A DNA stretch of 64,000 nucleotides from Bacteroidales bacterium UBA1715 (GTDB lineage Bacteria > Bacteroidota > Bacteroidia > Bacteroidales > UBA1715). How positions within the stretch are numbered: the first letter of the stretch is position 1; each line of letters opens with the position of its first letter. The DNA is taken from assembly GCA_002317135.1 (NCBI GenBank), contig DCIX01000041.1, positions 4,529-68,528 on the forward strand. Reading direction: 5' to 3'. Below the pieces are notes generated by a model that had not been told where the DNA came from, did no database searches, and worked only from the letters and a program-made list of their open reading frames with translations. This document shows positions 1 to 64,000 of the stretch, piece by piece. The position numbers were made by a program, and so were the translations under genes.

Positions 1-272
1 TCATTATTCACTGTAGCAATACGAGCGTCGCATTGGGCACAATTTAAGCCACAGCAAGCTATCATCTGTAAACGTACAAATGAAACTGTTTGATTCTTGA
101 GAGAGATAGCATCTACTGTATAGCCATACTCTTTTAGTTCTTTCTTGTAACGTAAGAAAGAATGATCAATAGTAAAGCCACAAATGTCCTTTACCTCATC
201 AAAAGTAAGCGTACAAACATCTAACGCTTTGCCTTGGATTGCTTTCCATAATGGTTCATATTTACTACTCAT
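1..272 (-). CDS. hypothetical protein, N-terminal part only (gene runs off left edge); Cys-rich CCGLNCAQC segment
   Basis: Hand translation of the minus strand from ATG at 272-270 gives MSSKYEPLWKAIQGKALDVCTLTFDEVKDICGFTIDHSFLRYKKELKEYGYTVDAISLKNQTVSFVRLQMIACCGLNCAQCDARIATVNN with no stop before position 1. It is absent from the ORF track because it is edge-truncated. Confidence 0.45.
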   Translation of the reverse strand, partial: MSSKYEPLWKAIQGKALDVCTLTFDEVKDICGFTIDHSFLRYKKELKEYGYTVDAISLKNQTVSFVRLQMIACCGLNCAQCDARIATVNN

Positions 273-279
273 ATTCGAT

Positions 280-657
280 TTATATAGAAGGGATTTTTCG
301 CATAATTTCCTCAAATGCCCTCACCTGTTCACGAACTTCGTTTATACAAGGTCCCATTTCATTATCAAATGAAATAGATTGATCTAGCAAATACACGAAC
401 GCATTGTCATAGATTACAACATCTAATATATGTATGACTTCATAACAATTATCCGACGGTAATTCAAAAAAAATCTTCATTTGGTGTCCGTCGTCATAAT
501 TTATATTCCCTTGTAGATAATCGACGATAAAACTAATTCGCTCATAAATTTCCGAATGATTCAATTTTGGACAGGAAACGCGTGTCCAATCCTGCGTTGG
601 TTCAGAATACAACTGAACAGAAACCAACAAACAAATAATCGTCAAAAGTTTTTTCAT
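280..657 (-). CDS. small secreted hypothetical protein
   Basis: 125-aa ORF with an N-terminal signal-like segment MKKLLTIICLLVSVQLYS. No family recognised. Confidence 0.55.
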   Translation of the reverse strand: MKKLLTIICLLVSVQLYSEPTQDWTRVSCPKLNHSEIYERISFIVDYLQGNINYDDGHQMKIFFELPSDNCYEVIHILDVVIYDNAFVYLLDQSISFDNEMGPCINEVREQVRAFEEIMRKIPSI

Positions 658-771
658 TGCGACCCAAATTTTAGTTATGAAATTTCACAAATATAAGAAA
701 TGTTTTGAATCGGCAACAAACAAAAAAGGCCATCCCGAAGGACAGCCTTATACCTATTTAGTTGGTTGATA

Positions 772-1428
772 TTAGAATTTGTAAACGAAACCAACTCTAA
801 TGCTACCTAAAGTTGTAACATTGTTTGCGTTAGCTGACAAACCGATTCTGTTAGAAACGTTTTTGTTATCTTTTTCATCTGGGTCTTTAGTTATGCTTGT
901 AGAAGCACCTAAACTGCAGAAGTTCAAACCAGCTTCAAGTTCGAAGTGTTCGTTCAATTCATAAGTTACAAGAGGAGTTACATTCAAAGCGATTGTAGTT
1001 GTTCTCCAACCTTTTGTTTTTGTAGAAGATACATTTACAACAGGAGTTGATTGACCGAAAGAAGCAACAGCTTCAGCCTTCAATGCGAAATCACCGAAAG
1101 TTACGAATGTGTAACGAACAAATGGAGCGATAGACCAAGCATTTGTTTTTGTCCAAGTTTTTTTATCAACTTCTTTATCTGTAACTGATTTTGAAGTAGA
1201 AAGAGAAAGCATACCTCCAACAGCCAATTTATCAGATAATTCATAACCAACAACTGGAGAAAATGCCAATGTTGATGCAGCTGGTTTTGATTCAACAACT
1301 GTAGAACCTACAACCATACTTGAAGGAGTTGAAGAACCATTAGCAGAAAGACTTCCGCCAATGAACAATTGAGCGTTTGCTGATACTGCGAATGCGATAG
1401 CAGCCAATGAGATTAATACTTTTTTCAT
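772..1428 (-). CDS. outer-membrane beta-barrel (porin-family) protein
   Basis: Signal peptide MKKVLISLAAIAFAVSANAQ, alternating beta-strand-like pattern, and C-terminal GFVYKF ending in an aromatic residue, typical of OM barrels. Confidence 0.7.
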   Translation of the reverse strand: MKKVLISLAAIAFAVSANAQLFIGGSLSANGSSTPSSMVVGSTVVESKPAASTLAFSPVVGYELSDKLAVGGMLSLSTSKSVTDKEVDKKTWTKTNAWSIAPFVRYTFVTFGDFALKAEAVASFGQSTPVVNVSSTKTKGWRTTTIALNVTPLVTYELNEHFELEAGLNFCSLGASTSITKDPDEKDNKNVSNRIGLSANANNVTTLGSIRVGFVYKF

Positions 1429-1490
1429 ATCTATTAATTTTAAAGTTTAACGACGCAAAAATATACATCTTTGCATTCCGTTATTTATTG

Positions 1491-1688
1491 TTAATCTATA
1501 TCATTAAAGACTTTATCTATTTCTGACTCAATTCCATGAAGTTTTTGCTTGCATTTTGCAATAAGTTCCGCTGCTTTTTTGACTTCTGCAGTCAAATCAT
1601 CAAGTTTACATTCACCTGACTCAACTTTCGCCACAATACTTTCCAATTCCTCCATTGCTGCGTCATACGAAAATTCTTCTTGCTCCAT
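1491..1688 (-). CDS. xseB: exodeoxyribonuclease VII small subunit
   Basis: 65 aa. FSYDAAMEELESIVAKVESGECKLDDL matches the XseB N-terminal helix pattern (cf. E. coli [26 protein letters not shown]). Confidence 0.8.
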   Translation of the reverse strand: MEQEEFSYDAAMEELESIVAKVESGECKLDDLTAEVKKAAELIAKCKQKLHGIESEIDKVFNDID

Positions 1689-1835
1689 ATTGTATGTATT
1701 TTATACAAAGGTATGTTTTTTCATAGTATACACCAAATATTTCATTTATTGTGCGATAAAAGAATACGATCGTTTGAAACGATTTTCATTCCTATAAAAT
1801 ATACAAACAATCATCGTATTTTTTAGCACGTTATA

Positions 1836-1843
1836 TACCTTTG
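1836..1843 (+). promoter_or_regulatory. candidate Bacteroidota -7 promoter box TAccTTTG
   Basis: tacctttg matches TAnnTTTG and lies 47 nt upstream of the ATG at 1890. Confidence 0.4.
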
Positions 1844-1889
1844 CACTATCTTTATGTCATATTAGTAACTAATTCAATTTAAAATAAAT

Positions 1890-2510
1890 ATGAAAGTTCT
1901 TCTTATAAACGGAAGCCCTCGCAAAAATGGAAACACAAGTGTTGCTCTTAACGAGGCGGCTAAACAATTAATAAAAAACAACATAGAAGCTGAAGTATTA
2001 TGGATAGGAAACAAGCCTGTCCGTGGTTGCATAGCTTGTAATCAATGTAAAGCAAATGGCAACAATCAATGTGTATTCAACGACGACATAACAAACGAAG
2101 TAATCGCCAAAATGGCCGAATGCGATGCTATTATTATTGGCGCACCTGTTTATTGGGGCCAACCTGCCGCACAAGCGCAAGCATTACAACAAAGAATGTT
2201 ATACGCCGGCGGTAGCAACTTCAAAGGTAAACCTGCTGCGGCAGTATGTGTTTGCCGTAGAGGTGGCGCATCGGCAGCATTCCAAACACTACAGATGCCA
2301 TTCCAAATGTGTAACATGCCTATCGTTACATCGCAATATTGGAACATTGCCTACGGACGTGAAGAAGGACAAGCAGCATTCGATACCGAAGGCCTACAAA
2401 CTATGCGTACATTAGCCAATAACATGGCCGTGATGTTACAAATGTATGCTACCGGTACAGCTCAAAAGCCAGAAGCAGAAGCATGGCAACCTATGAATTT
2501 TATTAGATAG
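1890..2510 (+). CDS. flavodoxin-like fold NAD(P)H-dependent FMN reductase / iron-sulfur flavoprotein family
   Basis: MKVLLINGSPRKNGNTS N-terminus and AIIIGAPVYWG motif are typical of this family. Confidence 0.8.
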   Translation: MKVLLINGSPRKNGNTSVALNEAAKQLIKNNIEAEVLWIGNKPVRGCIACNQCKANGNNQCVFNDDITNEVIAKMAECDAIIIGAPVYWGQPAAQAQALQQRMLYAGGSNFKGKPAAAVCVCRRGGASAAFQTLQMPFQMCNMPIVTSQYWNIAYGREEGQAAFDTEGLQTMRTLANNMAVMLQMYATGTAQKPEAEAWQPMNFIR

Positions 2511-2518
2511 CAATTGCA

Positions 2519-3073
2519 ATGATTCTACGAATAAAAAATATGGTTTGCCCACGCTGTATTATGGTGGTACGTTCTATTTTCGACAAACTATCCATAAACA
2601 TCGTCCGCATATCGTTAGGAGAAGTAGAATTAGATCAAGTTCCAACTGCAGAACAAATGCAAGTAATTCAAGACCAACTTATAGAGGTTGGTTTTGAACT
2701 ACTTGAAGAACCTCGTAGTATCCTTATAGAACAAATACGCCTTGCTGTTATAGATTGGGCACGAATGGAAGGTGAACATCCACGACTTTCCGATTATCTG
2801 CAAGATAAGTTAGGATACGACTACAACACAATAAGCAAAACATTTAGCGAATCACAGAGTATTACAATTGAACGCTACGCAATACTGCAAAGAATAGAAT
2901 ATGCGAAAGAACTACTTTGCTATAGCCAAATGACTATGAGCGAAATAGCTTATCAGTTAGGATACAGTTCACCGGCACATCTTTCCGCACAATTTAAACA
3001 AGTGATAGGTATGTCACCGAAAGCTTTCAGGGAACAAAAAGTAAAAAAACGACAATTTCTGACCGAGATATAA
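2519..3073 (+). CDS. AraC-family transcriptional regulator with N-terminal HMA-like metal-binding domain
   Basis: N-terminal NMVCPRC (MxCxxC-like). C-terminal AraC HTH (MSEIAYQLGYSSPAHLSAQFKQVIGMSPKAFR). Confidence 0.8.
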   Translation: MILRIKNMVCPRCIMVVRSIFDKLSINIVRISLGEVELDQVPTAEQMQVIQDQLIEVGFELLEEPRSILIEQIRLAVIDWARMEGEHPRLSDYLQDKLGYDYNTISKTFSESQSITIERYAILQRIEYAKELLCYSQMTMSEIAYQLGYSSPAHLSAQFKQVIGMSPKAFREQKVKKRQFLTEI

Positions 3074-3140
3074 ACATTTAGCGGAATTTTATAAAAACAC
3101 TTATTTTTTTGTTCGTAGTATTGCTTTCAAAAAAAAGAAA

Positions 3141-4373
3141 ATGACAACATATTTAAACGCATTATGGCACATTACAAGCGAAATGGCGCCATATTTATTA
3201 CTTGGATTTCTTGTTGCTGGCGTACTTCATGTACTTGTACCACGCAATTTTTATTCTAAATATTTATCAAAAGATAATTTTGGTTCAGTTTTAACCGCCG
3301 CCCTACTTGGTATTCCCCTACCACTTTGTTCATGTGGGGTAATTCCAACCGCCATAGGTTTACGTAACGAAAAAGCTTCGAAAGGTGCCGTTGCTTCATT
3401 TCTGATTGCAACTCCACAAACAGGTATAGACTCAATTATTGCAACGTTCTCGCTTATGGGAATTGCATTTGCCGTTGTACGCCCTATTGCCGCTTTAGTA
3501 ACCGGTATCTGCGGAGGTATGCTCGTAACATGGCTTTGCGCAAAAGACAAATTTGATACAACAGAAGAAAATAACACTGCGACTCAAAAGAAACAAAAGA
3601 ATGCATTGTTAGCAATTCTACAATATTCTTTTGTGGATATGATACAAAGCATAGGCGGACGTTTGTTTTTAGGCTTATTATTGGCTGCACTAATACAAAT
3701 AGGTATTTCCGACGACTTCTTCCTAACCTACGGCAATGCTCCTCTTCTACAAATGCTTGTAATGTTGGTTATTGCCATTCCTATGTATATATGTTCAACC
3801 GGTAGTATTCCTATTGCTGCAGCATTGTTAGCCAAAGGATTAACACCTGGTGCCGCATTGGTTTTACTTATGGCTGGTCCTGCCGTAAACCTTGCTTCTA
3901 TTATGGTTGTGAAAAAAGCCATGGGTATGAAATTCACCTTGATTTACGTAGGTAGCGTTGTACTTGGAGCTATATTATTCGGTTTGACCTTAAATAACTT
4001 CAACGGTTTGCTATCGTTCACACAGACAACAGCAGAGCACTGTTGCGAGGTTCATGAAGAACAAACATCATGGTTTACAATTATTTGCACAATTTTTCTT
4101 TTATTACTAATATTAAACGTATTTATCATGGGTATTTTTAGTCGATTCAAAAAACAACAAGTTGAAGCTTCTGAAGTATTGTATTCAGTTGAAGGTATAG
4201 ATTGTAAACACTGTAAAGCCGCTGCCGAAGCCGCATTAGAAAAAGTTGCCGGCATAGAAGCAATAGAAATCAACCTTGAACAAAAAACTGTAAAAATAAA
4301 AGGAACAGCTTCTGAATCAGATATTTCTGCTGCTATCGAAAAGGCTGGATTTACATTTAAAGGTAAAAAATAA
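3141..4373 (+). CDS. multi-pass permease with C-terminal heavy-metal-associated domain (Cu/Zn efflux-type, DUF318/ArsP-like)
   Basis: Hydrophobic permease with PLCSCGVIP motif. C-terminal HMA domain YSVEGIDCKHCKAAAEAALEKVAGIEAIEINLEQKTVKIKG. Confidence 0.8.
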   Translation: MTTYLNALWHITSEMAPYLLLGFLVAGVLHVLVPRNFYSKYLSKDNFGSVLTAALLGIPLPLCSCGVIPTAIGLRNEKASKGAVASFLIATPQTGIDSIIATFSLMGIAFAVVRPIAALVTGICGGMLVTWLCAKDKFDTTEENNTATQKKQKNALLAILQYSFVDMIQSIGGRLFLGLLLAALIQIGISDDFFLTYGNAPLLQMLVMLVIAIPMYICSTGSIPIAAALLAKGLTPGAALVLLMAGPAVNLASIMVVKKAMGMKFTLIYVGSVVLGAILFGLTLNNFNGLLSFTQTTAEHCCEVHEEQTSWFTIICTIFLLLLILNVFIMGIFSRFKKQQVEASEVLYSVEGIDCKHCKAAAEAALEKVAGIEAIEINLEQKTVKIKGTASESDISAAIEKAGFTFKGKK

Positions 4374-4381
4374 TCAGCGTT

Positions 4382-5083
4382 ATGTTTACAATCCATGAAA
4401 CATGTACGCCGACAAAAGTCGACGAGAACAAGAAACTAAAACTATCCACCGCCATCAAAATGATGCACGACAGCGATGATTTATGGATAGATTCTGAGCC
4501 AGTTGCAAAGAATTGTTTTGAAACAGAACATCGCGCACAAGTTTTAGCCTATCGTCAGGTTGATATTATTCGTGTACCGGAACTGAGAGAGAAATTAACC
4601 ATATCTACAGCCATATACGAATGTAAGCCACTCTTCGGATTCAGAAACGACATAATACGTGACGAAGCCGGAAATCCCTGTTATGTAAGTTACGGAATGG
4701 GAGCATTTATCGACAAGGAAGCCGGTAAACTCAACCCTCTTCCACAGGCAATATTGGATTCGTTGACATACGATCCTAAATATGAGATGGAATATACTGA
4801 TCGTAAAATACGCTTGCCAAAAATTGCTCCGCAAGAATGCGCCAAAGTATTGGTAACCCGCGATGATATTGATTACAACCATCACATGAACAACAGCCAA
4901 TACATTCGTATAGCAATGGAACTACTCCCTGCCGATTTCACAGTAAAACGTATGCGCGTTGAGTACAAAATTGCGGCAAGACAAGGCGAAGAATTAACTC
5001 CATTCCTCTACATAGATAACAATGTTTACTATATAGAACTAAAATGCGAACGAGGTACATGTGCAATTATGTCATTTGAATAG
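4382..5083 (+). CDS. acyl-ACP thioesterase
   Basis: 233 aa with a double hot-dog pattern. DIDYNHHMNNSQYIRIAMELLP is characteristic of acyl-[ACP] thioesterases. Confidence 0.75.
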   Translation: MFTIHETCTPTKVDENKKLKLSTAIKMMHDSDDLWIDSEPVAKNCFETEHRAQVLAYRQVDIIRVPELREKLTISTAIYECKPLFGFRNDIIRDEAGNPCYVSYGMGAFIDKEAGKLNPLPQAILDSLTYDPKYEMEYTDRKIRLPKIAPQECAKVLVTRDDIDYNHHMNNSQYIRIAMELLPADFTVKRMRVEYKIAARQGEELTPFLYIDNNVYYIELKCERGTCAIMSFE

Positions 5084-5133
5084 TCTATTATTTCTAAAAG
5101 AAACTTTTATAGTCTTTTTTAGAAAAGAAATCT

Positions 5134-5141
5134 TACATTTG
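5134..5141 (+). promoter_or_regulatory. candidate -7 box TAcaTTTG for the tRNA gene
   Basis: tacatttg lies 12 nt upstream of the tRNA 5' end. Confidence 0.35.
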
Positions 5142-5152
5142 CACAGTATTAA

Positions 5153-5225
5153 GCGAGAGTAGCTCAGTTGGTAGAGCACAAGCTTCCCAAGCTTGGGGTC
5201 GCGGGTTCGAGCCCCGTTTCTCGCT
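5153..5225 (+). tRNA. tRNA-Gly (anticodon CCC)
   Basis: Hand-folded 73-nt cloverleaf. Acceptor gcgagag/ttctcgc, D arm gctc-agttggta-gagc, anticodon stem caagc/gcttg with loop ttCCCaa, T arm gcggg-ttcgagc-cccgt, discriminator U. Confidence 0.88.
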
Positions 5226-5259
5226 CTTATCCCCCAACACTTACAAAACCAAGAAACAA

Positions 5260-5418
5260 CTACGTCCTTATCGTGCGGCGATAGCTCAATGCATAACTTT
5301 TACACTGCGGACAAAACAGATAATTTTCGTTTAATCTACAAAAGTCCGTATCTTCTTTCTTTGCAAACAAGTTTCCACATTCCGGGCAGAAGACATCTTC
5401 TTTTCTTTCACCAAACAT
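5260..5418 (-). CDS. unannotated 52-aa zinc-ribbon ORF (CPxC...CPxC)
   Basis: Hand translation gives MFGERKEDVFCPECGNLFAKKEDTDFCRLNENYLFCPQCKSYALSYRRTIRT then TAG at 5262-5260. It falls below the 60-aa cutoff of the ORF track. Two CPxC knuckles lie 21 residues apart. Confidence 0.3.
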   Translation of the reverse strand: MFGERKEDVFCPECGNLFAKKEDTDFCRLNENYLFCPQCKSYALSYRRTIRT

Positions 5419-5430
5419 TGGTCACCACAT

Positions 5431-5458
5431 GTAGAGACGGTGTGCACACCGTCTCTAC
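5431..5458. repeat. REP copy 1: 28-bp perfect palindrome GTAGAGACGGTGTGCACACCGTCTCTAC
   Basis: Exact match, intergenic. Confidence 0.95.
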
Positions 5459-5545
5459 AAACAACGTTCACGTTCAATATACACTGCCATTATATTGACA
5501 ACACAGGGCATGTGACAATGACGCATGGGCGGAATTTTACCGCAT

Positions 5546-5573
5546 GTAGAGGCGGTGTGCACACCGTCTCTAC
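5546..5573. repeat. REP copy 2 (one arm mismatch: GTAGAGGCGG...)
   Basis: 27/28 match. The A-to-G change at position 7 gives a G:T pair in the hairpin. It lies 10 nt beyond the stop of the RAYT fragment. Confidence 0.9.
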
Positions 5574-5583
5574 CATTACGATG

Positions 5584-5871
5584 CTATTCAGTGTTTAATT
5601 CATCATTCTGCCAGGTTACAACATTTTTTTCAATATATTCCGATATGCGTTTGATTTCATCCTGATTGCGTATAATATGGTCGTGGAAACGGGTTTGCCA
5701 AACGAATGGAATGTTGTTTTGGTTGGCATAATTGGTAATGGCACGTTTCAGGCCACCTATAACAACAGATAAATGCCCCTTGTTTTTAGAAATAGTTTGC
5801 ATTTTATCATTCACCACATCCGATTTCCTACGTTCACCCGTAGAGACGGTGTGCACACCGTCTCTACTCAT
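5584..5871 (-). pseudogene. C-terminal half of a second, diverged RAYT (IS200/IS605-type Y1 transposase) gene, beginning exactly at a REP
   Basis: SRDGVHTVSTGERRKSDVVNDKMQTISKNKGHLSVVIGGLKRAITNYANQNNIPFVWQTRFHDHIIRNQDEIKRISEYIEKNV aligns with residues ~120-212 of the intact RAYT at 9173-9811. The N-terminal and HUH parts are missing. Confidence 0.75.
5840..5867. repeat. REP copy 3
   Basis: Exact 28-bp palindrome. It forms the 5' end of the RAYT fragment and lies 11 nt from the hsdR stop. Confidence 0.95.
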
Positions 5872-5878
5872 TTTTATT

Positions 5879-8800
5879 CTAACAATACCTCTTAAAATTC
5901 TCAGCCTGTTCTATCACTTTGTCATACACATCTTCAGGATGGTCCTCGGCTGGCGGATACTTATGTTTAGCCATAATCACGATTAAATCGAACTGCATTT
6001 CCGACATGATATCAGCACGCTTAAAGCAGTCGGTATAATGGGTTTTGTCGGCTATAATCGCTTTCATTTCCTTAGCAATCTCAATCATATTTTCATCTGG
6101 ATAATCAAAACCTCGTTCATCACGAACAGATTTTAGAATATCGAAAAATGCTTTTTCCTCATAATCTATACCAAGATCTTCATGAGACTTGCGTTCTTTG
6201 TCTAATTCCTCCATCATCTTCTTAATGTCGTCAACCACTTTTTTCATTACTTCAGTTACGTTGGCAACATCGTCGCTGCGGTCGTTATACGTGCGAATGA
6301 TTTCGTTTAAACGCTCGCCAAACACAATAGACTTGACTTTGTTCACTTTTCCGAATTCTGAAATCTGCTGTTTCACCAAGCGTTCCAACATGCGAAGTCT
6401 AATGTTTGGCAGATTTATCTTTTCTATACAATCGAGATGTTTCTTGTCGAAAATATCAAGGTCACCTTTTGTATCTTCCACTATCTTCACAACTTCTTCC
6501 ACACCGCTACTAACAAGAGCATCGGCTACTAATTTTCGAACACGTTCGTTCATCTCGGCTACATCGGGTGCATCGCCTTTGGTCATTTTGAATACAATGG
6601 AACGAACTGCGGTGAAGAACAACACTTTCTCTCTATGTATTTTATGCAAATTCTCGCTTGACGAACACATATTAAATGCCTGACGCATACGTTTCGCATG
6701 ACCCATAAACAAATTCTTACGTTCCTCTTCTTCCAATACAAAGTTTGCTCCTCCATTTAAGCATTGTAACTGTTTTAGAGCACTTTTTGCAAAGAAATCT
6801 TTATAATCGTACTTGTGCATAATGCCGTCGAGCACTTCGATTTCGTCTTTAACTATAGTAACAAGTTCGTCTATGCCTTCGGTTGGATCATCTCCACCAT
6901 CGCCTTTATCTGTACCATATTGTTTGAGGGCCTTGTTCATATTGCGTTTAATGCCGAGATAATCGACAACAAGACCTTTTTCTTTTCCCTCGCACACACG
7001 GTTTACACGACTGATGGTTTGAATAAGCGTATGTCGTTGCAATGGTTTGTCAACATACATAGTGTCGAGACTCGGAACATCGAAACCGGTGAGCCACATA
7101 TCAACAACTATCACTATTTTAAAGTTTGAATGTGGTTCTTTGAACTGACGTGCCCACTCTTGACGGTCGGCTTTATTGCCAAGCAATTTCGATAATTCCG
7201 GAACATCGTCTTTGTTGGTAGTCATCACCATTTTTACACGTTCCATTGGCAGAAGTTTGTCTTTTTCGTCTTCGGCAAGTTCAAACTCTGATGCACATGG
7301 TAGTTTCTTTGCCCATTCAGGACGAAGTGCTATGATATTTTTATATAAGTCGAAAGCTATTTCACGCGACGAACACACCACCATTGCTTTTCCGCACACG
7401 GTTGCTCCTTCGGCTATGCGTTGTTCGTAATGCGCAACAAGGTCTTCTGCAACTTTTTGCAAACGTTTTGGATCACCAATAATAGCATCCATCGTGGCAC
7501 TTTGCTGCTTGCTTTTGTTTATCTGTTCCTCGGTGCTTCCTGCATCCTCACATTCTTCATAATACTTGTCTATTGCTTCCAATTTTTCGTTGTCGGCAAA
7601 AACTTTGGCAGCACGACCTTCATAAACAATTCGCACAGTGATTCCATCGTTTACCGAATCGACCATAGTATATTTATCTACCACACCGCCAAACACGGCA
7701 ATGGTTTCGTCGATTGGTGTTCCTGTAAAACCGACATAGATTGCATTCGGCAACGAATTGTGCAGATATTGTGCAAAACCATACGTAGTTTTCATTGCGG
7801 TTGCCATACCATCTTTATCGAATGAAATCCGGGTTGATTCCTCCAAATTGGTTTGGGTACGATGTGCCTCGTCGCTTATGCAGATAATGTTTTTGCGATC
7901 GCTCAGCAGATTAATATCTTCCGAAAATTTCTGTATCGTGGTTAGAAACACGCCTCCACTTTTTCGACCGTTCAGTTTCTTGCGTAATTCTTCACGGCTG
8001 TCTATTTGTTCGATGGTTTCGTCGCCAATAAATTTTTTAGCACGGATAAACTGACTTGAAAGCTGGTCGTCGAGATCGGTTCTATCAGTTATAAGCAAAA
8101 TAGTCGGTGACTCCAGTTCGGTTGAACGCATCAACATTCTGCTCAAGAAAAGCATAGCCAAACTTTTACCACAACCTGTAGCGCCAAAATACGTTCCTCC
8201 TTTTCCATCGCCAATCTTATGATGTTCCAAAATGTTTTGGTACAACATAGTAGCAGCAAAATATTGCGGATAGCGGCATACTATCTTCTCTTCTTTGGTA
8301 CTTGAATCAGGGAAATAGATAAAGTTGCGCACAACTTCGAGCAAGCGTTCTTTGCGAAACAAACCGTGTACCATTGTAAAGAGGGAATCAAGTCCGTTAC
8401 TTGGCTTGTCCTCCGGTTCGATACGATTCCATGCATAGAAATATTCATATGGAGTAAACAACGAACCAAATTTATTTTGTGCTCCGTCGCTTATCACGAC
8501 AAATGCATTGTACCGGAACAAACTTGGAATATCTTTACGATACCGAACAGTGATTTGCGTAAAAGCATCTTTTATAGTACAATGTTCCTTTACAGCTGTT
8601 TTGAATTCCATCACCACCAACGGCAAACCGTTTACATACACAATAGCGTCAGGACGACGGTTACACACCTCAACAATCTCAACCTGATTCACAATTTTGA
8701 AATCGTTGTTTTGGGGATGGTCGAAATCTATCAATCGAATCCATAATGGTTCCTTCGTAGAGACGGTGTGCACACCGTCTCTACCATCATCCAAACCTGC

Positions 8801-9082
8801 GACCTCCCTACGCAACGGGAAACCCTCGACAATCATCTGCATTACACGGCGGTTTTCGTCGTATAGATTTTGCGACTGTTGTGCCTTGAGCATAAGGATT
8901 ACCTGCTGAATTTCTTCCTCGGTTATATCAGCATAGTGTGCACGCAAATAAGCCTCTATATCCTCAACAAGAAGAACCTCGGCCAAGTTTTTATGTAACT
9001 GTTCACCTAATTTATGTGTATAGTGCTCTTCGTCTCTGAAGAGCTCCATTATTGCATTTTCAAGTGTGGATTCGTTAAACAT
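5879..9082 (-). CDS. hsdR: type I restriction endonuclease subunit R (system 1)
   Basis: 1067 aa. N-terminal PD-(D/E)xK-like DAIVYVNGLPLVVMEFK, Walker A GATGCGKS, DEAH box ICISDEAHRTQ. Carries an in-frame REP-encoded RDGVHTVST at residues 101-109. Confidence 0.93.
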   Translation of the reverse strand: MFNESTLENAIMELFRDEEHYTHKLGEQLHKNLAEVLLVEDIEAYLRAHYADITEEEIQQVILMLKAQQSQNLYDENRRVMQMIVEGFPLRREVAGLDDGRDGVHTVSTKEPLWIRLIDFDHPQNNDFKIVNQVEIVEVCNRRPDAIVYVNGLPLVVMEFKTAVKEHCTIKDAFTQITVRYRKDIPSLFRYNAFVVISDGAQNKFGSLFTPYEYFYAWNRIEPEDKPSNGLDSLFTMVHGLFRKERLLEVVRNFIYFPDSSTKEEKIVCRYPQYFAATMLYQNILEHHKIGDGKGGTYFGATGCGKSLAMLFLSRMLMRSTELESPTILLITDRTDLDDQLSSQFIRAKKFIGDETIEQIDSREELRKKLNGRKSGGVFLTTIQKFSEDINLLSDRKNIICISDEAHRTQTNLEESTRISFDKDGMATAMKTTYGFAQYLHNSLPNAIYVGFTGTPIDETIAVFGGVVDKYTMVDSVNDGITVRIVYEGRAAKVFADNEKLEAIDKYYEECEDAGSTEEQINKSKQQSATMDAIIGDPKRLQKVAEDLVAHYEQRIAEGATVCGKAMVVCSSREIAFDLYKNIIALRPEWAKKLPCASEFELAEDEKDKLLPMERVKMVMTTNKDDVPELSKLLGNKADRQEWARQFKEPHSNFKIVIVVDMWLTGFDVPSLDTMYVDKPLQRHTLIQTISRVNRVCEGKEKGLVVDYLGIKRNMNKALKQYGTDKGDGGDDPTEGIDELVTIVKDEIEVLDGIMHKYDYKDFFAKSALKQLQCLNGGANFVLEEEERKNLFMGHAKRMRQAFNMCSSSENLHKIHREKVLFFTAVRSIVFKMTKGDAPDVAEMNERVRKLVADALVSSGVEEVVKIVEDTKGDLDIFDKKHLDCIEKINLPNIRLRMLERLVKQQISEFGKVNKVKSIVFGERLNEIIRTYNDRSDDVANVTEVMKKVVDDIKKMMEELDKERKSHEDLGIDYEEKAFFDILKSVRDERGFDYPDENMIEIAKEMKAIIADKTHYTDCFKRADIMSEMQFDLIVIMAKHKYPPAEDHPEDVYDKVIEQAENFKRYC
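8757..8784. repeat. REP copy 4, inside the hsdR coding sequence (in frame)
   Basis: Exact palindrome. The offset from the hsdR ATG is 298 nt, so it is read as G-RDGVHTVST. Confidence 0.95.
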
Positions 9083-9107
9083 TTACCTACATGTACATTT
9101 GATACAA

Positions 9108-9115
9108 CAAAGGTA
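9108..9115 (-). promoter_or_regulatory. candidate -7 box TAccTTTG for hsdR
   Basis: The minus strand reads tacctttg about 25 nt upstream of the hsdR ATG (9082), just downstream of REP copy 5. Confidence 0.35.
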
Positions 9116-9148
9116 AAAAAATAATTCAGATAATAGATTGCGTTAATC

Positions 9149-9176
9149 GTAGAGACGGTGTGCACACCGTCTCTAC
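9149..9176. repeat. REP copy 5, overlaps the RAYT stop codon
   Basis: Exact palindrome. The minus-strand GTAG supplies the TAG stop (9175-9173) of the RAYT ORF. Confidence 0.95.
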
Positions 9177-9811
9177 AGACGATATTCATCCAATTGCCAT
9201 TGTGCAACATTATTTTCGATATATGTGGCAATACGATTCAATTCATCCTGATTACGAACAATATGGTCGTGAAACCGTGGTTGCCAGGCGAATGGAATAT
9301 TGTTGGTATTGGCAAAATGGGTAATGGCACGTTTCAAACCACCGATAACAACAGACAATTGGCCCTTGTATTTAGAAATGTTTTGCATTTGTTCGTTCAC
9401 GACATCCGATTTCCATCGTTCATCCGTAGAGACGGTGTGCACACCGTCTCTACACGTACCGCCATCGTTTTCGTTTACCATATTGAATACCCCATCAATA
9501 ACAACAATTGCATGAATATGGTTGGGCATTACCACAAACAATGGTATTTCGGCGTACGGATAATGCGATTGTACGTTTACAAATTGTTTGTGGGCGTATT
9601 GACCAATTGGGGATAATTGCATCTGTGATTCAGGTATTACCATTCCCGTAGAGACGGTGTGCACACCGTCTCTACAATCGGTTGTTATTTCCCCGAAATA
9701 ATGTTCACGATTTTTGGTGCATATCGTTATAAAATATACGCCGCCGTTGTATCCGTGCCACGGCGCACGTGCCGATGATACACGGTATTTGTTTTGAAAT
9801 TTTTCTGCCAT
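9173..9811 (-). CDS. REP-associated tyrosine transposase (RAYT; IS200/IS605 Y1 HUH family)
   Basis: FQNKYRVSSARAPWHGYNGGVYFITICTKNREHYFGEI N-terminus, HUH motif MPNHIHAIVVI (H98/H100), C-terminal RFHDHIVRNQDELNRIATYIENN with candidate catalytic Tyr197. Two in-frame REP insertions encode CRDGVHTVST at residues 46-55 and 120-129. Confidence 0.85.
   Translation of the reverse strand: MAEKFQNKYRVSSARAPWHGYNGGVYFITICTKNREHYFGEITTDCRDGVHTVSTGMVIPESQMQLSPIGQYAHKQFVNVQSHYPYAEIPLFVVMPNHIHAIVVIDGVFNMVNENDGGTCRDGVHTVSTDERWKSDVVNEQMQNISKYKGQLSVVIGGLKRAITHFANTNNIPFAWQPRFHDHIVRNQDELNRIATYIENNVAQWQLDEYRL
9426..9453. repeat. REP copy 6, in frame inside RAYT
   Basis: Exact palindrome, read as C-RDGVHTVST (residues 120-129). 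Confidence 0.95.
9648..9675. repeat. REP copy 7, in frame inside RAYT
   Basis: Exact palindrome, read as C-RDGVHTVST (residues 46-55). Confidence 0.95.
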
Positions 9812-9951
9812 TGCGGTTGGCTGTTATTGGTTATAATTGAATATGTCATGCACATATAACGGATTTTTTGGATATTTATTTTCCAACGGCATTTTTTTGA
9901 CATGTAAAAACGCAGCGTACCATAGTTGGTTTCGTTCCTGTCATCGTTCCC

Positions 9952-9979
9952 GTAGAGACGGTGTGCACACCGTCTCTAC
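9952..9979. repeat. REP copy 8
   Basis: Exact palindrome, intergenic upstream of RAYT. Confidence 0.95.
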
Positions 9980-10145
9980 AATGCGGTGCAAATGGTTACG
10001 AAATATATTCCCCCATTATAATTATGCCAATTGGCACGGGCCGACGGTACGCGATATGTATTTTTGAATGTATCCATTGTTTCGTTTATTTTATTGTTAA
10101 CACATTGTGCGATTTGCCATGACCGTTATCGTTTTCCAGCCCCCC

Positions 10146-10173
10146 GTAGAGACGCGATTAATCGCGTCTCTAC
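10146..10173. repeat. REP variant with swapped palindromic core (GTAGAGACG-CGATTAATCG-CGTCTCTAC)
   Basis: The outer 9 bp of each arm are identical to the consensus. The central 10 bp GTGTGCACAC is replaced by CGATTAATCG, and the whole is still a perfect 28-bp palindrome. Confidence 0.9.
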
Positions 10174-10198
10174 AACATTTCCAATTTTTGTTCTGCAC

Positions 10199-10226
10199 GT
10201 AGAGACGGTGTGCACACCGTCTCTAC
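10199..10226. repeat. REP copy 10
   Basis: Exact palindrome, 25 bp from the variant copy. Confidence 0.95.
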
Positions 10227-10336
10227 AATGCGTCAAAACAATGCAACAACGCCACCGATTACACCAGCTACCAATCCAAATTTAATCCATTTTATTCACA
10301 CATTTTTGTTTCTGTATAAATTCGTTGAAAATAACA

Positions 10337-11848
10337 TTATATCTTTAGGTAATCCATAAATAAAGAATCTATACTCCATGAATCTGGGACCAATACTTTT
10401 TCATCTGGTTGAATTTGCATATTCTTACATATGGTTATATACTGCTTTGGTATATGAAACCATTGGTAAATTTTATTCTGTAGTTCTTTAAATGATATCC
10501 TTTCGCAATCATTATATGATGGTGTTACCTCCAATAATTTTTTACCTTCTTTCGATATACTACTCATTGCGATAATCTCTTCTTCTTCATTGAGCCAATT
10601 TTTAATTTTCGTTTTCTTAAAAACAAAATCCAGTGGTATAGCAACAGGATTAAACTTAGGTACAAAAAGTAAATAATTAGAAAACGGTTTCAAAACTTCA
10701 TTGATAAAGTCAAAAGACATTTTGTATTTTTCATTTTCAGACAAAGAGCATATTTGTTCTAAATAAAACGCCTTTAAACCCGACATTCCACGAAAAGTAG
10801 AATCATGATTAAAAAACATTTCAAACAAAATACCATTCAATAGATGATTTTCTTTATCAATTATCCAGTTATTCAAAAATCTCTCTAATTTACACTGTGA
10901 ATTGAATATTTCGCCAATCGTTCTTTCGCCTCCCACTGCCACTTGCAAAATGTTTCTTCCTAAAAGAAACTGTTCATTCCTATCTGGAAAATCTGTAGGT
11001 GTTTTATCAAGTATTACTTTGATAGCTGGTTCTTGAGTATACCAATTACAAGACTTCAAACTATATATGATTTCCGAGAAATCGCTCCCATTATTTGTAT
11101 ACAAAATGTCTTTGACAACATTCTCTTTATAAGGAATAGTTTTAGAAACATTTATATTACTACCATTATTAAAGCAATATTTTCCAATTAAAGATGTATG
11201 TTCCCATGACAGCTGTTTTTCATTAGTCAAACTATACACAGACTCTCTAACTCTTTTGAAACAATCTTCAATAGTGATATTCGGAACTCCAATATGCGTC
11301 AATAAAGCCTGTGTATATATACTATTTTCTCCAGGAATTCCATCCGTGGCAGTTTCTCCCGGAGATGTCGAAAAGGCAATTAAAGAACCTTTAGGAGCAT
11401 ATATTGGCGCCAATCCATTAGACACAACACTTCTATTACCTTTAAAAGGATTATCTCTACATGCATCTAGCACAAATATTTTTACCCTTACATTAACTTG
11501 ACAGATATCTTTTATTATTTCGTCAAATGATATAGCAGTGTATTTCGCAGAAGATTCATCTTCAACCGAAGCATCTATTGGCAATAAATAATTTTTACCA
11601 TCTACTTGTATTCCATGTCCAGAATAAAAGAATAAAGAAACAACATCTTCCTCTGTTGATGTAATTTTACTCTTATATTCAGATATTATCTTGCTGAATT
11701 CAGATTGCTTGAAATCTGTAGATAACAATACGTCAAATCCTAAATTCTCCAACTTTGATTTGATATCTTGCGCATCTTTAACCGCATTGTTAAGTTTTGT
11801 TGTACATTCATAATTGTTATTGCCAATAACAAGAGCATAAGACCTCAT
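10337..11848 (-). CDS. caspase-fold (peptidase C14) protease with uncharacterised ~270-aa C-terminal domain
   Basis: N-terminal ~230 aa start YALVIGNNNY and carry the catalytic His in FFYSGHGIQ (H78) and catalytic Cys in FVLDACRDNPF (C130). I recognise no motif in the C-terminal half. The gene starts 15 nt after the hsdS stop on the same strand and is markedly AT-rich. Confidence 0.85.
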   Translation of the reverse strand: MRSYALVIGNNNYECTTKLNNAVKDAQDIKSKLENLGFDVLLSTDFKQSEFSKIISEYKSKITSTEEDVVSLFFYSGHGIQVDGKNYLLPIDASVEDESSAKYTAISFDEIIKDICQVNVRVKIFVLDACRDNPFKGNRSVVSNGLAPIYAPKGSLIAFSTSPGETATDGIPGENSIYTQALLTHIGVPNITIEDCFKRVRESVYSLTNEKQLSWEHTSLIGKYCFNNGSNINVSKTIPYKENVVKDILYTNNGSDFSEIIYSLKSCNWYTQEPAIKVILDKTPTDFPDRNEQFLLGRNILQVAVGGERTIGEIFNSQCKLERFLNNWIIDKENHLLNGILFEMFFNHDSTFRGMSGLKAFYLEQICSLSENEKYKMSFDFINEVLKPFSNYLLFVPKFNPVAIPLDFVFKKTKIKNWLNEEEEIIAMSSISKEGKKLLEVTPSYNDCERISFKELQNKIYQWFHIPKQYITICKNMQIQPDEKVLVPDSWSIDSLFMDYLKI

Positions 11849-11863
11849 CTTTTCCTTTCTTTT

Positions 11864-13021
11864 TTACCCCGCCATCACCAACGATAGCAGTTCTGTTAAT
11901 TTATTAATTTCGTTATCTAATATTTTTATATCTTCATCGATGATTTTTGCTTTTGACTCAAAGTCAACGACTAATTTTTCATCTGGAATAACTACAGACA
12001 ATCCAAACAAATCATCTTTCGTTATGCTTCCAAAAACAGTTCCATCTTCATTTGAAACATTGAAATCGTGTTCTTTGGTTTGCAATAGATAATAAATGAA
12101 AGAGTTGCAACCGATTTTGCTACGCAATGCCGCTAAACCTCTACCAATGCAACAATCATGCGGTGCAATGTTCAAATCACCAACAGGAGCACGAACACTC
12201 AACAAGACATCTCCTAATTTAGCTATTCTTGTTGGTGCTGTTGTGTACATACGAATACTAGGGAATCTGTAACCATAATCAGTTCGCCCTTGATAGAAAA
12301 TCATTCCTTCGCTTTTTTCATTGTATGTTGAACCATCCGGAGATTGTCCCATCGTTATCTCTGCCACTTCTCCCAGTGTTCCCATTCTCCACCCTTCCGG
12401 CAGATTCTCCACATCCACATCATCCACAAACATTTTTCTATATAATGCTTGAGCGGCCTCTTCGAGTTTGGCTATGGTTTGTTTGTTGGTGGCAATGCGG
12501 TTTTGAATGGATTGGTAACGCAACACAATGCGGCGCTGTTCTTCGATGGAGGGAACGGGCAACTGTACATTACACATTTCTTCCCAATCAAAAACCTCAC
12601 GAGCACTGCCGTGCGAATGAAAACGTGCATAACGATCAAATTCTGCACGACGAAACCACATCATCAGATATTCTGGTAATAATTGTAGAGACGGTGTGCA
12701 CACCGTCTCTACGGAATCACACATATCTACAATTTCAAACACAACGTATGCCTGCGAAATAATGGCAGGTTCATCGCCTGTATATAATGCAACGGTTATC
12801 TTTTCACCATTACGTGATGTTACTGGTACATAAGCGAATTGGTTATGCTTTACAATCTTGTATGGGCGAAGATCTGTTCCAACCATATTGGCTATGGAAG
12901 GAATAAAAACTTTAGCATTGCTTAATCCCAAAAGATTGGTGCATCGCAAATCACTATTCCTCACGTCCACTTCACGGATATAATCCCCCAGACGTTTATA
13001 TGTAGAGTTGTTGTTTGTCAT
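11864..13021 (-). CDS. hsdS: type I R-M specificity subunit S, two TRDs (system 1)
   Basis: Two target-recognition halves separated by the conserved PSIEEQRRIVLRYQSIQNRIATNKQTIAKLEEAAQALYRKMF region. The preferred start MTNNNSTYKRLGDYI is at 13021; the alternative ORF-track start at 13057 overlaps hsdM. Contains the in-frame REP peptide VETVCTPSL. Confidence 0.88.
   Translation of the reverse strand: MTNNNSTYKRLGDYIREVDVRNSDLRCTNLLGLSNAKVFIPSIANMVGTDLRPYKIVKHNQFAYVPVTSRNGEKITVALYTGDEPAIISQAYVVFEIVDMCDSVETVCTPSLQLLPEYLMMWFRRAEFDRYARFHSHGSAREVFDWEEMCNVQLPVPSIEEQRRIVLRYQSIQNRIATNKQTIAKLEEAAQALYRKMFVDDVDVENLPEGWRMGTLGEVAEITMGQSPDGSTYNEKSEGMIFYQGRTDYGYRFPSIRMYTTAPTRIAKLGDVLLSVRAPVGDLNIAPHDCCIGRGLAALRSKIGCNSFIYYLLQTKEHDFNVSNEDGTVFGSITKDDLFGLSVVIPDEKLVVDFESKAKIIDEDIKILDNEINKLTELLSLVMAG
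12685..12712. repeat. REP copy 11, in frame inside hsdS (alternative reading frame)
   Basis: Exact palindrome. The offset of 345 nt from 13057 means it is read GTA GAG ACG..., giving VETVCTPSL. Confidence 0.95.
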
Positions 13022-13031
13022 CGCAAAGAAA

Positions 13032-14606
13032 TTACAATTTATACCCCAATTCCTCAAACACTTTCTTCACGGCCTTTTTGCTTTCTTCCTCTTGGGCAAA
13101 AAGTTCACGTAATTCTGTTTGAAGTCTGCTCATTGTTTCTTCGTAGCCGGCGTAATCGTCGCGGTTCACAAACTCAATGTATTTGCTTGGCACAAGCGAA
13201 CTATCTTTCAAATCGGTTGTCTTTACTGATTTGCAGAATTCTGGCACATCGGTGTATTCGCCCAAATCGGTGCGTTGCCATTGGTGGAACTTCTTGGCTG
13301 CGTTTGTAATATCGTCCGTGCTGAATGTGGTATATTTCTTTTCGAATGGTTCGCCCCATGTACGTAAATCCATAAACAGTATCTCGTTTGCACGCTCACG
13401 GTATTGGCGTTGCTCGCCGTTTACCGTTGTTGTACGGGCATGTTTGTTACGGTTTAGTATCCACAACGTTACCGAAATGTCGGTAGTATAGAACATATTT
13501 CGTGGAAGAATCACAATAGCCTCCACTGCATCGTGTTCTTCAATCAAAGCCTTACGAATTGCTTTTTCGTCACCATCGCCACTCAATGCGCCATTGGCAA
13601 GCAAAAAGCCGGCAATACCATCGGTAGAAAGCTTTGAGAAAATATTGAGTATCCACGCATAGTTGGCATTGCTTGTAGGTGGTACGGCAAAACCTTTCCA
13701 ACGAGGATCGTCGAGCAGTTCGCTTGATTCGCGCCAATCTTTTTGGTTAAAAGGAGGATTTGCCATAATGTAGTCGAACTTCTCTCCTTTATGCTGATCG
13801 TTTTGGAAAGTACTGGCAGCTTTTTCTCCCAAATTGGCCGAAATACCACGAATGGCAAGGTTCATCTTCGCCAGCTTATAGGTTGTGAGCGTGAACTCTT
13901 GTCCGTAAACCGAAATATCGCGTTTGTTTCCGTTGTGGTTTTCAATAAAACGGCTACTTTGCACAAACATACCACCAGAACCACAGGCAGGATCGTACAC
14001 TTTCCCTTTATACGGTTCTATCATTTCGGCAATGAGATTTACAATAGCCTTAGGCGTATAGTATTCTCCCTTACCCTTACCTTCCTGCAAAGCGAAGTTC
14101 GAAAGACAGTATTCATACACACGGCCAAAGAAATCATTATCTTCGTCCATGTGTTTTTCCATATCGTTCACTACATCGAGCAACGAGCCCAATTTAGCGG
14201 CATCTATACCCAGACTGCTATAATAGTTCGAAGGCAATGCGCCCGCAAGTTGTTTATTGTCTTTTTCTATATCGGCAAGCGCTTTGTCTATAATCTGCGC
14301 AATATTTGGCTGCTTAGCGTTTTGCATAATATAGTTCCAACGACAATGTTCCTGCAAATAGAATACATTATCCTTGCCGTAGGAAACAGGCATTTCGCAG
14401 AGCATATTGCCTCCACCAAATTGTTCTTCAAGTTTTTGGTATTGTTTTTCGAAACGAACACCTGCGTATTTCAAGAAAATCAAACTCAATACAACATGCT
14501 TGTATTCAGATGCTTCTATATTTCCACGTAGTTTATTAGCCGCATCCCATAGTTGTGCTTCAATGGATTTTTCAGTTTTTTTTGCTGTAGTGCTTTTTTT
14601 CGCCAT
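13032..14606 (-). CDS. hsdM: type I R-M DNA methyltransferase subunit M (system 1)
   Basis: N-terminal HsdM domain (LWDAANKLRGNIEASEYKHVVLSLIFLKY), SAM motif I DPACGSGGMF, catalytic motif IV ANPPFN. Confidence 0.95.
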   Translation of the reverse strand: MAKKSTTAKKTEKSIEAQLWDAANKLRGNIEASEYKHVVLSLIFLKYAGVRFEKQYQKLEEQFGGGNMLCEMPVSYGKDNVFYLQEHCRWNYIMQNAKQPNIAQIIDKALADIEKDNKQLAGALPSNYYSSLGIDAAKLGSLLDVVNDMEKHMDEDNDFFGRVYEYCLSNFALQEGKGKGEYYTPKAIVNLIAEMIEPYKGKVYDPACGSGGMFVQSSRFIENHNGNKRDISVYGQEFTLTTYKLAKMNLAIRGISANLGEKAASTFQNDQHKGEKFDYIMANPPFNQKDWRESSELLDDPRWKGFAVPPTSNANYAWILNIFSKLSTDGIAGFLLANGALSGDGDEKAIRKALIEEHDAVEAIVILPRNMFYTTDISVTLWILNRNKHARTTTVNGEQRQYRERANEILFMDLRTWGEPFEKKYTTFSTDDITNAAKKFHQWQRTDLGEYTDVPEFCKSVKTTDLKDSSLVPSKYIEFVNRDDYAGYEETMSRLQTELRELFAQEEESKKAVKKVFEELGYKL

Positions 14607-14734
14607 TTATATCAAATTTATAGTGGTTAAATATACGAAAGAAAACAACACCAAATGAGAAAAAACAGGGAACAGTTATTAACAAATAACAATAGTTATG
14701 ATATAACTACGAAACCATTTGCTTTGTTGTTAAG

Positions 14735-14777
14735 AAATAGATAATTCTTGCTAATTTTGCAATAATTAGCAAGAATT
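14735..14777. promoter_or_regulatory. 43-bp element, copy 1, with 14-bp-arm palindrome AATTCTTGCTAATT-N7-AATTAGCAAGAATT (between Fic and hsdM)
   Basis: aaatagataattcttgctaattttgcaataattagcaagaatt. Arms are at 14743-14756 and 14764-14777. It overlaps the Fic stop codon and lies ~130 bp upstream of the hsdM ATG. The near-identical copy is at 16103-16145. Confidence 0.6.
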
Positions 14778-16080
14778 ATTTTATTTTTATTTTATTTTCA
14801 AAATGTTCGCTTTTAAGGTATCCACGTTTTACCTTATTGATAGCCACCTCGTTAAGATATTTTTTCTCAACCAAATCCGTCAAATCTCTTCTTGCAGTCA
14901 TTTGTGTTATCATAAATCTGTCCATTACATCCTTAACGGTGATAACAGATTCAGGATTTTTTTGAAAATGATGAATAATCTGAGCCTGACGCTCGTTTAT
15001 ACCACCAATCATAATAAAGCTGTTTGCGGCCTCTTTTTCTTTTTGTTTCCTTTCAATATAGTTCTTGAGTTGCTCAAACGAGATTTTCAATGTTCTTAAG
15101 TTGTACGATACAAAATAGCTTACATCAAGTCCGTCGTTCTCAACATAGAGAAACGATTTTTCGTATGTTACTTTTGAACCAGAAATGATTCTGGAAATAG
15201 ACATATATTCCGTCAACCAATATTTCTCTTTAAGCATGTACCAATAAAACAAAGCCCTGGCAGTACGGCCGTTTCCGTCTATGAATGGGTGCATGTACGC
15301 TATCATAAAATGGACTATGATTCCACAAATGATAGGATGAATAAACACTTGCCCATTACCTTCGTTAAAAAACACACATAAATCATCCAAAAACTGTGGT
15401 AGTTCGCTGGCTGGAGGCGGCGTGTGAACCACTTCGTGGGTTATCTTGTTTTCTACAACCACGTCGTCATCTGCGGTTCTAAGTCTTCCTGCATCGTTGG
15501 CGTTCTCCAGCGTCTTTTCCGTCATTAGCCGATGAATGTAAAGAAGATTCTCTTTTGTGAGAGGTTCGTCTTTATGCTCCGTAATATATTGAATCGTCCG
15601 ATAGTTGTTCACTATCATTTGCTGTGATTTATCCTTTGGAGCAATGTTCTTTCTTAGCATTTCTTTTGCAACCATGCGTGTGGTTGAAGCACCTTCCATT
15701 TTGCTGGAATAGATAGCTTCCTCCATGAGCGAACTTGCCAGATAATGCATTTTCTCTTTCCCAGATTCTTCGTTTGATTCCCAAAAAGAACCGAACATCA
15801 TGTCGAACTCGTGACACAACTTCTGCATTTGGTTTGTTACGCACAGTGTCATGCCATATCTCTTCCACGCAGGTATGGCGTTTTTCATACGGTTTATTTT
15901 AACGTATGTCCACAAGTCCTCTGCCGAAACACCAGGCACTTGACCAGCCTTGTACTTTACCTTGTCCCAATAATCGTACGTTTCGTTTATCTTGTTTACA
16001 AGTGCATCAATGTTGACATCTGTTTTTTCAAACAGCGCCTTCCGCATTATTTTGTCGTTAAGTTTTGGAGCGTTTTCCAT
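14776..16080 (-). CDS. Fic-family protein (AMPylase-type) with C-terminal winged-helix domain
   Basis: Canonical Fic motif HPFIDGNGRTARAL. Upstream inhibitory-helix-like motif SSKMEG matches (S/T)xxxE(G/N). C-terminal wHTH-like segment ITVKDVMDRFMITQMTARRDLTDLVEKKYL. Confidence 0.9.
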   Translation of the reverse strand: MENAPKLNDKIMRKALFEKTDVNIDALVNKINETYDYWDKVKYKAGQVPGVSAEDLWTYVKINRMKNAIPAWKRYGMTLCVTNQMQKLCHEFDMMFGSFWESNEESGKEKMHYLASSLMEEAIYSSKMEGASTTRMVAKEMLRKNIAPKDKSQQMIVNNYRTIQYITEHKDEPLTKENLLYIHRLMTEKTLENANDAGRLRTADDDVVVENKITHEVVHTPPPASELPQFLDDLCVFFNEGNGQVFIHPIICGIIVHFMIAYMHPFIDGNGRTARALFYWYMLKEKYWLTEYMSISRIISGSKVTYEKSFLYVENDGLDVSYFVSYNLRTLKISFEQLKNYIERKQKEKEAANSFIMIGGINERQAQIIHHFQKNPESVITVKDVMDRFMITQMTARRDLTDLVEKKYLNEVAINKVKRGYLKSEHFENKIKIK

Positions 16081-16102
16081 AGCCGATTCTTTTCAATCGT
16101 AA

Positions 16103-16145
16103 AAATAGATAATTCTTGCTAATTTAGCAACAATTAGCAAGAATT
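16103..16145. promoter_or_regulatory. 43-bp element, copy 2, with the same 14-bp-arm palindrome, upstream of Fic
   Basis: aaatagataattcttgctaatttagcaacaattagcaagaatt. It differs from copy 1 at 2 positions, both in the 7-bp spacer. It lies 23-65 bp upstream of the Fic ATG. Confidence 0.6.
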
Positions 16146-16217
16146 TTACAGTTTATACAACAACGCCTTACAATGTCAAAAAACTGACATTTTCCCAAAA
16201 GTTAATCGAATACAGGT

Positions 16218-16667
16218 TTATATCTTCCCGTCCTCTTTCAGCATATCGTACAATTTGCCGGCTGTTTCGGCCAAAACCTTGGTGCAAATCATTTGATGAT
16301 GTTGGCGTTTTTCTACCGCCTCGCGTGTGGCAAATTTCTGTAGTAATTCTCCACAAGATGTTGTTCCATACACTTCTATAAGTGATTTATTGAGTTCGCG
16401 AACTTTTCGGTAGGCAAGCAATTTATTGTCCATATCTTTGGGATCGATTGGAGAATATGCCAAACCCATAACCATAAAACTACCTGTTACTGCCCCACAT
16501 TTTTCACGCAAGCGTCCCATTCCGCCACCGAATGTAGCCGACAACAAACTTGCACTTCGTTCATCTACTTGAAACGCTGGTCCAAATGCCAATAAAATTG
16601 ATTGAGAACAAGCGTAACCTTCCGAAAATAAAGACAAAACTTTATCTATTGCTTCCTGACGAGTCAT
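16218..16667 (-). CDS. C_GCAxxG_C_C family protein
   Basis: GYACSQSILLAF, FGGGMG...KCGAVTG and TTSCGELL cysteine pattern typical of the family. Confidence 0.75.
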   Translation of the reverse strand: MTRQEAIDKVLSLFSEGYACSQSILLAFGPAFQVDERSASLLSATFGGGMGRLREKCGAVTGSFMVMGLAYSPIDPKDMDNKLLAYRKVRELNKSLIEVYGTTSCGELLQKFATREAVEKRQHHQMICTKVLAETAGKLYDMLKEDGKI

Positions 16668-16677
16668 AATTCACTGT

Positions 16678-19158
16678 TTATTTAAGAACAACTATCTGTT
16701 GCGAGAAAATTCCCGTATCTGTTTTTACAACAACAATGTAGGTTCCGTTTTCCAAATGAGAAACGGATATATTTGTTTGATTTGTTTGCTCTACAATTGT
16801 GCCTTGCATTGTAACAATAGAAACAGATTCTATTTGTGCATCTGATTGAATTTCAATATTGCTCGTAGCAACTGTCGGTACAACCTTTACCGAAGTTGCA
16901 CCTGTTTCTTCTATGCTTGTTTGTGATTCATAATTGCCAACAATAGGTCGCATCAACAAAGCACCGTTTTGCACCGAACTCTCCCATTCAAATCCTAAAT
17001 TATAATATAAACGGCGAGTTACGCTGGTATTCAAATCGATTCCTATATTCAACAAAACATCGTTTGGCTGTTCCCAACCAATAAAATACGATTTCGGCAA
17101 AACCAATTCATCAGCGCCGGAAACGACACAAGATGGTTTTATCTCATAATCAACAAATTGGAACATGCCATCGGCGTATGCAACCTTTTCACTTGGCGAA
17201 TAATACAACAACTCACCAGGTTTACCACTTTCGTTTTCCCATATACATAAATTAAAAGTGGTTGCGGTAGACAATTTCGTAGGATTGAAATACATGGAAA
17301 CGGCCTTGATTGTATCTGGCTGCAACATATCGAATCTATAGGCAACCCTACCCATTGGCGCCTCGCGAAGTCCATATCCAGCCTCTGGCGTGCCGTCGTC
17401 GTACGCATAATAATTCGACAATGTCAACGAAACACGACAGGTGTCGTTCCATCTATATTGTGAATTCAAAGAATTATTGATGTCGGTAAAATAATACGTA
17501 AAATCATATACTCCAGCATCATATACTGCCACATCTTCTGCAAGAAAATCATAAAATTCAATATCAAAATCCGTCAATATATCTCGCTCTGTTACAGTCG
17601 TTTGCGGAGGCATATCGGTTTCGTATGTATCAAATGCCATCACATCGCCAGTATGTTGTTTCTGAATAGAAAAATGAAATTTTAACTTGCGATATTCCGA
17701 GTCAAAATTGGTAAACGTAGCAGGAATAACCATACGAAAATCCGAGTTTGTAACACTGGCAAAATGCTTCATTGGCAATGCTTTATAACGCGAATACAAT
17801 GGTGTAAATTCAGTTGCAAAAGCAACATCGGGAACAGTATTTTGTTGTATGGTGCGATTTGCGTCAAGCCAAATCATATCCAAATGCCAAAAATCCTCGT
17901 TACGAGCATGACTTTCGTCATTGCTAAGACTTGCGTAATTTTTAAATCGGAAACGAACACCTTGAACCAAAAACTTATTGTCGTTCAACGGAATATACAC
18001 CGATTCAAAGTTTTCGCCCGTCTTCTTGCTTGTTGACCAAGCCCACTGCCACGATGGATTACACTCACCCAATGTTGGCGATGCAGTAAAAGACCATTGT
18101 GGATTACCGTCAGGAAGGCGTGCATACGAAATATCTTCCGACAATGATTGATTCAAATCTATACTATCGACCAAAACTTGTTCTGGCGAATACAAATATG
18201 CGTATGCTTTATTGAAAGACTTACGTCCAAATAAATTAGGTTCAATTACAATATGACCAAATGCAGGAACAAGTAGTTCCGGCAATGTAAAATATGCTAC
18301 GGAATCAACAGAAATAACCGTTTCCAAAGCATCAAACACAAGAATATAGCCTTCCAATGAAATTGGTTTCACTGTCGCATTATACACTTCCACTCCAGTT
18401 GACGCAATTTCGTTTAAAAAGATACCAGTAGTATCGTACGGAATATACCATTCCAACACCAAACTATCGTTTGCTTCCGGAACATCCACAACACCACCTG
18501 CCTGATAATAAAAACTTAACGCAAGCGAGTCTTGTACCGTATATGCACTCAATTGATGTTCATACGAATACGAGCCAACAATATATTTTTTTGATTCGTT
18601 GTACAAAGAATCCATAACTGGTACATACGACTCCGACGATTTCTTATAAATCGTATCGCCAGCAACATACGCAACTCGTTGTTTTACAGAAACATAATTA
18701 TTTTGTTCTGCATCAAACAAATAATACGAGTCGTCAAGCAAATTGAACGACTTTCCTTGTTTTACATACAATTTATCGCTGAAATACACTTTCTCATAAT
18801 ACTTCAAATTCAACGGAAGTGATGTCAAATAATCTGCAACAGAAGCCGTTGTACCAACAGATTCATACAATTTGCCATCTGAATCCATTGCATCAAGCGT
18901 TACGACACCAATTGTCGGCATATTTTTAGCAAAAGCCGTATTTACAAAAGCATGATTATCTGCCCATAACGATGGCAATGGTTGAGAATACGGATATGCG
19001 AAATCATCAAAAAACGGAAGACCCTTTAAAGAAGCAGGAACAGCATCAGACTTCAAAGTGTTTTTACTACACAAAGGTAATACATTCAAGACCTCCGATT
19101 GTGCATACAAGGCAATTTGTGAACAAATACAGCAAACAGCAAGGAGAAGTCTTTTCAT
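16678..19158 (-). CDS. large secreted protein with T9SS type A C-terminal sorting domain
   Basis: Signal peptide MKRLLLAVCCICSQIALYAQ. C-terminal ~80 aa end NGTYIVVVKTDTGIFSQQIVVLK, typical of T9SS CTDs. Confidence 0.75.
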   Translation of the reverse strand: MKRLLLAVCCICSQIALYAQSEVLNVLPLCSKNTLKSDAVPASLKGLPFFDDFAYPYSQPLPSLWADNHAFVNTAFAKNMPTIGVVTLDAMDSDGKLYESVGTTASVADYLTSLPLNLKYYEKVYFSDKLYVKQGKSFNLLDDSYYLFDAEQNNYVSVKQRVAYVAGDTIYKKSSESYVPVMDSLYNESKKYIVGSYSYEHQLSAYTVQDSLALSFYYQAGGVVDVPEANDSLVLEWYIPYDTTGIFLNEIASTGVEVYNATVKPISLEGYILVFDALETVISVDSVAYFTLPELLVPAFGHIVIEPNLFGRKSFNKAYAYLYSPEQVLVDSIDLNQSLSEDISYARLPDGNPQWSFTASPTLGECNPSWQWAWSTSKKTGENFESVYIPLNDNKFLVQGVRFRFKNYASLSNDESHARNEDFWHLDMIWLDANRTIQQNTVPDVAFATEFTPLYSRYKALPMKHFASVTNSDFRMVIPATFTNFDSEYRKLKFHFSIQKQHTGDVMAFDTYETDMPPQTTVTERDILTDFDIEFYDFLAEDVAVYDAGVYDFTYYFTDINNSLNSQYRWNDTCRVSLTLSNYYAYDDGTPEAGYGLREAPMGRVAYRFDMLQPDTIKAVSMYFNPTKLSTATTFNLCIWENESGKPGELLYYSPSEKVAYADGMFQFVDYEIKPSCVVSGADELVLPKSYFIGWEQPNDVLLNIGIDLNTSVTRRLYYNLGFEWESSVQNGALLMRPIVGNYESQTSIEETGATSVKVVPTVATSNIEIQSDAQIESVSIVTMQGTIVEQTNQTNISVSHLENGTYIVVVKTDTGIFSQQIVVLK

Positions 19159-19162
19159 ATTT

Positions 19163-19954
19163 TTAATTCAAATCTGTTGAAATAGCATCATAAATAGGAT
19201 CTGTGCCAAGCCAAACATCTATAGTTTGGCTTGCCTGCATAGTCTGTCCTTCGGAATAAATAGGACTTTGTCGTTGAACACGAGCTCGTAAAGAATCGGA
19301 CAAAGTCTTAACATTTTCCGAGAAAATTGCATTTACACTTAGTCCTCTCGATACCAATGAATCGGTAATAGCTGTCCATGAAAGACCAATCAAAGAAGGA
19401 ACAGGTATTTGCACATCGTTTCCACCCTTTCCTACCAATAAATCAATTGCAGAACCTTTCGAAATCTTCGTTCCTGGTTCTATAATCTTAGATTGATATC
19501 GCTGTTCAAACACATAATTATCGGCAAAATCTGGTTTATATTCAATATTTCCGACACGAAGTCCACGGTTTTCCAACATTTGAATAGCCTGACGCAAAGA
19601 ACCTTCAGTAACTTTAGGCATTTTCACCAAAATCGGTGTCATAGAATTTACCGAAAGATAAATCGTGCGACCTTTTTTTACTTTTGAACCAGCCGATGGG
19701 AAATAATCAACAATCGCACCTGGAGCAATTTTTTCAGAAATCAATGTATCGCTCACTTTTAAAACAAGATCGTTTTTAGCTGCGATAATTTCTGCAGCCT
19801 CAACATCAAGGTTTACAAAATCAGGAACTATAACATCCTCACCATGAGAAGTATACGATTCCAACCAATATACAAAGCAAACAAAAACAGCAATTACAAC
19901 TGCTACAATACAACCAAGGTTGATAAAAAGAACGGTATGTTTTTTTAAGTCCAT
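19163..19954 (-). CDS. membrane-anchored PASTA-domain protein
   Basis: N-terminal TM helix followed by three PASTA-like repeats (VPDFVNLDVEAAE..., MPKVTEGSLRQAIQMLEN..., VPSLIGLSWTAITDSL...). Confidence 0.75.
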   Translation of the reverse strand: MDLKKHTVLFINLGCIVAVVIAVFVCFVYWLESYTSHGEDVIVPDFVNLDVEAAEIIAAKNDLVLKVSDTLISEKIAPGAIVDYFPSAGSKVKKGRTIYLSVNSMTPILVKMPKVTEGSLRQAIQMLENRGLRVGNIEYKPDFADNYVFEQRYQSKIIEPGTKISKGSAIDLLVGKGGNDVQIPVPSLIGLSWTAITDSLVSRGLSVNAIFSENVKTLSDSLRARVQRQSPIYSEGQTMQASQTIDVWLGTDPIYDAISTDLN

Positions 19955-20016
19955 AACATTATAATAAACGCATGAACAAAATTAAAATTATAAATGAAAG
20001 TAAAAAATAAAATGAG

Positions 20017-20146
20017 AAGAAAAAAACGGGTAACCTGAGAAGAAGAAATTAACTAAAAACTACCTTACATTAACCTCAAACACCACATAACCAATCATGA
20101 AAAAGCCGCAACACCATGAAAAAAAGAGAAGACCAGGCTACCCGTT
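20017..20146 (-). ncRNA. candidate structured small RNA or long terminator-like hairpin
   Basis: A 13-bp closing stem (20134-20146 with 20025-20037) encloses ~96 nt. The single non-Watson-Crick position is A-C on the plus strand but G-U on the minus strand. The minus strand continues with a U-run (20024-20020). No family recognised. Confidence 0.2.
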
Positions 20147-20369
20147 ATAGTGATTATGTTTATCTCAATGAACAATGTTAACCATTTATTTGTGATTGAT
20201 TAACAAGGCAAAAATAATCTTTTTTTTTCTCATTACAAGTTTTTCTTCAAAAAAAAGTGTAAAATCTACAATTTATTTACAAAAGACTTTTTAACTCACC
20301 TAAAAAAAAGAATAAAACACGGATTAAAACCTAATAAACAGATATAAAGCAAAGCATAACAAGAGTTCC

Positions 20370-21206
20370 TTACATGTACTGATTTTCAAGTTTTTCGAGT
20401 GGTCTTGCCACTATTTCCCCGACAGTGCACCCTACTTCTTGTAAATTTAACACTATCAAATCTTTATATGCAGATGCTAAAGAACCAACAAATGACAGTT
20501 TTTTCGTATTAAATTGATTCATTAATGGTACAACATACACATTACAAAAGTCAGAAAACGTAGAATTTACTATAGAACGAACCGTTTCGTCATCTAAATG
20601 GTGCGATAAAAATGGTGCAAAACTTGCCAAATATGCATTTGCACGAGGTTGTTTATACACGCGATCCAACACTTCACCTATAGTAATCGGATACTGTTCA
20701 AAAAATGCTTGTTCAACTTGCTTCGACAGTTGCTTCTTAAACAAAGCCGAAAGTAATCGTTTTCCTAAATCGGCTCCACTGCCCTCATCTCCTAAAATAT
20801 AACCAAGAGATGGCATTGGTGTTTCTACCGTCTTACCATTCCAAAAACCGATATTCATTCCTGTGCCTAAAATAGCAACCAATCCCGACTGCGTTCCATA
20901 ACACGCTTTAGCAGCTCCAACCAAATCGCTATCAACAATAATTGTTGCATTACCAAACAAATCGTGCAACGCATTTTCTACGAGCATCCTTGACTCTAGC
21001 CTACCACAACCGGTACCATAAAAATATACAGATTGAACCGATTCAGAATCGACTGCAGTTGGCAAATGAGCAGACACTTCTTTTATTATTACCTCTTGTG
21101 TAACAAAATATGGACTCAATCCAATAGTCTGGAAATGATAGACATTCGTACCATCAATACACGCCCAATCGGTTTTAGTAGAACCACTATCTGCTATAAG
21201 TATCAT
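20370..21206 (-). CDS. BadF/BadG/BcrA/BcrD-type ATPase (N-acetylglucosamine kinase-like)
   Basis: MILIADSGSTKTDWA N-terminal phosphate-1 motif and AILGTGMN motif. Confidence 0.8.
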   Translation of the reverse strand: MILIADSGSTKTDWACIDGTNVYHFQTIGLSPYFVTQEVIIKEVSAHLPTAVDSESVQSVYFYGTGCGRLESRMLVENALHDLFGNATIIVDSDLVGAAKACYGTQSGLVAILGTGMNIGFWNGKTVETPMPSLGYILGDEGSGADLGKRLLSALFKKQLSKQVEQAFFEQYPITIGEVLDRVYKQPRANAYLASFAPFLSHHLDDETVRSIVNSTFSDFCNVYVVPLMNQFNTKKLSFVGSLASAYKDLIVLNLQEVGCTVGEIVARPLEKLENQYM

Positions 21207-21502
21207 AACGATGTCAAGACAGTCTTAAACATTCCAAACTGATTTGTAAACTTTGCAAATAACGCAGCTTCAAAATCATATTCATATTTTTCTTTATATA
21301 TTCCGTATTGTTTTGAATCTACAAATTGTATTTGCAATGCAAAACAATCGTCCGCACCTTGTTGTGCTTCAACCGAAAACAAAGCCGTATCCTTTACCGA
21401 AGGACAACTTTTCAATAACGGCATATATTCTTTCTGCAACCATTCGATAGCCGATTTCTGAATCTGATCGGCAAACGACAATGTAATATTTACGATTATC
21501 AT
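21203..21502 (-). CDS. small conserved hypothetical protein (DUF4286-like)
   Basis: 99 aa with 4-nt overlaps to both neighbours. The family call is from memory of the pattern only. Confidence 0.5.
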   Translation of the reverse strand: MIIVNITLSFADQIQKSAIEWLQKEYMPLLKSCPSVKDTALFSVEAQQGADDCFALQIQFVDSKQYGIYKEKYEYDFEAALFAKFTNQFGMFKTVLTSL

Positions 21503-22218
21503 GATTGTAAATTTTGATTTGCTAAACTATAATATAAAAACACAAATGGAATCATTGTTGTTTCTGACAGAACACTCACAACCGACGCTTGAACAATATC
21601 AAACACGGTATTTGGAATTGGAATCATTGAAAACAACGACGACAACACCAATACACCAACACAACAAATCAATGCAACACCATAACTTTGAAGCGGATTC
21701 GTTCGTGTTAAATTAAAACAACGCGAGAAACTTGCCATAATTGGCTGATGAGCAAAAAGCACATCGTATGTAAGCATAGTAAGAGCAGGATACATAATAA
21801 TTGCAGGAATAATAAACAAAAACATCCCCAATGCTTCCATACCTATATAAAATAAGACAGACAATAAAGCAACAACCAACACATCTGCTATATAATTTTT
21901 TACAGTTTCAATCGTTGGTTTTACATTTTGAAGATAAAAATGTATGTAAGCACAAGAAACCGTTATTGCTAAAAACTTAGCTATAAAAGAAAGTCCCAAA
22001 GCAAGAAAAAAATTTCGAAATGAAACTTCCCCCACTGCTCCTACCAAAAGAATTTCATACCCACTTTGCAAAAGAAAATAAGAGCCGCACAAAGAAAACG
22101 GCAAAGTAAAAACAGCTAACAATAAACAATACTGCTTCCACTCACTCTTCATAAAATCAATATAATCGACAAAGATTTCTTTAGTGGAACGAATTTTATT
22201 GAATTCTATCATAAGCAA
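21499..22218 (-). CDS. multi-pass membrane protein, unknown function
   Basis: 239 aa with at least 5 hydrophobic helices. Confidence 0.55.
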   Translation of the reverse strand: MLMIEFNKIRSTKEIFVDYIDFMKSEWKQYCLLLAVFTLPFSLCGSYFLLQSGYEILLVGAVGEVSFRNFFLALGLSFIAKFLAITVSCAYIHFYLQNVKPTIETVKNYIADVLVVALLSVLFYIGMEALGMFLFIIPAIIMYPALTMLTYDVLFAHQPIMASFSRCFNLTRTNPLQSYGVALICCVGVLVLSSLFSMIPIPNTVFDIVQASVVSVLSETTMIPFVFLYYSLANQNLQS

Positions 22219-22397
22219 TTACGTTTTTCGTTAGGCAAAAATACTCTTTTTATTTATAAATATTAATATCCAAACAGATATGATACCAACAACAGCACCA
22301 ATCACAAACCATTAATCATTAATCTTCTCCATTTCGTCTATTTTTACAATACAGAACAAACCAAACATCTACATTTGGCAACAAAAAAAGAAAGAAA

Positions 22398-22823
22398 ATG
22401 AAAAAACTACTTACAATTTGTATTGCCTTTTTCGCAAGCATTACGCTATTTGCACAAACAGAAGAAGGCATTTGGGAAACACACGACAGCAAAACAAACA
22501 AAGCAATGAGTTATGTACAAGTTTACAAGAAAGACGGTAAATTGTACGGTAAAGTCATCAAAAACCTTGACGGCAAAGAAACAACTTGTTCAAAATGCTC
22601 TGGTGCAGACAAAAACAAGCCAATTATCGGCCTTATGGTGATTCGTGGCTTAGAGAAAAAAGGTTCAAAATGGGTAAAAGACGATGGTATTCTTGACCCA
22701 GTAACAGGTTTTGTTTGTGATGGAGAAGTTTGGCAAGAAAGCGCCGATGTTCTTATGGTAAAAGGTTCTGTCCTATTTTTTAAGGAAACACAAAAATGGA
22801 CACGAGTAAAACAAAACAAATAA
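22398..22823 (+). CDS. DUF2147 domain-containing secreted protein
   Basis: Signal peptide followed by EGIWETHDSKTNKAMSYVQVYKKDGKLYGKVIK, typical of DUF2147. Confidence 0.7.
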   Translation: MKKLLTICIAFFASITLFAQTEEGIWETHDSKTNKAMSYVQVYKKDGKLYGKVIKNLDGKETTCSKCSGADKNKPIIGLMVIRGLEKKGSKWVKDDGILDPVTGFVCDGEVWQESADVLMVKGSVLFFKETQKWTRVKQNK

Positions 22824-22845
22824 ATCCCCCAAATTTATAGTAAAA

Positions 22846-22872
22846 AGACGATGCACGCATCGTCTCTTTTTA
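22846..22872. terminator. bidirectional intrinsic terminator between convergent genes
   Basis: Stem gacgatg / catcgtc with loop cacg, flanked by an A-run upstream and a T-run downstream. Confidence 0.6.
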
Positions 22873-22874
22873 TT

Positions 22875-23486
22875 TTATAACAATGTTATTGGTACCCGTG
22901 TTTCTTCTATAACTCCCGACGCAAGACAATCCGAAGCCTGCATAAGCGAACACAATGGAGTCATTTCTTTTGCAGTTGAATAATTTGATTTAGATTCTGG
23001 ACTTTGCATAGCCAAATCCCAAGCCGACATGTGCCAACGGATAGCCAAAATCTCATCTGTAGATAAATCCAAACCTAAACGAAGAAGCATAATCACAGAT
23101 TTTTCGCCGTGACCAACAGGAAATTTTGAATAATCAACAGTATAACCTCTGTATTTTTCCCACAGGCCCTTATCATTTTTTCTATTTTTTATCTCCTCTT
23201 TATAAATATTTGCCTTACAAATATCATGAAGCAAGGTTACAACAATAATGCTTTCTTCTGGCAACTTATCCGCTAGTTCTGGTTTTTGTGCAATTAAAAC
23301 TTCACGCAATTGCAGCCCCAACTTACAGCAGTTTAAGGAGTGCTCCAACAAACCTCCTACATAATTTCCGTGAAAATTCGTTGATGCTGGTGCAACAAAG
23401 AAATCCGATTTTTCGAGATACTCAATCACGTTGTCCATACCTCTGCGGTTTACGGAACGCAAATATGTCAATACTGTATTTTTCAT
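22875..23486 (-). CDS. HD-domain phosphohydrolase
   Basis: HGNYVGGLLEHSL and TLLHDICK provide the H...HD signature. Confidence 0.75.
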   Translation of the reverse strand: MKNTVLTYLRSVNRRGMDNVIEYLEKSDFFVAPASTNFHGNYVGGLLEHSLNCCKLGLQLREVLIAQKPELADKLPEESIIVVTLLHDICKANIYKEEIKNRKNDKGLWEKYRGYTVDYSKFPVGHGEKSVIMLLRLGLDLSTDEILAIRWHMSAWDLAMQSPESKSNYSTAKEMTPLCSLMQASDCLASGVIEETRVPITLL

Positions 23487-23603
23487 AGTTAAATATTTTC
23501 TACAAAAATAACATAAATTTACTCATACATAATAGTATACAGTAACTTTCACTTTTGTCAACTATTTTTTTGCAATTCATATTATGCAACACGAGAATAA
23601 TCG

Positions 23604-23611
23604 TATTTTTG
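23604..23611 (+). promoter_or_regulatory. candidate -7 box TAttTTTG for nadC
   Basis: tatttttg lies 20 nt upstream of the ATG at 23631. Confidence 0.35.
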
Positions 23612-23630
23612 TAAAAAAAATTTACGAAAA

Positions 23631-24476
23631 ATGATAGAAAGTCCACTTATTGATGCTACAATAGACATCGCTTTTAAAGAAGATATTGGTGACGGCGACC
23701 ATACAACATTATCTTGTATACCTCACGATTTAGAAGGCCGTGCTCGTTTGTTGGTAAAACAAGACGGTATTTTGTGCGGTGTAGAACTTGCAAAAAAAAT
23801 CTTTGCAAAATTCGACCCAACACTAAAGGTAACTCAATACCTTCACGATGGTGATGTAATTAAAAAAGGTGACATTGCTTTTGTTGTTGAAGGAAAAACA
23901 ATCTCTATCCTACAGACAGAGCGTCTTGTGCTTAACTTTATGCAACGTTTAAGTGGAATTGCCACACAAACAAACGAATATGTACAACTACTAGAAGGCA
24001 CAAACACCAAAATCCTTGATACTCGTAAAACAACTCCAGGATTACGTTTATTGGAAAAATATGCCGTAAATGTTGGTGGTGGCGAAAATCATCGTATTGG
24101 TTTGTACGATATGATTCTTATAAAAGATAACCATATTGACTATGCTGGTGGCGTAACTGCAGCTATCACAAAAACGAAAGAATATCTAAAAGCAAAAGGG
24201 AAAAACCTTAAAATTGAAGTTGAAGCACGTACGCTTGACGAAATTCGCGAAATTCTCCAATTTGATGATATTGAAAGAATTTTGATAGACAATTTCACTC
24301 CAGAAGAAACAAAAGTTGCCGTTGCACTTATCAATGGTAAATGTAAGACTGAATCTTCTGGTGGTATCACAAAAGAATCTATCAAAGCATACGCTCAAGC
24401 TGGTGTAGACTACATTTCTGTTGGTGCATTAACTCACCATATCAGCAGCCTTGACTTAAGTCTTAAAGCATTCTAA
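23631..24476 (+). CDS. nadC: nicotinate-nucleotide diphosphorylase (carboxylating) / quinolinate phosphoribosyltransferase
   Basis: 281 aa. LQTERLVLNFMQRLSGIAT, TRKTTPGLRLLEKYAV and MILIKDNHI motifs. Confidence 0.9.
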   Translation: MIESPLIDATIDIAFKEDIGDGDHTTLSCIPHDLEGRARLLVKQDGILCGVELAKKIFAKFDPTLKVTQYLHDGDVIKKGDIAFVVEGKTISILQTERLVLNFMQRLSGIATQTNEYVQLLEGTNTKILDTRKTTPGLRLLEKYAVNVGGGENHRIGLYDMILIKDNHIDYAGGVTAAITKTKEYLKAKGKNLKIEVEARTLDEIREILQFDDIERILIDNFTPEETKVAVALINGKCKTESSGGITKESIKAYAQAGVDYISVGALTHHISSLDLSLKAF

Positions 24477-26125
24477 TGTTCAGAACAACACTGAACAAAT
24501 GTATTGCTTACCTTGTTTGTACTTGTAGTTTTCTGCAAGTATTTGCTCAAACTACACCTCCATCAAAACCCAAATTGGTTGTGATGGTCGTAGTTGAACA
24601 AATGCGTTACGAATATTTAGAACGATTCAGTGCACATTTTTCTAGTGGCGGTTTCAAAAAACTCATGTCACAAGGAACGCAATGTGCAAATGCAAATGTT
24701 GATTTTTCATACGGACAAAGTGCGAACACTTTTGCCTCATTATCGACTGGCGCACATCCGGCACAACATGGAATCGTAGGAAATTATTGGTACAACAGGC
24801 TTACGAAAAGCAAAGAAAACTGCGTCATAAGCGATAAATATATGTGCGTAGGTGGCGACGACCACGACGAATATATTGTATCGGCAGACAAACTCATCGC
24901 TTCCACCTATGGTGACGAACTAATTGCACAATCGTTGGGGCAATCACGCTCATTCACAATTAGTTTAGACCAACAAGCGGCTGTTTTGTGCTCTGGACAT
25001 ACGTCAAATGGAACCTATTGGTTAGATGAATACACCGGGAATTGGATTAGTAACTCATACTATACCAAAGTATTACCCTCGTGGATACATACATTCAACA
25101 ATAAAAATCTTGCTGATTTATACATAAATAGAACTTGGAATACGTTCCTCCCTATTGATAAATATAAAGAATCAACCAAGGACGATGCCAAATACGAAAT
25201 CGGCATACGAAACCAACACACATTCCCATACTTTTTGGCAAAACTAAAAGATAATTTTAAGCCATATAAGATTCTAAAACAAACTCCGTTTGGGAATACA
25301 TACACCAAAGATTTCGCAATAGATTTAATTGAAAATGAGCATCTTGGTAAAGGAGATGGTATAGATTTTTTGACAATTGCCTACACCGCTACCGAAGAAA
25401 TCGGAAACCGATTCGGATGCCTTTCGAAAGAAGTTGAAGACACCTACATTCGCCTTGATTTCGAGTTAATGTTTCTATTAAACTATTTGGAAACACGTAT
25501 TGGCAAAGAAAATTTCCTTTTAGTTTTTACATCAAATCACGGCATTTCAATTTCACCAAAATGCGATAGCCAAAAGTCAATGAAATTAGGTACATTCAAA
25601 CCGAACGAAACAATGTATCTACTTGACAAACATTTAGATGTAACATTTGGCGAAGCTGATTGGATAGAATATTACCAAGATTTACAAATTTATCTCTCTT
25701 TGCCAGCATTGAAAAAACACAACGTAACTTTGGCTGAAGTCGAAGACGATTGTAGCGAATTTCTTTCACAACTAAGTGGAATACAGTCTGCTGTTGGTTC
25801 TACTTGGCTCGAAAACCATGACTTTTGTTCCAACGAAATTTTCAAAATGGTAGATCATTCATACAACAAACAACGTTCTGGTAATCTGTTTCTTACACTC
25901 AAACCTGGTTGGGGAGAACAAACAGTAGAATCTGTAGGTGCACATCTATCGCCATACAACTACGACACCCATATACCACTTATTTGGTATGGCTGGAAAA
26001 TGGAAGCAAAAACACTACCACGACGAGTTACAATGAGCGATATAATCGTAAGTTTATGCGAAATCACCAAGACACAAAAGCCGAATATGGCAACAGGATC
26101 AATAATAGAAAACCTTGTTCAATGA
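24476..26125 (+). CDS. alkaline phosphatase-superfamily protein (type I phosphodiesterase/nucleotide pyrophosphatase-like)
   Basis: Signal peptide, then the metal-site region LVVMVVVEQMRYEY and a later SNHG motif. Confidence 0.75.
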   Translation: MFRTTLNKCIAYLVCTCSFLQVFAQTTPPSKPKLVVMVVVEQMRYEYLERFSAHFSSGGFKKLMSQGTQCANANVDFSYGQSANTFASLSTGAHPAQHGIVGNYWYNRLTKSKENCVISDKYMCVGGDDHDEYIVSADKLIASTYGDELIAQSLGQSRSFTISLDQQAAVLCSGHTSNGTYWLDEYTGNWISNSYYTKVLPSWIHTFNNKNLADLYINRTWNTFLPIDKYKESTKDDAKYEIGIRNQHTFPYFLAKLKDNFKPYKILKQTPFGNTYTKDFAIDLIENEHLGKGDGIDFLTIAYTATEEIGNRFGCLSKEVEDTYIRLDFELMFLLNYLETRIGKENFLLVFTSNHGISISPKCDSQKSMKLGTFKPNETMYLLDKHLDVTFGEADWIEYYQDLQIYLSLPALKKHNVTLAEVEDDCSEFLSQLSGIQSAVGSTWLENHDFCSNEIFKMVDHSYNKQRSGNLFLTLKPGWGEQTVESVGAHLSPYNYDTHIPLIWYGWKMEAKTLPRRVTMSDIIVSLCEITKTQKPNMATGSIIENLVQ

Positions 26126-26832
26126 AAAAAAATTTACTAACCATACTATTTATTTGTTGTTCAATATTCTCCATTGGTCAAAACGACAAAAAAATCTATT
26201 TTACCAATGCACCAGAATTAACATTTCAAATTCCTGAAATGACTATTATAAACAATAGCGCAGACAAAGGCATACGAACAACATATCTACTCAATATTCC
26301 ATACACAATACACATTAATTGTGGGAAATATTTTGGTTTCATGCCAAGTTTGAACATAAAAAATATAGGTTTCAAGACAAAAAATGAACAAATAGACTCC
26401 ATAGAATATGCAAAAGTTAAACGAAGTTTAATTACAGCGGGAGCATCATTAGCCATTAAATTCGGATTACTTCAAAAAGGACTTTGGGGATACATAGGAG
26501 GAGGAATTGACCTTTCGTTATTGTATCGTCAAAAAAAGTATGAGCCTTCAAAAAACAACAAAGTGATAAAAGAAAGTGCTTGGCTCAGCGATGCAACAGA
26601 AACCTGGATACCATCATTGTATGTCGGAATCCAATTACCCGAAGGTTTGAACATTAAATTTGCCTATTACTACCAAGATTTATTAAACAAGCAGTATAAT
26701 GGAAGTTTAGGAGATTTCACCAACATTACCAAGTCACAATTATTCACAATTTCCGCCTCTATTGTCATACCAGATTTCAAACTATCCGACATAGAACGAA
26801 ACCACAATCACACACAAACAACCGAGTTATAA
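26122..26832 (+). CDS. hypothetical outer-membrane/secreted protein
   Basis: The start is re-set to ATG at 26122 (MKKNLLTILFICCSIFSIGQ signal peptide; ATGA overlap with the upstream stop). The longer ORF-track start at 25909 overlaps the previous gene. Confidence 0.55.
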   Translation: MKKNLLTILFICCSIFSIGQNDKKIYFTNAPELTFQIPEMTIINNSADKGIRTTYLLNIPYTIHINCGKYFGFMPSLNIKNIGFKTKNEQIDSIEYAKVKRSLITAGASLAIKFGLLQKGLWGYIGGGIDLSLLYRQKKYEPSKNNKVIKESAWLSDATETWIPSLYVGIQLPEGLNIKFAYYYQDLLNKQYNGSLGDFTNITKSQLFTISASIVIPDFKLSDIERNHNHTQTTEL

Positions 26833-26896
26833 AATTTTATACAAAATTCTATCTCTTGGTCAATTATTTTACTACCTTCGGTGAAATTTTTGACCT

Positions 26897-29017
26897 ATGA
26901 ATTTCAAGAAAATAATACCTTTTGCTATACTCGGCTTATCGGGACTTTTTTTAGGAGCCTGTCTTGTTCACGAACACAATGAGCCAAAAGAAAAATTGAT
27001 TGTTCGTTCTACATACGAATTGCTTCAATCGTTCCATTATAGCCCACAAGCGTTGGATGACAACTACTCTCAACGCATATTTGATTTATATATTAAGTCA
27101 TTGGATTACAATAAAATGTATTTCACAAAAGACCAAATCGATATGCTTTCGAGCTATAAGACAAAGATTGACGACGAGATTCGAGCCTCTTCGTTGGACT
27201 TTTTCAATTTATCGATAGAATTAATCGAAAAACAACTCCAACGAATTCAACAATTATATCCTGTTTTTCTTGAAAAACCATTTGACTACACGCAATCAGA
27301 AACAATAAATCTTAACAGCGAGAAAAAAGATTATTGCAAAAATCAAGAAGAATTAGAAGATTATTGGCGTAGATATATAAAATATCAAGTGCTTTCTGAA
27401 ATAATTGACATAGAAAACGAGCAAAAGAAAAAAGCTGAAAAATCTGATACTGTTACAATTAAAACAGCAGAAGAAATCGAGAAAATTGCTCGAGAAAACA
27501 TCTTAAAACGCTACGATACTCGTTTTAAACGCATCAACAAAATTTCGAGAAACGACAGATTTTCTTCGTTTGTAAATGCTGCAGCTGGAGCATTCGATCC
27601 ACACACAAACTACTTCCCTCCTACAGAAAAAGAAGATTTCGACATTTCTATGTCTGGTAAATTGGAAGGTATTGGTGCAACTCTTTCAGAGAAAGATGGT
27701 TACATAAAAGTCGTTGAAATTATGCCTGGTAGCCCTTCTTGGAAACAAGGCGAACTAAAAGCCGAAGACATCATCTTAAAAGTTGCCCAAGGAGACAAAG
27801 AACCTGTAGAAATCATAGATATGCGATTAGACGAGGCCGTTCGTCTTATCCGTGGTCCGAAAGGAACAAAAGTCGTTCTTACTGTTAAGAAAATTGATGG
27901 TTCCATTGTCACAATCCCTATCATTCGCGATGTAATCGTATTGGAAGAAAAATATGCTAAGTCAACCGTTATTACAACAAAAGATAAAAAAGCATACAAA
28001 ATCGGCTACATCTATCTACCTCAATTCTATACTGATATGAACGATAGCCGTGGAAGACGTTGTTCAAAAGATATTGCCAACGAAGTAACAAAACTAAAAG
28101 AAGCCAATGTTGACGGTATCATTATTGACCTTAGAAATAATGGTGGTGGCTCCCTTAACGATGTAGTAGAAATTGGCGGTCTTTTTATAGACAAAGGTCC
28201 TATCGTCCAAGTAAAATCTATGAGAGAACCTGCACGTGCCTATAACGACACAGACGGCAAAACTTTGTACGACGGTCCTTTAGCTATTATGGTAAACACA
28301 TTTAGTGCTTCTGCATCGGAAATTCTTGCCGCAGCAATGCAAGACTACAAGCGTGCTATTATTATCGGTACTGAATCTACATACGGAAAAGGAACCGTAC
28401 AACGCATTGTGGACATTGATAGAATGGTTTCTAACGAATATCGTTCACAAATGCCATTAGGAGCAGTTAAAATCACCATCCAAAAATTCTATAGAATCAA
28501 TGGTGGCACAACCCAATTCCAAGGTGTAAAACCAGACATTATTTTGCCTGACCTATACGATAAACTTGACATTGGAGAGAAAGAGCTTGACTACCCTCTT
28601 CCTTGGTCAGAAATAAAAGCTGCTCCATATCAAACTTGGAACGCACAACCAAACTACAAAGAATTAGCGAAGATGAGTGCTGCCCGCACAAAAAAAGACT
28701 CTTCGTTCATTTTAATAAAAGAAGCTGCACAATGGTTGTACGACACGAAAAACGAGACATCTGTTTCTTTGGAAATCAATCAATTTAGAAAGAAAGACGA
28801 AACAGACCAACAATTATCAAAGAAGTACAAAAATGCAGGAACGAAAGATGTTCCATTCGAGATTGTAGGTCTACAAACTACAAGCAAGGAAAATGCGACA
28901 CTTGATTCGGTAGCAAACAAACGAGCCGAAGACTGGTATAAAACAATCAAGCAAGATGTTACGCTTTACGAATCGTATCAAATCCTTTCCGACTACATTC
29001 GAATGCAAAAAAAATAG
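26897..29017 (+). CDS. carboxy-terminal processing (tail-specific) protease, peptidase S41
   Basis: PDZ-like region, then DLRNNGGGSL and FSASASEILAAAMQDY S41 motifs. Confidence 0.9.
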   Translation: MNFKKIIPFAILGLSGLFLGACLVHEHNEPKEKLIVRSTYELLQSFHYSPQALDDNYSQRIFDLYIKSLDYNKMYFTKDQIDMLSSYKTKIDDEIRASSLDFFNLSIELIEKQLQRIQQLYPVFLEKPFDYTQSETINLNSEKKDYCKNQEELEDYWRRYIKYQVLSEIIDIENEQKKKAEKSDTVTIKTAEEIEKIARENILKRYDTRFKRINKISRNDRFSSFVNAAAGAFDPHTNYFPPTEKEDFDISMSGKLEGIGATLSEKDGYIKVVEIMPGSPSWKQGELKAEDIILKVAQGDKEPVEIIDMRLDEAVRLIRGPKGTKVVLTVKKIDGSIVTIPIIRDVIVLEEKYAKSTVITTKDKKAYKIGYIYLPQFYTDMNDSRGRRCSKDIANEVTKLKEANVDGIIIDLRNNGGGSLNDVVEIGGLFIDKGPIVQVKSMREPARAYNDTDGKTLYDGPLAIMVNTFSASASEILAAAMQDYKRAIIIGTESTYGKGTVQRIVDIDRMVSNEYRSQMPLGAVKITIQKFYRINGGTTQFQGVKPDIILPDLYDKLDIGEKELDYPLPWSEIKAAPYQTWNAQPNYKELAKMSAARTKKDSSFILIKEAAQWLYDTKNETSVSLEINQFRKKDETDQQLSKKYKNAGTKDVPFEIVGLQTTSKENATLDSVANKRAEDWYKTIKQDVTLYESYQILSDYIRMQKK

Positions 29018-29020
29018 ATT

Positions 29021-29404
29021 ATGAAAAACATTATTGCAATAATAGCATGTTTAGTAGGTTTTATTGGTTGTAATGCCCAAACAAAATTCCAAAGCATGAA
29101 CACAGACGAATTCGAAAAAATCATTACCAAGGCTAATGTGATTTGCTTGGATGTACGTACAAAGCCCGAATATGAAGAAGGTCATATTGCAAACAGTACA
29201 CTAATCGACATTAGAAATCCTGAATTTGAACAATTAGCCTTACAAACATTACCGAAAGATAAAACTATAGCCGTTTATTGTAGAAGTGGCAAGCGTAGCA
29301 AAGTTGCCGCAGATATACTTTCAAAAAACGGCTATACAGTTGTTGAACTAAACACGGGAATTATAGGTTGGACGCAATCAGGGAAGCCTCTTACCAAAGA
29401 ATAA
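29021..29404 (+). CDS. rhodanese-like sulfurtransferase domain protein
   Basis: Signal peptide. Active-site loop YCRSGKRS. Confidence 0.85.
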   Translation: MKNIIAIIACLVGFIGCNAQTKFQSMNTDEFEKIITKANVICLDVRTKPEYEEGHIANSTLIDIRNPEFEQLALQTLPKDKTIAVYCRSGKRSKVAADILSKNGYTVVELNTGIIGWTQSGKPLTKE

Positions 29405-29529
29405 CACATAGATTTTTCCCTGCCATTTTAGGACAAAAAAGTACGATTACAAGGAAAACGCCATAATTTTTCTTGCAAACATTATATTATTACAAAAATT
29501 TTATCATTTTTGCCCTAAATACAAATACA

Positions 29530-30915
29530 ATGAGTCTTATTAAATCTATTTCTGGTATACGAGGAACTATTGGTGGTACACCAAATGACAACCTCACTCC
29601 TGTCGACATAGTTGCGTTTGCATCGGCATACGGAACTTGGGTTAAAGAAAACATTTCTTCTAAAAATGGTTCAAACAAGATTGTTGTCGGTCGCGATGCA
29701 CGACTTTCGGGAGATATGGTAAGCAGTTTAGTAATGCAAACATTGGTAGCATTAGGATTCAAGGTTGTAAACATTGGCCTTGCCACTACTCCAACTACAG
29801 AAATAGCTGTAACAGAAGAGCACGCTGATGGTGGCGTAATCATTACCGCAAGTCATAATCCAAAACAATGGAACGCTCTCAAACTATTGAATAACCAAGG
29901 CGAATTTCTAAATGATGCACAAGGAAAAGAAATCTTAGCACTTGCTGCAAAAAACGAATTCACCTATTCCGACATTGACTCAATTGGTTCAATTGAAACA
30001 ACTGACAAATACAATACTGTACATATAAATAAAGTGCTTGCCCTACCACTTGTAGATGTAGAAGCAATCAAAAAAGCAAATTTCACTATTGCTGTTGATT
30101 GCGTAAACTCTGTTGGTGGTGTAATTCTTCCTGATTTACTACAAGCATTAGGCGTAAAAAATAGCATTATATTGAATGGTGAACCAACAGGTAAGTTTGC
30201 CCATACGCCAGAACCAATTCCAGAAAATTTGGTAGAAACAGCTGCTGCAGTACAACAAAACAAAGCTGATGTTTGTTTCGTTGTTGATCCAGATGTTGAC
30301 CGTTTAGCAATCATTAATGAAGACGGAACAATGTTTGGCGAAGAATATACATTGGTGTCGGTTGCCGACTATGTTCTTCAACATACACCAGGAAATACTG
30401 TAAGCAACCTATCTTCTACGCGTGCACTTGCCGATGTTACCGCAAAATACGGTAAAACATATAATGCGGCAGCTGTTGGTGAAGTGAATGTTGTAACGAA
30501 AATGAAAGACACCAATGCTGTAATTGGCGGTGAAGGGAACGGTGGTGTAATATATCCAGAAATCCACTACGGCCGTGACGCACTTGTTGGTATAGCATTG
30601 TTTTTGAGTTTATTGGCAAAATCAGGAAAGAAATGTAGCGAACTACGCAAGACATTCCCTGAATATGTTATTTCAAAAAACAAAGTACAACTTACTCCAG
30701 AAACAGATGTAGATGCAATTCTAAAAAAAGTTGCTGAAACATATAAAAATGAGAAAGTTAACACAATCGATGGCGTTAAGATAGATTTTGCAGAAGGTTG
30801 GGTACATTTACGCAAGTCAAATACAGAACCTATCATCCGTATTTATGCAGAAAGTTCCACTTTGGAAAAGGCAAATGAGTTTGCAAAACAAATAATGGAG
30901 CAAATTACAAGATAA
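29530..30915 (+). CDS. glmM: phosphoglucosamine mutase
   Basis: The start is re-set to MSLIKSISGIRGTIGG. Active-site TASHNPKQWNA and Mg loop FVVDPDVDRL. Confidence 0.88.
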   Translation: MSLIKSISGIRGTIGGTPNDNLTPVDIVAFASAYGTWVKENISSKNGSNKIVVGRDARLSGDMVSSLVMQTLVALGFKVVNIGLATTPTTEIAVTEEHADGGVIITASHNPKQWNALKLLNNQGEFLNDAQGKEILALAAKNEFTYSDIDSIGSIETTDKYNTVHINKVLALPLVDVEAIKKANFTIAVDCVNSVGGVILPDLLQALGVKNSIILNGEPTGKFAHTPEPIPENLVETAAAVQQNKADVCFVVDPDVDRLAIINEDGTMFGEEYTLVSVADYVLQHTPGNTVSNLSSTRALADVTAKYGKTYNAAAVGEVNVVTKMKDTNAVIGGEGNGGVIYPEIHYGRDALVGIALFLSLLAKSGKKCSELRKTFPEYVISKNKVQLTPETDVDAILKKVAETYKNEKVNTIDGVKIDFAEGWVHLRKSNTEPIIRIYAESSTLEKANEFAKQIMEQITR

Positions 30916-30984
30916 AATTGCATCAAACATTTGTTTTTTAAGACTATTTTATATTTTTGAGCACAATTTGAAATATATACTATT

Positions 30985-31464
30985 ATGCAATCGAAACCTT
31001 CTAAATCTAAACCTCGCGTTATAAAGGATTTCTTAAAATTAGATGAAGAACTTCAGTTACAAGTTTTGGCATTCTATAATCTTGCCGATGTAGAAGAACT
31101 TGCTAAAAAACTACAATCGTACACCGAAGAAGCCGAAGAACTTCAAAAGAAAGTGCAATCATATACAGACCCAAAGACTGGTCAAGAACGATTCGCATTG
31201 CCTTACGAAACCGAAGACAGATTCTATATGGTACGCGTTGATGACTTTATCAACACCCAAGTTGACGGAGGTTCAGAAAACGATGACGATGACGATTTGT
31301 TAAAGAACATCGAAGAAGTAAAAGTTGAAAAAGAAGACCAAGATTCATCTGACGACGAAGACGAAGAAAAATACGATAGACCTGAAGATATTCTTGATGA
31401 AGACGACGAGGAAGATGATGATGTAGCTTCTGACGACGAAGAAGATGATGATGATAACGAATAA
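30985..31464 (+). CDS. acidic hypothetical protein with poly-D/E tail
   Basis: 159-aa ORF. The C-terminal third is almost entirely Asp/Glu. Confidence 0.5.
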   Translation: MQSKPSKSKPRVIKDFLKLDEELQLQVLAFYNLADVEELAKKLQSYTEEAEELQKKVQSYTDPKTGQERFALPYETEDRFYMVRVDDFINTQVDGGSENDDDDDLLKNIEEVKVEKEDQDSSDDEDEEKYDRPEDILDEDDEEDDDVASDDEEDDDDNE

Positions 31465-31483
31465 TTAATTAGATAAATTTACT

Positions 31484-32194
31484 ATGGGAAGAGCTTTTGA
31501 ATACAGACGAGCAGCTAAAGAAAAAAGATGGGGAACAATGTCGCGTGTATTTCCACGTTTGGCAAAGAGTATTACTATTGCAGCAAAAGAAGGTGGTGCA
31601 GACCCTGCAATGAACCCTAAACTTCGTACAGCAATTATGTCTGCCAAGGCTCAAAATATGCCAAAAGCAAACATTGATGCAGCTATCAAGCGTGCAACGA
31701 GCAAAGATGTTGAAAATTTCGCAGAAATCGTATACGAAGGTAAAGGTCCTCACGGTGTACTTGTAGTGGTTGAATGTGCAACAGATAACAACACAAGAAC
31801 TGTTGCCAACGTAAAATCATACTTCAACAAAGCTGGTGGTTCTCTTGCTCCTTCAGGATCTTTTGAATATATGTTTTCTCGTAAAGCAGTATTCCAAATC
31901 AAAAAGACAGAAAACATCAACATCGAAGAATTGGAATTCAACCTAATTGATGCAGGTTTGGAATCAATCGAAACAGAAGAAGATATGTACGTAATCTACG
32001 CTGATTTCAAAGATTTCGGTAATCTTGCCAAAGCTTTGGAAGATAGTGGCGTAGAATTGCTAAAAGCAGAATTGCAACGCATTCCTAACGATGTACAAGA
32101 ATTCACAGAAGAACAACTTGCCGACATCGACAAACTTATCGACAAATTGGAAGAAGACGACGATGTTCAAGCAGTTTTCACTAATATTGCCTAA
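31484..32194 (+). CDS. YebC/PmpR-family DNA-binding transcriptional regulator
   Basis: [48 protein letters not shown] is the family-typical N-terminus. Confidence 0.92.
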
Positions 32195-32216
32195 GCAATT
32201 AAAAACATATAGCTAT

Positions 32217-32252
32217 AAAAAATCCCGATGAGAATCTCATCGGGATTTTTTG
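32217..32252 (+). terminator. intrinsic terminator after the YebC-family gene
   Basis: 11-bp stem atcccgatgag / ctcatcgggat followed by a T-run; an A-run lies upstream. Confidence 0.7.
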
Positions 32253-32291
32253 TTTTGTTACATTCATATTGATATGTAATAAATCATTGTT

Positions 32292-33476
32292 TTACCATGC
32301 CATTGCAAGTAACCACAATGGAATAATTTTATCCGATCCAAAATCAATAGTATCACGGATTACATAATCAGCATGTTTCATCTTCTTTTCCGCCCCCCCA
32401 ACCTCTATTGTAATATTCTTCGAACTAAAACGCCGTGAGGCAACAAAATCGGCATCTCTTTCATTTCTTGAAGCACAGACATCATATCCCATTTCCAACA
32501 AACATCTGGATACAAAAGCCTCTCGTTTGGTTCCTACTAAGCCTCTCAAAACCGAATACAAACAAGCATCCGCAAAGAATATTTTCGCTCCAGCAGACTT
32601 TGCTTTCGTATCTTTTTCATAGCGAACAATTTGTATTACTCCCAATGCTTCCATTACCTCAAGCAATTGATATAATTTATCAGCACCAATAGCCCAATCC
32701 GCACACAAAGATCGCACTTGTATTCTTGGTATTGCAGACTGGGCAAGAGTACCAACTACTGCATTCATCACACGTAAATTATCATCTGTAATATGAGGTA
32801 CAAAGTAAGTAACATCGGTATTCATTGTTTTTTCCAATATGGCAAGCGAACGTTCCTCGTAATTCCCTTCTACATAAAATGGTCGCGTTCCATATTCTTT
32901 ATACCTTTCAAATAAAGATAACACCTCACCGGTAGGCTGAACAGGCAAAAAAGTTGGATTCTCAAAAGGTTGCGATATTGAATATTTTTCTCCTGTCTCT
33001 AAATACAAGAATTCTCTAAAAGACATCTGAGGCATTTTAATAAAGACATATCTTCTTGACAAATCAGCAACGCCATTACGTAGGATTAAAGAAGAAGAAT
33101 CACTTACCCAAATCGTTTTATCTGGAAAATCATCATACAAGGCTTTTAAACAATTACTCCAATTGCGAGCATAATGAACTTCATCAACCACAATTCCATC
33201 ATACCCAAGAAAGAAGACATATTTTCCTAATTCATACAGATTTTCGGTAAACAGTAATGGATTATCAACAGAAAAATAGAGCATACGCTTTCCTGACTTT
33301 TGAGCATGATATAATAGAAAAGTAGATTTCCCAACTCCACGCAAACCAGTTAAAACCAAATTTTTCGGCAATACATGTTTCTCAGTATATTCCAAAGTAA
33401 ACAAACGAACCCGTTTAGAAATAGCTTGTAGCTTTCTATCCATTGTTGCCTGTAAATCTCTTATTTTTGTTTCCAC
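32292..33476 (-). CDS. AAA-type ATPase (COG1373-like, AAA_14/DUF4143 architecture)
   Basis: Walker A LTGLRGVGKSTFL and Walker B GIVVDEVHY. Confidence 0.75.
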   Translation of the reverse strand: METKIRDLQATMDRKLQAISKRVRLFTLEYTEKHVLPKNLVLTGLRGVGKSTFLLYHAQKSGKRMLYFSVDNPLLFTENLYELGKYVFFLGYDGIVVDEVHYARNWSNCLKALYDDFPDKTIWVSDSSSLILRNGVADLSRRYVFIKMPQMSFREFLYLETGEKYSISQPFENPTFLPVQPTGEVLSLFERYKEYGTRPFYVEGNYEERSLAILEKTMNTDVTYFVPHITDDNLRVMNAVVGTLAQSAIPRIQVRSLCADWAIGADKLYQLLEVMEALGVIQIVRYEKDTKAKSAGAKIFFADACLYSVLRGLVGTKREAFVSRCLLEMGYDVCASRNERDADFVASRRFSSKNITIEVGGAEKKMKHADYVIRDTIDFGSDKIIPLWLLAMAW

Positions 33477-33482
33477 AGTATA

Positions 33483-33594
33483 TTATTCCTACAACAAGAA
33501 CAAAAATATAAAAATATTCCTATTAAATAAACATTATTCTATATTTTATTCCTACAACAGGAATAAAATATGAAAAATTTTCCTACGGTAGGAA
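33483..33594. promoter_or_regulatory. duplicated ~41-bp segment carrying TTCCTAC / GTAGGAA-type half-sites upstream of the ATPase gene
   Basis: Copy A at 33483-33523 and copy B at 33546-33586 are ~85% identical. Inverted repeats attcctacaacaggaat (33548-33564) and ttcctacggtaggaa (33580-33594). Confidence 0.35.
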
Positions 33595-33979
33595 TATTTG
33601 CAAGATAAAAAAAAGAAAAAAATAATACTCCCATTTTTTCGACTACTGTTGATACTAATAAATATATAATACTACCAATTTTTACTTTGTTTTACACAAG
33701 ATATCGTTTATGCACCTTTATTGTTGTTCAAAAATTAGAGAGTATTATAATTCGAACTTACGAACAAATTCAAAATTATAAGTTTTTCAATAAAAACGGA
33801 AGCAAATAAAATGGCTTATTTTGTAACATGCCTTCATTCATGACATCTTTTTGAGAAATCAAAAACTGTTCCCCTACAATCTGCGAATATTTTATGGCAA
33901 ATTGCGTAATTGAATCAGTGTTTTATAAATAATTCATACTGCAAATATATAAAAGTACCGATATTTCAAGTAACAGTAT

Positions 33980-36900
33980 CTACTTCACCTCACACTCTCC
34001 ACTAACTGTGCAGCCAAATAGTGTGTTATCGTACATACATTCTGCGGTAACTGCTGGCATATAATATATACCTGCGTATGTTGCAGAAAGGCTTGCACGA
34101 ATTGTTACTTGCTCATTTCTTCCTAATGTGTTTATATACAATAGTATTCTATCGTCACGAATATCTTTGTAATCGACGGCACTATTGTCCTGAACAGCCA
34201 ATGTTTCAAAGCCTGCAGGCAAAATGCTTGTAACGGCTATGTTTTTCAATTGGCTTCCTGATGTATTCGTAATCGTGTACACAACGCAACAAGTTTCTCC
34301 TTGGGCTATAGATGTAACATCTTTATCATATGAAACAGTAACCGAAAGCCCATTTGAAACGGCTGTAACTGGTTCCTGTACTGCTGTTCCTTCCGAAATT
34401 GTCGTTACATACAATGTACCTTTTCCTTTGTTGTTTACAGACAAATCTACCGAAGGTTTTCCGTTAACCAAAACATTGCTCCACGACATCATATTCGTAG
34501 AAACGTTCGCAAACTCTTTATTGTTCGTATTCACAACAAAATTCATATCGCTTGTGGTACCATTTTTCTGGTAATACATATTCATTGCATACAATGACAA
34601 CGCTATTTCACTTGTCGAAAGCCATTTATTCGAGGCTAATCTATTACGAACGGTTGTGGCTGTTTTTCCAGCATTCGCATCGTCTAACAAAGACTGAACT
34701 AACAAATCCGTTACGGAATTGTCGCACCACTGCCAAGCGAGTCCTTTTTGTTGACTACGTAATTCGTTCGCCACCTTTTTCTGACCAATCATCGCATACG
34801 CTGCGGCTAAATAACCTAAAGTTGTCGAAGACAATGATTTTGCAGACTCTTTCATTCTGTTCATTGTACTTTTTTCTGGGGAACCGTACGCTGCCAACAC
34901 ATACAACGAGTATGCAACAGTCTGACATTCATATTCGTATCCGCTTGATTTCCAATTACGAACTTGTAAACTTACATATCTCTTTAAGTCGGATTTCATA
35001 GCATTATTCACGAAATATCCTTTCTTCGATGCTCTATCCAAAAACATTAGAACATAAGCAGAAACCCATTGATCCGCGAAAGCACTTCCTGGCCAATATG
35101 CCATCCCGCCATCGTGCGTCTGATATTTTGACAATTTCTGAAGAACATCGTTCACATTCTTATGTATCTCGTTTTTCTGGCTCAAAGTAACTTCGGTAAA
35201 ATCCTTTAAATACATTTGTGCCATAGCCTTCGATGTAATTTGTTCTGCACAGCCGTGTGGATATTGAATCAACTGCGAAGTACGTCCAGCAAGATTCATA
35301 GATGGAACATTCGACACTTCCATACGAATTTGTTGATTGCTACTGCCTGGTGCAATTACTTTTGCGGAATAATTAGATCCTGCCTTCACGACTTGCTGGT
35401 CAATTTTTGTAATATTCTGACTAACAGCACGAATCGTAATATCTGTTGAATAGACAGATTTCTCAGAAGCCGATGTGCTTGTTATTGTAATATTGCCAAC
35501 ACCTGCTTTTGATCCTGCCTTAATTCTAAATTGCACTGTCTTGTCACCCATACCATTAAAGTTAGTTGTAACGGTATTTGAACCAACGACTTGCAATCCT
35601 CCCGAGCAAGATATTGTTGTTTGCACATCTTTTATGTTTTTATCTGTCACAAAAACTGTTGCCGATACCGTCATTTCGTCGTTTACACCTATTTGTCGTG
35701 GCATTGTTCCCGCAACCATCAAGGATTTTCGTACAAATACAGACTTTTCCGAAGAACCGTATGCCGCTCCATCCGAAGCAACAACCATTACACGAACACG
35801 ACCATTATAGTTTGGAACATCTATATTATGTGTATTCTTCTTTCCTTTTTCCAAATAATATGGTCCGCTAAAATAAACCATTGGTTTAAAACGATTTACT
35901 ACAGCTTTTGGACCATCATACAAACTTTCATCACCACCGATGCTGAACAATTGATCAATTGTTCCACCATAAGCACCACAAATCAATCCATACAAATCCC
36001 ACATACGCAACCCCAACGATTCTTTTGCATTGAATACCGACCACGCATCAGGAGTTTTGAAACGAGTTAAATCCAACAAACCTTCATCTACTATTGCCAA
36101 GGTGTAAGCCATTGGTTTTCCGTCTTTTTCGCTTACCGTTACCGTAAACGGCGCCATTGGTTTAACCTCATCTTGTGATTGAATTTGTGGAGTTAAATGA
36201 CTTGCAGCAGAGTTTACATTGATAGATTTCACACCATACAAACGAATAGGAACATCATTGTCCATCGTATGATTATATGGTTGAATTACCGTTACCGCAA
36301 CATACGCGTTCGGCATCATTTCCTCTGTTGCCTTACAACTCACCGTTGTCTGTGCATCATGACATTCCACAAATTTCATATCGAGTATTTTTGCACTATT
36401 GCATACGCTTACTATCGCACGGCTACCTTTTGTCGACGGAAATGTTACATTCACTGTTTCTCCCGGTTTATATTCGTCTTTATCAATTTGCAAAGACAAT
36501 GTCACCGAAGTTTCGCCGCCTTCAACAGAACGAGATTCCGAACCATCATAGTCAAAATAAGCCAACACACTTGTAGAATGTTTATATACAGGATCGACAA
36601 CACGAATCAAGTATGTTCCCCACTCTTCATTTTTCATATTCAAATCAAACGAAGTCTTTCCCGATGCATTTGTTGTTACATTAAGCGTTTTAAATGGTTT
36701 ATTATAACTTGAATTAGTGTAATTTGCCAACTCGTCGGCTGAGCAATTCCACCACCAATACCATTGAACCTTATACACCTCAATTTGAATAGGCACAGAA
36801 CTTATACCCGAACCAGACGCATCAACAACAGCTACGTCGAATTTTTGGGTAGTATTCGTCAACAAATAATCTTGTTTTGAATTTGGAGCTTTTATACCGA

Positions 36901-39415
36901 CATAGCGCACATACGGCGAATATTCAACAAGTTGCACATCAGTACTAAATTCGCCACTTGATTCGTACACTCGTGTTGTCACATTACAAGAAAGTTTTCC
37001 TGGAGCTTCTGAATACTTCGGCATATCAAAAACTACAGTTGCTTTACCTTCTGTATTGGTAACACCATGAGCAACTTCCTCTTCTCGTGGATCAAACGAC
37101 TTCGATTTGTCCTCAAAAGTATAACCATCCCAAGATTTGAACGAGGTCTTGCCATTCACAAATTTCGCCGAAACATCATATTTCAAATCATGCGTTTTTC
37201 CACCAGTCAACCATTCGCTACTTAATGATACAGTTTGAGTGCCCGCTACCAATTGTTTCGGTAACTCAAGGTTTATTTTTAAGCGATTTGGCTTGATTGT
37301 TTCCACACGAAGTCGTTTGCTAAAAGTTGAACCACCCACTTGTATTGTCGCCAACCAACTTCCTGTCTGAGCACTTTCGTCCGTAGGGATTTCAAATGTG
37401 TATAATCCACAAATGCCTTTGGTTTTAGTTTGCTTCATACATTTTTGTCCGAGTGGATTGCTCACTTCCAAAACAACAGGGTGATTTTCCGGCAATGTTT
37501 TTTCTCTATCATTCAACATAAACGATAGGTAAATCGTATCGCCCGGACGCCAAACGCCACGCTCACCATAAATATATCCTTTCAATCCATTTTGCACCTC
37601 ACTACCCGACACGTCAAATGTACTGGTTGAAAGTTCCTCGCCCCTACGAACTTTTACCGTAGAAATATCCGTTCCTTTCTTGGCAATCACAAAATATGGA
37701 GCACCTTGATTCTCCTTAATAGCAACATCTACACGACCTTCTTTGTCTGTTTTGCCTTCGGCAATCACTTGCGACTGTTTATTGTATACCGAAACCTCAA
37801 CATCCGACATTGGCTTCGCATCAAGTATGTTTGTTGTAACTATCGTCATTTTATTTGCAGAAGGTGCAAGAGCAAGCAATCCTATATTTGTTGACAACAC
37901 ATTCTTACCAACATTTTTATAGCAATAGTATGCTTTCTTTTCAGGATTTCGTTCGTCTTCCCAACTGTAATAATAATCGTCACCATCGCTATAACTGCAA
38001 CTACTTGACATATAATACCAATTATAATCGCCATCAAATTCGTTGCTTAGGTTCGCCATTTCAACCTTATCTTCTTTTTCTATATCTTCCTTGTTGAACG
38101 AAGCGTCCACTCCCGGCCAAGCTGAAAGTCTATAATCCATATATAATTCTACACGATATACGCAACCTGGATCAACTTTAACCAAATCAGACAAATCAAT
38201 CGCACACGTCTGCCATTTGGTAAAATCAGAAGTTTCATCCAAGAAGAAAGTTTTTACCGCAACTGGTCGTCCTAACAGTTTTAAATTATCATAATCAGCA
38301 AGAGAACCTTGTTGCATTAGCAATGGTATATTGTTCTTATAAATTTTGAACACTTTCGCCTTCACGCCACGCATATAAATAGACCTGAACGGAATCACAA
38401 ATGTGTTGGTTTGCGGTATAATGTTGCCGTTGTCCAAGAACACGATTTCGGGAAGAACTTGCTTTAATTCAATTTTACGAGTCACATCGGTATTCAACAA
38501 CAACCCAGACTTACTACGGATATTCTTAGAAAGGAACAATGTAACTTCTTCGTTTGCACGACTTTCAGGATACAATTTCAGTGTATTACCCGATGCTTCA
38601 ACAGCAACTGATTCATTATTTATAAGATATGCCAATCCTTTTTTACTTTGCTTTGGATCCAAATTTTTATTGAATGTCACCAATATATATTTCGTATTTT
38701 CCGAAACATAGCGAACATCAAACACACTCAAAGTTTTTGGATCAGGAACAGCAACACGAACTAAATCTTTTGCATCCAACTGATAGTCTTTATGTGCCTT
38801 AGTAGAAAGCGAAATTGTCTGTTCCTTTGTCGGTGTGAACGATACTTTCACCGAATACAATTGTGGTGATTGCGAAGTCCAATCGGCTTTTACATTCTGT
38901 AGACCATCTGTTATAGAAACAACCGACTTCACAACATCGAGCGTCTCAACATCCAATGAACGAACAGTAAATTCATATACATAGTCGCCATTTTCCGCCT
39001 CGGTAAATGTCTCAAAATTAGCAGTTAAACGGAACGGCAATGTTTGAAACGTGAATGTAAATTTCTTAGAATCATCATCGAACAATTCATCTAAATCCGC
39101 CGTAATCGTATAAGTTGTATTATAAGCCATATCCTCCCCTGGCGTAAATACAATTGTATGCGAATCGAAATACGAAAATTCACCTTTTACCGCAGGAGAA
39201 ATCGACATAAATTTATTCGGTTTACGCTTTTCTATAATCGAAGAATCCAAATCTTCCGATAAAATCAAAAACACAGACGCTTTTCGCGATATGTTTCCCG
39301 AAGTAAAACCAACAACATGTTCATTAAATGCAATTTCTGCTTCATCTTTTGATGAACACTGGCAGAAAAACAACGCCATACAGGCAATCCACAACAACAA
39401 TAAGAACTTTTTCAT
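33980..39415 (-). CDS. bacterial alpha-2-macroglobulin family lipoprotein (MG domains, thioester region)
   Basis: 1811 aa. Signal/lipobox-like MKKFLLLLWIACMALFFCQCSS. Thioester-type motif YPHGCAEQ (CxEQ). Confidence 0.9.
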   Translation of the reverse strand: MKKFLLLLWIACMALFFCQCSSKDEAEIAFNEHVVGFTSGNISRKASVFLILSEDLDSSIIEKRKPNKFMSISPAVKGEFSYFDSHTIVFTPGEDMAYNTTYTITADLDELFDDDSKKFTFTFQTLPFRLTANFETFTEAENGDYVYEFTVRSLDVETLDVVKSVVSITDGLQNVKADWTSQSPQLYSVKVSFTPTKEQTISLSTKAHKDYQLDAKDLVRVAVPDPKTLSVFDVRYVSENTKYILVTFNKNLDPKQSKKGLAYLINNESVAVEASGNTLKLYPESRANEEVTLFLSKNIRSKSGLLLNTDVTRKIELKQVLPEIVFLDNGNIIPQTNTFVIPFRSIYMRGVKAKVFKIYKNNIPLLMQQGSLADYDNLKLLGRPVAVKTFFLDETSDFTKWQTCAIDLSDLVKVDPGCVYRVELYMDYRLSAWPGVDASFNKEDIEKEDKVEMANLSNEFDGDYNWYYMSSSCSYSDGDDYYYSWEDERNPEKKAYYCYKNVGKNVLSTNIGLLALAPSANKMTIVTTNILDAKPMSDVEVSVYNKQSQVIAEGKTDKEGRVDVAIKENQGAPYFVIAKKGTDISTVKVRRGEELSTSTFDVSGSEVQNGLKGYIYGERGVWRPGDTIYLSFMLNDREKTLPENHPVVLEVSNPLGQKCMKQTKTKGICGLYTFEIPTDESAQTGSWLATIQVGGSTFSKRLRVETIKPNRLKINLELPKQLVAGTQTVSLSSEWLTGGKTHDLKYDVSAKFVNGKTSFKSWDGYTFEDKSKSFDPREEEVAHGVTNTEGKATVVFDMPKYSEAPGKLSCNVTTRVYESSGEFSTDVQLVEYSPYVRYVGIKAPNSKQDYLLTNTTQKFDVAVVDASGSGISSVPIQIEVYKVQWYWWWNCSADELANYTNSSYNKPFKTLNVTTNASGKTSFDLNMKNEEWGTYLIRVVDPVYKHSTSVLAYFDYDGSESRSVEGGETSVTLSLQIDKDEYKPGETVNVTFPSTKGSRAIVSVCNSAKILDMKFVECHDAQTTVSCKATEEMMPNAYVAVTVIQPYNHTMDNDVPIRLYGVKSINVNSAASHLTPQIQSQDEVKPMAPFTVTVSEKDGKPMAYTLAIVDEGLLDLTRFKTPDAWSVFNAKESLGLRMWDLYGLICGAYGGTIDQLFSIGGDESLYDGPKAVVNRFKPMVYFSGPYYLEKGKKNTHNIDVPNYNGRVRVMVVASDGAAYGSSEKSVFVRKSLMVAGTMPRQIGVNDEMTVSATVFVTDKNIKDVQTTISCSGGLQVVGSNTVTTNFNGMGDKTVQFRIKAGSKAGVGNITITSTSASEKSVYSTDITIRAVSQNITKIDQQVVKAGSNYSAKVIAPGSSNQQIRMEVSNVPSMNLAGRTSQLIQYPHGCAEQITSKAMAQMYLKDFTEVTLSQKNEIHKNVNDVLQKLSKYQTHDGGMAYWPGSAFADQWVSAYVLMFLDRASKKGYFVNNAMKSDLKRYVSLQVRNWKSSGYEYECQTVAYSLYVLAAYGSPEKSTMNRMKESAKSLSSTTLGYLAAAYAMIGQKKVANELRSQQKGLAWQWCDNSVTDLLVQSLLDDANAGKTATTVRNRLASNKWLSTSEIALSLYAMNMYYQKNGTTSDMNFVVNTNNKEFANVSTNMMSWSNVLVNGKPSVDLSVNNKGKGTLYVTTISEGTAVQEPVTAVSNGLSVTVSYDKDVTSIAQGETCCVVYTITNTSGSQLKNIAVTSILPAGFETLAVQDNSAVDYKDIRDDRILLYINTLGRNEQVTIRASLSATYAGIYYMPAVTAECMYDNTLFGCTVSGECEVK

Positions 39416-39539
39416 AGATATATTTTTATTGATTGAATTTTACAAATAAACGAATTTTTGTCAAGATAAAGTTATTCATTTTTATAGAGTTATCAACATT
39501 TTCATACTTGTACAACACTCTATAACGCTAGAAGAAATA

Positions 39540-39960
39540 ATATTCTGTTACTTTTCTTCCAATAGCGGAAGAAAAGTAACCAAAAGAACGCCATCGACGC
39601 CACGACTTCGCTAAAAAATGACTGCATTCCGCTAAAAATCTTGGGATTTGCCCCTACGCACAAGGCCGCGCCGCAAAAGCAATCTTTTTGGACGCTTCAT
39701 TCCGTCATTTTTCTTAACGCTCATTCGTGAAGTCGATTTGTTTTTTGCCTTGAAATCGCAACTAACTCTGGAAGCAGATTTTTCCCGATTCAGCTGCGCG
39801 CGTTAAGCATTTTTGCGAAGTGAAGCGTTAAAAATGATTTGCTGCCTCCGGCAATGCCATATACGAATCTAACCACGCGACATTCAAATCATTTAGCGGA
39901 ACGAAGCAAAAATGTAGCGAAGCAGGTGATCGGCGGGGTTCTTTGGTTCTTTCTTGACCT
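39540..39960. repeat. GC-enriched structured non-coding element in the pbpC-A2M gap
   Basis: A perfect 14-bp-stem hairpin gttacttttcttcc-aatagc-ggaagaaaagtaac (39547-39580). At least five degenerate copies, in both orientations, of a TCATTTTTAGCGGAA-like motif. No credible ORF. A hand count gives 29/60 G+C at 39661-39720 against 10/60 at 39421-39480. Confidence 0.5.
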
Positions 39961-39967
39961 GATGCAA

Positions 39968-39995
39968 GTAGAGACGGTGTGCACACCGTCTCTAC
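39968..39995. repeat. REP copy 12 (the only copy outside the 5-13 kb block)
   Basis: Exact 28-bp palindrome, 2 nt after the pbpC stop codon. Confidence 0.95.
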
Positions 39996-39997
39996 AA

Positions 39998-42304
39998 CTA
40001 AATCACATGTATCAAAATCGCTCTTCTATTTCCTTTTTCATCTACAATAGACAACACATGGTCTCCTTTGGGAGGAATGATTCCCAACTTATGAGAACCT
40101 TCTGTCTTACCAATATATTCAGTATCTAAATGCCAAAATAACACAGTATTTGGTTTGCGATTAACCGCTTCAAACACAACATGTTCCAACGAACCATCAA
40201 ATCCTCGTGGAACGAATATCGTTGCATTATGTTCCGGATAAATAAAATCTATTTGATCGGCATTTCCATAGTCACAATCCTCACGGAATGGCGGCAACAC
40301 ATGATAATCGGCATGTTTGGTTTTATAATAATACTCCTGTGCCGCAGGAAGAACAAACCATTGCTTTGTTTGAAATTCGTCGACAGTGACACATTGGGAA
40401 TTTACTTGCCACAAACCATCTGTACTTATATGAACTATACGACAATACGGACACTGTGTTGTTTGTGCAGATACAGAAGGTAAAAAAACAGTATCCGTAA
40501 AAGCACAATTTTCTGTTGCTAAACAGCCACTTTGACGACATACGACCATTGTTTCCATATCGGTTGTCGGTTTAACAAACCATTCCGAGTTTTCCAATAA
40601 GGCAAATACATCAAACATAACTGGTGACGCATAGCCAACGCCTGTCATTCCGGCACGACCCTCGCCTGTTGCATTTCCCGTCCATACCCCAACAACATAT
40701 TTCGGCGTTACGCCAACCGACCACGCATCACGACTACCCCAACTCGTTCCCGTTTTCCATGCTATATTTTTCATAGAACGAAATTGCGACCATTCAGCTT
40801 CTTCCTCTGGCCTATTTAATTTCGACATAGCATCAATTGCATACCAAATTGCCGGCTTTGTTAAACGACACTCTTCTGTATCTTTTTCTTTTGACTGTAG
40901 CTGAACCGACAATTTACGATACATCTGGCATAAATCCCACAGTTTTACTTCCACACCACCCAAAATCAACGAAGCACCATAATGGTCTTCATTATAATGC
41001 AATGTGTTCATTCCCAACCACTTTAAATCCTCCATAAACCGTCCGGGACCATGCTGCATAAGCATACGAACCAAAGGTACATTCAATGATTGCACAATAG
41101 CATCGTCGGCGTGTACTGCACCACTAAATGTATGGCTGAAGTTCGACGGCGTAAAACCATTGATAGACAACGGCGTATCGGAAATCAACTGACGTGGAGT
41201 AATCTCGCCACTACTTATCATTGCGGCGTACAAAAACGGTTTGAGCGTACTTCCAGGACTACGTTCACTTTGCACAATATCGACTTGCCAAGCTTCAACG
41301 GACATATCGGTTGTATTACCGACATAGGCAATTGGATTTCCCGTTTCTACATCAAGAACAAGAATGGCAATATTATCTATATGGTTTGAATTATGATACG
41401 AGCGAGCATAGTCGTTCGCCAACCGTTGTACCATAGTTTGCAAGCGAGAATCTATATCGGTTTTTATCTGTTTACCATTATTCTTCTTAGACAAAAAATC
41501 TAAATAATGCATTGCATTATTCGGTATGGCATACGGTTTATCGGGAAGCGGTTCCTCTAAAGCCAAAGTGAGTTCTTCTTCGGTAATAAATCCATTCTCG
41601 TGCAAAGTACGCAACAATCCATCGCGTTTCTTTTGTAATTCCGAACGATTTCGAGATAGATGTATCAATGATGGCGAATTTGGCAAAACCGCAAGGCAAC
41701 ACATTTCCGCCCACGAAAGACGTGAAATCTCACGATTACAATAACGCCATGTGGCAGCATCGAGCCCGACAATATTGCCACCAAACGGAGCATGCGATAA
41801 ATATAAACGAAGAATTTCCTCCTTGGAATGCGTCAATTCTATATCTATTGCCCAGAAAATTTCTACAATCTTATTCCAAACTGTTCGTGGTTGATTTCCT
41901 CTAGCCATACGAGCCACTTGCATAGTCAGCGTACTGCCACCCTCACGACGACCATTTCCGCTCATATTATGCTTACAAGCACGCAGAATAGCAATTGGAT
42001 CTACACCCAAATGTCTATAAAAACGTTTGTCTTCATACTGAATAAGACAAGTTATAAACTTTTCGTTCAAAGAATCTGTTTCCGGAAAACGCCACTGTCC
42101 GTCAGCCGCAATGCGTGCACCAAGCAGTGCACCATTTTTATCCAACAACACCGTCGAGGTTGAATCGCGGAACAATTGCCGTGGCATTACAAGCCAATGA
42201 AACAAGGTAAAAAACAATATGCAACCACATATCAGGATAAGAAAAAAGGACATTAGCGCATGTCCTTTCATTTTTACAAATATCTGATTAGCAAACTGTT
42301 TCAT
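39998..42304 (-). CDS. pbpC: penicillin-binding protein 1C (glycosyltransferase + transpeptidase)
   Basis: GT51 motifs (EDKRFYRHLGVDP, GGSTLTMQ), transpeptidase region SPGSTLKP, and a C-terminal PbpC-type domain. Confidence 0.9.
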   Translation of the reverse strand: MKQFANQIFVKMKGHALMSFFLILICGCILFFTLFHWLVMPRQLFRDSTSTVLLDKNGALLGARIAADGQWRFPETDSLNEKFITCLIQYEDKRFYRHLGVDPIAILRACKHNMSGNGRREGGSTLTMQVARMARGNQPRTVWNKIVEIFWAIDIELTHSKEEILRLYLSHAPFGGNIVGLDAATWRYCNREISRLSWAEMCCLAVLPNSPSLIHLSRNRSELQKKRDGLLRTLHENGFITEEELTLALEEPLPDKPYAIPNNAMHYLDFLSKKNNGKQIKTDIDSRLQTMVQRLANDYARSYHNSNHIDNIAILVLDVETGNPIAYVGNTTDMSVEAWQVDIVQSERSPGSTLKPFLYAAMISSGEITPRQLISDTPLSINGFTPSNFSHTFSGAVHADDAIVQSLNVPLVRMLMQHGPGRFMEDLKWLGMNTLHYNEDHYGASLILGGVEVKLWDLCQMYRKLSVQLQSKEKDTEECRLTKPAIWYAIDAMSKLNRPEEEAEWSQFRSMKNIAWKTGTSWGSRDAWSVGVTPKYVVGVWTGNATGEGRAGMTGVGYASPVMFDVFALLENSEWFVKPTTDMETMVVCRQSGCLATENCAFTDTVFLPSVSAQTTQCPYCRIVHISTDGLWQVNSQCVTVDEFQTKQWFVLPAAQEYYYKTKHADYHVLPPFREDCDYGNADQIDFIYPEHNATIFVPRGFDGSLEHVVFEAVNRKPNTVLFWHLDTEYIGKTEGSHKLGIIPPKGDHVLSIVDEKGNRRAILIHVI

Positions 42305-42310
42305 TATAAA

Positions 42311-42448
42311 TTACATTTTCAAAGCCAAGGGCACAAGTTTATCATAATTATAATTTGCCCAAATATTCAAGAAACGCTGATCAATGTCATTTAAGTACCC
42401 ATAACTCTTACGCAATTCCTTTTGAAATAATTTGATATCAAAACTCAT
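42311..42448 (-). CDS. possible 45-aa small ORF
   Basis: MSFDIKLFQKELRKSYGYLNDIDQRFLNIWANYNYDKLVPLALKM, hand-translated. It lies between purT and pbpC on the same strand. There is no supporting homology. Confidence 0.2.
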   Translation of the reverse strand: MSFDIKLFQKELRKSYGYLNDIDQRFLNIWANYNYDKLVPLALKM

Positions 42449-42572
42449 TGCTCTCAAAATTTTCTTACAGTATTCCAACATAGCAGTTCGTTTTAAAATT
42501 ATATTAGTAGAACTGCAATGCTATCTAAATTATTGTAAGAAGATAGACGAACTATTGAAAATCTGATACGAA

Positions 42573-43775
42573 TTATTTTTCAATCACCAAAGCTTCATAC
42601 ATTTGGCGAACTTTTTCCTTAGCCTCTTCTACCGATTCACCACGAGCAAGAAGAACCGCCATACGTCTATGTCCGTGTACTTCTGGTTTACCGAAAATAC
42701 GCATTTGTGTATCTGGTATTGCAAGCACTGTATCCAAATTGCTAAACGACACATTCGAACTATCACCAGAAACCACAACAGCCTTCGAAGCCGATGGACC
42801 ATGGAATGCAATATTAGGAATTGGAAGACCAAGAATTGCGCGAACGTGAAGGGCAAATTCCGACAAATCTTGCGAAATCATTGTTACCATACCTGTATCG
42901 TGTGGACGAGGAGACACTTCGCTAAAGATTACATTATCACCTTTAATGAACATTTCCACACCAAAAATTCCCCAACCCCCAAGTGCGTCAGTGATTTTCT
43001 TTGCAATTTCCTGTGCTTTTTCCAAAGCAACAGAAGACATTGGTTGTGGTTGCCAAGATTCTTGATAATCACCATCTTTTTGCCAATGACCAACCGGAGC
43101 CAAGAAACTAGTACCATTTTTATGACGAACAGTCAACAACGTAATTTCATAGTCAAAATCAACAAAACCTTCAACTATAACTTTGCCAGCTCCAGCTCTA
43201 CCACCTTCCTGAGAAATGTTCCATGAATTATCTATATCTGCTTCGGTTTTCACCACACTTTGACCGTGACCAGAAGAACTCATAATCGGCTTTACAACAC
43301 AAGGAATACCAACCTCACGAACAGCAGCAACATACTCTTCGTAATTTGCAGCAAAACGATATTTTGACGTAGGCAAACCTAATTCTTCGGCAGCCAAACG
43401 ACGAATACCTTCACGGTTCATTGTCAAGAATGTTGCATTGGCAGTAGGAATTACATTAAACCCTTCTTTTTCCAATTCAACCAATGTACTTGTTGCAATC
43501 GCTTCTACTTCAGGAATGATGTAATCTGGTTTTTCTGCATAGATAATTTCACGCAACTTTTCGCTATCCAACATTGAAAGCACATACGATTTATGTGCAA
43601 CCTGCATAGCTGGTGCATTTTCATACTTATCAACTGCAATTACCTGAATTCCATATCGTTGCAATTCAATCGCAACCTCTTTTCCTAACTCTCCGGAACC
43701 ACAAATCAATGCTTTTTTTCCGCCTTCTGTAAATACAGTACCAAATTTTGTCATACTCCTTGTATTTTTTTTCAA
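42573..43775 (-). CDS. purT: formate-dependent phosphoribosylglycinamide formyltransferase
   Basis: [40 protein letters not shown] closely parallels E. coli PurT. An alternative start M8 is at 43754. Confidence 0.92.
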
Positions 43776-43914
43776 AAGTAGAAATTCATTTTACTTTCGC
43801 GACCATCAAACAGAATAAGATATTGACAAAGCAAAAAAATATTGTGAATAACTTTATGTGCAGCATCAATATGAAAAATCACATAATAGTCTCTCAAAAT
43901 CCTCGTTTTTTTCA

Positions 43915-43922
43915 TACCTTTG
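43915..43922 (+). promoter_or_regulatory. candidate -7 box TAccTTTG for secA
   Basis: tacctttg lies 37 nt upstream of the ATG at 43959. Confidence 0.4.
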
Positions 43923-43958
43923 CAAACATTTAAGACAAAACGTACATAAAAAATATAT

Positions 43959-46900
43959 ATGAGTCTAATAAACAACATTTTACGCAAAATATTCGGTGGA
44001 ACACAATCCGAAAAAAATATACGCGAAATTCTTCCATTGGTTACAAAAATCAATGAATTCGAAGAAAAATTGAACAATGGCACTGCCGATGAACTTCGTG
44101 CTGCAACAAAAGACTTGCAAAATCGTATAGCAACTGCCATTAAACCTCAAGAAGATAAAATCGCTGAACTACAAGCAAAACTCGAAGACGAAGACATCAC
44201 TTCTGTAGAGGAACGTGAGGCTATGTACGACACTATCGATGATTTGAAAAAGGAAATTGATGATGTTATCGCACAAAAACTTGACGAAATTCTTCCTGAA
44301 GCATTCGCTATCGTAAAAAATACAGCTCGTCGTTTCGCAAACAATTCAACTATTGCAGTTACTGCTTCGGAATACGATAGAGATTTGGCAGCAATCTACC
44401 CACACATCACAATCGAAGGCGATAAAGCCATTTGGAGCAACACTTGGATTGCCGGTGGAAACCCTATTACATGGGATATGATTCACTACGATGTACAGTT
44501 GATTGGTGGTACTATTCTTCACCAAGGTAAGATTGCAGAAATGGCTACTGGTGAAGGTAAAACACTTGTGGCTACTCTACCAGTGTTCTTAAACGCACTT
44601 CCTTGCCGTGGCGTACATGTTGTTACTGTGAACGACTACTTGGCAAAACGTGATGCTGAATGGATGGGGCCTATCTTCCAATTCCACGGATTGAAAGTTG
44701 ACTGCATTGACAAGCACCAACCAAACTCAGAATCTCGCCGTCAGGCATACGCTGCCGATATTACATACGGTACAAACAATGAATTCGGTTTCGACTACTT
44801 GCGCGACAATATGGCAATTCGTCCAGATGAATTAGTACAACGACCTCACAACTATGCAATTGTCGACGAGGTTGACTCGGTTCTTATCGACGACGCGAGA
44901 ACTCCGTTAATTATTTCTGGTCCTGTTTCGAAAAAAACTAACGGCGACGAACTATTCGTAGAATACCGTCCTGCAGTTGAGCGATTGTATAATGCACAAA
45001 AAGCTTTGTTTACAAAGACTTTCGCCGAAGCAAAAACGTTGATTAATTCTCCAAAGAAAGAAGAAGCCGAAGAAGGTGCTAAATTGTTACTTCGTGCTTA
45101 CAAGGCATTGCCAAAGACAAATTCACTTATCAAATTCTTGAGCGAACAAGGTATGAAAACTCTGTTGACTAAAACAGAGAATGTCTATATGGCTGAAAAT
45201 AACAAATATATGCACATCATTACAGATGACTTATTCTTTGTTATTGATGAAAAGAACAACATTATTGAATTAACCGAAAAAGGTATTGACTTCCTTTCTT
45301 CTGACCGTGAAGACAAGAACTTCTTCGTACTTCCTGACATTGGAGACAAGATTGCTGAAATTGAAAAATCAGCAAAAACTGCCGAAGAAAAACTAGAAGA
45401 AAAAGAACAGTTGATTCAAGACTACGCAATCAAATCGGAACGCGTACACACTATCAACCAATTATTAAAAGCATACGCCCTATTCACTATCGACCAAGAA
45501 TATGTTGTAATCGACAATCAAGTTAAGATTGTTGACGAACAAACAGGTCGTATTATGGAAGGTCGCCGTTATTCCGACGGTCTTCACCAAGCAATCGAAG
45601 CAAAAGAGCGCGTAAAAGTTGAAGCTGCTACACAAACGCACGCAACTATTACTTTGCAGAACTACTTCCGTATGTATAAAAAGCTTGCCGGTATGACCGG
45701 TACAGCCGAAACAGAAGCGAAAGAGTTTTGGGACATTTACAAAATGGAAGTTGTTGCCGCTCCTACAAATAAACCTGTTGCTCGTCTTGACCATGACGAT
45801 TTAATCTACAAAACTCGTCGTGAGAAATTCAATGCGGTTATCGACCATGTGGAAGAATTGATAAAAGAAGGTCGTCCTGTATTGGTTGGTACGACTTCCG
45901 TTGAAATTTCGGAATTGCTTTCTCGTATGTTGAAAATCAGAAAGTTACCACATACTGTATTGAATGCGAAGTTGCACCAAAAAGAAGCGGAAATCGTTGC
46001 TCTTGCTGGTCAACCTGGACATATTACTATTGCAACAAATATGGCTGGTCGTGGTACCGATATCAAACTTTCGGAAGATGTAAAAGCTGCTGGTGGTCTT
46101 GCAATTATTGGTACAGAACGTCACGATTCTCGTCGTGTTGACCGTCAGTTGCGTGGTCGTGCCGGTCGTCAAGGAGACCCTGGAAGTTCACAATTCTTCG
46201 TATCGTTGGAAGACGACTTGATGCGTAAGTTCGGCTCCGAAAGAATTGCCCGCATTATGGACAAGATGGGATTGGAAGAAGGCGAAGTAATACAACATTC
46301 AATGATTTCGAAATCAATAGAACGTGCGCAACAAAAAGTTGAAGAGAACTTCTTCGGTATTCGTAAACGTTTGTTGGAATACGATGATGTAATGAACTCA
46401 CAACGCGAAGTTATCTACACCAAACGTCGTCATGCCCTATTCGGCGACCGTATCGGTATAGACTTTGCGAATATGATGTACGACACTTGCGTAAGTCTTG
46501 TTTCGTCTTCGCAAGGAGCAATAGAATTTGAAGAATTCAAGTTTGAATTGCTTCGTATTTTGTCATTGGAATGTCCAGTAAGTGAACAAGAATATCTTAA
46601 ATTAAGTCAAGAAGAACTTACAGAACGAATTTATCAGGCTGTGCTTGAAATCTACAACAACAGAGTTCAAACTATCGCAAAACAAGCAAATCCTGTTATT
46701 CAACAAGTATTTACTACACAAAGTGCGACATACAAGAACATAGTTGTTCCTATTTCAGAAGGCAGACGCATTTTCCAAGTTGTTACTAACCTTGAAAAAG
46801 CAGCCAAAACAGAAGGCCGCGAACTTGTTCGTTCATTCTTGAAGACAATCATTCTTGTAAGCATTGACGAAGCATGGAAAGAACACCTTCGTGAACTTGA

Positions 46901-47282
46901 CGAGTTGAAACAATCGGTACAAAACGCTTCTTACGAGCACAAAGATCCATTGTTGATTTACAAGTTCGAATCTTTCGACTTATTCCAAGCTATGCTAGAA
47001 AAAGTAAACAAAGAAGTTGTTTCGAGTGTATTGAAAGCACATATTCCACTACAAGCAAAAGCTGAGGAAGCACAAGAACGCCGTAATTCTTCTATGAACA
47101 ATATGCAAACGAAGAAAGAAGACACTACTCCATCGAATGCTCCACAAGACACAAGACAACAACAAAAAACTATGCCAGTTCACAATGAATTGAAAATAGG
47201 AAGAAACGATCCTTGTCCATGCGGTAGCGGTAAGAAATACAAGAACTGCCACGGACGCAGCGGTGCAGATTCGTTAGAATAG
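43959..47282 (+). CDS. secA: preprotein translocase ATPase SecA
   Basis: 1107 aa. [14 protein letters not shown] Walker [20 protein letters not shown], and C-terminal zinc motif [14 protein letters not shown]. Confidence 0.97.
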
Positions 47283-47304
47283 AATTTGATACTTTATCTA
47301 TACC

Positions 47305-47335
47305 AAAAAAGCCGTTCAAATGAACGGCTTTTTTG
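47305..47335 (+). terminator. intrinsic terminator after secA
   Basis: Stem gccgttc / gaacggc with loop aaat, followed by TTTTTT; an A-run lies upstream. Confidence 0.75.
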
Positions 47336-47478
47336 GTTACTATGCCACAATATTATCTAAACGAAAGGCTATCGTAGTGAGTACAATATGAAACAAAGTG
47401 ACAATAACAACCATATTCGCCACCTTTTTTTAACACTTCACTTAACTGAACTCTTAACACACTAAACTTGTAAGACTA

Positions 47479-48828
47479 TTATGCTATCGTGCTATCAATG
47501 ATGTAATTATTATGTATATTACGTATGGTTCTTTGAAATGTTTGCCATACATGGAAAATATCATACTCCTTTTTATTACAGCCCGCAGTAAAAATAACGT
47601 TTTCCGTATAGCAATCTACAATTACATTTCCTTCCTTTGTGAAATTTGCTACCAATGATGGTTGACCAGGTTTTCTTATTGCAATATCAGTACGACATGA
47701 ATCAACAACACAAAGTGGCAATAACAAATTTACAGCCTCATATTCATTAGACTTAAACAAATCCATTATTATTCTATAAAATTCATCTGCACTACATCCG
47801 ATTTTATGAAAATACACGTATAATTTGAATATTGGAAGACTCATTGATAATTCTACATTTATACGAGGGACTTGAATAGTTTTAACTTTAAACTCCGACA
47901 TAACATCCATTTCGTAAATACGCTTTACATCTCGAATAGATAGCATTGAAAATTTATCTGCTAACATTTTATTTTCAATTACAACCGCAGATACGCAATT
48001 ATATAGCAACAATGTGTTTCTTATTTCTGAATACAATTGAAATTGTGCTCTTTCTGCTATTGAAAATTCAAATGGCAAGTCGGTATGGAACTTTCGCATA
48101 TATCCTTCGAAATTTGCTTTTTCACCATAAAAATGATGAAAGATATGTTCCGTTGCAGTATAATCCATAACTGAAATTATATGCGAAAAACCGAATTTGT
48201 TTGTAGATTTTTCTTGTGGTTGGTCTATATGAGCACCTAAAACATTGAGTATGCGAAATAAATGTGCAGGGTCTAGTCTATCCAAATCTTCTATTATCAG
48301 AACAGACTTTTCCTTTACATAGCCTAAAATTTTTTGTATAGTTTGGGTATAAACATCATTTTCATAAATACTACCTTTTGTATTCTTGAATGAGGCAAGA
48401 TATTTATCTACTGTTTGGGATTTTTCGGCATATTTTTTTGCAGACTTTAGAATATGTTTTGCTATAGGTAAAACAGAACAAGTCCCAGCCAATAAGTATA
48501 GTACATCAAATGCGTTTTCTAGTGTTATAATAGATTCACAAAAGGCTTTCCAATCTGCTTTATCAAAAGTATATTTTTTTTGTGATAACTGAACGAGAAT
48601 ATCACGTTTTATGTATTCAAATATATCCTCATTGGTTGCTACAGAATAATTTACTGGATATATAGTTAGGAAGAACAAATCATCCTTGTGCTTTTCCTTA
48701 AATTGTTTTAGGAAAAACGTTTTACCATCACCAAAACGTGCAGACAAAATCACACGTGGATTTTGAGAAAGATGTTTTTCAAACTTCTCAAGTTCTGAAC
48801 CTATAGATATTTCTAGTTCTTTTGACAT
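47479..48828 (-). CDS. KAP-family-like P-loop NTPase, last gene of type I R-M operon 2
   Basis: Walker A ARFGDGKT and Walker B-type VLIIEDLDRLDP (the KAP-typical DDLDR pattern). The start lies 1 nt after the hsdS stop. AT-rich: hand count 16/60 G+C at 47761-47820. Confidence 0.75.
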   Translation of the reverse strand: MSKELEISIGSELEKFEKHLSQNPRVILSARFGDGKTFFLKQFKEKHKDDLFFLTIYPVNYSVATNEDIFEYIKRDILVQLSQKKYTFDKADWKAFCESIITLENAFDVLYLLAGTCSVLPIAKHILKSAKKYAEKSQTVDKYLASFKNTKGSIYENDVYTQTIQKILGYVKEKSVLIIEDLDRLDPAHLFRILNVLGAHIDQPQEKSTNKFGFSHIISVMDYTATEHIFHHFYGEKANFEGYMRKFHTDLPFEFSIAERAQFQLYSEIRNTLLLYNCVSAVVIENKMLADKFSMLSIRDVKRIYEMDVMSEFKVKTIQVPRINVELSMSLPIFKLYVYFHKIGCSADEFYRIIMDLFKSNEYEAVNLLLPLCVVDSCRTDIAIRKPGQPSLVANFTKEGNVIVDCYTENVIFTAGCNKKEYDIFHVWQTFQRTIRNIHNNYIIDSTIA

Positions 48829-48829
48829 T

Positions 48830-49564
48830 CTATCTCAAATTATCTATTTTTTCAAATATTTCTTCTATATTTCTCACTATCTCTTTTTGCTCTGCTAGTG
48901 GCGGAAGAGGAACTAGAAAGTCACTGATTACTCCCAAACTGATATTTGCCCTTGCTGTATCTACTGTTCCTTTTGTCATTTGCTCAAAAGCAAATGGAGT
49001 ATTAAGCATTTTTACTATAAATTGCCCCATCTGAAGATGCGAGAGTCGAATTATAGCGACTGCTTGATTTGTGTTTGCATCATTTATTTCAAGGTTAAAA
49101 AGTGCTGTTCTACCTATTGAACCACCGACAATGTTTGTCAATACATCTCCTTGTTTTAAGATTGAACGAGGTTGTATTTCATTGAATTTTCGTTCTACAA
49201 ATTTCTTATTTTCCCAAAGCAATTTTTCTTTTCCTACATTTTCGCTTGTAACAAATAAAATACCTTTGTTTTCATCAACATAGTTAACACCTTGCCATTT
49301 AGGAGATGCTCCTTTGGTTATACTATCACTTATTTCCCCCAACCTACACCAACACCACGATTCTGGAATATCAAACGGAATCTCGTCGTCGGTAATTGGT
49401 TCAAAGGTTTGTTTTTTGCCTTTGGTTGCAGGTCGGTGCTTTTGTATTTCGGCAAGCAGTTGCGCACCTGATTGAGTTGGTTTATTTTTCTTTCGCCATT
49501 CGGCAGTAAGATTACCACAAATGGCTTCTTGGAGTATGCTGTTGCGTAGTTGTTGTGCGTTCAT
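48830..49564 (-). CDS. hsdS: half-size type I R-M specificity subunit (single TRD)
   Basis: 244 aa. It begins in a conserved helical segment (LRNSILQEAICGNL), has one TRD, and ends with the conserved PLPPLAEQKEIVRNIEEIFEKID. Confidence 0.85.
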   Translation of the reverse strand: MNAQQLRNSILQEAICGNLTAEWRKKNKPTQSGAQLLAEIQKHRPATKGKKQTFEPITDDEIPFDIPESWCWCRLGEISDSITKGASPKWQGVNYVDENKGILFVTSENVGKEKLLWENKKFVERKFNEIQPRSILKQGDVLTNIVGGSIGRTALFNLEINDANTNQAVAIIRLSHLQMGQFIVKMLNTPFAFEQMTKGTVDTARANISLGVISDFLVPLPPLAEQKEIVRNIEEIFEKIDNLR

Positions 49565-49570
49565 CTGTGG

Positions 49571-50611
49571 CTATTTAGTTATTTGATTTTGTTTTGCAAT
49601 AGCAATTGCACGTTGCAAACGTTGTGCAAGTACTTGCTTGTCGGGTAATTGTGTATAATACTGAGCCACTTTTACTGGCGATGTCTCGTCAAGCATCAAA
49701 TATTCAATATGTTCGGTATTTCCTTCGGAGCAAAGTATTAAGCCTATTGGGCTTTCTTCTCCTTCTTTGCGTTCGTGTTTGTCCAGGTACCGTAAATAGA
49801 GTCGCATTTGTCCTTCGTGTTCGGGCTTGAATTTGCCAATTTTTAGATCAATAGCAATCATTCTGCGTAATGATCTATGTAAGAAAAGCAAGTCTAAATG
49901 GTAGTCAACACCATCAACAGGAATACGTTTTTGGCGAGCCAGAAATGCGAAATCAGTCCCTAATTCTTGTAAAAAGGTCTCCATTTGTGTCACTATGGAT
50001 TTCTCTAAATCTGATTCAGAGAAAACGTCTGGTAAGCCAAGCATATCAAGAAAGTAAGAACTCTTAAACACCATATCGGGAACTATCTGATTGGTTTGTT
50101 CAACCTTTTCTAGTTCTTGTTTTATAAGTTCGTCGGGCCTACGACTCAATGCTGTACGTTCGTATAGCTGGCTGTCAATTTTCTGATCAAGTGTGCGAGT
50201 ATTCCAATGTTCAAGCGCACACATTTCCATATAAAATTTACGAGCAAGTTCATTCTCAATATACATAAACGAACGTATGTGCGTCCAACTGAATTGTCTA
50301 CGCACCGCGTAGGCAATTTGCTCTTCCGAAAAAGTCTCCGCACTGCGTAGACAATGAAGCAACTGCTTATCGCTCCAACCTTTTCCATATTTTTCGGTAA
50401 GTTTTACCGAAAGATTTTTTATAACTTGCTTACCATAGTCAGCTCGTTTGTTTTGCAACACATCTTCTTTTATGCGTTTGCCCACATACCAATAAGTCAT
50501 TACCACTTGCGTGTTGGCATATAAAGCAATATTGGTTCGTGCATTATTTATTATTGTACAAACATCGCTTAAAAGTTTTTGATCGTTATGTTGTATATTC
50601 AATTCATCCAT
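49571..50611 (-). CDS. DUF1016 / YhcG-type PD-(D/E)xK nuclease-family protein
   Basis: TYWYVGKRIKEDVLQNKRADYGKQVIKNLSVKLTEKYGKGWSDKQLLHCLR matches the DUF1016 N-terminal pattern. The C-terminal region DLLFLHRSLRRMIAIDLKIGK is nuclease-like. Confidence 0.82.
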   Translation of the reverse strand: MDELNIQHNDQKLLSDVCTIINNARTNIALYANTQVVMTYWYVGKRIKEDVLQNKRADYGKQVIKNLSVKLTEKYGKGWSDKQLLHCLRSAETFSEEQIAYAVRRQFSWTHIRSFMYIENELARKFYMEMCALEHWNTRTLDQKIDSQLYERTALSRRPDELIKQELEKVEQTNQIVPDMVFKSSYFLDMLGLPDVFSESDLEKSIVTQMETFLQELGTDFAFLARQKRIPVDGVDYHLDLLFLHRSLRRMIAIDLKIGKFKPEHEGQMRLYLRYLDKHERKEGEESPIGLILCSEGNTEHIEYLMLDETSPVKVAQYYTQLPDKQVLAQRLQRAIAIAKQNQITK

Positions 50612-50625
50612 AAATAATGTGCGAT

Positions 50626-52143
50626 TTATTCTATTGTTATACCCAACAGCTCTTGTATTTTATTGAGTGTGCTATCTATTTTAGCATCAAGTGCTGCACG
50701 TTGTTCGTGATATTCTGCTAGCAATTCCTTAGGTTCAAGTATTATTTCTTCTTCTTTTGGATATTTGCAAAGATCAAAGTTGTAGCCTAGTTCAGCAAGT
50801 TCTTGTGCAGTGTAGCACTTTGATTTATAACCAACAACCTCGCCGTCTTCGTTGCATTCAGGCATTTCAACACGATTTTCCCACCAATCTTTCACCACTT
50901 GCATATGCTCGTCTTTTATTGGCTTTGTCTTGCTAAAATGCTTCTGGTTTGCTGGCATATCCATACGATAAAACCACACATCTTTTGTATTGTAACTATT
51001 AGGAGCACCTTCTGCTTTTTTATTATCAAAGAAAAGGACATTGGTTGTAATACTTGTATATGGAGCAAAAACCGATTGTGGCAAACGAATAATTGTGTGC
51101 AAATTGAATTGAGAGAGCAGAATCTTTTTCACTTCAATAGAAGCATTGTCGGTGCCAAACAGAAATCCGTCGGGAATAATAACCCCAGCTCTACCATTTG
51201 CTTTCAATCGTTTTGTTATATACGCAAGGAATAAAACTGCCGTTTCCGAAGTTCGTACACTCTCAGGAAAGTTTGTCAATTCTCCAGCCGTTGTCATACC
51301 GCCGTATGGAGGGTTCATACCGATTACATCTACTTTTTCTTTTTCCTCGTAATCGTTTATATTTTTGACAAATGCTGTCCCGCTCGTTAAGTCAGGATTA
51401 TCAATACCGTGAACCAACATATTTGTGGCACAAAGCAAATAAGGAATTGCCTTTAATTCACAACCAACAACAGCATTTTGGAATTGAGCTACCTGTTTTT
51501 CGGTTTTTACACCTTGTTTATTCAAATGATCTATAGCGGCAGTAAGAAAACCACCTGTACCACACGCAAAGTCACCAAACTTTTCACCAAGTACAGGATT
51601 GAGTTGTTCAACTATAAAATTGGTAACTGCACGAGGAGTGTAGTATTCTCCTGTTTCCTTGCTACTTTGCATTATGCGAAGCATTTCTTCATACATCTGC
51701 CCAAATAAATGGCGTTGTTTTGCATCGTGGTAGTTTAGTTCGTTAACTAAATTTACCAATTCACGCAACTGATAGCCATTACGCATATGTTGCGTAAGCC
51801 CACTAAACACCTTACGAACAATTCTTTGGCGTGGTTCCAACCCCGAAACATCCATTGTCGCACAATGTTGGTAAATTTCGTTCAATCGTTGTACCAAAGC
51901 ATCACCAGTCATAGATTTTCCATCAGAACCAGGCATAGCCCACGCATTCCATTGGTATTCTTGCTTTAACGCAGAATGAAAGTCTTTGCCTTCGCTATCG
52001 GCCTCGTCCGCCCATTCTTCTTCAAGAGCATTGTATATGCGTAAAAACACTAATGAAACAAATTGTTCCAATCGTTGGTACTCTGTGCTTACGCTAGTAT
52101 CTGGGCGCATAATGTCACGTGCGCTTTTCCAAGTAAATGCCAT
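50626..52143 (-). CDS. hsdM: type I R-M DNA methyltransferase subunit M (system 2)
   Basis: Motif I GDFACGTGGFL and motif IV GMNPPYGG. Confidence 0.93.
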   Translation of the reverse strand: MAFTWKSARDIMRPDTSVSTEYQRLEQFVSLVFLRIYNALEEEWADEADSEGKDFHSALKQEYQWNAWAMPGSDGKSMTGDALVQRLNEIYQHCATMDVSGLEPRQRIVRKVFSGLTQHMRNGYQLRELVNLVNELNYHDAKQRHLFGQMYEEMLRIMQSSKETGEYYTPRAVTNFIVEQLNPVLGEKFGDFACGTGGFLTAAIDHLNKQGVKTEKQVAQFQNAVVGCELKAIPYLLCATNMLVHGIDNPDLTSGTAFVKNINDYEEKEKVDVIGMNPPYGGMTTAGELTNFPESVRTSETAVLFLAYITKRLKANGRAGVIIPDGFLFGTDNASIEVKKILLSQFNLHTIIRLPQSVFAPYTSITTNVLFFDNKKAEGAPNSYNTKDVWFYRMDMPANQKHFSKTKPIKDEHMQVVKDWWENRVEMPECNEDGEVVGYKSKCYTAQELAELGYNFDLCKYPKEEEIILEPKELLAEYHEQRAALDAKIDSTLNKIQELLGITIE

Positions 52144-52155
52144 AGTTTAATTGTA

Positions 52156-54471
52156 TTATGCGATTTGGTAAAATGTATCTTCTATTTCTTTAATTGCTTG
52201 TTTGTATTTATCTATACCACCAAACACAGTATTTTTTATGTAAACAGGCGAACCTATTGCTGCAATTTCATCAACCTTTAGCGCATCTTGTTTTTCAAAT
52301 GCAAGAATGCCAAATTGAGCATACGTATCAACAAGTATTTCTAAAACTCTACGAGCATCCTCATTGTATTTGTCAAGTAGCTTGCGTTCTTTCACTCTTC
52401 GTGCACGTTCCGCACGAAATAACATAGGTTGTTTGAAAGCAATATTACAAATAATGTCAAAAATATCCCGACCATTATAATTTTCTGGATATAGTTTACG
52501 TAATTCGGCAAAATTTATACCCTCGTTTTCTATAATGTCAACAATCTTCTGCTTACGTTCTTCCGCGTTCCATTTTTGTAGAAAATCGTCAAGAGACGAG
52601 AATATATTGGCAAAACGTTGATGGGTATAATCGCTATATTCAGTCGCAATAGGTTTACCATCTTTGCCAAGTACCATTCTTGTTTCACTATCAATTTTAA
52701 TTTCTTGACCATTCCCATCAATTATAGGCTTTAATACAGGAGTGCCACTTGTCTTCTTCTTTTTCTTGCTACCACTCCCTTTTCTTGTTGGAGGCTCTGG
52801 TTCACCATCAAAATCTTTTTCAAAAAATAGATTTGTAGCACCACGGAAATCAAGAATATCAAAATAGTACTTATGGTCTTCCACAATTCGTGTACCTCTA
52901 CCGATTATTTGTTTGAATTCCGTCATACTTGTAATCTGACGATACAACACAATCAAGCCAACAGTTTTCGTGTCAACCCCAGTAGAAAGTAATTGCGATG
53001 TAGTAACCACTGTAGGAACAGGGACAAGTTTAGAAATAAAGTTGGTTATTTCCTTTTTCCCTTCAGCATCACTTGCTGTAATACGCATAATATACTTATT
53101 CTGATTTTCAACCTGACGTTGTTCGTTAAAATGAATAAGAGCCTTGCGCATTTCAAACGCATCGATTTCTTCGTCACAAAAGACAATAGTTTTTGTCATA
53201 GGACCAATATCTTCCAAAAAATCAGTAATACGTTTTGCTGCAACTAAATAATGTTGCTTAATACCAAGTTTTCGAGGTAAATCGCTTTGATAAACAAAAT
53301 CACCTTCTATCTTTTCTTCAACACAAGAGGCTTCAACCTTATTTAATTTGTAGCCCTGTGAATCAATATTTATATTTACTTTGGTAACTCTATAAGGAGC
53401 AAGAAAACCATCATCAATACCTTGTTTTAAAGAATATGTATAAAGAGCTTTTCCAAAATATTCAATATTACTATTATTAGCATCTTTATCATCCCTTGGC
53501 GTTGCCGTCATACCAATGTGTGTTGCAGAGCTAAAATAGTCAAGGATTTTTCTCCATTCCGAATTCGCCTTTGCCGAACCTCTATGACACTCATCTATCA
53601 TTATTATATCAAAGAAGTCTCTATTGAATTGTTCATAAGGTTGTGGAGCTCCTTCTGGCAAATTATATTGCACCAATTGATGGTACAAACTCATAAAAAT
53701 CTCGTGACTTTGTGAGGCTGTACGTTGTTCAATCTTAACCATTTTTTTACCAAACGGCTTAAAATCTTGTGCCATTGTTTGGTCAATCAAGATATTTCTG
53801 TCGGCAAGATAAAGGATACGCAAATTTCCATTACTTGATTGCAACAAACGATATAATATTTGAAAGGCAGTGTATGTTTTTCCTGTTCCTGTCGCCATTA
53901 CAAACATCATTCGCTTTTGCCCTTGTGCAATAGCCTCTATAACTTTATCTATAACAATACGTTGATAATAGCGAGGTTCTTTTTTACCTTCAATATCGTA
54001 GTAATACTCTTTATTGATAATTTCAAGTTGTTGCGGAGTATAACTTTTGTTAAGACAGAATCTTTCCCATAATTCTTTTTGCGTAGGGAAAGCATCCATT
54101 CCAATAGTTTTTTCTCCCGCATTGGACATATCATAAAACTCGAAATTCTTTCCATTTGAGCTAAATGCAAAAGGAACATTTAACAAGTTAGCATAGTTTA
54201 TGGCTTGTTGAATACCTGTTCCATCGCTAGCACTATTACGCTTGGCTTCTACAACAGCCAACGGAGAGCCATTAGGAGCAAACAACAAATAGTCCGCAAA
54301 TAATGCCTTATCACGGTAATGTTCATCATCTTCATCAATATGAACACGTCCATCAGTAATTTTATATTCAAGTCGCATATTCTTAGGAAATTCCCAACCA
54401 GCCTTTGACAAAGCCTGATTTATGAACATACGAGTTTCCGTTTCGTTGTAATCAGCGATTTTTATATCCAC
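52156..54471 (-). CDS. hsdR: type I restriction endonuclease subunit R (system 2, short form)
   Basis: N-terminal nuclease motif ADYLLF...LAVVEAKR, Walker A MATGTGKTYTAF, and DEAH-like MIDECHRGSA. Confidence 0.92.
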   Translation of the reverse strand: MDIKIADYNETETRMFINQALSKAGWEFPKNMRLEYKITDGRVHIDEDDEHYRDKALFADYLLFAPNGSPLAVVEAKRNSASDGTGIQQAINYANLLNVPFAFSSNGKNFEFYDMSNAGEKTIGMDAFPTQKELWERFCLNKSYTPQQLEIINKEYYYDIEGKKEPRYYQRIVIDKVIEAIAQGQKRMMFVMATGTGKTYTAFQILYRLLQSSNGNLRILYLADRNILIDQTMAQDFKPFGKKMVKIEQRTASQSHEIFMSLYHQLVQYNLPEGAPQPYEQFNRDFFDIIMIDECHRGSAKANSEWRKILDYFSSATHIGMTATPRDDKDANNSNIEYFGKALYTYSLKQGIDDGFLAPYRVTKVNINIDSQGYKLNKVEASCVEEKIEGDFVYQSDLPRKLGIKQHYLVAAKRITDFLEDIGPMTKTIVFCDEEIDAFEMRKALIHFNEQRQVENQNKYIMRITASDAEGKKEITNFISKLVPVPTVVTTSQLLSTGVDTKTVGLIVLYRQITSMTEFKQIIGRGTRIVEDHKYYFDILDFRGATNLFFEKDFDGEPEPPTRKGSGSKKKKKTSGTPVLKPIIDGNGQEIKIDSETRMVLGKDGKPIATEYSDYTHQRFANIFSSLDDFLQKWNAEERKQKIVDIIENEGINFAELRKLYPENYNGRDIFDIICNIAFKQPMLFRAERARRVKERKLLDKYNEDARRVLEILVDTYAQFGILAFEKQDALKVDEIAAIGSPVYIKNTVFGGIDKYKQAIKEIEDTFYQIA

Positions 54472-54656
54472 GACTAAGATAGTTTGAATTACAACAAAGA
54501 TAATAAATTTTCTAATGAAAGACCATTAGGTTAACTGTAGATAAATCAAAAATTTATGAGGTTAGTCTTTACTTTTTAGTATGGAGATTGTTCGCTGCGT
54601 CCACAGTACCGAACCGTCGTATCCCCTTTTGTCTTTCGCCTTTAGCCTTTTGCCCT

Positions 54657-55484
54657 TCAACTTTCAATCACAACTCTACCAGCAACTACCGATACCATCT
54701 TATCTTTTTGCAACGCATCAATAAGTTCTTGTACAAGGCTCAAATCGTAGCCTATAAACTCTGATATTTCAGAAACGTCCAATGGACCTTTTTGTAACAA
54801 ACAACGCAATACAGCGGCTCTTTTTTGTCTAAACGAGCCTTCAAACTTCGATTGTGTAGTATGCTTTTTCGACATTTTATTGAAATTGCCTTCAGTCTTC
54901 TTCAAATAAGTGCCATAATCCATCAACGCCCAATACCATTGGCGTGGATTTTCGGCATACAATGTCTGTTTGGCTAAATCGTGTAACACCGATTCATCAA
55001 TTTTTTCGGTTTGGTTATGCAAGAAAGTGTAGATAAGAACCGTGCGCACATTTGTTTCCAAAAAGATCAACGGCTGATTAAATGCATATACCAAGATTGA
55101 AGCTGCGGTATTTTCTCCTATTCCCGGGCAAGAGCGAAGAAAGGCTTCGTCGGTTGGAAAACTGCCATTCTCAACTATTTTTTGTGCCGTCTGGTGCAAA
55201 AAACGGGCTCTTCGGTTGTAACCCAATCCCGACCAATGTGCTAAAACTTCCTGGAAATCAGCGTGAGCTAAGTCTTCCAAAATCGGAAACGCTTCGATAA
55301 ATTCAGCAAACTTCTGCATTACGCGTGGCACCTGCGTTTGTTGCAGCATAATTTCCGAAAGTAAAATAAAATAAGGAGTTGTATCGGAACGCCAAGGCAT
55401 TTCACGATACAACTCCTTTCCTTTTGCTAAAACAGTTTGCTGAAATTCAGCTATTTGTTCAGCCGACAACTGAATGTTATTCAT
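54657..55484 (-). CDS. divergent HhH-GPD DNA glycosylase (MutY/Nth-like) with C-terminal winged-helix-like tail
   Basis: LLSEIMLQQTQV and GLGYNRRARFLH, HhH CPGIGENTAASILVYAF. Only two Cys residues, so no 4-Cys Fe-S loop. The position of the usual catalytic Asp reads LETNVRTVL. Confidence 0.7.
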   Translation of the reverse strand: MNNIQLSAEQIAEFQQTVLAKGKELYREMPWRSDTTPYFILLSEIMLQQTQVPRVMQKFAEFIEAFPILEDLAHADFQEVLAHWSGLGYNRRARFLHQTAQKIVENGSFPTDEAFLRSCPGIGENTAASILVYAFNQPLIFLETNVRTVLIYTFLHNQTEKIDESVLHDLAKQTLYAENPRQWYWALMDYGTYLKKTEGNFNKMSKKHTTQSKFEGSFRQKRAAVLRCLLQKGPLDVSEISEFIGYDLSLVQELIDALQKDKMVSVVAGRVVIES

Positions 55485-56460
55485 TATTGCCGGATTGTTT
55501 CTTCTTGCTAATTATAATAGATGCAATAATGCCAACAGTAAGAATTACTGCTATTACAAGCAAAGATATTCCGATTGGAATGTGTACAACTTCCATCAAC
55601 AACATCTTTACAGCAATGAAAAGTAATAACACTACCAAACTATATTTAATGTACTCAAATTTCGACATTGCCGAAGCAAGAACAAAATACAACGAGCGTA
55701 ATCCTAATATTGCACAAATATTCGATGTAAAGACAATAAAAGGATCCGTTGTGATTGAAAATATTGCAGGAATAGAATCAACGGCAAACAAAACATCGGT
55801 AGTTTCAATTACAACCAAAACGACAAGCAAAGGCGTTACCGCCTTTACGCCGTTTGGTAATTTTGTAAAGAAATTTCCTCCATCAAGTTCAGAACTTACT
55901 GGATAGAATTTACGTATCATTCGAATAAAAAAGTTCTTGTCCGCATCGAATTCGTCGTCTTTTCCAAACAACATTTTTAACGCAGAAACAAGCAACAATG
56001 CACCGAACACATACATAATCCAAGAGAAACGGTTTACCAAAGCTGCTCCTAACACTATCATAATGCCACGGAAAACCAAGGCTCCAAGTATTCCCCAGAA
56101 CAACACTTCGTGTTGATATTTTGCTGGAATCTTGAAATAGGCAAACAACATAGCCATAACAAATATATTGTCGAGACTAAGCGCTTTCTCAATCAAATAA
56201 CCAGTAAGGAATTTTAATCCTGCATCAGCACCATCTTTAATAGCTGCATCCGGACTTTCTGACAACAAGTTACAGAAATCAGCATCGTAGGCAAAATAAA
56301 GAACTACATTGAACGCCAACGAGCATCCAATCCATAAACAAGTCATTTTTAATGCTTCCGACATAGAGATTTCGTGTTTTTCCCTATTAAAAACACCTAA
56401 ATCTAGTGCCAAAAGCACAAAAACAAAAATCAAAAACAGTATCCAGACTAGATAGTGCAT
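55477..56460 (-). CDS. TerC/Alx-family integral membrane protein
   Basis: 327 aa, multi-pass. YLIEKALSLDNIFVMAMLF and DSIPAIFSITTDPFIVFTSN are TerC signatures. Confidence 0.85.
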   Translation of the reverse strand: MHYLVWILFLIFVFVLLALDLGVFNREKHEISMSEALKMTCLWIGCSLAFNVVLYFAYDADFCNLLSESPDAAIKDGADAGLKFLTGYLIEKALSLDNIFVMAMLFAYFKIPAKYQHEVLFWGILGALVFRGIMIVLGAALVNRFSWIMYVFGALLLVSALKMLFGKDDEFDADKNFFIRMIRKFYPVSSELDGGNFFTKLPNGVKAVTPLLVVLVVIETTDVLFAVDSIPAIFSITTDPFIVFTSNICAILGLRSLYFVLASAMSKFEYIKYSLVVLLLFIAVKMLLMEVVHIPIGISLLVIAVILTVGIIASIIISKKKQSGNNE

Positions 56461-56470
56461 ATAGTATTAA

Positions 56471-56968
56471 TTAAAATTTGTAACGAGCTGATAATGTTGG
56501 CCACAAAGCGTGCAAAAGAACATCACCGTTCAAAGAAACGCCATCACCAAAATAAGGACCTACAACTGGACGGAAGTCAGCAGAAAGTTGTAGTGGGAAC
56601 CAGAATGTATATTCCAAACCTACCATACCTGCAACACCTACAAATACGCCAAGTTCATCTCTATCTTTTTCAACATTGTAACGATTCCAATCAATACCAG
56701 CAGCACCACCAACACCAAGGTACCAGTTCCATTCACCTTTTGGAGACCAATCTGGAGAAGCGATAATCCAGTTATAAACAGCAGAAACTTGAGTTCCTTT
56801 TAAGTTATTCCATACACCAGCATCAAATTCCCAGAAGTTAGAAGAACCAGCTTCACGTTGGTAAGAAACTTCTAAAATGTTTGAAAGACGAGCACCAATA
56901 GCTCTGTGTTGTGCCATAGCACCCATTGTAAACATGCTTAATAATGCAACTACTAATAATTTTTTCAT
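56471..56968 (-). CDS. small outer-membrane beta-barrel protein
   Basis: The start is re-set to MKKLLVVALLSMFTMGAMAQ (ATG at 56968). C-terminal SARYKF. Confidence 0.6.
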   Translation of the reverse strand: MKKLLVVALLSMFTMGAMAQHRAIGARLSNILEVSYQREAGSSNFWEFDAGVWNNLKGTQVSAVYNWIIASPDWSPKGEWNWYLGVGGAAGIDWNRYNVEKDRDELGVFVGVAGMVGLEYTFWFPLQLSADFRPVVGPYFGDGVSLNGDVLLHALWPTLSARYKF

Positions 56969-56999
56969 TTTTTTATAAAATTTAATAATTAATGATTTA

Positions 57000-58517
57000 C
57001 TATTTCGAATAAGGAACAACCCCTTTGTTCTTGTTTTTCTTATCGTCTAACAATGAAGCACCACGATTACTCTTATCGTCACGGCTTCCGTTCTTTTGAA
57101 CGCATCCTAATACAATATTGCATCCCATACGCATACTTACCGAACGAGCACCGGCAGGGAACAACAACGCACCAATCAAGTTATCGGAAACAAAATACCA
57201 TTGGAATGGTCCAGGATGTACGGTAAATCCAACACCAATGTTATTGTAGTTTCCATTTATGAATGAATAACTCAATGTCGCCGCAGTAAATTTGAACGGT
57301 TTAAAGTTCGCAGTAACCGTAGCAGACGAGCGTACTTTATTAGGCAAAATCTCGAACTTACCCAACAAACCTAACGACAAGCGTTTTGTTGCTCTATAAC
57401 GAACTCCGGCATATATTTTCGTTGGCAGTTTTGTTGTGTATGCACCTTCTTTATAATTGATTTCCTTAAAATTAGCCACAATTGAATCTAAATCAATTGT
57501 TTCGGCAAAATCATTGAACTGCAAATTATAAATGTTCACACCTTCAAAGCGCATAGAATCTTCGTCGTACAAGGCAAATTGACTTGCATTTGTTTTCCAA
57601 CGAATCATACCCAAATCTTCAACACTTGCAAAAGCTGCCAAAGAACTTGTAATATCTTTTGTAAAACCGAAATCAAATGCAGCACCATAATTACCTGTCA
57701 TCAAGGCATAATCTTTCACAATTGTACCAACCGATTCTTCACTAAAATCAGTGAAATTCATTTCATCTACATAGCCATCATCATTAAGCGTAACTTCCAA
57801 AGGAAGGTTTGTATTTATGGTATATTCAGACTTTATATTAATGTAGTTTGTCCGTTCTTGCGTATTTAACTCTATCTTCGACGAAGTTGTTGCCAAGTTA
57901 GCCACACCAACAAGCAATTTCGCACGGAAACCAGCAGCGAATGTCTTTGTAACTTGACTCGCAAATCCTAACGACAATTGATGGAAATACGTTACATTCA
58001 CGCCAAGTCCTGTAAAATCAGCATTACGAACTGCATCGTTACCTTTAGCCGCAAATTCAAACAACGACTTAGGCATACCAACATCGGAAATCATTCGTTC
58101 CGACAAGTCAAAAGATAAGAAAGACTTCTTCCCTAGTTTGAAACCGAAGTTCAACAAATCCATCTGTAAATCAAGCGATGTATAGTTGACCTTACGCAAT
58201 TTTTTTAAGAAATCGTCGATGTTTGCCGTTGGATGCAATGGCGTAATCAAAGAATCCTTGTACGCACCTTCACCATGGAAAATAACATCGCTATAATCAA
58301 CAGGAAGATTTACGGCAACCGTCATAGATGGTGGCAATTGACCAAACAAAGGAATAATAAGACCTCCAATGTAGAACTTGCAGTTTGGAAATTGCGATGG
58401 ATTTATGAAAGATGATTGAGGAACACGTTCCATCAAATACATCGTATTGTCGATTTGGGCAAATGTTGCGTCAAACAACAACAAAGAAAGCAATATGGTA
58501 AGTAATTTTTTCTTCAT
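57000..58517 (-). CDS. outer-membrane protein of unknown function (PorP/SprF- or DUF5723-like N-terminus)
   Basis: Signal peptide MKKKLLTILLSLLLFDATFAQ, then MYLMERVPQSSFINPS, reminiscent of PorP/SprF N-termini. Beta-rich. Confidence 0.55.
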   Translation of the reverse strand: MKKKLLTILLSLLLFDATFAQIDNTMYLMERVPQSSFINPSQFPNCKFYIGGLIIPLFGQLPPSMTVAVNLPVDYSDVIFHGEGAYKDSLITPLHPTANIDDFLKKLRKVNYTSLDLQMDLLNFGFKLGKKSFLSFDLSERMISDVGMPKSLFEFAAKGNDAVRNADFTGLGVNVTYFHQLSLGFASQVTKTFAAGFRAKLLVGVANLATTSSKIELNTQERTNYINIKSEYTINTNLPLEVTLNDDGYVDEMNFTDFSEESVGTIVKDYALMTGNYGAAFDFGFTKDITSSLAAFASVEDLGMIRWKTNASQFALYDEDSMRFEGVNIYNLQFNDFAETIDLDSIVANFKEINYKEGAYTTKLPTKIYAGVRYRATKRLSLGLLGKFEILPNKVRSSATVTANFKPFKFTAATLSYSFINGNYNNIGVGFTVHPGPFQWYFVSDNLIGALLFPAGARSVSMRMGCNIVLGCVQKNGSRDDKSNRGASLLDDKKNKNKGVVPYSK

Positions 58518-58519
58518 AG

Positions 58520-60769
58520 TTATTTGCTAGTATAAATAAATTTACAATCAGCCGCCAAATTTAATTTGAGGCCATAATATGAATAGAAAATAACTGGCAC
58601 ATCGCCATTCTTATCTGTTTCCAATAGAATTTCTACTAGTAATTTATTGGCTTGCTTAAAGTTATCCAACATAGGATTACCTTTTTCCAATGTTATTTCT
58701 TCTTCAGATGTTCTCTTTGCATCGCGAGCGACTTTACCATTTGTTGTTGGAGCAGATTCCAATACTACCATATCGAGCGTTCCCAAATATTGTTTATCTG
58801 CCGCCAATGTCGTATCCATCAACGAAAGTTTCATTGTGGCACTAACCGGAAGTTGATGTTCCGTATTGATATACAAACGAACTCGCTCAATAGCCGACAA
58901 ATCACCTAAATCAGACATATCCAACGGAACTTCTTGTTGAATAACAAGATTCTTGGCAGACATATTTAATGGCAACTCAATTTCTACACCCAAGCGAGCA
59001 CTACCTTTATTGGAGATGCAGTTAAAAATTGGTTCGCCATAAGGAATATCGGCATTCACATGGAATGTTCCCGCATAATTAATCTTGCTTGGCAACATAT
59101 TGATAAAATCAACAATGTTCGAAGTGTTTTTGTTTATATTATATTGATTCTTACGAGCATATCCGTTAGAAACCGAGTCGCAAGTTGGACGATGAACTGT
59201 CCATAAATTCGCATAACCAGCAAAAGCATCTATCGCATTACCTTTATCGTCCTTACCAACGATATTTAATTCCAAATTTCCACCAATTCCCACCGGATTT
59301 TCGAAATTGATACGGATTTTAGGATCATAAAATTTCAAATCGCCAGTAACATAGTCAGACACAAATTCTTTTAAGTCAAAATCCAACTCTTCGTTGAATA
59401 AATCTTGGTCGAATCGTGCCAAATCACCTTCGGCGTATGCAAACACAATGCTATCAGGGTTAGTAATTTCCACCTTTATATATTGTTCTGGACCGAAATA
59501 CAACATTCCACCAGTAGTATTTACCTTATATCCTACCTTAATAGGAATTGAATTATATGCTTGATTAGGATTTTGTGTCAAATCAATATTGTTGTTATCC
59601 AAATACCAATCATCGGAATATGTTGGATGTTCGTTTGTCATTTTTGCATGTTTACGAATAGGAGTTTTTCCTAGTGAATCAACCGAAGGAAATTCTACGA
59701 TAAATTCAGTAGCCAAACCAATTGTAGAAGTTATATCGTAATGGAAACGGCCTTTTTCAACCAATACACGATATAATTTTCGGTCTAAGTCCTCGTCACG
59801 CATTGTCATGTATGTAATAGTATCCATACTTAACTCTTGCACTGGCACATAAGCTTTACCAGCGTATGCAACCAAATTCTTCATATCAATATTCAAAAGA
59901 ATACCCATATTATCAAAATCTGTCACTACACTCGAAGCTTGAGCAATGCGAAGATTTTTGAAACTAAAATAGAATTCGCTATTTAAATATGAGGAATCAA
60001 TGTCGTTATAGATTCGTTTTTGTGGTCCACCTTGCGAAATCCAGCTTGGGTAGTTCGAGTAATCGAAAGTGGCAAATTCCACATATTCACCTTTGTCATT
60101 GTAAGAACCAATCACAACATCGCAATAGAAATTGAAACCACAGGAATTCGTACAAGACAATGTTATGGAACCTGATTTAAGCACGATGAACTCAAACACA
60201 TCCTTTACATTTATTTCCTTGCCAAAGTTTGCAATAATATAATCTTTTACTGCATCAGGAATCATACCGCCAACAGGATATCTATGTTCTGTTGTTGCTG
60301 AATGTTCAGCCATAGTTACAAGCGGACCTGCAGCAATATATTCATCGTACACACTGCTACTAAAATTATCCTTAATCAAATCATTTATAGACACATAGCC
60401 AATTGGGAACGACACATCCGAAATTTCTACAGGATCAAGTGTCAAAGTTGTATCGTATGGTTCTACCAAAGGCAAATGCATAACATCAATTAAGCGAGCA
60501 GTATCCATAATGTAATTAAATTGGATAACCTTATCATCGCTATTTGAGCCATATCCCAAAGTCGATTCGCTCACATGCTCAAGCGTATCCTTGCGTTCTT
60601 TAGCTATATTTACCAAAGTTAAATCAGCCTTTGCAATAGGCAAAGCAAGCGAAGGATTCCATTCGATTTCGTCAGAGAATTTCTCTTTCAAATCAAAATT
60701 ATCCTTAACACACGATGACAACGCAACGCCAATTATAGCCACAAAAAGTACTTGTATATATCTCTTCAT
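58520..60769 (-). CDS. large lipoprotein, unknown function
   Basis: Lipobox-like MKRYIQVLFVAIIGVALSSC. 749 aa. Confidence 0.55.
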   Translation of the reverse strand: MKRYIQVLFVAIIGVALSSCVKDNFDLKEKFSDEIEWNPSLALPIAKADLTLVNIAKERKDTLEHVSESTLGYGSNSDDKVIQFNYIMDTARLIDVMHLPLVEPYDTTLTLDPVEISDVSFPIGYVSINDLIKDNFSSSVYDEYIAAGPLVTMAEHSATTEHRYPVGGMIPDAVKDYIIANFGKEINVKDVFEFIVLKSGSITLSCTNSCGFNFYCDVVIGSYNDKGEYVEFATFDYSNYPSWISQGGPQKRIYNDIDSSYLNSEFYFSFKNLRIAQASSVVTDFDNMGILLNIDMKNLVAYAGKAYVPVQELSMDTITYMTMRDEDLDRKLYRVLVEKGRFHYDITSTIGLATEFIVEFPSVDSLGKTPIRKHAKMTNEHPTYSDDWYLDNNNIDLTQNPNQAYNSIPIKVGYKVNTTGGMLYFGPEQYIKVEITNPDSIVFAYAEGDLARFDQDLFNEELDFDLKEFVSDYVTGDLKFYDPKIRINFENPVGIGGNLELNIVGKDDKGNAIDAFAGYANLWTVHRPTCDSVSNGYARKNQYNINKNTSNIVDFINMLPSKINYAGTFHVNADIPYGEPIFNCISNKGSARLGVEIELPLNMSAKNLVIQQEVPLDMSDLGDLSAIERVRLYINTEHQLPVSATMKLSLMDTTLAADKQYLGTLDMVVLESAPTTNGKVARDAKRTSEEEITLEKGNPMLDNFKQANKLLVEILLETDKNGDVPVIFYSYYGLKLNLAADCKFIYTSK

Positions 60770-60778
60770 GTTCTATTT

Positions 60779-63514
60779 TTATTTTACGGTGTAATAATAC
60801 AACATTTTTTGTTCCCCACCAACCACAACATCAAAACTGTTAGTTGAACCATCTCCTACTCCTATGTCAAAATTCGACTGTCCCTCCATTGGGAAGCCTT
60901 TTTCCATAGAACCATTTGATTTGAGAACATACATTTTATTTTTTTCATCCAACAAGCAGATGTATTTTTTCTCACCAACAGTCTTCACACGCAACGATGT
61001 AATGATATTTGAAGCGGAATACGAGAACATTTTCTTACCAGATTGCTGATATACAACCAATTTACTTTCGTCTGCGAACAAGTAATCAAGATTACCATCG
61101 TCGTCTATATCTTCTGCTATAAAGATATGATGTTCAGATCGTTTGCCAAATTCATCAATAGATTTCACTGTCCCATCAAGATAGATTTCCTTTACAATTC
61201 CGTCAACATCTGTCGTCACAAATCTCGACAAAGTTGCATCGGCACCTTGGTCAAACACCATTGCAGAATGGTGACCGCGCTCAATAATTTCGGATACAGA
61301 AACACGCTCCTCACCTTTTCTGTTTACTATATATATATGGTATCTATCACTATAAACTATATAATCCATTCCTTCGGAAGCTGCATGAACCAATTCATTA
61401 CGAACAACGCCTTCGGCCTTTGCATTCCATTGCAAAGAACTACACAAACCATTTTCAAGCGAATACAAGCGTATAGTAGAATCAGCACAAGGAACAGCAA
61501 TTCTATACTTTTTATTCTTATCGTAATCAAACACAGCAATATCTGCCGTAGCCGGAGCATCCAAAGTAATCGGGAAATTTAAAGGTTTCTCACCGTTTAC
61601 ATAATATAAATAGATACTTTTCGCCGTATTAAACAAATACTGTTGTTTATGATTCTTCATAATATCAACCGGATGAATATCGCCAATTATTGGACCATCC
61701 AATTGTGCAGACCAAAGTACACGATTTTCTTTCTTATTGTTTTGAATCATATAGATACGATACGATTCATCCTGAACAAGCGTCACAAATTCACTTCGAT
61801 GAGTAACAAACATAGATGGTTTTCCAATTACCAAAGAATCTAACGGAAAGCACCACGAGAATGTTGGTTTATTGCTTTTTGTTTTTTCAAACGAACATAA
61901 GAAATCTGAATAATATTGACTATCGGAATCAGCAATCAATTGGAATGACACTGAATTCATTGCCTGCAAAGTATCTGAGCAAGCATCTATCACAGAATTC
62001 ACAGCCGAACCAAAGAAATCTTTAACAACATCGATAGCCTGAGGCATATATATATATGCATACAACGAATAACTTGATTTCACCTTATCGTTGAAATCCC
62101 TGAAATTATCGTTCTTAGTCAACACTTGATCTTTGTCCTTATCGATAATGAATGTAGTCAAAGCCATTTCCGAGTTTGCAAAAACAATATAGGAATCTAC
62201 CACAGCAGCATAGGTTCCAGAAACACGATAGAACAAGTTTCCGAATAACTTTTGAGGAATATTCGACAATGTATCTACCAAAGTAAAGATGCGATACTCA
62301 TTACCCATTGTCGATTGAAATGCGGAACTAGTCCCTACTCTTTCCTGCAACAAAGCTTCGGCATCGCTTGCAGAAGAAACCTTACAAATAGCATAGGCAT
62401 TTTCATACTTATTGCTGCCAACATAGGCAGGCGTCATCGCAAATGCTAACTCACTATCTATCAATTTATAAAACGATTTCACGAACGACTCATTCAAATC
62501 GCGAATAGTATTTTCGTAGTTTTTATAGTAGTTATTCTTCTGTAGATACAATTTATAATTATCAAGAAAAAGTTCCTTGTTGCTTATGTGAACCGAAACA
62601 AAATACGACGTCGTGTACGGCAACACTGACAAAATTTCCCCCTTTTTTGCAGATTGTCCAGAAAATAAATGCAAGTAATCTTTTTCTGTTTCAAGACTAT
62701 CAAGTGTTATAAGCCCATTTGCACGTATATTTTTTTCGGATGTAGCAATATCAAGAACAGACCAATTGGCAATTTGTGGAAATTTCGAAATCCTAGCCTT
62801 AAAGTCATTCGATGCATACAATTGAAATACTTCCGCCAATTTATTGTAATTCATAAATATACGAGCAGAAATACGAGATTGATTTGGTTTAATTTTCTCA
62901 AAATTATGATCGTTTTTCAAACTATTACCGTCCTTGTAACAACGAATAGAAGCCTCAACCGAAACCTTTGATTCGCCTAAAATCAACAAACCATCGCATA
63001 CGGCAAATGCCAAACTTCTTCTTACTGTAGATGAATCGTCATACACATAGACCGTTTCTTCCTTATATTCATATTCCGAAGCATTAGAAATATGGAAAGC
63101 CTTCTCAACAACACCTTTCACTAAATTCGCTTTCAAATGTTCTTTAGAAGAAAGAATAAAGACAAAATCTAATTTATTAATTCCCAGCTTATTAACAACA
63201 AAGAACAACTCATTTTTACGAAATTCAACAAAGCGTTCGTCATTTCGCAATACAGAATCAATATTGTAAATAAAGTGACGGCATTGCTCAATCATTTCTA
63301 GCTTGGAAAATCTGTCCCAAAAATCTATATCAGACCCCAAAACATCGGCAGCATTGCCAATATTTTTTATCTGAACAACCAAGGCAACATCAGAAGGAAT
63401 AGCACCAACGGCATCAATTTCCTCCTTGGGACCACTTTTAACGAAAATTACAGTTAGTATAGAAATGCCTAACAGACAAGCAATTACTATAGACCAAATC
63501 AATTTCCGTTGCAT
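60779..63514 (-). CDS. large N-terminally anchored protein with repeat/propeller-like C-terminal half, unknown function
   Basis: The start is re-set to MQRKLIWSIVIACLLGISILTVIFV (ATG at 63514). The ORF-track start at 63643 adds 43 residues of non-signal sequence. The C-terminal part carries DDDGNLDY-type FG-GAP-like motifs. Confidence 0.55.
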   Translation of the reverse strand: MQRKLIWSIVIACLLGISILTVIFVKSGPKEEIDAVGAIPSDVALVVQIKNIGNAADVLGSDIDFWDRFSKLEMIEQCRHFIYNIDSVLRNDERFVEFRKNELFFVVNKLGINKLDFVFILSSKEHLKANLVKGVVEKAFHISNASEYEYKEETVYVYDDSSTVRRSLAFAVCDGLLILGESKVSVEASIRCYKDGNSLKNDHNFEKIKPNQSRISARIFMNYNKLAEVFQLYASNDFKARISKFPQIANWSVLDIATSEKNIRANGLITLDSLETEKDYLHLFSGQSAKKGEILSVLPYTTSYFVSVHISNKELFLDNYKLYLQKNNYYKNYENTIRDLNESFVKSFYKLIDSELAFAMTPAYVGSNKYENAYAICKVSSASDAEALLQERVGTSSAFQSTMGNEYRIFTLVDTLSNIPQKLFGNLFYRVSGTYAAVVDSYIVFANSEMALTTFIIDKDKDQVLTKNDNFRDFNDKVKSSYSLYAYIYMPQAIDVVKDFFGSAVNSVIDACSDTLQAMNSVSFQLIADSDSQYYSDFLCSFEKTKSNKPTFSWCFPLDSLVIGKPSMFVTHRSEFVTLVQDESYRIYMIQNNKKENRVLWSAQLDGPIIGDIHPVDIMKNHKQQYLFNTAKSIYLYYVNGEKPLNFPITLDAPATADIAVFDYDKNKKYRIAVPCADSTIRLYSLENGLCSSLQWNAKAEGVVRNELVHAASEGMDYIVYSDRYHIYIVNRKGEERVSVSEIIERGHHSAMVFDQGADATLSRFVTTDVDGIVKEIYLDGTVKSIDEFGKRSEHHIFIAEDIDDDGNLDYLFADESKLVVYQQSGKKMFSYSASNIITSLRVKTVGEKKYICLLDEKNKMYVLKSNGSMEKGFPMEGQSNFDIGVGDGSTNSFDVVVGGEQKMLYYYTVK

Positions 63515-63703
63515 ACATTCAAATTTTGCCAAAGATAACAAATCATTATTATTAAGAAAAGATATTCTAGAAAATTCGAAATTTCTTAACAGGTATGTTA
63601 CTTTTCTGTATAAAATTTGACTATTTACGAAATGGAAGTACATAATCTCGAAGTTTTTTCAAAGAAAACCACCACAACCTTTTGTAAATAGAGAAATTAG
63701 AAT

Positions 63704-63711
63704 ATCTTTGC
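63704..63711 (+). promoter_or_regulatory. candidate -7 box TAtcTTTG for rpsP
   Basis: tatctttg lies 34 nt upstream of the ATG at 63745. Confidence 0.4.
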
Positions 63712-63744
63712 AGCGAATTATTAACAATTTTAAAAACAAATACA

Positions 63745-64000
63745 ATGGCTGTAAAGATTAGATTATCAAGACACGGTCGAAAGGCGAGTCCTTTCTATCA
63801 CATTGTAGCTGCTGATAGCAGACGCTCACGTGATGGCAAATTTATCGAGAAAATCGGTACGTACAATCCAACTACAAATCCTGCAACTGTAGAATTGAAA
63901 TTCGACAGAGCATTATATTGGTTGGAAGTTGGTGCAGAAACTACTGATACTGCACGTTCAATCTTGCAAAAAGAAGGTGTTCTTTACATGAAACACTTAA
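63745..64000 (+). CDS. rpsP: 30S ribosomal protein S16 (3' end beyond window)
   Basis: Hand translation gives [85 protein letters not shown]. Confidence 0.93.

Follow-up and report, generated by a model that had tools for sequence, protein, structure and literature searches.

REPs of E. coli are imperfect, bulged and oriented palindromes with a GTAG on just one side, and they lie essentially outside genes. Other short mobile palindromes are built differently: a REPIN consists of two inverted REPs and a short spacer and replicates as a unit, a MITE has terminal inverted repeats and a target-site duplication and is usually more than 50 bp long, and the Rickettsia palindromic elements (RPE), of roughly 100-150 bp, are not known to be linked to a transposase or to occur outside Rickettsia. 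Work by Bertels and Rainey on Pseudomonas in 2011 is said to have treated REPINs as non-autonomous units that derive from REPs and are presumably moved by a REP-associated tyrosine transposase (RAYT) present in single copy.

The TnpAREP subclass 2.4 corresponds to RAYT group 4 (Quentin et al. 2018, PMC6006769, in the portion drawn on here; Bertels et al. 2017, PMC5581495). According to that portion of PMC6006769, the subclass is found in Bacteroidetes, its proteins are about 190-194 aa long with the signature NH[IFV]H / WQ / YIxNNP, and its "double-foot" REPs are hairpins with a 5′ GT[AG]G and a 3′ C[TC]AC which flank tnpAREP and also insert in frame, mainly between the HuH and Tyr motifs but also at a second, small site that precedes HuH. 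Di Nocera et al. (2013, PMC3733652) surveyed GTAG- and CGTC-tagged superfamilies of short palindromes whose GTAG ends donate TAG stops. In that survey REPs are mostly intergenic and the GTAG families mostly proteobacterial, but intragenic, in-frame REPs are described too, often in DNA-metabolism genes, and a position near stop codons is typical of transcribed REPs.

Repeat family in the window

The window (the whole 64-kb stretch of DNA that was analysed) had been described in an initial annotation as carrying 12 copies of a 28-base palindrome, 10 of them exact, 1 with one mismatch and 1 with a different palindromic core. An independent scan allowing up to 3 mismatches returned 11 copies (5431, 5546, 5840, 8757, 9149, 9426, 9648, 9952, 10199, 12685 and 39968) and a degenerate arm pattern added the copy at 10146, which reproduces the earlier count, positions and composition. 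The shuffled-sequence control gave 0 matches, none being expected by chance. As also claimed, 11 of the 12 copies fall within 7.3 kb (5431-12712) around a RAYT gene; the remaining one lies 30 kb from this cluster in the 64 kb of the source genome, and no decayed copies or half-sites of the 28-mer were found elsewhere in the window. The features are as follows, with strands given for genes and gene remnants and none assigned to the palindromes.

5431..5458, no strand: exact REP, intergenic, in the gap between tRNA-Gly and the C-terminal RAYT remnant (sequence scan)
5546..5573, no strand: REP with arm mismatch A7G, immediately 3′ of the RAYT remnant (sequence scan)
5584..5871, minus strand: C-terminal remnant of a second RAYT, beginning exactly at the internal REP 5840 (homology)
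5840..5867, no strand: REP 11 nt past the hsdR stop, constituting the 5′ end of the C-terminal RAYT remnant (sequence scan)
5879..9082, minus strand: hsdR, Type I restriction subunit, 1067 aa, with one in-frame REP (ORF, annotation)
8757..8784, no strand: in-frame REP in hsdR, ..DDG-RDGVHTVST-KEP.., about aa 101-109 (translation)
9149..9176, no strand: REP between RAYT and hsdR, its CTA at 9173-9175 being the RAYT TAG stop (ORF overlap)
9173..9811, minus strand: intact divergent RAYT, TnpAREP subclass 2.4-like, 212 aa, with NHIH, WQ and Tyr197 (motifs, profiles, fold)
9426..9453, no strand: REP in frame in RAYT, CRDGVHTVST, aa 120-129, loop after HUH strand (translation, structure model)
9648..9675, no strand: REP in frame in RAYT, CRDGVHTVST, aa 46-55, loop before HUH strand (translation, structure model)
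9952..9979, no strand: REP upstream of RAYT, 141 nt from its start, with the TAG that terminates the N-terminal RAYT remnant (ORF overlap)
9976..10077, minus strand: N-terminal remnant of another RAYT (MDTFKNTYRVPSARANWHNYNGGIYFVTICTAL*) (homology)
10146..10173, no strand: REP variant GTAGAGACGCGATTAATCGCGTCTCTAC, usual arms with core CGATTAATCG, perfect palindrome (degenerate arm pattern)
10199..10226, no strand: exact REP, intergenic, downstream of a caspase-like gene (sequence scan)
11864..13057, minus strand: hsdS, Type I specificity subunit, with one in-frame REP (ORF, annotation)
12685..12712, no strand: in-frame REP in hsdS, ..CDS-VETVCTPSL-QLL.., immediately before the conserved central region (translation)
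39968..39995, no strand: dispersed REP, 2 nt past the stop of a 768-aa gene (sequence scan)

In each REP the arms GTAGAGACG/CGTCTCTAC are constant and the palindromic core varies. All 12 copies have GTAG...CTAC ends, in agreement with the GTAG start noted earlier on both strands. Such a palindrome, which had been taken as unusual, is already published as the double-foot REP in the cited portion of PMC6006769. Folded as ssDNA, every copy gives a stem of 12 bp closed by a 4-nt loop, at a dG of -12.1 kcal/mol (z = -6), and therefore the element is not truly loop-less, as it had been called. Like the tagged superfamilies of PMC3733652 it is a short tagged palindrome that donates TAG and has some in-frame copies; unlike them, it holds both tags in one arm, GTAGAGACG being the reverse complement of CGTCTCTAC.

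Other identities were considered and rejected. Copy spacing is irregular, which rules out a CRISPR; the hairpins lack the following T-run of intrinsic terminators; Rfam matches tRNA only; there are only 3 exact matches among 2.9 million viral contigs, which rules out phage origin; and the cluster recurs in independent assemblies (L118, L124, L129), which rules out an assembly artefact. No flanks are duplicated at any of the 12 copies and the flanks are asymmetric (TT on one side), unlike a MITE. REPINs are likewise REP-derived units linked to a RAYT, but here the unit is a single palindrome, mostly occurring as singletons, and neighbouring copies have the same flank orientation.

The RAYT gene and its internal REPs

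The motifs of the RAYT are NHIH at aa 97-100, WQ at aa 176 and YIENN with Tyr197, of which NHIH and Tyr197 are invariant or nearly so in the homologue alignment. Its best NCBIfam match is REP_Tyr_transpos (52 bits, under the cut-off of 80), and by sequence its best PDB match is E. coli TnpAREP 4ER8, in an alignment that spans the HUH and Tyr motifs. When the AlphaFold model (core pLDDT 80-96) was searched with Foldseek, the best 30 matches were all Y1 transposases with 4ER8 first (E = 3e-6), at a protein identity of about 18%. Motifs, profile, structural match and flanking REPs all support the earlier proposal that the family is tied to a RAYT. The same arrangement, with one REP upstream of the RAYT gene and one at its stop codon, recurs in L118, L119, L121, L129 and L131.

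REP 9426 lies between the HuH and Tyr motifs and REP 9648 ahead of HuH, and in the structure model both occupy surface loops. We found 5878 RAYT homologues, and in 103 of the 120 best the REP-coded peptides are at the same two loops. Without its two REP-coded decapeptides the protein would be 192 aa long. It is thus like subclass 2.4 in its motifs, in this length and in its flanking and in-frame double-foot REPs, and differs in that the third motif reads YIENNV, not YIxNNP, so that its last residue is V here and P there. To the E. coli REP/BIME and TnpAREP system (subclass 2.2, 4ER8), in which a GTAG-foot hairpin is recognised on ssDNA, it is similar in the HUH/Y1 fold, the hairpin with GTAG foot and the REP-flanked transposase gene; it is dissimilar in having GTAG on both ends, copies within genes and the low protein identity given above.

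The initial annotation mentioned a Y1 gene and a fragment of a second one. The intact gene and the C-terminal fragment (which matches the intact RAYT over residues 120-209 at about 75% aa identity) were found as described, and to these we add the N-terminal piece at 9976-10077. Both remnants have an end exactly at a REP copy.

Only two REP frames are stop-free (RDGVHTVST or VETVCTPSL). The third contains TAG, and hence copies in that frame sit at gene ends and donate stop codons. Five copies were confirmed inside ORFs, namely 8757 in hsdR, 9426 and 9648 in RAYT, 12685 in hsdS and 5840 in the RAYT remnant, although such copies are not unusual as had been thought, in-frame insertions being published (PMC3733652 and the cited portion of PMC6006769). 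RAYT genes contain partial REP remnants in tandem with periods of 21 nt and 24 nt, which rules out a fixed insert length as the cause of in-frame survival; selection for frame is the simpler reading.

Dispersal, flank polarity and variation among relatives

The exact 28-mer is present in at least 117 stretches from about 50 herbivore-gut Bacteroidales genomes, so the palindrome is not confined to this locus; confinement here together with fixation in all relatives was an outcome named beforehand as refuting the first description. Some related genomes have it on at least 10 separate 8-kb blocks, and most copies occur once per block. It may be noted that an exact-match scan favours perfectly conserved copies, whereby apparent conservation is inflated. 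On tabulating genic and intergenic sites, as had been suggested, 66 independent site clusters were obtained, of which 23 are in long ORFs, 15 a short way ahead of gene starts, 2 close to C-termini and 26 between genes. Real genes were confirmed in a Pfam sample, and roughly a third of independent sites are intragenic, unlike in the survey of PMC3733652. The largest cluster comprises 20 copies in paralogous T9SS sorting domains, where different perfect-palindrome cores stand between identical arms; gene duplication could have spread it. At 48 of 72 independent sites one flank of the REP is TT or the opposite flank is AA, with both at only 1 of these, against a background of 8% per side. This one-sided flank at two thirds of the sites gives the REP an orientation, contrary to the first description. 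The close pair 10146/10199, separated by a 25-nt spacer, has the same AA-flank orientation, and the hsdS copy (12685) is opposite to the other copies.

Polymorphism between relatives, which had been proposed as a check, was found both in presence and in core. The hsdR protein of L129 is 96.8% identical, yet its REP at the same codon has another core and different flanks, and in L120, L121 and L131 this codon carries no REP. RAYT loop 1 is without REP in L120 and L122. Mosaic RAYT alleles change partners at two REPs, REP1 and the one at the stop codon; homology with L118 and L129 stops at 5871, 3 nt from REP 5840, and REP 5431 is in a 645-bp segment missing from the same two relatives. REPs thus coincide with recombination breakpoints or the edges of recombined segments. 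An all-against-all search with REP-deleted flanks over 128 loci gave no clean filled-versus-empty pair at strain-level identity, the comparators being diverged: net differences are +30 nt for L121 versus L120 in RAYT loop 1 and +24 nt for GATGATG-28-mer-GAAG versus GATGATG-CGTC-GAAG in hsdR, each with extra flank changes. Two metagenome scans (39968 site and hsdR site) gave neither empty nor filled alleles in a collection that is without this organism. On exact-protein look-up we found L124, the same strain (100% identical over 15 kb), and L125, a contig that ends at the first REP, and these matches showed no strain variation at the locus.

These observations can also be read, in our judgement with a small chance of being right, as palindromes that are now passive or serve the host (as 3′-end mRNA hairpins, protein-binding sites or tolerated peptide loops) and spread mainly by descent, duplication and homologous recombination, the RAYT being inactive or irrelevant to their present distribution. 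Many sites are indeed orthologous across species, and are therefore old and inherited rather than recently inserted; the 20-copy cluster sits in T9SS sorting domains, which multiply by duplication; 3 of the window copies are within 11 nt of stop codons, as in transcribed REPs (PMC3733652); and the lack of strain-level insertion polymorphism in the metagenome scans and the exact-protein look-up fits as well. But the core differences between identical arms, at the hsdR codon and in the T9SS domains, are not easily obtained from point mutation or duplication, and REPs common to relatives are kept 28/28 while their flanks are 66-97% identical, with coding flanks down to 66-86%. The intact RAYT with catalytic residues invariant across homologues, the one-sided TT flank, and hairpins without the T-runs that intrinsic terminators would need also speak against passivity.

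It is far less probable that the palindromes belong to a Type I restriction-modification island, as operators or as recombination sites for shuffling of specificity subunits or cargo, with the RAYT-like gene incidental. Such a role would suit the 11 copies inside the hsd island, the hsdS copy where the first target-recognition domain meets the conserved central region (an insertion also present in L038), and the RAYT-hsdR pair, which several lineages have kept beside a variable defence-gene slot. Against it, the 28-mer is scattered across about 50 genomes, both between genes and in many genes unrelated to one another, RAYT homologues that contain REPs are also located away from hsd genes (L122, L130), and the 64-kb window has no invertase, integrase or duplicated hsdS half-genes. 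An ordinary IS200/IS605 insertion sequence with decayed copies, whose ends the palindromes would be, is the least credible origin: the Y1 HUH fold, the matches to IS608, ISDra2 and IS200 TnpA structures and the two further RAYT fragments agree with it, but Pfam Y1_Tnp gives E = 0.003 (18 bits, under the cut-off of 23), the best matches are TnpAREP and not IS transposases, the fragments, sharing only 70-75% identity with the intact gene, are not recent IS copies, one 28-nt palindrome stands at both sides in place of distinct left and right ends, the REP is far from any transposase gene in 116 of the 117 fetched stretches, and there is no tnpB.

Discussion

We consider the locus, with a probability of about 0.8, to be a REP/RAYT system of the TnpAREP subclass 2.4 (RAYT group 4) kind, that is, a domesticated HUH/Y1 gene with its cognate double-foot REPs. 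As ssDNA, the two strands would form identical hairpins of 12 bp, each with GTAG as its foot, which the RAYT would bind before cutting and rejoining the DNA there, and this action may copy or replace REPs and promote exchange between them. Inside a gene, a copy would persist only where it falls in a tolerant loop and is read in one of the two stop-free frames. The dense cluster would reflect proximity to the RAYT together with REP-bounded rearrangements that left the two truncated RAYT remnants. With IS200/IS605 elements (IS608, ISDra2), where a hairpin is recognised on ssDNA, the REP/RAYT system has in common the Y1 HUH enzyme and an asymmetric preference adjoining the hairpin; it differs in having neither distinct ends nor an identical multi-copy element. 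The resemblance to the Rickettsia elements that was first put forward holds for palindromic selfish DNA surviving in frame inside protein-coding genes, and fails for size (28 nt) and for the linked RAYT.

The kind of system is already known: double-foot REP/RAYT pairs with in-frame insertion, including into their own transposase gene, are described in the cited portion of PMC6006769. That portion does not describe this 28-mer or its host clade of uncultured herbivore-gut Bacteroidales, nor the one-sided TT flank, core swapping, REP-linked breakpoints, hsdR linkage or REPs in T9SS domains. The new details are the core differences at orthologous codons, the REP breakpoints in mosaic RAYT alleles, the T9SS REPs and the RAYT-hsdR pair beside a defence slot.

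More speculatively, and we would not expect it to prove correct, REPs and RAYT could form a short-site recombination system and not only selfish repeats. Here REP cores may be swapped between constant arms at fixed positions, and the in-RAYT REP and the adjacent alpha-C helix may travel as one cassette; this helix could set hairpin specificity, in which case enzyme and substrate would switch together. REPs may further mark the edges of a hot-swappable defence-gene slot, located between hsdS and the conserved RAYT-hsdR pair, and may now be built-in segments of T9SS sorting signals.

In practical terms the REP breaks short-read assemblies, one public contig ending inside a copy, and it lengthens annotated proteins by stretches of 9-10 residues. 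For the family, the locus adds one REP/RAYT pair, from uncultured herbivore-gut Bacteroidales, to a surveyed class, and it is a very clean natural case in which one short hairpin is shared by the gene of the enzyme itself, by restriction genes and by secretion signals. The 28-nt substrate, at least 2 core variants and two enzyme variants are natural test material. Because close relatives show REP gain, loss, core replacement and breakpoints at REPs, two questions become testable, namely how RAYTs disseminate and homogenise their REPs and whether RAYTs drive genome rearrangement.

Organization of the REP-bearing restriction island

The REP cluster is part of a Type I restriction-modification island encoded on the minus strand, the features of which are listed below. 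The window search and ORF map reproduced all the coordinates and copy counts of the initial annotation, together with its five copies within ORFs.

Features of the island and REP copies in the window
13032-14606, minus strand: hsdM
11864-13057, minus strand: hsdS, with REP 12685 in frame and read as VETVCTPSL
10337-11848, minus strand: caspase-like gene
10199 and 10146: REPs between the caspase-like gene and the N-terminal RAYT remnant
9976-10077, minus strand: N-terminal RAYT remnant of 33 codons, terminated by the TAG of REP 9952
9173-9811, minus strand: intact RAYT, with REPs 9648 and 9426 in frame, both read as CRDGVHTVST
9149: REP whose CTA (9173-9175) is the RAYT stop codon
5879-9082, minus strand: hsdR, with REP 8757 in frame
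5840: REP between hsdR and REPs 5546/5431, forming the exact start of the C-terminal RAYT remnant
5584-5871, minus strand: C-terminal RAYT remnant
5546 and 5431: REPs between the C-terminal RAYT remnant and tRNA-Gly(CCC)
5153-5226, plus strand: tRNA-Gly(CCC)
39968: twelfth REP copy, 2 nt beyond the stop of a 768-aa gene

Between hsdR and tRNA-Gly, a 645-bp segment (5229-5870) holds the C-terminal RAYT remnant and three REPs, and the 4-kb RAYT-hsdR block appears to lie between two RAYT-like halves (the remnant in 5229-5870 and that at 9976-10077), each ending at a REP. The REP in hsdS stands close to, and upstream of, the conserved central region (compare position 973 of L038, a retrieved stretch with the exact 28-mer). 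This central region (~180 bp, 80-84% identity) is the only part of hsdS common to three RAYT-locus relatives, L118, L129 and L131, and the REP position is a natural joint for target-recognition domain swaps. In 7 of the 9 RAYT loci examined, RAYT directly precedes hsdR, and the cargo between hsdS and RAYT varies: a caspase-like gene in the window, SLFN_AlbA_2 in L118, a reverse transcriptase in L129, HamA with a ResIII helicase in L131 and Ymh in a further relative, L121. The interval has the look of a hot-swappable slot for defence genes, with REPs at its borders.

Identity of the RAYT protein

The Pfam search of the window RAYT returned Y1_Tnp only, below threshold, and NCBIfam REP_Tyr_transpos scored 52 bits against a cut-off of 80. 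The best PDB sequence match was E. coli TnpAREP (4ER8), in an alignment spanning the HUH and Tyr motifs, and 4ER8 also came first in a Foldseek search with the AlphaFold model, for which the top 30 matches were all Y1 transposases. The core of this model is confident; confidence is low in two loops, 46-58 and 109-135, which correspond exactly to the stretches encoded by REPs. We found 5878 homologues. In the homologue alignment there is no variation at H98, H100, W176 and Q177, and almost none at Y197; the window protein carries the motifs NHIH, WQ and YIENNV. Judged by sequence and modelled fold, the protein is a RAYT, these lines of evidence being consistent despite the sub-threshold Pfam score, and the REP/RAYT assignment first proposed is correct on the NCBIfam match, the likeness to 4ER8 in sequence and fold and the conserved HUH/Tyr motifs.

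Sequence, fold and polarity of the REP copies

Exact copies of the 28-mer GTAGAGACGGTGTGCACACCGTCTCTAC are present at 5431, 5840, 8757, 9149, 9426, 9648, 9952, 10199, 12685 and 39968, and the copy at 5546 has one mismatch. The copy at 10146 (GTAGAGACGCGATTAATCGCGTCTCTAC), recovered by a degenerate arm pattern search, has the same 9-nt arms around another core, itself palindromic; the architecture is one of constant arms GTAGAGACG and CGTCTCTAC around N10. Shuffled sequence, the control for the window search, gave no match to the 28-mer, and there are no decayed copies or half-sites elsewhere in the 64-kb window. When single-stranded, each copy forms a hairpin with 12 bp in the stem and 4 nt in the loop (dG -12.1 kcal/mol, z = -6); the description of the palindrome as loop-less thus holds for the duplex and fails for the single strand. 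On both strands one REP frame contains TAG and the other two are open, and as a result genic REPs read RDGVHTVST or VETVCTPSL, with the remaining copies at gene ends. The element had also been described as without orientation, which is contradicted by its flanks: at 48 of the 72 de-duplicated sites of the window and L001-L117 (the 117 retrieved stretches with the exact 28-mer) TT occupies one side or AA the opposite one, both being found in only 1 of the 48, against a background of 8% per side. The extended consensus, which is weak, is CATT-GTAG. In RAYT loci TT lies on the 5′ side, sense strand, of nearly all REP copies, and the oriented copies of the window share a single orientation except for 12685 (reversed) and 39968 (AA on both sides). 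Therefore, the REP has a polarity, as expected of a single-strand, IS200/IS605-like process.

Distribution across genomes

At least 117 stretches, belonging to about 50 species-level genomes, contain the exact 28-mer; among the matches listed, every host is a Bacteroidales MAG of ruminant or horse gut origin. Only 1 of the 117 listed stretches encodes a RAYT, which indicates that the REP copies are dispersed. On grouping homologues, 66 independent site clusters were obtained among the matches listed. Of these, 23 lie well within ORFs of at least 150 codons and 26 are intergenic, the others being at or just upstream of gene starts (15) or close to C-termini (2). A Pfam sample showed the hosts to be real genes (a U32 peptidase linker, one Macro-domain and one TPR protein, and T9SS sorting domains).

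In a 20-member cluster the exact REP falls within the T9SS C-terminal sorting domain (Por_Secre_tail) of secreted proteins, as YPNPTNGxLF-VETVCTPSL-PxxTYRITN; the carriers include L009, L021, L024-L026, L049, L054, L056, L057, L069, L101 and L102, among others (e.g. L102:921, L025:2673 and L025:5441). At one locus (L102) this position is filled in T9SS paralogues by three distinct cores, each a perfect palindrome, and the other frame is used in a second sorting-domain loop, ..GRVIVS-RDGVHTVST-TGLAAGVY.. (L117 and L043). No paper connecting REPs with T9SS came up in a full-text search on two terms. The exact 28-mer is also present in three viral contigs of IMG/VR (L126-L128). Four DAIOUZ01 contigs (L036, L058, L095 and L102) labelled Candidatus Limiplasma, a Clostridia name, carry the Bacteroidales REP and T9SS sorting-domain genes and are probably mis-binned or mislabelled.

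Turnover and mosaic alleles between relatives

A contig of the same strain (L124, JGI metagenome 3300001598) is 100% identical to window 1-15083, and a window-identical public short-read contig (L125, Logan SRR5323886) ends at or inside REP 5431, which shows that the repeat breaks assemblies. L118 and L129 are syntenic with the window and both have the block 9887-5871 (RAYT and hsdR). The segment 5229-5870 is missing from both, a terminator-like hairpin being present instead, and homology stops 3 nt from REP 5840. Comparing REP positions among relatives revealed gain, loss and core differences. Although hsdR of L129 is 96.8% identical in protein to that of the window, the REPs that occupy the same codon have different cores, GGTGTGCACACC in the window (8757-8784) and GTTGCGCGCAAC in L129 (6037-6064), with flanks differing over 3-9 nt; a decayed half-REP, CGTAGGGAGGTCGCAGG, lies upstream in both. 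This site is empty in the relatives L120, L121 and L131, with a net +24 nt when filled, and RAYT loop 1 is without REP in L120 and L122.

Mosaicism was examined by a three-way RAYT allele alignment (window 9000-10000, minus strand; L118:9880-10850; L129:4750-5830). As far as REP1, the first in-frame REP of the gene, 1 difference in 245 nt separates L118 and L129, with 64 differing positions in the window. Between REP1 and a point ~110 nt past REP2, the near-identical pair is the window and L118, with 1 difference in 373 nt. Over the C-terminal part the window resembles L129 (3 differences in 139 nt) and L118 departs from the window at 16 positions, and downstream of the stop-codon REP (9149) the three alleles agree. 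Of the three switches, two therefore coincide with REPs (REP1 and the stop-codon REP), and the third lies ~110 nt past REP2. Shared REPs are 28/28 identical against 66-97% for their flanks, which is partly an ascertainment effect.

Over aa 120-165 (window 9317-9453), in the RAYT homologues that were scorable out of P0001-P0120, the REP that follows the HUH strand has a core type in perfect linkage with the sequence type of the next helix, alpha-C. Core GVHT goes with RWKSD..KG.LSVV.GGLKRAIT (a-type, RWKSD...LSVVIGGLKRAIT; a-core GGTGTGCACACC) and core VARN with GVNTQMANISPRKNSLAVVIRGVKSSIT (b-type, as in L129; b-core GTTGCGCGCAAC), and other core-helix pairs exist. Helix type is only loosely linked with the REP of the first loop and with the flanking REPs. 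The perfect linkage may be merely physical or may reflect specificity.

Proposed mechanism

The anatomy, fold and dispersal are established, as are the polarity, the turnover and the breakpoints at REPs. To account for them, the RAYT would bind the GTAG-footed hairpin, which is the same on either strand, on single-stranded DNA, and would cut and rejoin DNA there, yielding new REP copies and swapping cores between the constant arms. It may also promote the REP-to-REP exchanges that would have truncated two RAYT copies, and selection would retain only those in-frame copies that lie in tolerant loops. Partial tandem REP remnants in RAYT genes have periods of 21 and 24 nt, which argues that the frame is kept by selection, and against a fixed unit length as the cause.

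Relation to described REP systems

As defined by Quentin et al. 2018 (PMC6006769), TnpAREP subclass 2.4 (RAYT group 4 in the scheme of Bertels et al. 2017) has the motifs NH[IFV]H, WQ and YIxNNP in ~194 aa and is found in abundance among Cyanobacteria and Bacteroidetes. [quoted passage not shown] The window RAYT differs from this text in its final motif residue (YIENNV, V instead of P). Di Nocera et al. 2013 (PMC3733652) reported intragenic REPs in several species, GTAG ends that supply TAG stops, and some Rickettsia RPEs that correspond to tagged REPs. The features that the initial annotation held to be unusual are therefore published hallmarks of the subclass. The feature is real, a REP/RAYT system of a kind already described, in an undescribed host clade, and several of its details are unreported and testable.

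Follow-up and report, generated by a model that had tools for sequence, protein, structure and literature searches.

A double-foot REP palindrome carried in frame by hsdR beside a RAYT-like gene in a Bacteroidales bacterium

The palindromic elements of Rickettsia (RPE) are repeats that lie in frame in protein-coding genes, where surface regions of the product tolerate them. They are ~100-150 bp long, are known only from Rickettsiales and are not known to have a RAYT partner. The hsdR element described here is likewise palindromic and in frame, but it is 28-30 bp long and has a RAYT next to it. The REP/BIME system of Escherichia coli with its TnpAREP (PDB 4er8) resembles the present locus in combining an HUH/Y1 nuclease with a GTAG-tagged hairpin. 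However, that nuclease is a member of subclass 2.2, and the REPs that go with it are imperfect and bulged and lie almost exclusively outside genes.

REPs within genes other than those of transposases have been described before. Di Nocera, De Gregorio and Rocco (2013, BMC Genomics, PMC3733652) reported intragenic GTAG/CGTC-tagged REPs that lie in frame within ORFs which are probably still functional, many of them DNA-transaction genes; the RPEs are cited there as well. As in our case, these repeats can carry a GTAG tag and are associated with RAYT genes in "REPtrons." They differ in having a single unpaired GTAG at one end, where ours has GTAG...CTAC. In addition, the REPs reported there for Bacteroidetes were of the CGTC type only, with GTAG unreported, whereas the present repeat is of the GTAG type. 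VST/VET-type peptides are absent from the supplementary list of intragenic REPs in that study. Finally, Quentin, Siguier, Chandler and Fichant (2018, BMC Genomics, PMC6006769) describe TnpAREP subclass 2.4 (RAYT group 4). Its nucleases measure ~190 aa minus inserts and carry NH[IFV]H, WQ, and YIxNNP-type motifs; its "double-foot" REPs are found on the flanks of the gene and, in frame, within it, between HuH and Y; and its range covers Cyanobacteria, Bacteroidetes, and scattered other phyla. Our locus is alike in all of these respects. That work focuses on transposase genes, while here the copies of interest lie in hsdR and hsdS. Its accessible part mentions neither in-frame hsdR or hsdS copies, nor 9-nt arms (GTAGAGACG) that are common to several phyla, nor the tracking of a RAYT variant by a neighboring intragenic copy. 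Because such insertions have been published before, the hsdR insertion is a good new example of a phenomenon already described. The less expected result is that the hsdR copy tracks the RAYT centre variant.

The window, a stretch of 64 kb, carries the 28-nt perfect palindrome GTAGAGACGGTGTGCACACCGTCTCTAC inside hsdR at 8757-8784, starting 298 nt beyond the A of the ATG. Its minus-strand translation is G-RDGVHTVST, with RDGVHTVST as residues 101-109. Coordinates and translation thus bear out an earlier note on this DNA, which had placed an exact palindrome 298 nt into the 1067-aa ORF and read it as those residues without a break in frame. The note had also reasoned that the inserted unit included ~2 nt beyond the 28, or that compensating changes had occurred, and had proposed to look for a gap of ~10 residues in homologs. 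The gap does coincide with the palindrome, but it spans 13 residues (DDG-RDGVHTVST-K). The filled allele exceeds the empty one by 39 nt, i.e., by the 28-mer with 7 and 4 flanking nt (GATGATG and GAAG on the coding strand), which corrects the former estimate and rules out a 30-nt insertion in hsdR. These 11 flanking nt bear only a loose likeness to the flanks of the repeat family. The adjacent RAYT gene, the in-frame copies in hsdS and in that gene, and the other centre variants at the orthologous site of relatives go beyond what the note had recorded. The features of the locus are collected in Table 1.

Table 1. Positions of the hsdR insertion, the palindrome copies, and neighboring genes in the window
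Feature	Coordinates	Strand	Basis
Copy downstream of hsdR	5431-5458	.	sequence match
Copy downstream of hsdR, 1 mismatch	5546-5573	.	sequence match
C-terminal RAYT fragment adjoining the downstream end of hsdR; 63% identity with residues 94-189 of RAYT	5584..5871	-	sequence comparison; begins with copy 5840-5867
Copy opening the RAYT C-terminal fragment	5840-5867	.	sequence match
hsdR (1067 aa), full-length R subunit of a type I restriction enzyme, motifs intact	5879..9082	-	domain matches, alignment, structure match
Whole hsdR insertion, 39 nt / 13 codons relative to the empty allele	8753..8791	-	filled/empty allele comparison
"Double-foot" REP in hsdR, 5' GTAG ... CTAC 3'	8757..8784	.	sequence and translation
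Copy on the 3' flank of the RAYT gene, whose stop codon it provides	9149..9176	.	sequence match
RAYT-like HUH/Y1 gene (TnpAREP subclass 2.4 type), 212 aa	9173..9811	-	motifs, structure and profile matches
Second in-frame copy inside the RAYT gene	9426..9453	.	sequence match
In-frame copy, RAYT N-terminal site, CRDGVHTVST, residues 46-55	9648..9675	.	sequence match and translation
Copy on the upstream side of RAYT, providing the TAG that terminates an N-terminal RAYT fragment (9980-10078, minus)	9952..9979	.	sequence match
Variant copy, same arms, other self-complementary centre (GTAGAGACG-CGATTAATCG-CGTCTCTAC)	10146..10173	.	sequence match
Copy in the RAYT-proximal cluster	10199..10226	.	sequence match
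In-frame copy inside hsdS (11864..13057, minus), other open frame, VETVCTPSL	12685..12712	.	sequence match and translation
hsdM, methylase subunit of the same type I system (context)	13032..14606	-	domain match
Sole copy away from the cluster; extragenic in the classical manner, 2 nt past the stop of a 768-aa gene (39998..42304, minus)	39968..39995	.	sequence match

The palindrome belongs to a repeat family of the form GTAGAGACG-N10-CGTCTCTAC, in which constant 9-nt arms, each beginning with the guide tetranucleotide GTAG, enclose a variable, self-complementary 10-nt centre. Across the family, the commonest unit is a 30-nt palindrome (TGTAGAGACG-N10-CGTCTCTACA) equivalent to 10 codons. Of 73 distinct centres, 35 make perfect palindromes, where 0.42 would be expected, and every position of the stem shows all four types of Watson-Crick pair. 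With its 28 nt and such compensatory variation in the stem, the element corresponds to the short-hairpin REPs of 20-40 bp, and GTAG...CTAC, the definition of a double-foot REP (PMC6006769), is present in all 12 copies in the window. Eleven of these lie within 7.3 kb around the RAYT-like gene, and the remaining one is 27 kb away. A chance origin is excluded, since 11 copies match with at most one mismatch where 100 dinucleotide-preserving shuffles of the window gave 0.00, and a twelfth has a different centre. An Rfam search of positions 5000-13200 with permissive filters returned a tRNA and a spurious plant miRNA match across several palindromes, and nothing else. Full-text literature searches with the arm sequences (GTAGAGACG/CGTCTCTAC, GAGACG) gave unrelated primer matches only, and a search on small dispersed repeats of cyanobacteria turned up nothing specific.

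The family is present in many phyla, and the exact 28-mer occurs in unrelated contexts in at least 120 metagenome contigs. About 40% of the exact copies in those contigs lie within long open frames, with none in the TAG frame. Two of the three frames through the element are free of stop codons and its usual unit is 30 nt, so in-frame copies can survive in permissive loops. It occurs in frame in genes of many unrelated kinds, among them T9SS tails, regulators, hsdS, hsdM, and the RAYT gene itself, and both open frames are used. When only copies with 100 or more open codons on each side are counted, the two open frames hold 40 and the TAG frame 0; removal at the RNA level or translational bypass was rejected on this ground. 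Most HsdS homologs are 10 aa shorter at the site of the palindrome in hsdS.

Directly upstream of hsdR lies the RAYT-like gene. Its product has NHIH at residue 97, AWQPRF at 175, and YIENNV at 197, which agrees with the NH[IFV]H / WQ / YIxNNP signature of subclass 2.4 (PMC6006769) apart from V instead of P at the last position of the Y motif. Furthermore, residues 120-129 form an in-frame insert between HuH and Y, a trait of that subclass, and at least one palindrome-encoded peptide is found in 103 of the 120 closest RAYT homologs. The gene is arranged as a REPtron: copies at 9149 and 9952 flank it, the former supplying the TAG stop codon, and two more lie inside it in frame. Curated family thresholds are not reached. 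The best NCBIfam model (NF047646, REP_Tyr_transpos) scores 52.4 bits against a cut-off of 80 and PF01797 scores 17.8-18 bits against 23, both models being centred on other subclasses. The sole PDB match is E. coli TnpAREP (4er8), a marginal similarity (E 0.0012) that extends across the HuH and WQPRF...YI motifs.

Comparisons with relatives, drawn from the 90% HsdR protein cluster of 18 members, indicate that the hsdR site exists in filled and empty forms. Filled alleles occur in the query, L001, L248, L249, and L250. The allele of L247 is empty and reads ...CTA|GAA... at the junction. Most HsdR homologs, including all distant ones, lack the insert, and so does a homolog with 95.7% identity (P0368). 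At least 10 cluster members from independent assemblies have the insert and keep an intact HsdR length, and the same insertion recurs in independent assemblies from NCBI, JGI, and Logan. Thus, a view in which the peptide is ancestral and its DNA symmetry coincidental, which the earlier note had named as its refutation, is itself refuted by the repeat copies (ten further ones in the window with at most one mismatch, against 0 expected) and the empty sites. The independent assemblies speak against an assembly artefact. Nothing was found in favor of either explanation, and we assign practically no probability to them.

Across the filled and empty junctions examined, there was no consistent target-site duplication or common target motif. 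The element does not have the build of a MITE, in which terminal inverted repeats enclose a non-palindromic body next to a target-site duplication, as the whole of it is one palindrome and no consistent duplication accompanies it. Separate insertions in the lineages of the query and L001 are unlikely, judging from the flanking substitutions (PLRRE/DVAGLDD) common to both; an independent gain in the more distant P0008 is possible. A megablast search of the window against 120 metagenome loci with the exact 28-mer found no shared context and no strain-level pair of filled and empty sites. Disruption by a palindrome was also considered for the split hsdR of L245 and ruled out, as the split is due to an unrelated TAA codon and the gene has no palindrome.

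Despite the insertion, HsdR still looks functional from its sequence. Its Pfam matches (HSDR_N, SWI2_SNF2/ResIII, T1R_D3-like, and T1RH-like_C) are all full length, its PDB match is the HsdR of EcoR124I, and it combines an N-terminal PD-(D/E)xK nuclease with an SF2 helicase motor and a C-terminal helical domain. The gene forms one block with hsdS and hsdM. An alignment of 47 homologs has no variation at D145, E159, K161, Walker A (G300-S307), or DEAH (D404-H407), in keeping with the earlier observation that nuclease and helicase motifs are intact. When the insertion was mapped on a predicted structure, as the note had proposed, it fell in a loop of the nuclease domain that is modeled with low confidence and is flanked by two beta-strands that are well predicted. 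Specifically, residues 95-107 form a coil with pLDDT<50 between strands 88-90 and 113-115, and the neighboring blocks have pLDDT 83-86, in an AF2 model of moderate overall quality (mean pLDDT 67, pTM 0.44).

Selection on the gene points in the same direction. Between two insert-bearing alleles, pN is 0.052 against a saturated pS of 0.79, and dN/dS is 0.026 over the first 270 codons, so the insert appears to be tolerated. By these sequence comparisons, the insert-bearing HsdR is shown to be intact and under strong purifying selection, which argues that the insert is a tolerated passenger and neither an inactivating lesion nor a dedicated regulator. The possibility raised in the earlier note of a tolerated surface-loop insertion in an active enzyme is therefore the one that loop position, purifying selection, and insert-less homologs favor. 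Alternatively, the insertion may have subtly inactivated HsdR, leaving a methylase-only system with the open frame as a recent remnant. Loss or inactivation is common among type I R subunits, and this insert sits in the nuclease domain, 36-52 residues before D145/E159/K161. Yet insert-bearing alleles with ~79% DNA identity are full length, with the low pN just given; the cluster members noted above keep both insert and length; all catalytic motifs are invariant; and the loop is predicted to be exposed. Inactivation is therefore quite improbable.

Another explanation is that the hairpin is retained in hsdR because it benefits the host, by slowing or attenuating translation or by altering mRNA stability so that restriction lags behind modification. 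The RNA hairpin that the palindrome can form has a stem of 12 bp and a loop of 4 nt, with an energy of -25.7 kcal/mol in a 61-nt context (z -4.3); for DNA, the value is -13 kcal/mol (z -6.1). In addition, the palindrome is perfect at the hsdR site in several lineages while neighboring synonymous sites are saturated, and effects on translation have been reported for REPs near stop codons. Nevertheless, many unrelated genes carry the same element in one or the other open frame. In hsdR it starts 298 nt into the ORF, far from the initiation region; close relatives lack the hairpin; and its centre follows the local RAYT variant with no sequence specific to hsdR. The hsdR copy was not flagged as an intrinsic terminator and has no U-tail or terminator-like tail. 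Nothing specific supports the modulation of hsdR translation that the earlier note had suggested, and we consider a benefit to the host unlikely.

The hsdR copy agrees with the upstream RAYT-cluster variant, with 0-1 mismatch, in five genomes with a filled site (the query, L001, L248, L249, and L250), and the variants differ among these genomes, so that relatives have other centres at the orthologous hsdR site. In L002, the available part of the contig has no RAYT and the hsdR copy has decayed. These data show an hsdR copy that has stayed perfectly palindromic, with a centre that agrees with the neighboring RAYT variant. In L003, as in the five genomes just named, the gene directly upstream of hsdR is a RAYT. 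Adjacency is not sufficient for insertion, because L003 has the RAYT and an empty hsdR site. That adjacency, the recurrence of palindromes in hsdR, hsdS, and hsdM of related loci, and palindrome-bounded RAYT fragments, which suggest palindrome-associated rearrangements, would also suit palindromes that are working DNA sites for the RAYT nuclease, used to rearrange or switch the locus in a manner resembling phase variation. However, none of the loci that were read has inverted or alternative gene segments, gene order is identical in all of them, the copies are in frame, and the element is equally common in genes unrelated to restriction. We regard switching as very improbable.

Taken together, our results favor, with a probability of roughly 0.8, the interpretation that the hsdR palindrome is a REP-family copy belonging to the adjacent RAYT, which entered a loop in an ancestor, was tolerated, and has had its centre renewed from nearby copies. 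The double-foot family would be that of the gene directly upstream of hsdR, which encodes a RAYT-like HUH tyrosine nuclease (TnpAREP subclass 2.4, RAYT group 4). In an ancestor of the hsdR lineage, 28 nt with short flanks (39 nt, 13 codons) would have entered a loop of the N-terminal nuclease domain, most probably through RAYT-mediated single-strand cut-and-paste near the RAYT's own gene. The filled and empty sites and the tracking of the RAYT variant point indirectly to such mobilization; in published work, too, the mobility of REPs through RAYTs has so far been inferred. A frame filter would then act, such that copies in frame within permissive loops survive and copies in the TAG frame are absent. 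Repeated replacement or short-patch conversion from nearby copies could account for the match in centre with the RAYT. Next to the insertion, a block in which L247 and L248 differ at 12 of 21 nt suggests a short conversion tract.

These findings have implications for both annotation and engineering. In Bacteroidota, Cyanobacteria, and other phyla, peptides of the form (C/G)RDxxxxVST and VETxxxxSL(Q/H) arise by translation of repeat DNA and should not be annotated as conserved protein motifs. The nuclease domain of a type I restriction enzyme seems to tolerate a 13-residue insert at a defined loop, which would be useful for engineering as well as for annotation. Furthermore, the hsdR locus is a compact natural system in which to study how RAYT nucleases maintain uniform repeats, since it combines a RAYT gene with filled and empty alleles and with several variants of the centre at a single orthologous site. 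More tentatively, in-frame REPs of this family may be actively rewritten and not frozen: at fixed sites in functional genes (hsdR, hsdS, RAYT, and regulators), the palindrome would stay perfect while its 10-nt centre is periodically replaced to match the nearby RAYT. If so, a RAYT- or hairpin-dependent mechanism of short-patch replacement would be implied. Combined with an intragenic share of ~40% in rumen Bacteroidales, such rewriting would make these repeats a continuing source of 10-13-residue loop insertions across proteomes.

The exact palindrome that the earlier note had read in frame within hsdR (GTAGAGACGGTGTGCACACCGTCTCTAC, 28 nt) is confirmed at that position and is real, beyond chance. 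Specifically, 11 copies that are exact or differ at a single base occur in the window, compared to 0.00 expected from shuffled sequence, together with a further copy that has the same arms around a different centre (GTAGAGACG-CGATTAATCG-CGTCTCTAC), and 11 of these 12 copies fall within 5431-12712. The block with this cluster starts beside a tRNA-Gly(CCC) gene, which borders palindromes, fragments of a REP-associated tyrosine nuclease (RAYT) and type I restriction genes, and which may mark a genomic-island boundary. The C-terminus of the RAYT (...LDEYRL*) is set by the repeat, the TAG of the flanking palindrome serving as the end of the open reading frame. The sole copy outside the cluster occupies the classical REP position beside a penicillin-binding-protein (PBP)-like gene; Liang, Rudd and Deutscher reportedly found in 2015 that REPs this near a stop codon stall terminating ribosomes. 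A lipoprotein-like gene adjoins the PBP-like gene (region 33980-42304), presumably the usual pairing of alpha-2-macroglobulin with PBP1C. A second palindromic repeat, AATAGATAATTCTTGCTAATT / AATTAGCAAGAATT..., lies on both sides of a Fic/HTH gene (3 matches found in the window; 0.02 expected).

Features of the window that bear on the palindrome and its surroundings
Feature	Position	Strand	Remarks
tRNA-Gly(CCC)	5153-5226		
RAYT C-terminal fragment	5584..5871		block gene 1
hsdR	5879..9082	minus	block gene 2; 1067 aa; HSDR_N, SWI2_SNF2/ResIII, T1R_D3-like, T1RH-like_C
Palindrome in hsdR	8757-8784		298 nt past first base of ATG; RDGVHTVST, residues 101-109
Palindrome flanking RAYT gene	9149-9176		its TAG (9173-9175) is the RAYT stop codon
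RAYT-like gene	9173..9811		block gene 3; directly upstream of hsdR
Palindromes in RAYT gene			two, in frame; CRDGVHTVST at residues 46 and 120
RAYT N-terminal fragment	9980..10078		block gene 4
Palindrome in RAYT C-terminal fragment			one, in frame
Palindrome with different centre	10146		
Caspase-family (Peptidase_C14) gene	10337-11848		block gene 5; 503 aa; between RAYT cluster and hsdS
hsdS	11864..13057		block gene 6
Palindrome in hsdS			in frame; other open frame, VETVCTPSL
hsdM	13032..14606		block gene 7
Second repeat	14731-14789; 16102-16154		
Fic/HTH gene	14776..16080		
Lipoprotein-like gene	33980..39415		1811 aa
Palindrome at classical REP position	39968-39995		2 nt past stop of PBP-like gene
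PBP-like gene	39998..42304	minus	768 aa

Our analysis places the palindrome in a widespread repeat family. Searching one genome per species for GTAGAGACG-N10-CGTCTCTAC gave at least 120 loci, and the matches listed belong to Bacteroidota, Cyanobacteria, Chloroflexi, Acidobacteria, Spirochaetes, Planctomycetes, Ignavibacteria, Zixibacteria, Desulfuromonas, Methylococcales and others. Among these matches, N10 was perfectly self-complementary in 88 of 128 occurrences and in 35 of 73 distinct centres (0.42 expected), with all four Watson-Crick pair types at each centre position and G-T pairs rare. The pattern had left N10 free to vary; the family thus combines invariant arms with a centre that covaries. 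The symmetry runs through the four central bases, the would-be hairpin loop, and is not accounted for by hairpin stability alone; across 120 loci (L004-L123), the innermost pairs were still Watson-Crick in 84% and 71%.

The RAYT gene upstream of hsdR has as its sole solved-structure match E. coli TnpAREP (4er8), in an alignment spanning the HuH and WQPRF...YI motifs, and among NCBIfam models REP_Tyr_transpos scores highest, its 52 bits falling short of the equivalog cut-off of 80. The gene agrees with the definition of TnpAREP subclass 2.4, or RAYT group 4, given by Quentin et al. 2018 (PMC6006769) in its motifs (NHIH, WQ, YIENNV), in its length (192 aa once the two inserts are discounted) and in its taxonomic range. 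The passages of that paper on subclass 2.4 describe "double foot" REPs (5' GT[AG]G ... C[TC]AC 3') and, as a feature unique to the subclass, REPs within the tnpAREP gene between HuH and Y with the frame kept. Of the 120 closest RAYT homologues, 103 carry one or more peptides encoded by the palindrome, in one frame or the other, which confirms the in-gene feature here. In one RAYT gene (L003, 1665-2357), at about 2008-2056, tandem partial left arms (GAGACGCGATAA repeated) precede a complete palindrome, giving RDAIRDAIRDAMNRVST; similarly stuttered peptides (RDVARN.VSTS.ARNVST) are found in many RAYT homologues.

Among the 44 closest HsdR cluster representatives, only P0001 (92% identity) and P0008 (73%) carry extra residues at the site, and the remainder read PLKR(D/E)-D(A/Q)xxx-LWIR. 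A finer comparison was made in the 90%-identity cluster that holds the window's HsdR. There, P0368, which is 95.7% identical to it, has an empty site (PLKREDAKL/ESLWIRL; CTA/GAA in the DNA of the empty allele), while in each remaining full-length member the site is filled by RDGVHTVST, RDAARHVST, RDVACNVST, RDVTRNVST or RDVARNVST. An ancestral peptide with coincidental symmetry, raised by the earlier note as the contrary case, is thus at odds with the empty site in P0368 and most homologues. More generally, coincidence or artefact is refuted by copies beyond chance, by the empty site in a close homologue and by the same insert in independent assemblies. A gap does fall at the palindrome, as had been anticipated, but it spans 13 residues instead of about 10. 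Relative to the empty allele, the window's allele has gained 39 nt, not 28 plus about 2: GATGATG, the 28-mer and GAAG, encoding DDG-RDGVHTVST-K. Elsewhere, among the 128 occurrences in other genomes, the commonest unit is a 30-nt palindrome of 10 codons, TGTAGAGACG-N10-CGTCTCTACA. Copies in the genomes nearest the window have common asymmetric flanks (GCATT before the 28-mer, GGGG after), which the hsdR insert resembles. When an empty hsdR (L247:4222-7386) and a filled one (L248:6001-9228) were compared over about nt 225-330, 45 nt upstream were identical and 12 of 21 nt directly beside the insertion point differed, a block that resembles the boundary of a short tract of recombination or conversion.

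The protein that bears the insert is probably functional. It has the full domain set of a type I restriction R subunit, and the alignment columns of D145, E159, K161, Walker A and DEAH do not vary. In an AlphaFold2 model built from 47 sequences, of moderate overall quality (mean pLDDT 67), residues 91-112 form a coil between strands 88-90 and 113-115, with pLDDT <50 at residues 95-107 and 83-86 in the adjoining blocks; similarity to EcoR124I HsdR starts immediately past the insert, at residue 115. The insert is kept in at least 10 independent assemblies, in a gene of about 1054-1075 aa. Subtle inactivation by the insertion, the other option in the earlier note, is unlikely given pN of 0.052 against pS of 0.79 (saturated) between the window's gene and the likewise filled L001 (dN/dS 0.026 over the first 270 codons). 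Together, the model and the alignments suggest that the insert is tolerated in a surface loop and that the protein still works.

Residence within genes is common for this element. At least 120 metagenome contigs of 38 to 59% G+C contain the exact 28-mer, none of those listed overlapping the window, and 52 of 126 copies among the matches listed are set in an open frame that spans 200 codons or more and runs for 25 codons or more to either side of the copy. C-terminal sorting domains of secreted proteins are among the hosts. When at least 100 open codons were required on both sides, 40 copies fell in the two open frames and none, among the metagenome matches listed, in the TAG frame. Such a split is the mark left by selection against disruptive insertions, and it argues against RNA-level removal or ribosomal bypass. 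An RNA hairpin in hsdR that benefits the host is conceivable but finds no support: the element is generic, occurring in many unrelated genes, and here it lies far from the start codon with no terminator tail. Very large surface proteins hold the 28-mer in a variable loop of their secretion-sorting domains, and diverged TPR/HTH regulator paralogues hold it at one conserved site, ...DSLMWQxPDSAL...[C/G]RDGVHTVST...HYxxLLLAELLYKND (both groups, in metagenome loci: L127, L148, L159, L161, L186, L201, L237, L238; also L144, L173, L190, L202, L215). A related type I locus (L245) has an in-frame palindrome with one centre mismatch in hsdM (7661-7688); its hsdR (14366-17680) is split by a TAA codon unrelated to any palindrome. 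At the Peptidase_C14 position, related loci carry other defence-type genes (RhuM, AbiH, RloB/AAA, HamA, Fic). In the loci examined, nothing supported the idea that the palindromes serve to rearrange the restriction locus.

All filled hsdR alleles are alike in arms and position and vary in the centre, which is GTGTGCACAC in the window, TTGCGCGCAA in L250, TTACGCGCAA in L001, TTGCGTGCAA in L248 and CGGCGCGCCA in L249. In all five, hsdR has a RAYT gene immediately upstream, and the hsdR copy is identical to, or one base off, the variant in or flanking that genome's own RAYT gene. Of the differences that separate the window's copy from that of L001, two are compensatory double changes. In L002, where the contig portion examined has no RAYT, the copy is decayed (GTGGAGACGCCGCACGCCACGTCTCTAC). 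The same pattern is seen in hsdS, where one site reads VETVCTPSL, VETQNFASL or VETHGRASL by lineage and ordinary substitutions separate the lineages in the five codons that precede it. We infer that nearby copies may replace the intragenic centre or convert it in short patches, possibly through the RAYT. Higgins and co-workers are said to have proposed, in 1988, that REPs evolve by gene conversion.

Taken together, sequence and model point to a "double-foot" REP belonging to a subclass 2.4 RAYT, inserted along with short flanks into a permissive HsdR loop, which bears out both the observation in the earlier note and its main interpretation. The element type is already in the literature, as are REPs lying in frame within other genes, often ones involved in DNA transactions (Di Nocera et al. 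2013, PMC3733652). What is worth pursuing is the tracking of variants at orthologous intragenic sites and the high share of copies that reside within genes.

Follow-up and report, generated by a model that had tools for sequence, protein, structure and literature searches.

A RAYT transposase gene of the Bacteroidales with in-frame copies of its own REP palindrome

The RAYT gene, its REPs and its protein

The window (the whole 64,000-nucleotide stretch of DNA analysed) carries on its minus strand a RAYT/TnpAREP gene that is both surrounded and interrupted by a short palindrome, GTAGAGACGGTGTGCACACCGTCTCTAC. This REP is a perfect 28-bp palindrome running from GTAG to CTAC, with a single-stranded DNA fold of −12.1 kcal/mol (z = −6), and it is present in 11 copies at ≤1 mismatch, where 100 shuffles of the sequence give an expectation of 0. 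Together with one variant there are 12 REPs in the window, 12/12 headed by GTAG, and the copies at 9149 and 9952 flank the RAYT gene. The features are as follows, the palindromes being given without a strand:

9173..9811, minus strand: intact RAYT/TnpAREP gene of the subclass 2.4 type, 212 aa (from the ORF and its motifs, family profiles, the match to 4ER8 and dN/dS)
9648..9675: site 1 of the internal REPs; the 28-bp palindrome without mismatch, translated in frame to (C)RDGVHTVST, residues 46–55
9426..9453: internal REP, site 2; exact palindrome, residues 120–129, in the loop between the HUH strand (β3) and αC
9149..9176: 3′ flanking REP, whose minus-strand GTAG gives the RAYT its TAG stop
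9952..9979: REP upstream of the RAYT gene, which also ends the N-terminal RAYT fragment
9976..10077, minus strand: N-terminal RAYT paralog fragment of 33 codons, 70% identical to residues 3–32, ended by the TAG of REP 9952–9979
10146..10173: REP variant GTAGAGACGCGATTAATCGCGTCTCTAC; outer 9 nt shared, inner stem different; the resident REP type in other genomes
10199..10226: intergenic REP, exact copy
5584..5871, minus strand: C-terminal RAYT paralog fragment of 95 codons, 76% aa identity to residues 120–209, starting at a site-2 REP
5840..5867: REP where the C-terminal fragment has its 5′ end; corresponds to site 2, 3 nt from the left junction of a window-specific block
5546..5573: one-mismatch REP shortly after the end of the C-terminal RAYT fragment
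5431..5458: REP, exact copy, upstream of a small CxxC ORF
8757..8784: REP in frame in hsdR as RDGVHTVST, aa 101–109; relative L081 shares this REP at this site, relative L083 has another REP type there
12685..12712: REP in frame in hsdS in the other open frame, as VETVCTPSL, aa 116–124
39968..39995: distant extragenic REP, 2 nt past the stop codon of a penicillin-binding-protein gene (39998–42304, minus strand)

The open reading frame is the one that an earlier note on this DNA had picked out as a 212-aa RAYT, and the identification stands: the family profile matches E. coli TnpAREP (PDB 4ER8) at 4.5e-7, the best sequence match, and a Foldseek search of the PDB returns 4ER8 first (E = 3e-6), followed only by IS608, ISDra2 and IS200 transposases, so that all of the top 30 matches (30/30) are Y1 transposases. 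NCBIfam NF047646 (REP_Tyr_transpos) is matched at 3e-13. The translation contains the motifs N97-H-I-H100 (HUH), W176-Q177 and Y197-IENNV, including the HIH at 98–100 and the Y197 named in the note. H98 and H100 are invariant in the 119 homologs, and the HUH motif sits on a predicted strand (98–105); Y197, found in at least 90% of the homologs, sits on a predicted helix (188–199) and falls opposite the YIYINP stretch of 4ER8 in the alignment. The core of the AlphaFold2 model, with pLDDT >90, is RRM-like, helices packing against a sheet of four strands. By its sequence the gene looks like a functional RAYT/TnpAREP of the Y1 HUH superfamily. On length the note was off: it took 140–170 aa as typical, but the mean of RAYT subclass 2.4 is ~194 aa, so the protein is no more than modestly long.

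Both internal REPs are exact copies of the 28-bp GTAGAGACGGTGTGCACACCGTCTCTAC and encode the CRDGVHTVST that had been read at residues 46–55 and 120–129, and both fall in low-confidence loops around the confident HUH/Tyr core of the AlphaFold2 model. Site 1 is in a hairpin loop between strands 40–44 and 62–66 (pLDDT <50 for residues 48–58), and the site-2 loop, residues 107–131, contains REP 9426–9453 (pLDDT <50 for residues 110–131). The third claim of this kind, that the stop codon belongs to a further REP, is likewise correct: the CTA at 9173–9175 is TAG on the minus strand and lies within that strand's GTAG, in the copy at 9149–9176. A REP also supplies the stop codon in three other loci (L005, L041 and L062). 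The loops have a cost in recognition. At full length the RAYT scores 18 bits against a cut-off of 23 for Pfam PF01797 and 49.8 against 80 for NCBIfam NF047646; with both loops removed it passes Pfam Y1_Tnp (PF01797) at 29.4 against 23, and reaches 68.8 against the NCBIfam NF047646 equivalog cut-off of 80, still below. The REP-coded loops themselves depress the scores, and since in-frame REPs push family members below the Pfam and NCBIfam thresholds, the majority carry the annotation of hypothetical protein.

The remaining RAYT sequence in the window is fragmentary. The paralog fragment 5584–5871 had been described as carrying a REP at the position of the second insertion, and in fact starts exactly at REP 5840–5867; it is part of a ~640 bp block that is absent from the syntenic relative L081. 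We considered this window-only block as a clean REP-to-REP mobile unit, which is not demonstrated: one junction lies 3 nt from a REP, the other is REP-free, and sequence has been substituted rather than simply inserted. The N-terminal fragment at 9976–10077 had been overlooked in the earlier note, as had the in-frame REPs of hsdR and hsdS. Comparison of hsdS with L081 does leave the REP opposite a gap; with target-recognition domains of only 43% identity, this is weak as evidence of insertion. An Rfam scan of 5000–13200 returned tRNA only, the REP hairpins matching no curated RNA family.

REPs across the RAYT family

The comparison draws on 80 genome loci and 119 homologs, with individual counts made over 75 or 76 loci and 115 homologs. 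A REP lies within the RAYT gene in 57 of 75 related loci from other genomes (76%), and a REP-coded peptide follows the HUH strand in 103 of 115 homologous proteins (90%); taxonomically, site-2 REPs extend over the Bacteroidales, the Marinilabiliales and one Flavobacteriales MAG, and the same insertions are found in hundreds of intact homologs. Whether the two decapeptides are lineage-specific has a divided answer: site 1 is restricted, with REPs chiefly in the clade nearest to the window, while site 2 is filled family-wide.

The earlier note had proposed that the gene is colonised by its own REPs, and the family comparison supports this and shows it to be specific. Over 76 loci, RAYT ORFs hold 1.43 REPs/kb, compared with 0.019/kb for other long ORFs and 0.65/kb for everything else, a roughly 75-fold difference between the RAYT ORFs and the other long ones. 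The inner stems of internal REPs are ≤1 nt apart from those of the flanking REPs of the same locus in 33/43 loci (77%), against 7% for mismatched locus pairs. The internal REPs are a real, non-random feature of the RAYT gene. They are read in two frames, CRD..VST (n = 44) and VET..SLQ (n = 24); since both open frames are used, what is conserved is the DNA and not the peptide. The four variable residues of the decapeptide change along with the non-coding REPs that flank the gene in each genome, and perfect palindromes make up 24/70 of the internal and 32/124 of the external copies.

REP type covaries with RAYT residues 74–89 and 143–165, which by position are αB and αC, the hairpin binders in E. 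coli TnpAREP; in the family alignment, no covariation is seen with the ends of the protein. Simple linkage was considered as the cause and set aside: there is no smooth decay with distance, with a second peak at 74–89 and a trough at the HUH strand. Pure physical linkage is thus unlikely given this uneven fall-off, and recombination clearly occurs too. In L083 the RAYT has a swapped core and “VARN”-type internal REPs: the block from just before REP1 to ~150 nt past REP2, which holds the two internal REPs and the helices that covary with REP type, has been exchanged whole, its left breakpoint being at REP1. Identity blocks shared among the window, L081 and L082 run across the internal REPs; the right-hand breakpoints of the mosaic blocks lie away from REPs. 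The RAYT fragments in the window were tried as conversion donors for the patches in which the window and L081 differ and rejected, as they have only ~76–78% DNA identity to the resident gene and do not match the variant sites.

A change of REP type is also seen outside the RAYT gene. At the orthologous codon position of hsdR, L083 has GTTGCGCGCAAC where the window and L081 have GGTGTGCACACC, with two compensatory pair changes and altered immediate flanks in a gene that is otherwise ~95% identical. Replacement of a REP in place at an orthologous site is shown by this one clear case.

Origin and retention of the internal REPs

The reading that we prefer, with a probability of about 0.7, is that this is a RAYT subclass 2.4 gene with its own cognate REPs, retained in tolerant loops at sites that are re-used. 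The RAYT enzyme would prefer nearby targets, which would place REPs in and around its own gene. A REP is open in two of three reading frames, and in-frame copies that land in tolerant surface loops (the β-hairpin before αA, and the β3–αC loop after the HUH strand) would spare the protein and so persist, the inserted peptides presumably being functionally neutral. An occupied site would then be re-used, the resident hairpin being overwritten by the REP type that the enzyme is mobilising at the time, such that the internal copy stays cognate; the loop would also gather partial and tandem REP debris. We infer that the RAYT itself is the catalyst of both insertion and replacement. The near-universal occupancy of site 2 and the palindromes as intact as extragenic ones could equally reflect selection for a role in cis, and a search of the literature found no activity or expression work on any subclass 2.4 member.

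Such selection is the alternative that survives best, although we hold it to be unlikely. The internal REPs would be cis-acting elements, either for putative feedback control (the RAYT binding or nicking hairpins of its own gene in the single-stranded state, or mRNA hairpins and REP–REP duplexes limiting translation or stability) or as recombination hot spots that exchange the hairpin-recognition core and its cognate REPs together. Autoregulation had been suggested in the earlier note, but none of the present findings calls for it. A site filled in 76% of loci and 90% of homologs, from Bacteroidales and Marinilabiliales to a Flavobacteriales MAG, is consistent with this, though intact-looking RAYTs without any site-2 REP exist (e.g., L061, L077 and L046). 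The palindrome is kept where the reading frame is not, and inside the gene it is no more degraded than outside; the loop, however, varies widely in the number and spacing of its copies, like debris rather than a tuned element. That REP type goes along with the putative hairpin-binding helices would fit as well, but αB/αC covariation is expected from the ordinary, already published coevolution of RAYTs and REPs. The hot-spot version is favoured by the L083 block, which moved in one piece together with the REPs and helices inside it and has REP1 as its left breakpoint, and by the stretches of identity among the window, L081 and L082 that run across the internal REPs, yet the right-hand mosaic breakpoints are not at REPs. 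For the feedback version, the stop REP and the site-1 REP are predicted to pair over a long distance in the folded mRNA, forming a duplex of ~28 bp (z = −8); against either, hsdR and hsdS also contain in-frame REPs, and a role of this sort is not plausible there.

A bolder form of the same idea, which we regard as speculative and rather doubtful, is that the internal REPs are more than passengers and the core is a swappable specificity cassette that brings its cognate hairpins with it: REP1, the covarying αB region, the HUH strand, REP2 and αC up to its middle. RAYT-stimulated recombination or gene conversion at the hairpins would then switch REP specificity, the new enzyme would overwrite resident REPs, including those in other genes, and the hairpins might throttle RAYT expression. 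If true, a genome could change its REP specificity in one step.

Decay of the gene, raised as an alternative in the earlier note, is not supported for this copy, and it is very improbable that the window RAYT is a pseudogene with a leftover ORF whose REP insertions are damage sustained after inactivation. RAYT decay does occur in the lineage, as seen from the orthologue in L081, the nearest relative, which has a premature stop (W176 to TAG), and from the two truncated paralog fragments in the window (5584–5871 and 9976–10077); the full-length scores under the Pfam and NCBIfam cut-offs might be added, but it is the loops that depress these scores. In the window RAYT itself, however, 13/13 family-invariant residues are intact along with the HUH, WQ and Tyr motifs, the AlphaFold2 core is confident, and hundreds of intact homologs have the same insertions. 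Its dN/dS is 0.16–0.17 overall, 0.16 against each of L081 and L082, and 0.06–0.18 in every segment, which argues against a long-dead gene; by this measure, the protein is shown to be under purifying selection.

Finally, there is practically no chance that the decapeptides are a conserved protein motif and the DNA palindromes a by-product of coding: RD....VST-like peptides do recur at the same place in most homologs, but the same DNA element lies in the other frame (VET....SLQ) in a third of cases, the variable residues follow non-coding REPs, and the identical 28-mer occurs in intergenic DNA and unrelated genes, so that the two reading frames and the match to extragenic copies rule the motif out.

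Relation to known REP systems

Intragenic REPs were published in 2018 as typical of TnpAREP subclass 2.4 by Quentin, Siguier, Chandler and Fichant (BMC Genomics 2018;19:475; PMC6006769), whose main text describes in-frame REPs of variable length inside tnpAREP between β3 (HuH) and αC, and models the insertion as a peripheral loop. As characterised there, subclass 2.4 agrees with the window gene in its motifs (NH[IFV]H, WQ and YIxNN), its ~194 aa length class and its Bacteroidetes host; in its “double foot” REPs with 5′ GT[AG]G and 3′ C[TC]AC, here GTAG...CTAC; and in the variable in-frame insertion between β3 and αC, here residues 107–131. A probable member of the subclass, the window gene departs from it in one motif: the subclass signature is YIxNNP and the window has YIENNV, V for P, where other family members have NNP. 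Unlike subclass 2.4 as described in that text, the window gene has a second in-frame REP before αA and a REP-supplied stop codon. In the main-text sections and legends of PMC6006769 that the comparison covers, no internal/flanking match figures, use of both frames, αB/αC covariation or in-place REP-type replacement are given. To the picture in those sections we add a second loop site, REP-type replacement at an orthologous site, mosaic gene blocks and covariation with the hairpin-binding helices. The other Bacteroidetes subclass in that account, 2.6, has atypical flanks, a 21-aa insertion between αC and β4 and YIH[QN]NP, whereas the window has canonical GTAG palindromes as flanks and insertions before αA and αC.

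The E. coli enzyme (4ER8; Messing et al. 2012, PMC3479197) is of the same HUH/Tyr family and is the best match in sequence and fold, at 19% identity to the window RAYT. It is a single-stranded-DNA nuclease that reads a GTAG foot and hairpin via αB and αC; unlike the window RAYT, it has an inhibitory C-terminal extension, and its REPs are imperfect, bulged hairpins with a single GTAG foot, strictly extragenic and absent within tnpAREP. IS200/IS605 TnpA proteins (IS608, ISDra2) share the fold, the catalytic motifs and hairpin substrates recognised on single-stranded DNA, but are dimers of ~130–150 aa inside a defined IS, with subterminal hairpins at its left and right ends, and have neither a high-copy REP population nor hairpins in coding sequence. 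Subclass 2.4 is the only group with the substrate inside the enzyme's own gene.

The REPs of hsdR and hsdS are of the same kind as the intragenic GTAG/CGTC REPs and Rickettsia palindromic elements treated by Di Nocera et al. 2013 (PMC3733652), where, with the references therein, short palindromic repeats lie in frame in probably functional genes, including DNA-metabolism genes. Those cases are scattered over unrelated genes, whereas the REPs of the window family are ~75-fold enriched in the transposase's own gene.

The difference between L083 and the pair formed by the window and L081 resembles the REP “orthoswitch” of Nunvar et al. 2013 (PMC3686654), in which orthologous RAYTs of related strains have different REP classes and new variants partly displace the old. 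The orthoswitch was described for extragenic REPs of Pseudomonas and Stenotrophomonas; here the switch takes in coding-sequence REPs and, unlike in that study, coincides with a replaced central RAYT block. The window locus alone offers nothing fundamentally new beyond the published intragenic REPs. Taken with its close relatives it is a compact natural experiment: the neighbours are near-identical, whereas the core of the RAYT and all the REPs close by, one in hsdR among them, switched type together, which makes in-place replacement and cassette-like specificity exchange testable. This bears on how REPs spread and on how RAYTs and REPs stay matched in the long term. REP variants besides the resident type include GTTGCGCGCAAC and GCGATTAATCGC.

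The RAYT gene, its REPs and its predicted fold

The RAYT (REP-associated tyrosine transposase) gene of the window carries two REPs within its reading frame and is closed by a third. The earlier note's account of this ORF, with its two decapeptides, HIH, Y197 and REP-borne TAG, was accurate, the coordinates of ORF, motifs and palindromes all being confirmed, as was the paralog fragment beginning at a REP.

REPs and associated genes in the window
9173-9811, minus strand: RAYT ORF, 212 aa, HIH at 98-100, Y197
9648-9675: internal REP, site 1, in frame, CRDGVHTVST (residues 46-55)
9426-9453: internal REP, site 2, in frame, CRDGVHTVST (residues 120-129)
9149-9176: stop REP, third copy, giving RAYT its TAG stop
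10146: sister palindrome, outer 9 nt as in GTAGAGACGGTGTGCACACCGTCTCTAC, inner stem different
5584-5871: RAYT C-terminal fragment, beginning at a REP, 76% identical to residues 120-209
9976-10077: RAYT N-terminal fragment, stopped by REP 9952-9979
5879-9082, minus strand: hsdR, in-frame REP at 8757-8784 (aa 101-109)
11864-13057, minus strand: hsdS, REP 12685-12712 in the other open frame, VETVCTPSL (aa 116-124)

The REP, GTAGAGACGGTGTGCACACCGTCTCTAC, is a 28-bp perfect palindrome found in 11 copies in the window at ≤1 mismatch, against 0 expected from shuffles; as single-stranded DNA it is predicted to form a hairpin whose 12-bp stem carries a loop of 4 nt (−12.1 kcal/mol, z = −6). In the minimum-free-energy fold of the RNA of 9140-9830 (minus strand), the site-1 REP pairs with the stop REP (z = −8 versus shuffles), forming a predicted long-range duplex of 28 bp that encloses most of the RAYT ORF. 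Any two identical palindromes within one RNA can form such a pairing; the predicted duplex is a plausible candidate substrate for RNase III.

The full-length protein matches NCBIfam REP_Tyr_transpos (3e-13) and, weakly, Pfam Y1_Tnp, in both cases under the curated cut-off (80 and 23 bits, respectively). With the two loops cut out, each becomes one unbroken match, at 68.8 bits for NCBIfam, still below 80, and at 29.4 bits for Pfam, above 23. A profile built from 119 homologs matches E. coli TnpAREP (PDB entry 4ER8) at 4.5e-7, and 4ER8 is also the best PDB match of the AlphaFold2 model (mean pLDDT 75.5, pTM 0.70, core >90), followed only by the IS608, ISDra2, and IS200 transposases. Confidence in the model is low (pLDDT <50) at residues 48-58 and 110-131, the two segments coded by REPs: one lies in the hairpin loop joining strands 40-44 and 62-66, the other between the HUH strand (98-105) and the long helix 140-169. 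Both insertions, whose placement in loops had been raised as a question, are thus predicted to lie in loops.

Internal REPs in the family and in subclass 2.4

The homolog search returned 5,878 proteins at E ≤1e-3; where a source is named, it is nearly always a Bacteroidales or Paludibacteraceae MAG. The listed proteins, 120 in number, span 139-323 aa and mostly lack Pfam annotation. Most of those listed are named “hypothetical protein.” The window protein passes the Y1_Tnp threshold once its REP loops are trimmed, so in-frame REPs cause routine annotation to miss this RAYT clade.

In alignments, length variation falls mainly at the same two sites, filled by REP-type peptides and partial tandem repeats of them; the counts below draw on the loci and on alignments A1 (30 sequences) and A2 (119 homolog rows, 115 with the HUH motif). 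Eighty loci from GTDB species representatives were fetched, making 81 with the window; a recognisable RAYT ORF is present in 75, and in 57 of these it contains at least one GTAGAGAC-headed palindrome. A REP-type peptide lies between the HUH and WQ motifs in 103/115 A2 sequences, and between residue 30 and HUH in 52/115, a count that may include REPs upstream of the true start codon. Judged by eye, about 17 of the 29 closest A1 homologs have a clear site-1 insertion, but only about 5 of the 75 loci do. Occupation of site 1 is therefore restricted to a clade and that of site 2 is family-wide, so that lineage-specific insertion, which the earlier note proposed to check, holds for the first and not for the second. 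Of the internal REPs, 44 are read in the CRD....VST frame and 24 in the VET....SLQ frame, the third frame holding the TAG; with two frames in use, the conserved entity is the DNA palindrome and not the peptide. The 3′ REP supplies the stop codon in four loci, the window among them.

In the β3-αC (site-2) loop, half-REP or partial-REP units are frequently arrayed in tandem (proteins P0014, P0034, and P0084; loci L003, L032, and L071), such as HVKCGDVA ×5, WRVST ×5, and ARNVSTS ×4, which give low-complexity peptide repeats of up to ~70 aa.

The presence of REPs inside the RAYT is real and non-random, and such REPs had been described before as a property of subclass 2.4 RAYTs. This TnpAREP subclass was defined by Quentin, Siguier, Chandler and Fichant (2018, PMC6006769) through NH[IFV]H, WQ, and YIxNNP motifs, a length of ~194 aa, occurrence in Cyanobacteria, Bacteroidetes, and other phyla, and “double foot” REPs; insertion of REPs within the gene they termed “a remarkable and unique feature,” and they modelled the insertion as a peripheral extension, probably of little effect on activity. 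The window RAYT agrees with this description in every testable feature but one, the V for P in its Tyr motif, so the earlier note's central claim is correct, but published. GTAG REPs within other genes were catalogued by Di Nocera et al. (2013, PMC3733652), and our literature search found no functional work on subclass 2.4 later than 2018.

REP type and its covariation with the protein

The outer arms, GTAGAGACG and CGTCTCTAC, hardly change from locus to locus; the inner 10-12 nt vary by compensatory changes. Inner stems of internal and external REPs differ by ≤1 nt in 33 of the 43 loci having both, compared with 7% among mismatched locus pairs. RAYT ORFs hold 1.43 REPs/kb, against 0.019/kb for other ORFs of ≥200 aa and 0.65/kb for the rest of the sequence, making the “self-colonisation” of the earlier note a real enrichment, ~75-fold, albeit not an exclusive one, given the in-frame REPs in hsdR and hsdS.

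Across 55 loci, sharing a REP type goes with greater pairwise similarity in residues 132-175 (0.52 vs. 0.38), but not in the N-terminal 45 or C-terminal 34 residues; with other segments controlled for, this excess was reached in 0/500 label permutations. Resolved by residue, the association peaks at ~74-89 and 143-165 and dips over the HUH strand. E. coli TnpAREP holds its hairpin through αB and αC, the latter in the minor groove (PMC3479197), and by position the two peaks would correspond to these helices. The covariation fits the published idea of RAYT-REP coevolution and, at the level of sequence, supports the internal REP as a cognate predicted substrate.

Related loci and the origin of the internal REPs

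Most informative is a locus (L083, GCA_045615765.1) whose RAYT lies upstream of an orthologous hsdR. The first ~120 nt of this RAYT are those of the syntenic locus L081 (GCA_024402315.1) and its last ~170 nt those of the window, including the GGTGTGCACACC stop REP, while a foreign block with GTTGCGCGCAAC REPs runs from just before REP1 to ~150 nt past REP2. At the orthologous codon position of its hsdR (4037-4064), L083 has an in-frame REP that is likewise GTTGCGCGCAAC, accompanied by 6 additional nt and by changes in the sequence directly beside it, in a gene elsewhere ~95% identical. The window/L081 type differs from GTTGCGCGCAAC by two compensatory pair changes, which, recurring at several sites, require copying and not independent mutation. 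These comparisons suggest that a change of RAYT specificity was followed by in-place replacement of REPs, even inside the hsdR coding sequence, a process resembling the “orthoswitch” of Pseudomonas and Stenotrophomonas (PMC3686654). Replacement in place would explain why site 2 is both occupied and cognate.

The most likely explanation, at roughly 70%, we believe to be local insertion, survival in tolerant loops, and re-use of occupied sites: RAYT would act locally to insert cognate REPs, these would survive only in frame and in tolerant loops, and occupied sites would be used again, the resident REP being overwritten. That the internal hairpins are instead maintained by selection for a regulatory or recombination function is possible but unlikely; the predicted REP1-to-stop-REP duplex and the cassette-like look of the L083 swap speak for it, whereas the right-hand breakpoints lie away from REPs, some family members are without the REP, and the loop contents resemble debris.

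A window RAYT that is a pseudogene, the decaying gene merely retaining its ORF of the earlier note, is far less probable. Decay does happen in relatives, yet the motifs are conserved and dN/dS against L081 and L082 is 0.16-0.17 for the whole gene, every variable segment falling within 0.06-0.18; with dS between segments ranging from 0 to 1.0, the gene is a mosaic under purifying selection. From nt 123 to nt 489, both internal REPs included, the RAYTs of L081 and the window are identical, with 16 differences before this stretch and 17 after. A conserved peptide motif as the identity of the decapeptides is refuted by the two reading frames, CRD....VST and VET....SLQ.

To the main-text description of subclass 2.4, these data add the second loop site, the REP-supplied stop codon, the frame-use and internal-to-flanking match statistics, the αB/αC covariation, and the core swap with REP type replacement inside hsdR in the window/L081/L083 trio.

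L081, the closest relative, shares with the window the order hsdM, hsdS, variable genes, RAYT, hsdR, thioesterase, and its HsdR is 99.5% identical with the same REP. In its orthologous RAYT (5001-5528), the TGG codon of the conserved W176 reads TAG, truncating the protein ahead of the WQ and Tyr motifs, by either recent pseudogenisation or assembly error. The hsdS REP of the window lies inside the first target-recognition domain; L081 has a gap there, but these domains are only 43% identical. Downstream of hsdR, the window has a block of ~640 bp (about 5240-5878), bordered by tRNA-Gly(CCC) (5153-5226), in which a 52-aa CxxC...CxxC ORF (5260-5418, minus strand) accompanies three REPs and the RAYT C-terminal fragment. 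At one of its junctions a REP lies 3 nt away; the other junction is not at a REP. L081 (8934-9000) has a short terminator-like hairpin in its place. Between hsdS and RAYT, within the type I restriction-modification operon, the window encodes a 503-aa caspase-like Peptidase_C14 protein (10337-11848, minus strand), where L081 (2278-4585) has an SLFN_AlbA_2 protein and two unknown genes, marking a variable cargo position. The window also has a Fic/DOC gene at 14776-16080.

Follow-up and report, generated by a model that had tools for sequence, protein, structure and literature searches.

The perfect 28-nucleotide palindrome GTAGAGACGGTGTGCACACCGTCTCTAC at positions 12685-12712, inside the type I specificity subunit gene hsdS, is a REP that has been inserted in a short linker of TRD1, and the alleles which carry such an insert are under purifying selection. 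The window, by which we mean the whole stretch of 64,000 nucleotides analysed, also encodes a RAYT-like transposase, and the reading which we consider likely is that a double-foot GTAG REP belonging with this transposase came to lie in the hsdS linker and is tolerated there by an HsdS protein that is still functional.

The hsd locus and its REP family

The hsd genes, the RAYT gene with its fragments and the REP copies are arranged as follows:

5431-5573: two REP copies between tRNA-Gly and a RAYT fragment (5431-5458, exact; 5546-5573, one mismatch)
5584-5871, minus strand: C-terminal RAYT fragment immediately downstream of hsdR; it begins at the REP at 5840-5867
5879-9082, minus strand: hsdR, intact, 1067 aa, with an in-frame REP at 8757-8784
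8757-8784: REP copy inside hsdR, read RDGVHTVST
9149-9176: REP copy supplying the RAYT stop codon, 67 nt upstream of the hsdR start
9173-9811, minus strand: RAYT-like Y1/HUH transposase gene, with in-frame REPs at 9426-9453 and 9648-9675
9976-10077, minus strand: N-terminal RAYT fragment, cut short by the REP at 9952-9979
10146-10226: centre-variant REP (10146-10173) and standard copy (10199-10226)
11864-13021, minus strand: hsdS, 385 aa from the ATG at 13021 (Pfam Methylase_S)
12683-12727, minus strand: linker and inserted block, HsdS D99-Q113 (apparent degenerate half-REP leader, full REP, AA)
12685-12712: REP copy inside hsdS, read VETVCTPSL on the minus strand
13032-14606, minus strand: hsdM (Pfam N6_Mtase, 1.9e-93, and HsdM_N), adjoining hsdS
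39968-39995: lone extragenic REP, 2 nt past the TAG stop of the ORF at 39998-42304 (minus strand)

The open frame of hsdS extends over 11864-13057 on the minus strand, with the ATG at 13021 as its likely start. Its Methylase_S domain, the coiled-coil helices of the structural model described below and the adjacent hsdM and hsdR genes identify its product as a type I HsdS.

When up to 3 mismatches are allowed the window contains 11 copies of the palindrome (10 exact and one, at 5546, with a single mismatch), against 0 expected from 100 shuffles, and a 12th copy at 10146-10173 has identical outer arms around another centre, GTAGAGACGCGATTAATCGCGTCTCTAC. Nine of the 11 are clustered in the region from 5.4 to 12.7 kb, which also contains the full-length RAYT gene and both RAYT fragments. 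The exact 28-mer was recovered from more than 117 loci in many Bacteroidales MAGs from the rumen and the horse gut, by an exact-match search which biases this set to perfect copies. Across the gathered loci the arms GTAGAGACG and CGTCTCTAC are constant, and the centres are many and mostly palindromic. The palindrome begins with a GTAG foot at its 5' end and closes with CTAC at its 3' end, which is the arrangement that defines the 'double-foot' GTAG-type REPs (PMC6006769), and like these it is repeated in dispersed fashion, both in the window and in related genomes. As RNA it would form a hairpin with a 12-bp stem, and its 68-nt context in hsdS is predicted to fold at -28.8 kcal/mol (z = -5.6).

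The ORF at 9173-9811 shows the motifs PNHIHAIV (the HUH motif, here NHIH), WQ and YIENN. Its match to the NCBIfam model REP_Tyr_transpos (E 3.3e-13, 49.8 bits) lies under the 80-bit cut-off, and that to Pfam Y1_Tnp is weak (E 0.003, 18 bits against a cut-off of 23); some of its homologs reach Pfam Y1_Tnp and some are named 'REP element-mobilizing transposase RayT' or 'transposase' at their source. One of its two in-frame REPs precedes the HUH motif (after HYFGEI) and the other follows it, and among the 120 closest RAYT homologs 103 carry such REP peptides, one to three in number and at two hot spots. REPs thus flank and interrupt this ORF and also adjoin the two RAYT fragments, which is the association that characterizes REP/RAYT systems (REPtrons). 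The C-terminal fragment is joined to positions 9184-9453 by a direct repeat of 270 nt with 81% identity. The first-pass annotation had called the element a REP, and its copy number, its feet and its association with RAYT all bear this out. We also observed that hsdR is flanked by RAYT fragments and that hsdS and hsdR have each been invaded by a REP.

Reading frames of the intragenic copies

In hsdS the minus-strand reading of the REP is GTA GAG ACG GTG TGC ACA CCG TCT CTA, which gives VETVCTPSL as residues 104-112. The copy at 8757-8784 is read by hsdR in the other open frame, as GRDGVHTVST in the context DDGRDGVHTVSTKEP, and the RAYT ORF encodes CRDGVHTVST twice through its in-frame REPs; its TAG stop at 9175-9173 consists of bases 2-4 of the REP copy at 9149-9176. 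Both the difference in reading between hsdS on one side and hsdR and RAYT on the other and the use of a REP-borne TAG as the RAYT stop had been described from the letters of the window, and the ORF translations agree on each point.

The window and the 117 loci together contain 184 palindromes of this arm type. Those internal to an open frame, which had to be at least 150 codons long and to leave at least 30 open codons on either side of the palindrome, number 78 (42%), and 63 lie within frames of at least 300 codons; the length of an ORF serves here only as a proxy for a true gene, and many of the intragenic copies are paralogous or orthologous sites (T9SS domains, RAYT genes) rather than independent events. 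By a looser test, 58% of the copies are spanned by 150 or more consecutive open codons, as opposed to 89% of random positions. Of the internal palindromes, 41 use one of the two open frames and 37 the other, and in 4 cases a long ORF ends on the TAG of a copy. The VETVCTPSL reading recurs in 21 distinct T9SS sorting-domain tails, which have the form VYPNPTNGxLFVETVCTPSLPxETYRITNLMGQ... A special design behind the use of all three frames was considered and rejected, there being two open frames out of three, about what chance gives, and no preference for either. One frame is closed because the GTAG foot contains TAG; for a random 28-mer we estimate a chance of about 0.65 that any given frame is open, so that two open frames of three are unremarkable.

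Insertion at the TRD1 linker of HsdS

The site of the insert could be scored in 102 of the best 120 HsdS homologs, and in 96 of these 102 SQAYxxFE and LLPEY are separated by exactly six residues, namely two residues followed by a 4-residue linker of variable sequence (NKQE, NKLE, DQDV, DSEK, DHEQ and others). The window HsdS has 15 residues instead of 4 between IV and LLPEY, a net gain of 33 nt. The remaining six orthologs are longer at the linker, and in all six this is the one place in the protein with a REP peptide. In all, three unrelated REP peptides occupy this linker: VETVCTPSL, VETQNFASL and VETHGRASL. The first-pass annotation was thus right in regarding the REP as an insertion in hsdS, its estimate of 30 nt being corrected to a net 33 nt.

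Direct comparison of empty and filled sites is provided by the empty allele P0003, whose DNA reads GAA ATT GTT GAC CGC GAA AAA TTG TTG at this point. The closest filled allele, P0002, is longer by 42 nt at the linker, P0009 is longer by 48 nt and has the REP centre CAAAATTTTG, and P0070 has a half-REP array followed by a full REP with the centre CACGGCCGTG. A degenerate half-copy precedes the full palindrome in every filled allele compared, like the arrays inside RAYT genes, the inserts all stand in one and the same frame, and among the four filled alleles compared a 3' AA flank is common to the window, P0002 and P0009. The 15-nt stretch to the left of the REP in the window was rejected as a general part of the mobile unit, since the other copies do not share it; to judge from its letters it looks like a degenerate half-REP of the kind present in P0070 and in the RAYT arrays.

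In a neighbour-joining tree of TRD1 and CR1, from which the insert had been removed, the insert-bearing alleles fall in three groups. The first comprises the window, P0002 and L038, the second comprises P0005, P0009 and P0010, with the empty P0003 as nearest relative, and the third is P0070, which is nested among empty alleles that are 85-87% identical. There were hence at least two, and probably three, independent REP insertions at the HsdS linker. A single insertion behind the first two groups (clades A and B), whose only other member, P0003, is empty, is possible. Two other histories were discarded: an ancestral segment that was lost elsewhere, given that 96 of the 102 orthologs are without it and P0070 is nested among empty alleles, and a single ancient insertion for all filled alleles, which the same nesting rules out for P0070. 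The first-pass annotation had allowed that the segment might prove to lie in a region already variable and irrelevant to specificity; variable it is, in that the linker differs among the 96 orthologs and has taken REP inserts in at least two and probably three lineages.

Based on these observations we propose that a REP family served by the RAYT-like Y1/HUH transposase, whose gene belongs to the same operon and lies at a distance of 3 kb, supplied a degenerate half-REP and a full REP unit, and that these would have entered hsdS at the short linker of TRD1. With a length that is a multiple of three and an open frame in register, the insert could have been retained as an additional hairpin, some 11-14 residues long, on the surface of a specificity subunit that has remained functional. 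It would most likely be a tolerated decoration, which would leave the spacer of the recognition sequence unchanged and probably also the half-site. Catalysis of the insertion by RAYT is presumed; polymorphism for presence and absence is seen both at hsdS and at hsdR, whose REP segment GRDGVHTVSTKEP is missing from two homologs.

Selection on hsdS

The presence of REPs in both hsdS and hsdR, together with the RAYT fragments around hsdR, testifies to a heavy bombardment of the locus by mobile elements, and could be taken to mean that hsdS or the whole system has been inactivated and survives as a decaying pseudogene. Indeed, it had been suggested that the insert could abolish recognition. We regard inactivation as extremely improbable on three grounds. 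First, hsdS, hsdM and hsdR are all full-length ORFs with complete sets of domains. Second, the filled alleles have diverged under constraint at dS values of at least 0.5: between the window hsdS and that of P0002 (L118), both filled, dN is 0.057 and dS 0.534 (dN/dS 0.107, 385 codons), and for TRD1 and CR1 of three filled alleles (176 codons, insert excluded) dN/dS is 0.084, 0.066 and 0.023 at dS of 0.79, 1.08 and 2.97. Third, in L038, which comes from a Paludibacteraceae MAG, the same TRD1 with an identical insert peptide is fused to an unrelated TRD2; TRD1 and its insert have been shuffled together as a module, in the manner of other working TRDs. The dN/dS values of 0.02-0.11, the reuse of the module with another TRD2 and the intact hsdM and hsdR therefore contradict inactivation.

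Position of the insert and the question of specificity

The HsdS protein is laid out as TRD1 (about residues 1-158), a central helix (159-198), TRD2 (about 199-347) and a C-terminal helix (348-384). A structural model had been suggested at first pass as a means of locating the insert relative to the coiled coil, and in the AlphaFold2 model (65 sequences, pLDDT 84.4, pTM 0.76) the insert, residues 99-113, lies outside the coiled coil of 159-198. It follows a strand at 93-97 and is modelled as a protruding hairpin, with short strands at 99-101 and 110-112, ahead of a helix at 116-123; the pLDDT falls below 50 at the tip and averages 52 over the block 101-110. In terms of sequence the insert separates AYVVFEIV, the beta-strand with which the variable part of TRD1 ends, from the conserved helix LLPEYLMMWF, and about 45 conserved TRD1 residues intervene between it and the coiled-coil helix. 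The earlier placement directly before LLPEYLMMWF within TRD1 is hence accurate, and the statement that the insert stands just before the central helix, which begins at 159, had to be given up.

The best solved relatives found with Foldseek and HMM searches are the T. tengcongensis HsdS (TTE-HsdS; 5ybb_D, 3okg), 1yf2 and the PacII S subunit (7vru_C). Published contact residues of TTE-HsdS and PacII S were transferred to the window HsdS via HMM alignments: the putative DNA loops S101-T102 and S141-A144 of TTE-HsdS correspond to S89-Q90 and A140-V143, the PacII base contacts R75/R76 and H94 to S69/R70 and A91, and the PacII residues N121, E128 and K136 of the interface between TRD1 and HsdM to R130, H137 and D145. 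The DNA contacts so placed are T68-R70, S89-A91 and A140-V143, and none of the DNA-contact or HsdM-contact residues mapped by this transfer falls within the insert 99-113. The insert starts 8 residues after the S89-A91 contact loop, at the opposite end of the beta-strand that leads away from it, and is followed directly by the helical region which in PacII makes contact with HsdM. From this topology of the chain the insert would be expected to lie far from the DNA.

These data bear on the proposal that the REP-encoded loop changes the target of TRD1, in its half-site or its register, such that filled alleles would methylate and restrict a different motif. In its favour, the insert lies inside TRD1, only 8 residues past a base contact placed by homology (PacII H94 and TTE S101-T102, corresponding to S89-A91), it is kept under selection in several lineages, and TRD loops are known to tolerate change and to generate diversity of specificity (PMC9613975). 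Against it, the contact loop and the insert stand at the two ends of the same strand, the linker is freely variable among orthologs in which TRD1 is otherwise conserved, the low confidence of the modelled hairpin is what is expected of a floppy surface loop, and the occurrence of three unrelated peptides at one spot is more in line with tolerance than with a new and specific contact to DNA. Neither does the insert touch the coiled-coil ruler that sets the spacer. We consequently judge a change of specificity caused by the insert to be unlikely, and infer that it is without effect in this respect; were the proposal correct, the diversity of restriction-modification in gut Bacteroidales would have a new source in REP/RAYT systems.

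EcoR124I and EcoR124II had been invoked as a precedent, and the window HsdS resembles them in showing a short in-frame change of length in a type I specificity subunit. In those enzymes TAEL repeats lie in the conserved coiled-coil domain D1, which is the ruler, and shift the spacer from N6 to N7 (PMC3874165), and the coiled coil of PacII has likewise been described as a 'ruler' (PMC9613975). Unlike the repeats in the D1 helix, the window insert (99-113) is in a TRD1 loop, ahead of the central helix, which starts at 159. The insertion site precedes the coiled coil by about 45 residues, so that the EcoR124I/II mechanism cannot be transferred to it and the analogy fails.

A more far-reaching proposal would be that the linker is a targeted landing pad, at which REPs mobilised by RAYT are inserted and then replaced in situ by the REP variant current in the genome, with the loop tuning or altering the activity or the target of the type I enzyme. 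We hold this to be distinctly improbable; it would amount to variation of a restriction specificity subunit driven by mobile elements.

Conservation of the hairpin at the DNA level

In all three pairwise comparisons of filled alleles the REP shows no difference in 28 nt, at a divergence of 15-21% in the surrounding coding sequence, for which P is about 0.001-0.009 per pair at the mean rate. Between the window and L038 a run of 74 identical nucleotides is centred on the REP, against a background of 83-84% identity. Furthermore, corresponding sites are occupied by REPs with different centres in different genomes: this is seen at the HsdS loop, in the T9SS C-terminal domain and in the region upstream of hsdR, where the intergenic copy at 9149 of the window has its counterpart in L119 and L120 with the centre TTGCGCGCAA. 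To go by these alignments, the pattern suggests homogenisation of REPs, their replacement in situ or selection on the hairpin itself, and it points to conservation of a hairpin as DNA within a coding sequence. A neutral decoration leaves this conservation unexplained, and a further influence on the DNA or RNA, in addition to selection on the protein, appears to be at work.

It is conceivable, then, that the hairpin is retained for a role at the level of DNA or RNA and that the peptide is a by-product. Possible candidates for such a role are a site of RAYT binding or processing, an effect on mRNA stability or pausing in the hsdM-hsdS-...-hsdR transcript, and a substrate for REP replacement. The lack of differences among three alleles that are otherwise 15-21% divergent, the 74-nt run, the high stability of the hairpin and the genome-specific centres at corresponding sites are all in keeping with this. 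However, recent gene conversion or repeated homogenisation would explain the conservation equally well, with no benefit to the host, the gathering of loci by exact match favours perfect copies, and the signature of a terminator is absent. On balance we think such a role rather unlikely. A function of the REP as an intrinsic terminator inside hsdS is ruled out, as a terminator scan of hsdS did not flag it and no T-run follows the hairpin.

Tolerated insertion of a REP thus remains our preferred reading, and it makes the window HsdS a clean, datable example of a REP hairpin that has been carried for long inside a functional gene under selection. It also calls for caution in annotation, as VETVCTPSL and RDGVHTVST in HsdS, HsdR, RAYT and T9SS sorting domains are encoded by REPs.

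Comparison with known systems

Our literature search found no relevant paper on a REP within hsdS, and neither the present 28-mer nor its distribution in rumen Bacteroidales could be traced in the literature on GTAG REPs (PMC6006769, PMC3733652). The kind of REP/RAYT system and its in-frame intragenic behaviour have already been published, and REPs appear to have landed at the hsdS linker repeatedly. Quentin et al. 2018 (PMC6006769) described long REPs of the 'double-foot' type, whose feet are GT[AG]G at the 5' end and C[TC]AC at the 3' end and which accompany TnpAREP/RAYT proteins of subclass 2.4 (group 4 of Bertels) in Bacteroidetes. This subclass is defined by the motifs NH[IFV]H, WQ and YIxNNP, and its unique feature is the insertion of REPs inside the tnpAREP gene with preservation of the frame (PMC6006769). 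The system in the window agrees with it in the double feet on a long perfect hairpin, the Bacteroidetes host, the NHIH, WQ and YIxNN motifs and the presence of REPs both beside the transposase gene and within it, the frame being unbroken. It departs from subclass 2.4 in the tyrosine motif, which is YIENNV, with V in place of the P of YIxNNP, and in scores which lie under the NCBIfam and Pfam cut-offs.

GTAG REPs inside genes, including cases in which their TAG serves as a stop codon, were reported by Di Nocera et al. 2013 (PMC3733652), who argued that the inserts are neutral, being situated in loops and linkers. The insert in HsdS is comparable to these intragenic GTAG/CGTC REPs and to the Rickettsia palindromic elements (RPE), which are likewise in-frame palindromes in host proteins that are probably functional. 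The papers on both of these stress genes of DNA replication and repair as hosts, whereas the host here is hsdS.

REPs across the type I restriction-modification operon

Within this operon family, each of the hsd genes (hsdM, hsdS and hsdR) is seen with a REP when the window, with copies in hsdS and hsdR, is taken together with the locus encoding the insert-bearing HsdS homolog P0070 (L122), with copies in hsdM (at 661) and hsdS (at 3334), the latter two belonging to a local family with the centre CACGGYCGTG. The window (9149-9176) and two distant relatives, L119 (9586) and L120 (8297), each additionally have an intergenic REP shortly before hsdR begins, the centre being GTGTGCACAC in the former versus TTGCGCGCAA in the latter. 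This site is a second position that is correspondingly occupied, yet with a different centre. The REP within hsdS of the window lies at the centre of a 74-nt run (12655-12728) identical to the Paludibacteraceae locus L038, against a background of 83-84% identity, and RNA folding indicates that its flanks are able to pair and lengthen the hairpin. This run could represent either a recent conversion tract or constraint on the extended structure.

Possible rearrangement and variable cargo in the hsd region

The hsdR gene (5879-9082) is enclosed by a 270-nt direct repeat (5584-5871 and 9173-9453; 81% identity), such that a RAYT C-terminal coding segment and a REP occur on each side of it in direct orientation. 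Two further features of this region are:

5153-5226: tRNA-Gly (CCC), adjoining the REP/RAYT cluster and hsd operon on their left side
9976-10077: N-terminal RAYT fragment

The flanking segments, together with the nearby N-terminal fragment, suggest a rearrangement near hsdR mediated by REP or RAYT, and recombination between the direct repeats could delete hsdR. The tRNA-Gly gene may mark an island boundary. Comparison of the window with L118, L119, L121, L122, L123 and L124, which are related loci, revealed that the slot between hsdS and hsdR carries different cargo in each:

Window, 10337-11848: caspase-like Peptidase_C14 and RAYT
Relatives: DEAD helicase
Relatives: Trypsin_2 with AbiGi and AAA_21-RloB
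Relatives: HATPase_c_3 with AAA_15-RloB and RhuM
Relatives: AbiH
Relatives: GmrSD

This slot has the appearance of a hot spot occupied by variable defence genes. Between hsdM and hsdS a Fic gene was called in five of these seven loci (window, L119, L121, L122 and L123), and it is absent in L124.

REPs outside the hsd genes

The sole REP of the window distant from the cluster (39968-39995) is a classic extragenic copy, situated 2 nt past the TAG stop of a minus-strand ORF (39998-42304). Many rumen Bacteroidales proteins also have in-frame REPs within their T9SS sorting domains at the C-terminus, where the tail reads VYPNPTNGxLFVETVCTPSLPxETYRITNLMGQ... We found 21 distinct tails of this kind, with five centre variants, at the following loci:

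L054: 60-434 and 581-3736
L009, L021, L025, L026, L047, L049, L052, L056, L057, L058, L069, L102 and others

L054 also encodes a paralog without a REP at the corresponding spot. Assembly breaks or masking often directly follow the REP of these tails.

REP-encoded peptides, one to three in each, were likewise detected in 103 of the 120 closest homologs (P0121-P0240) of the window RAYT (9173-9811), and include CRDVARNVST, CRDGVHTVST, VETMCTSSL and others. They concentrate at two hot spots, one following HYFGEI and the other following the HUH motif, and are frequently arranged as partial tandem arrays; the homologs span 139-323 aa across hits, with complete proteins of about 180-320 aa. Such in-gene REP peptides agree with the published feature of subclass 2.4 RAYTs (PMC6006769), their frequency here being very high.
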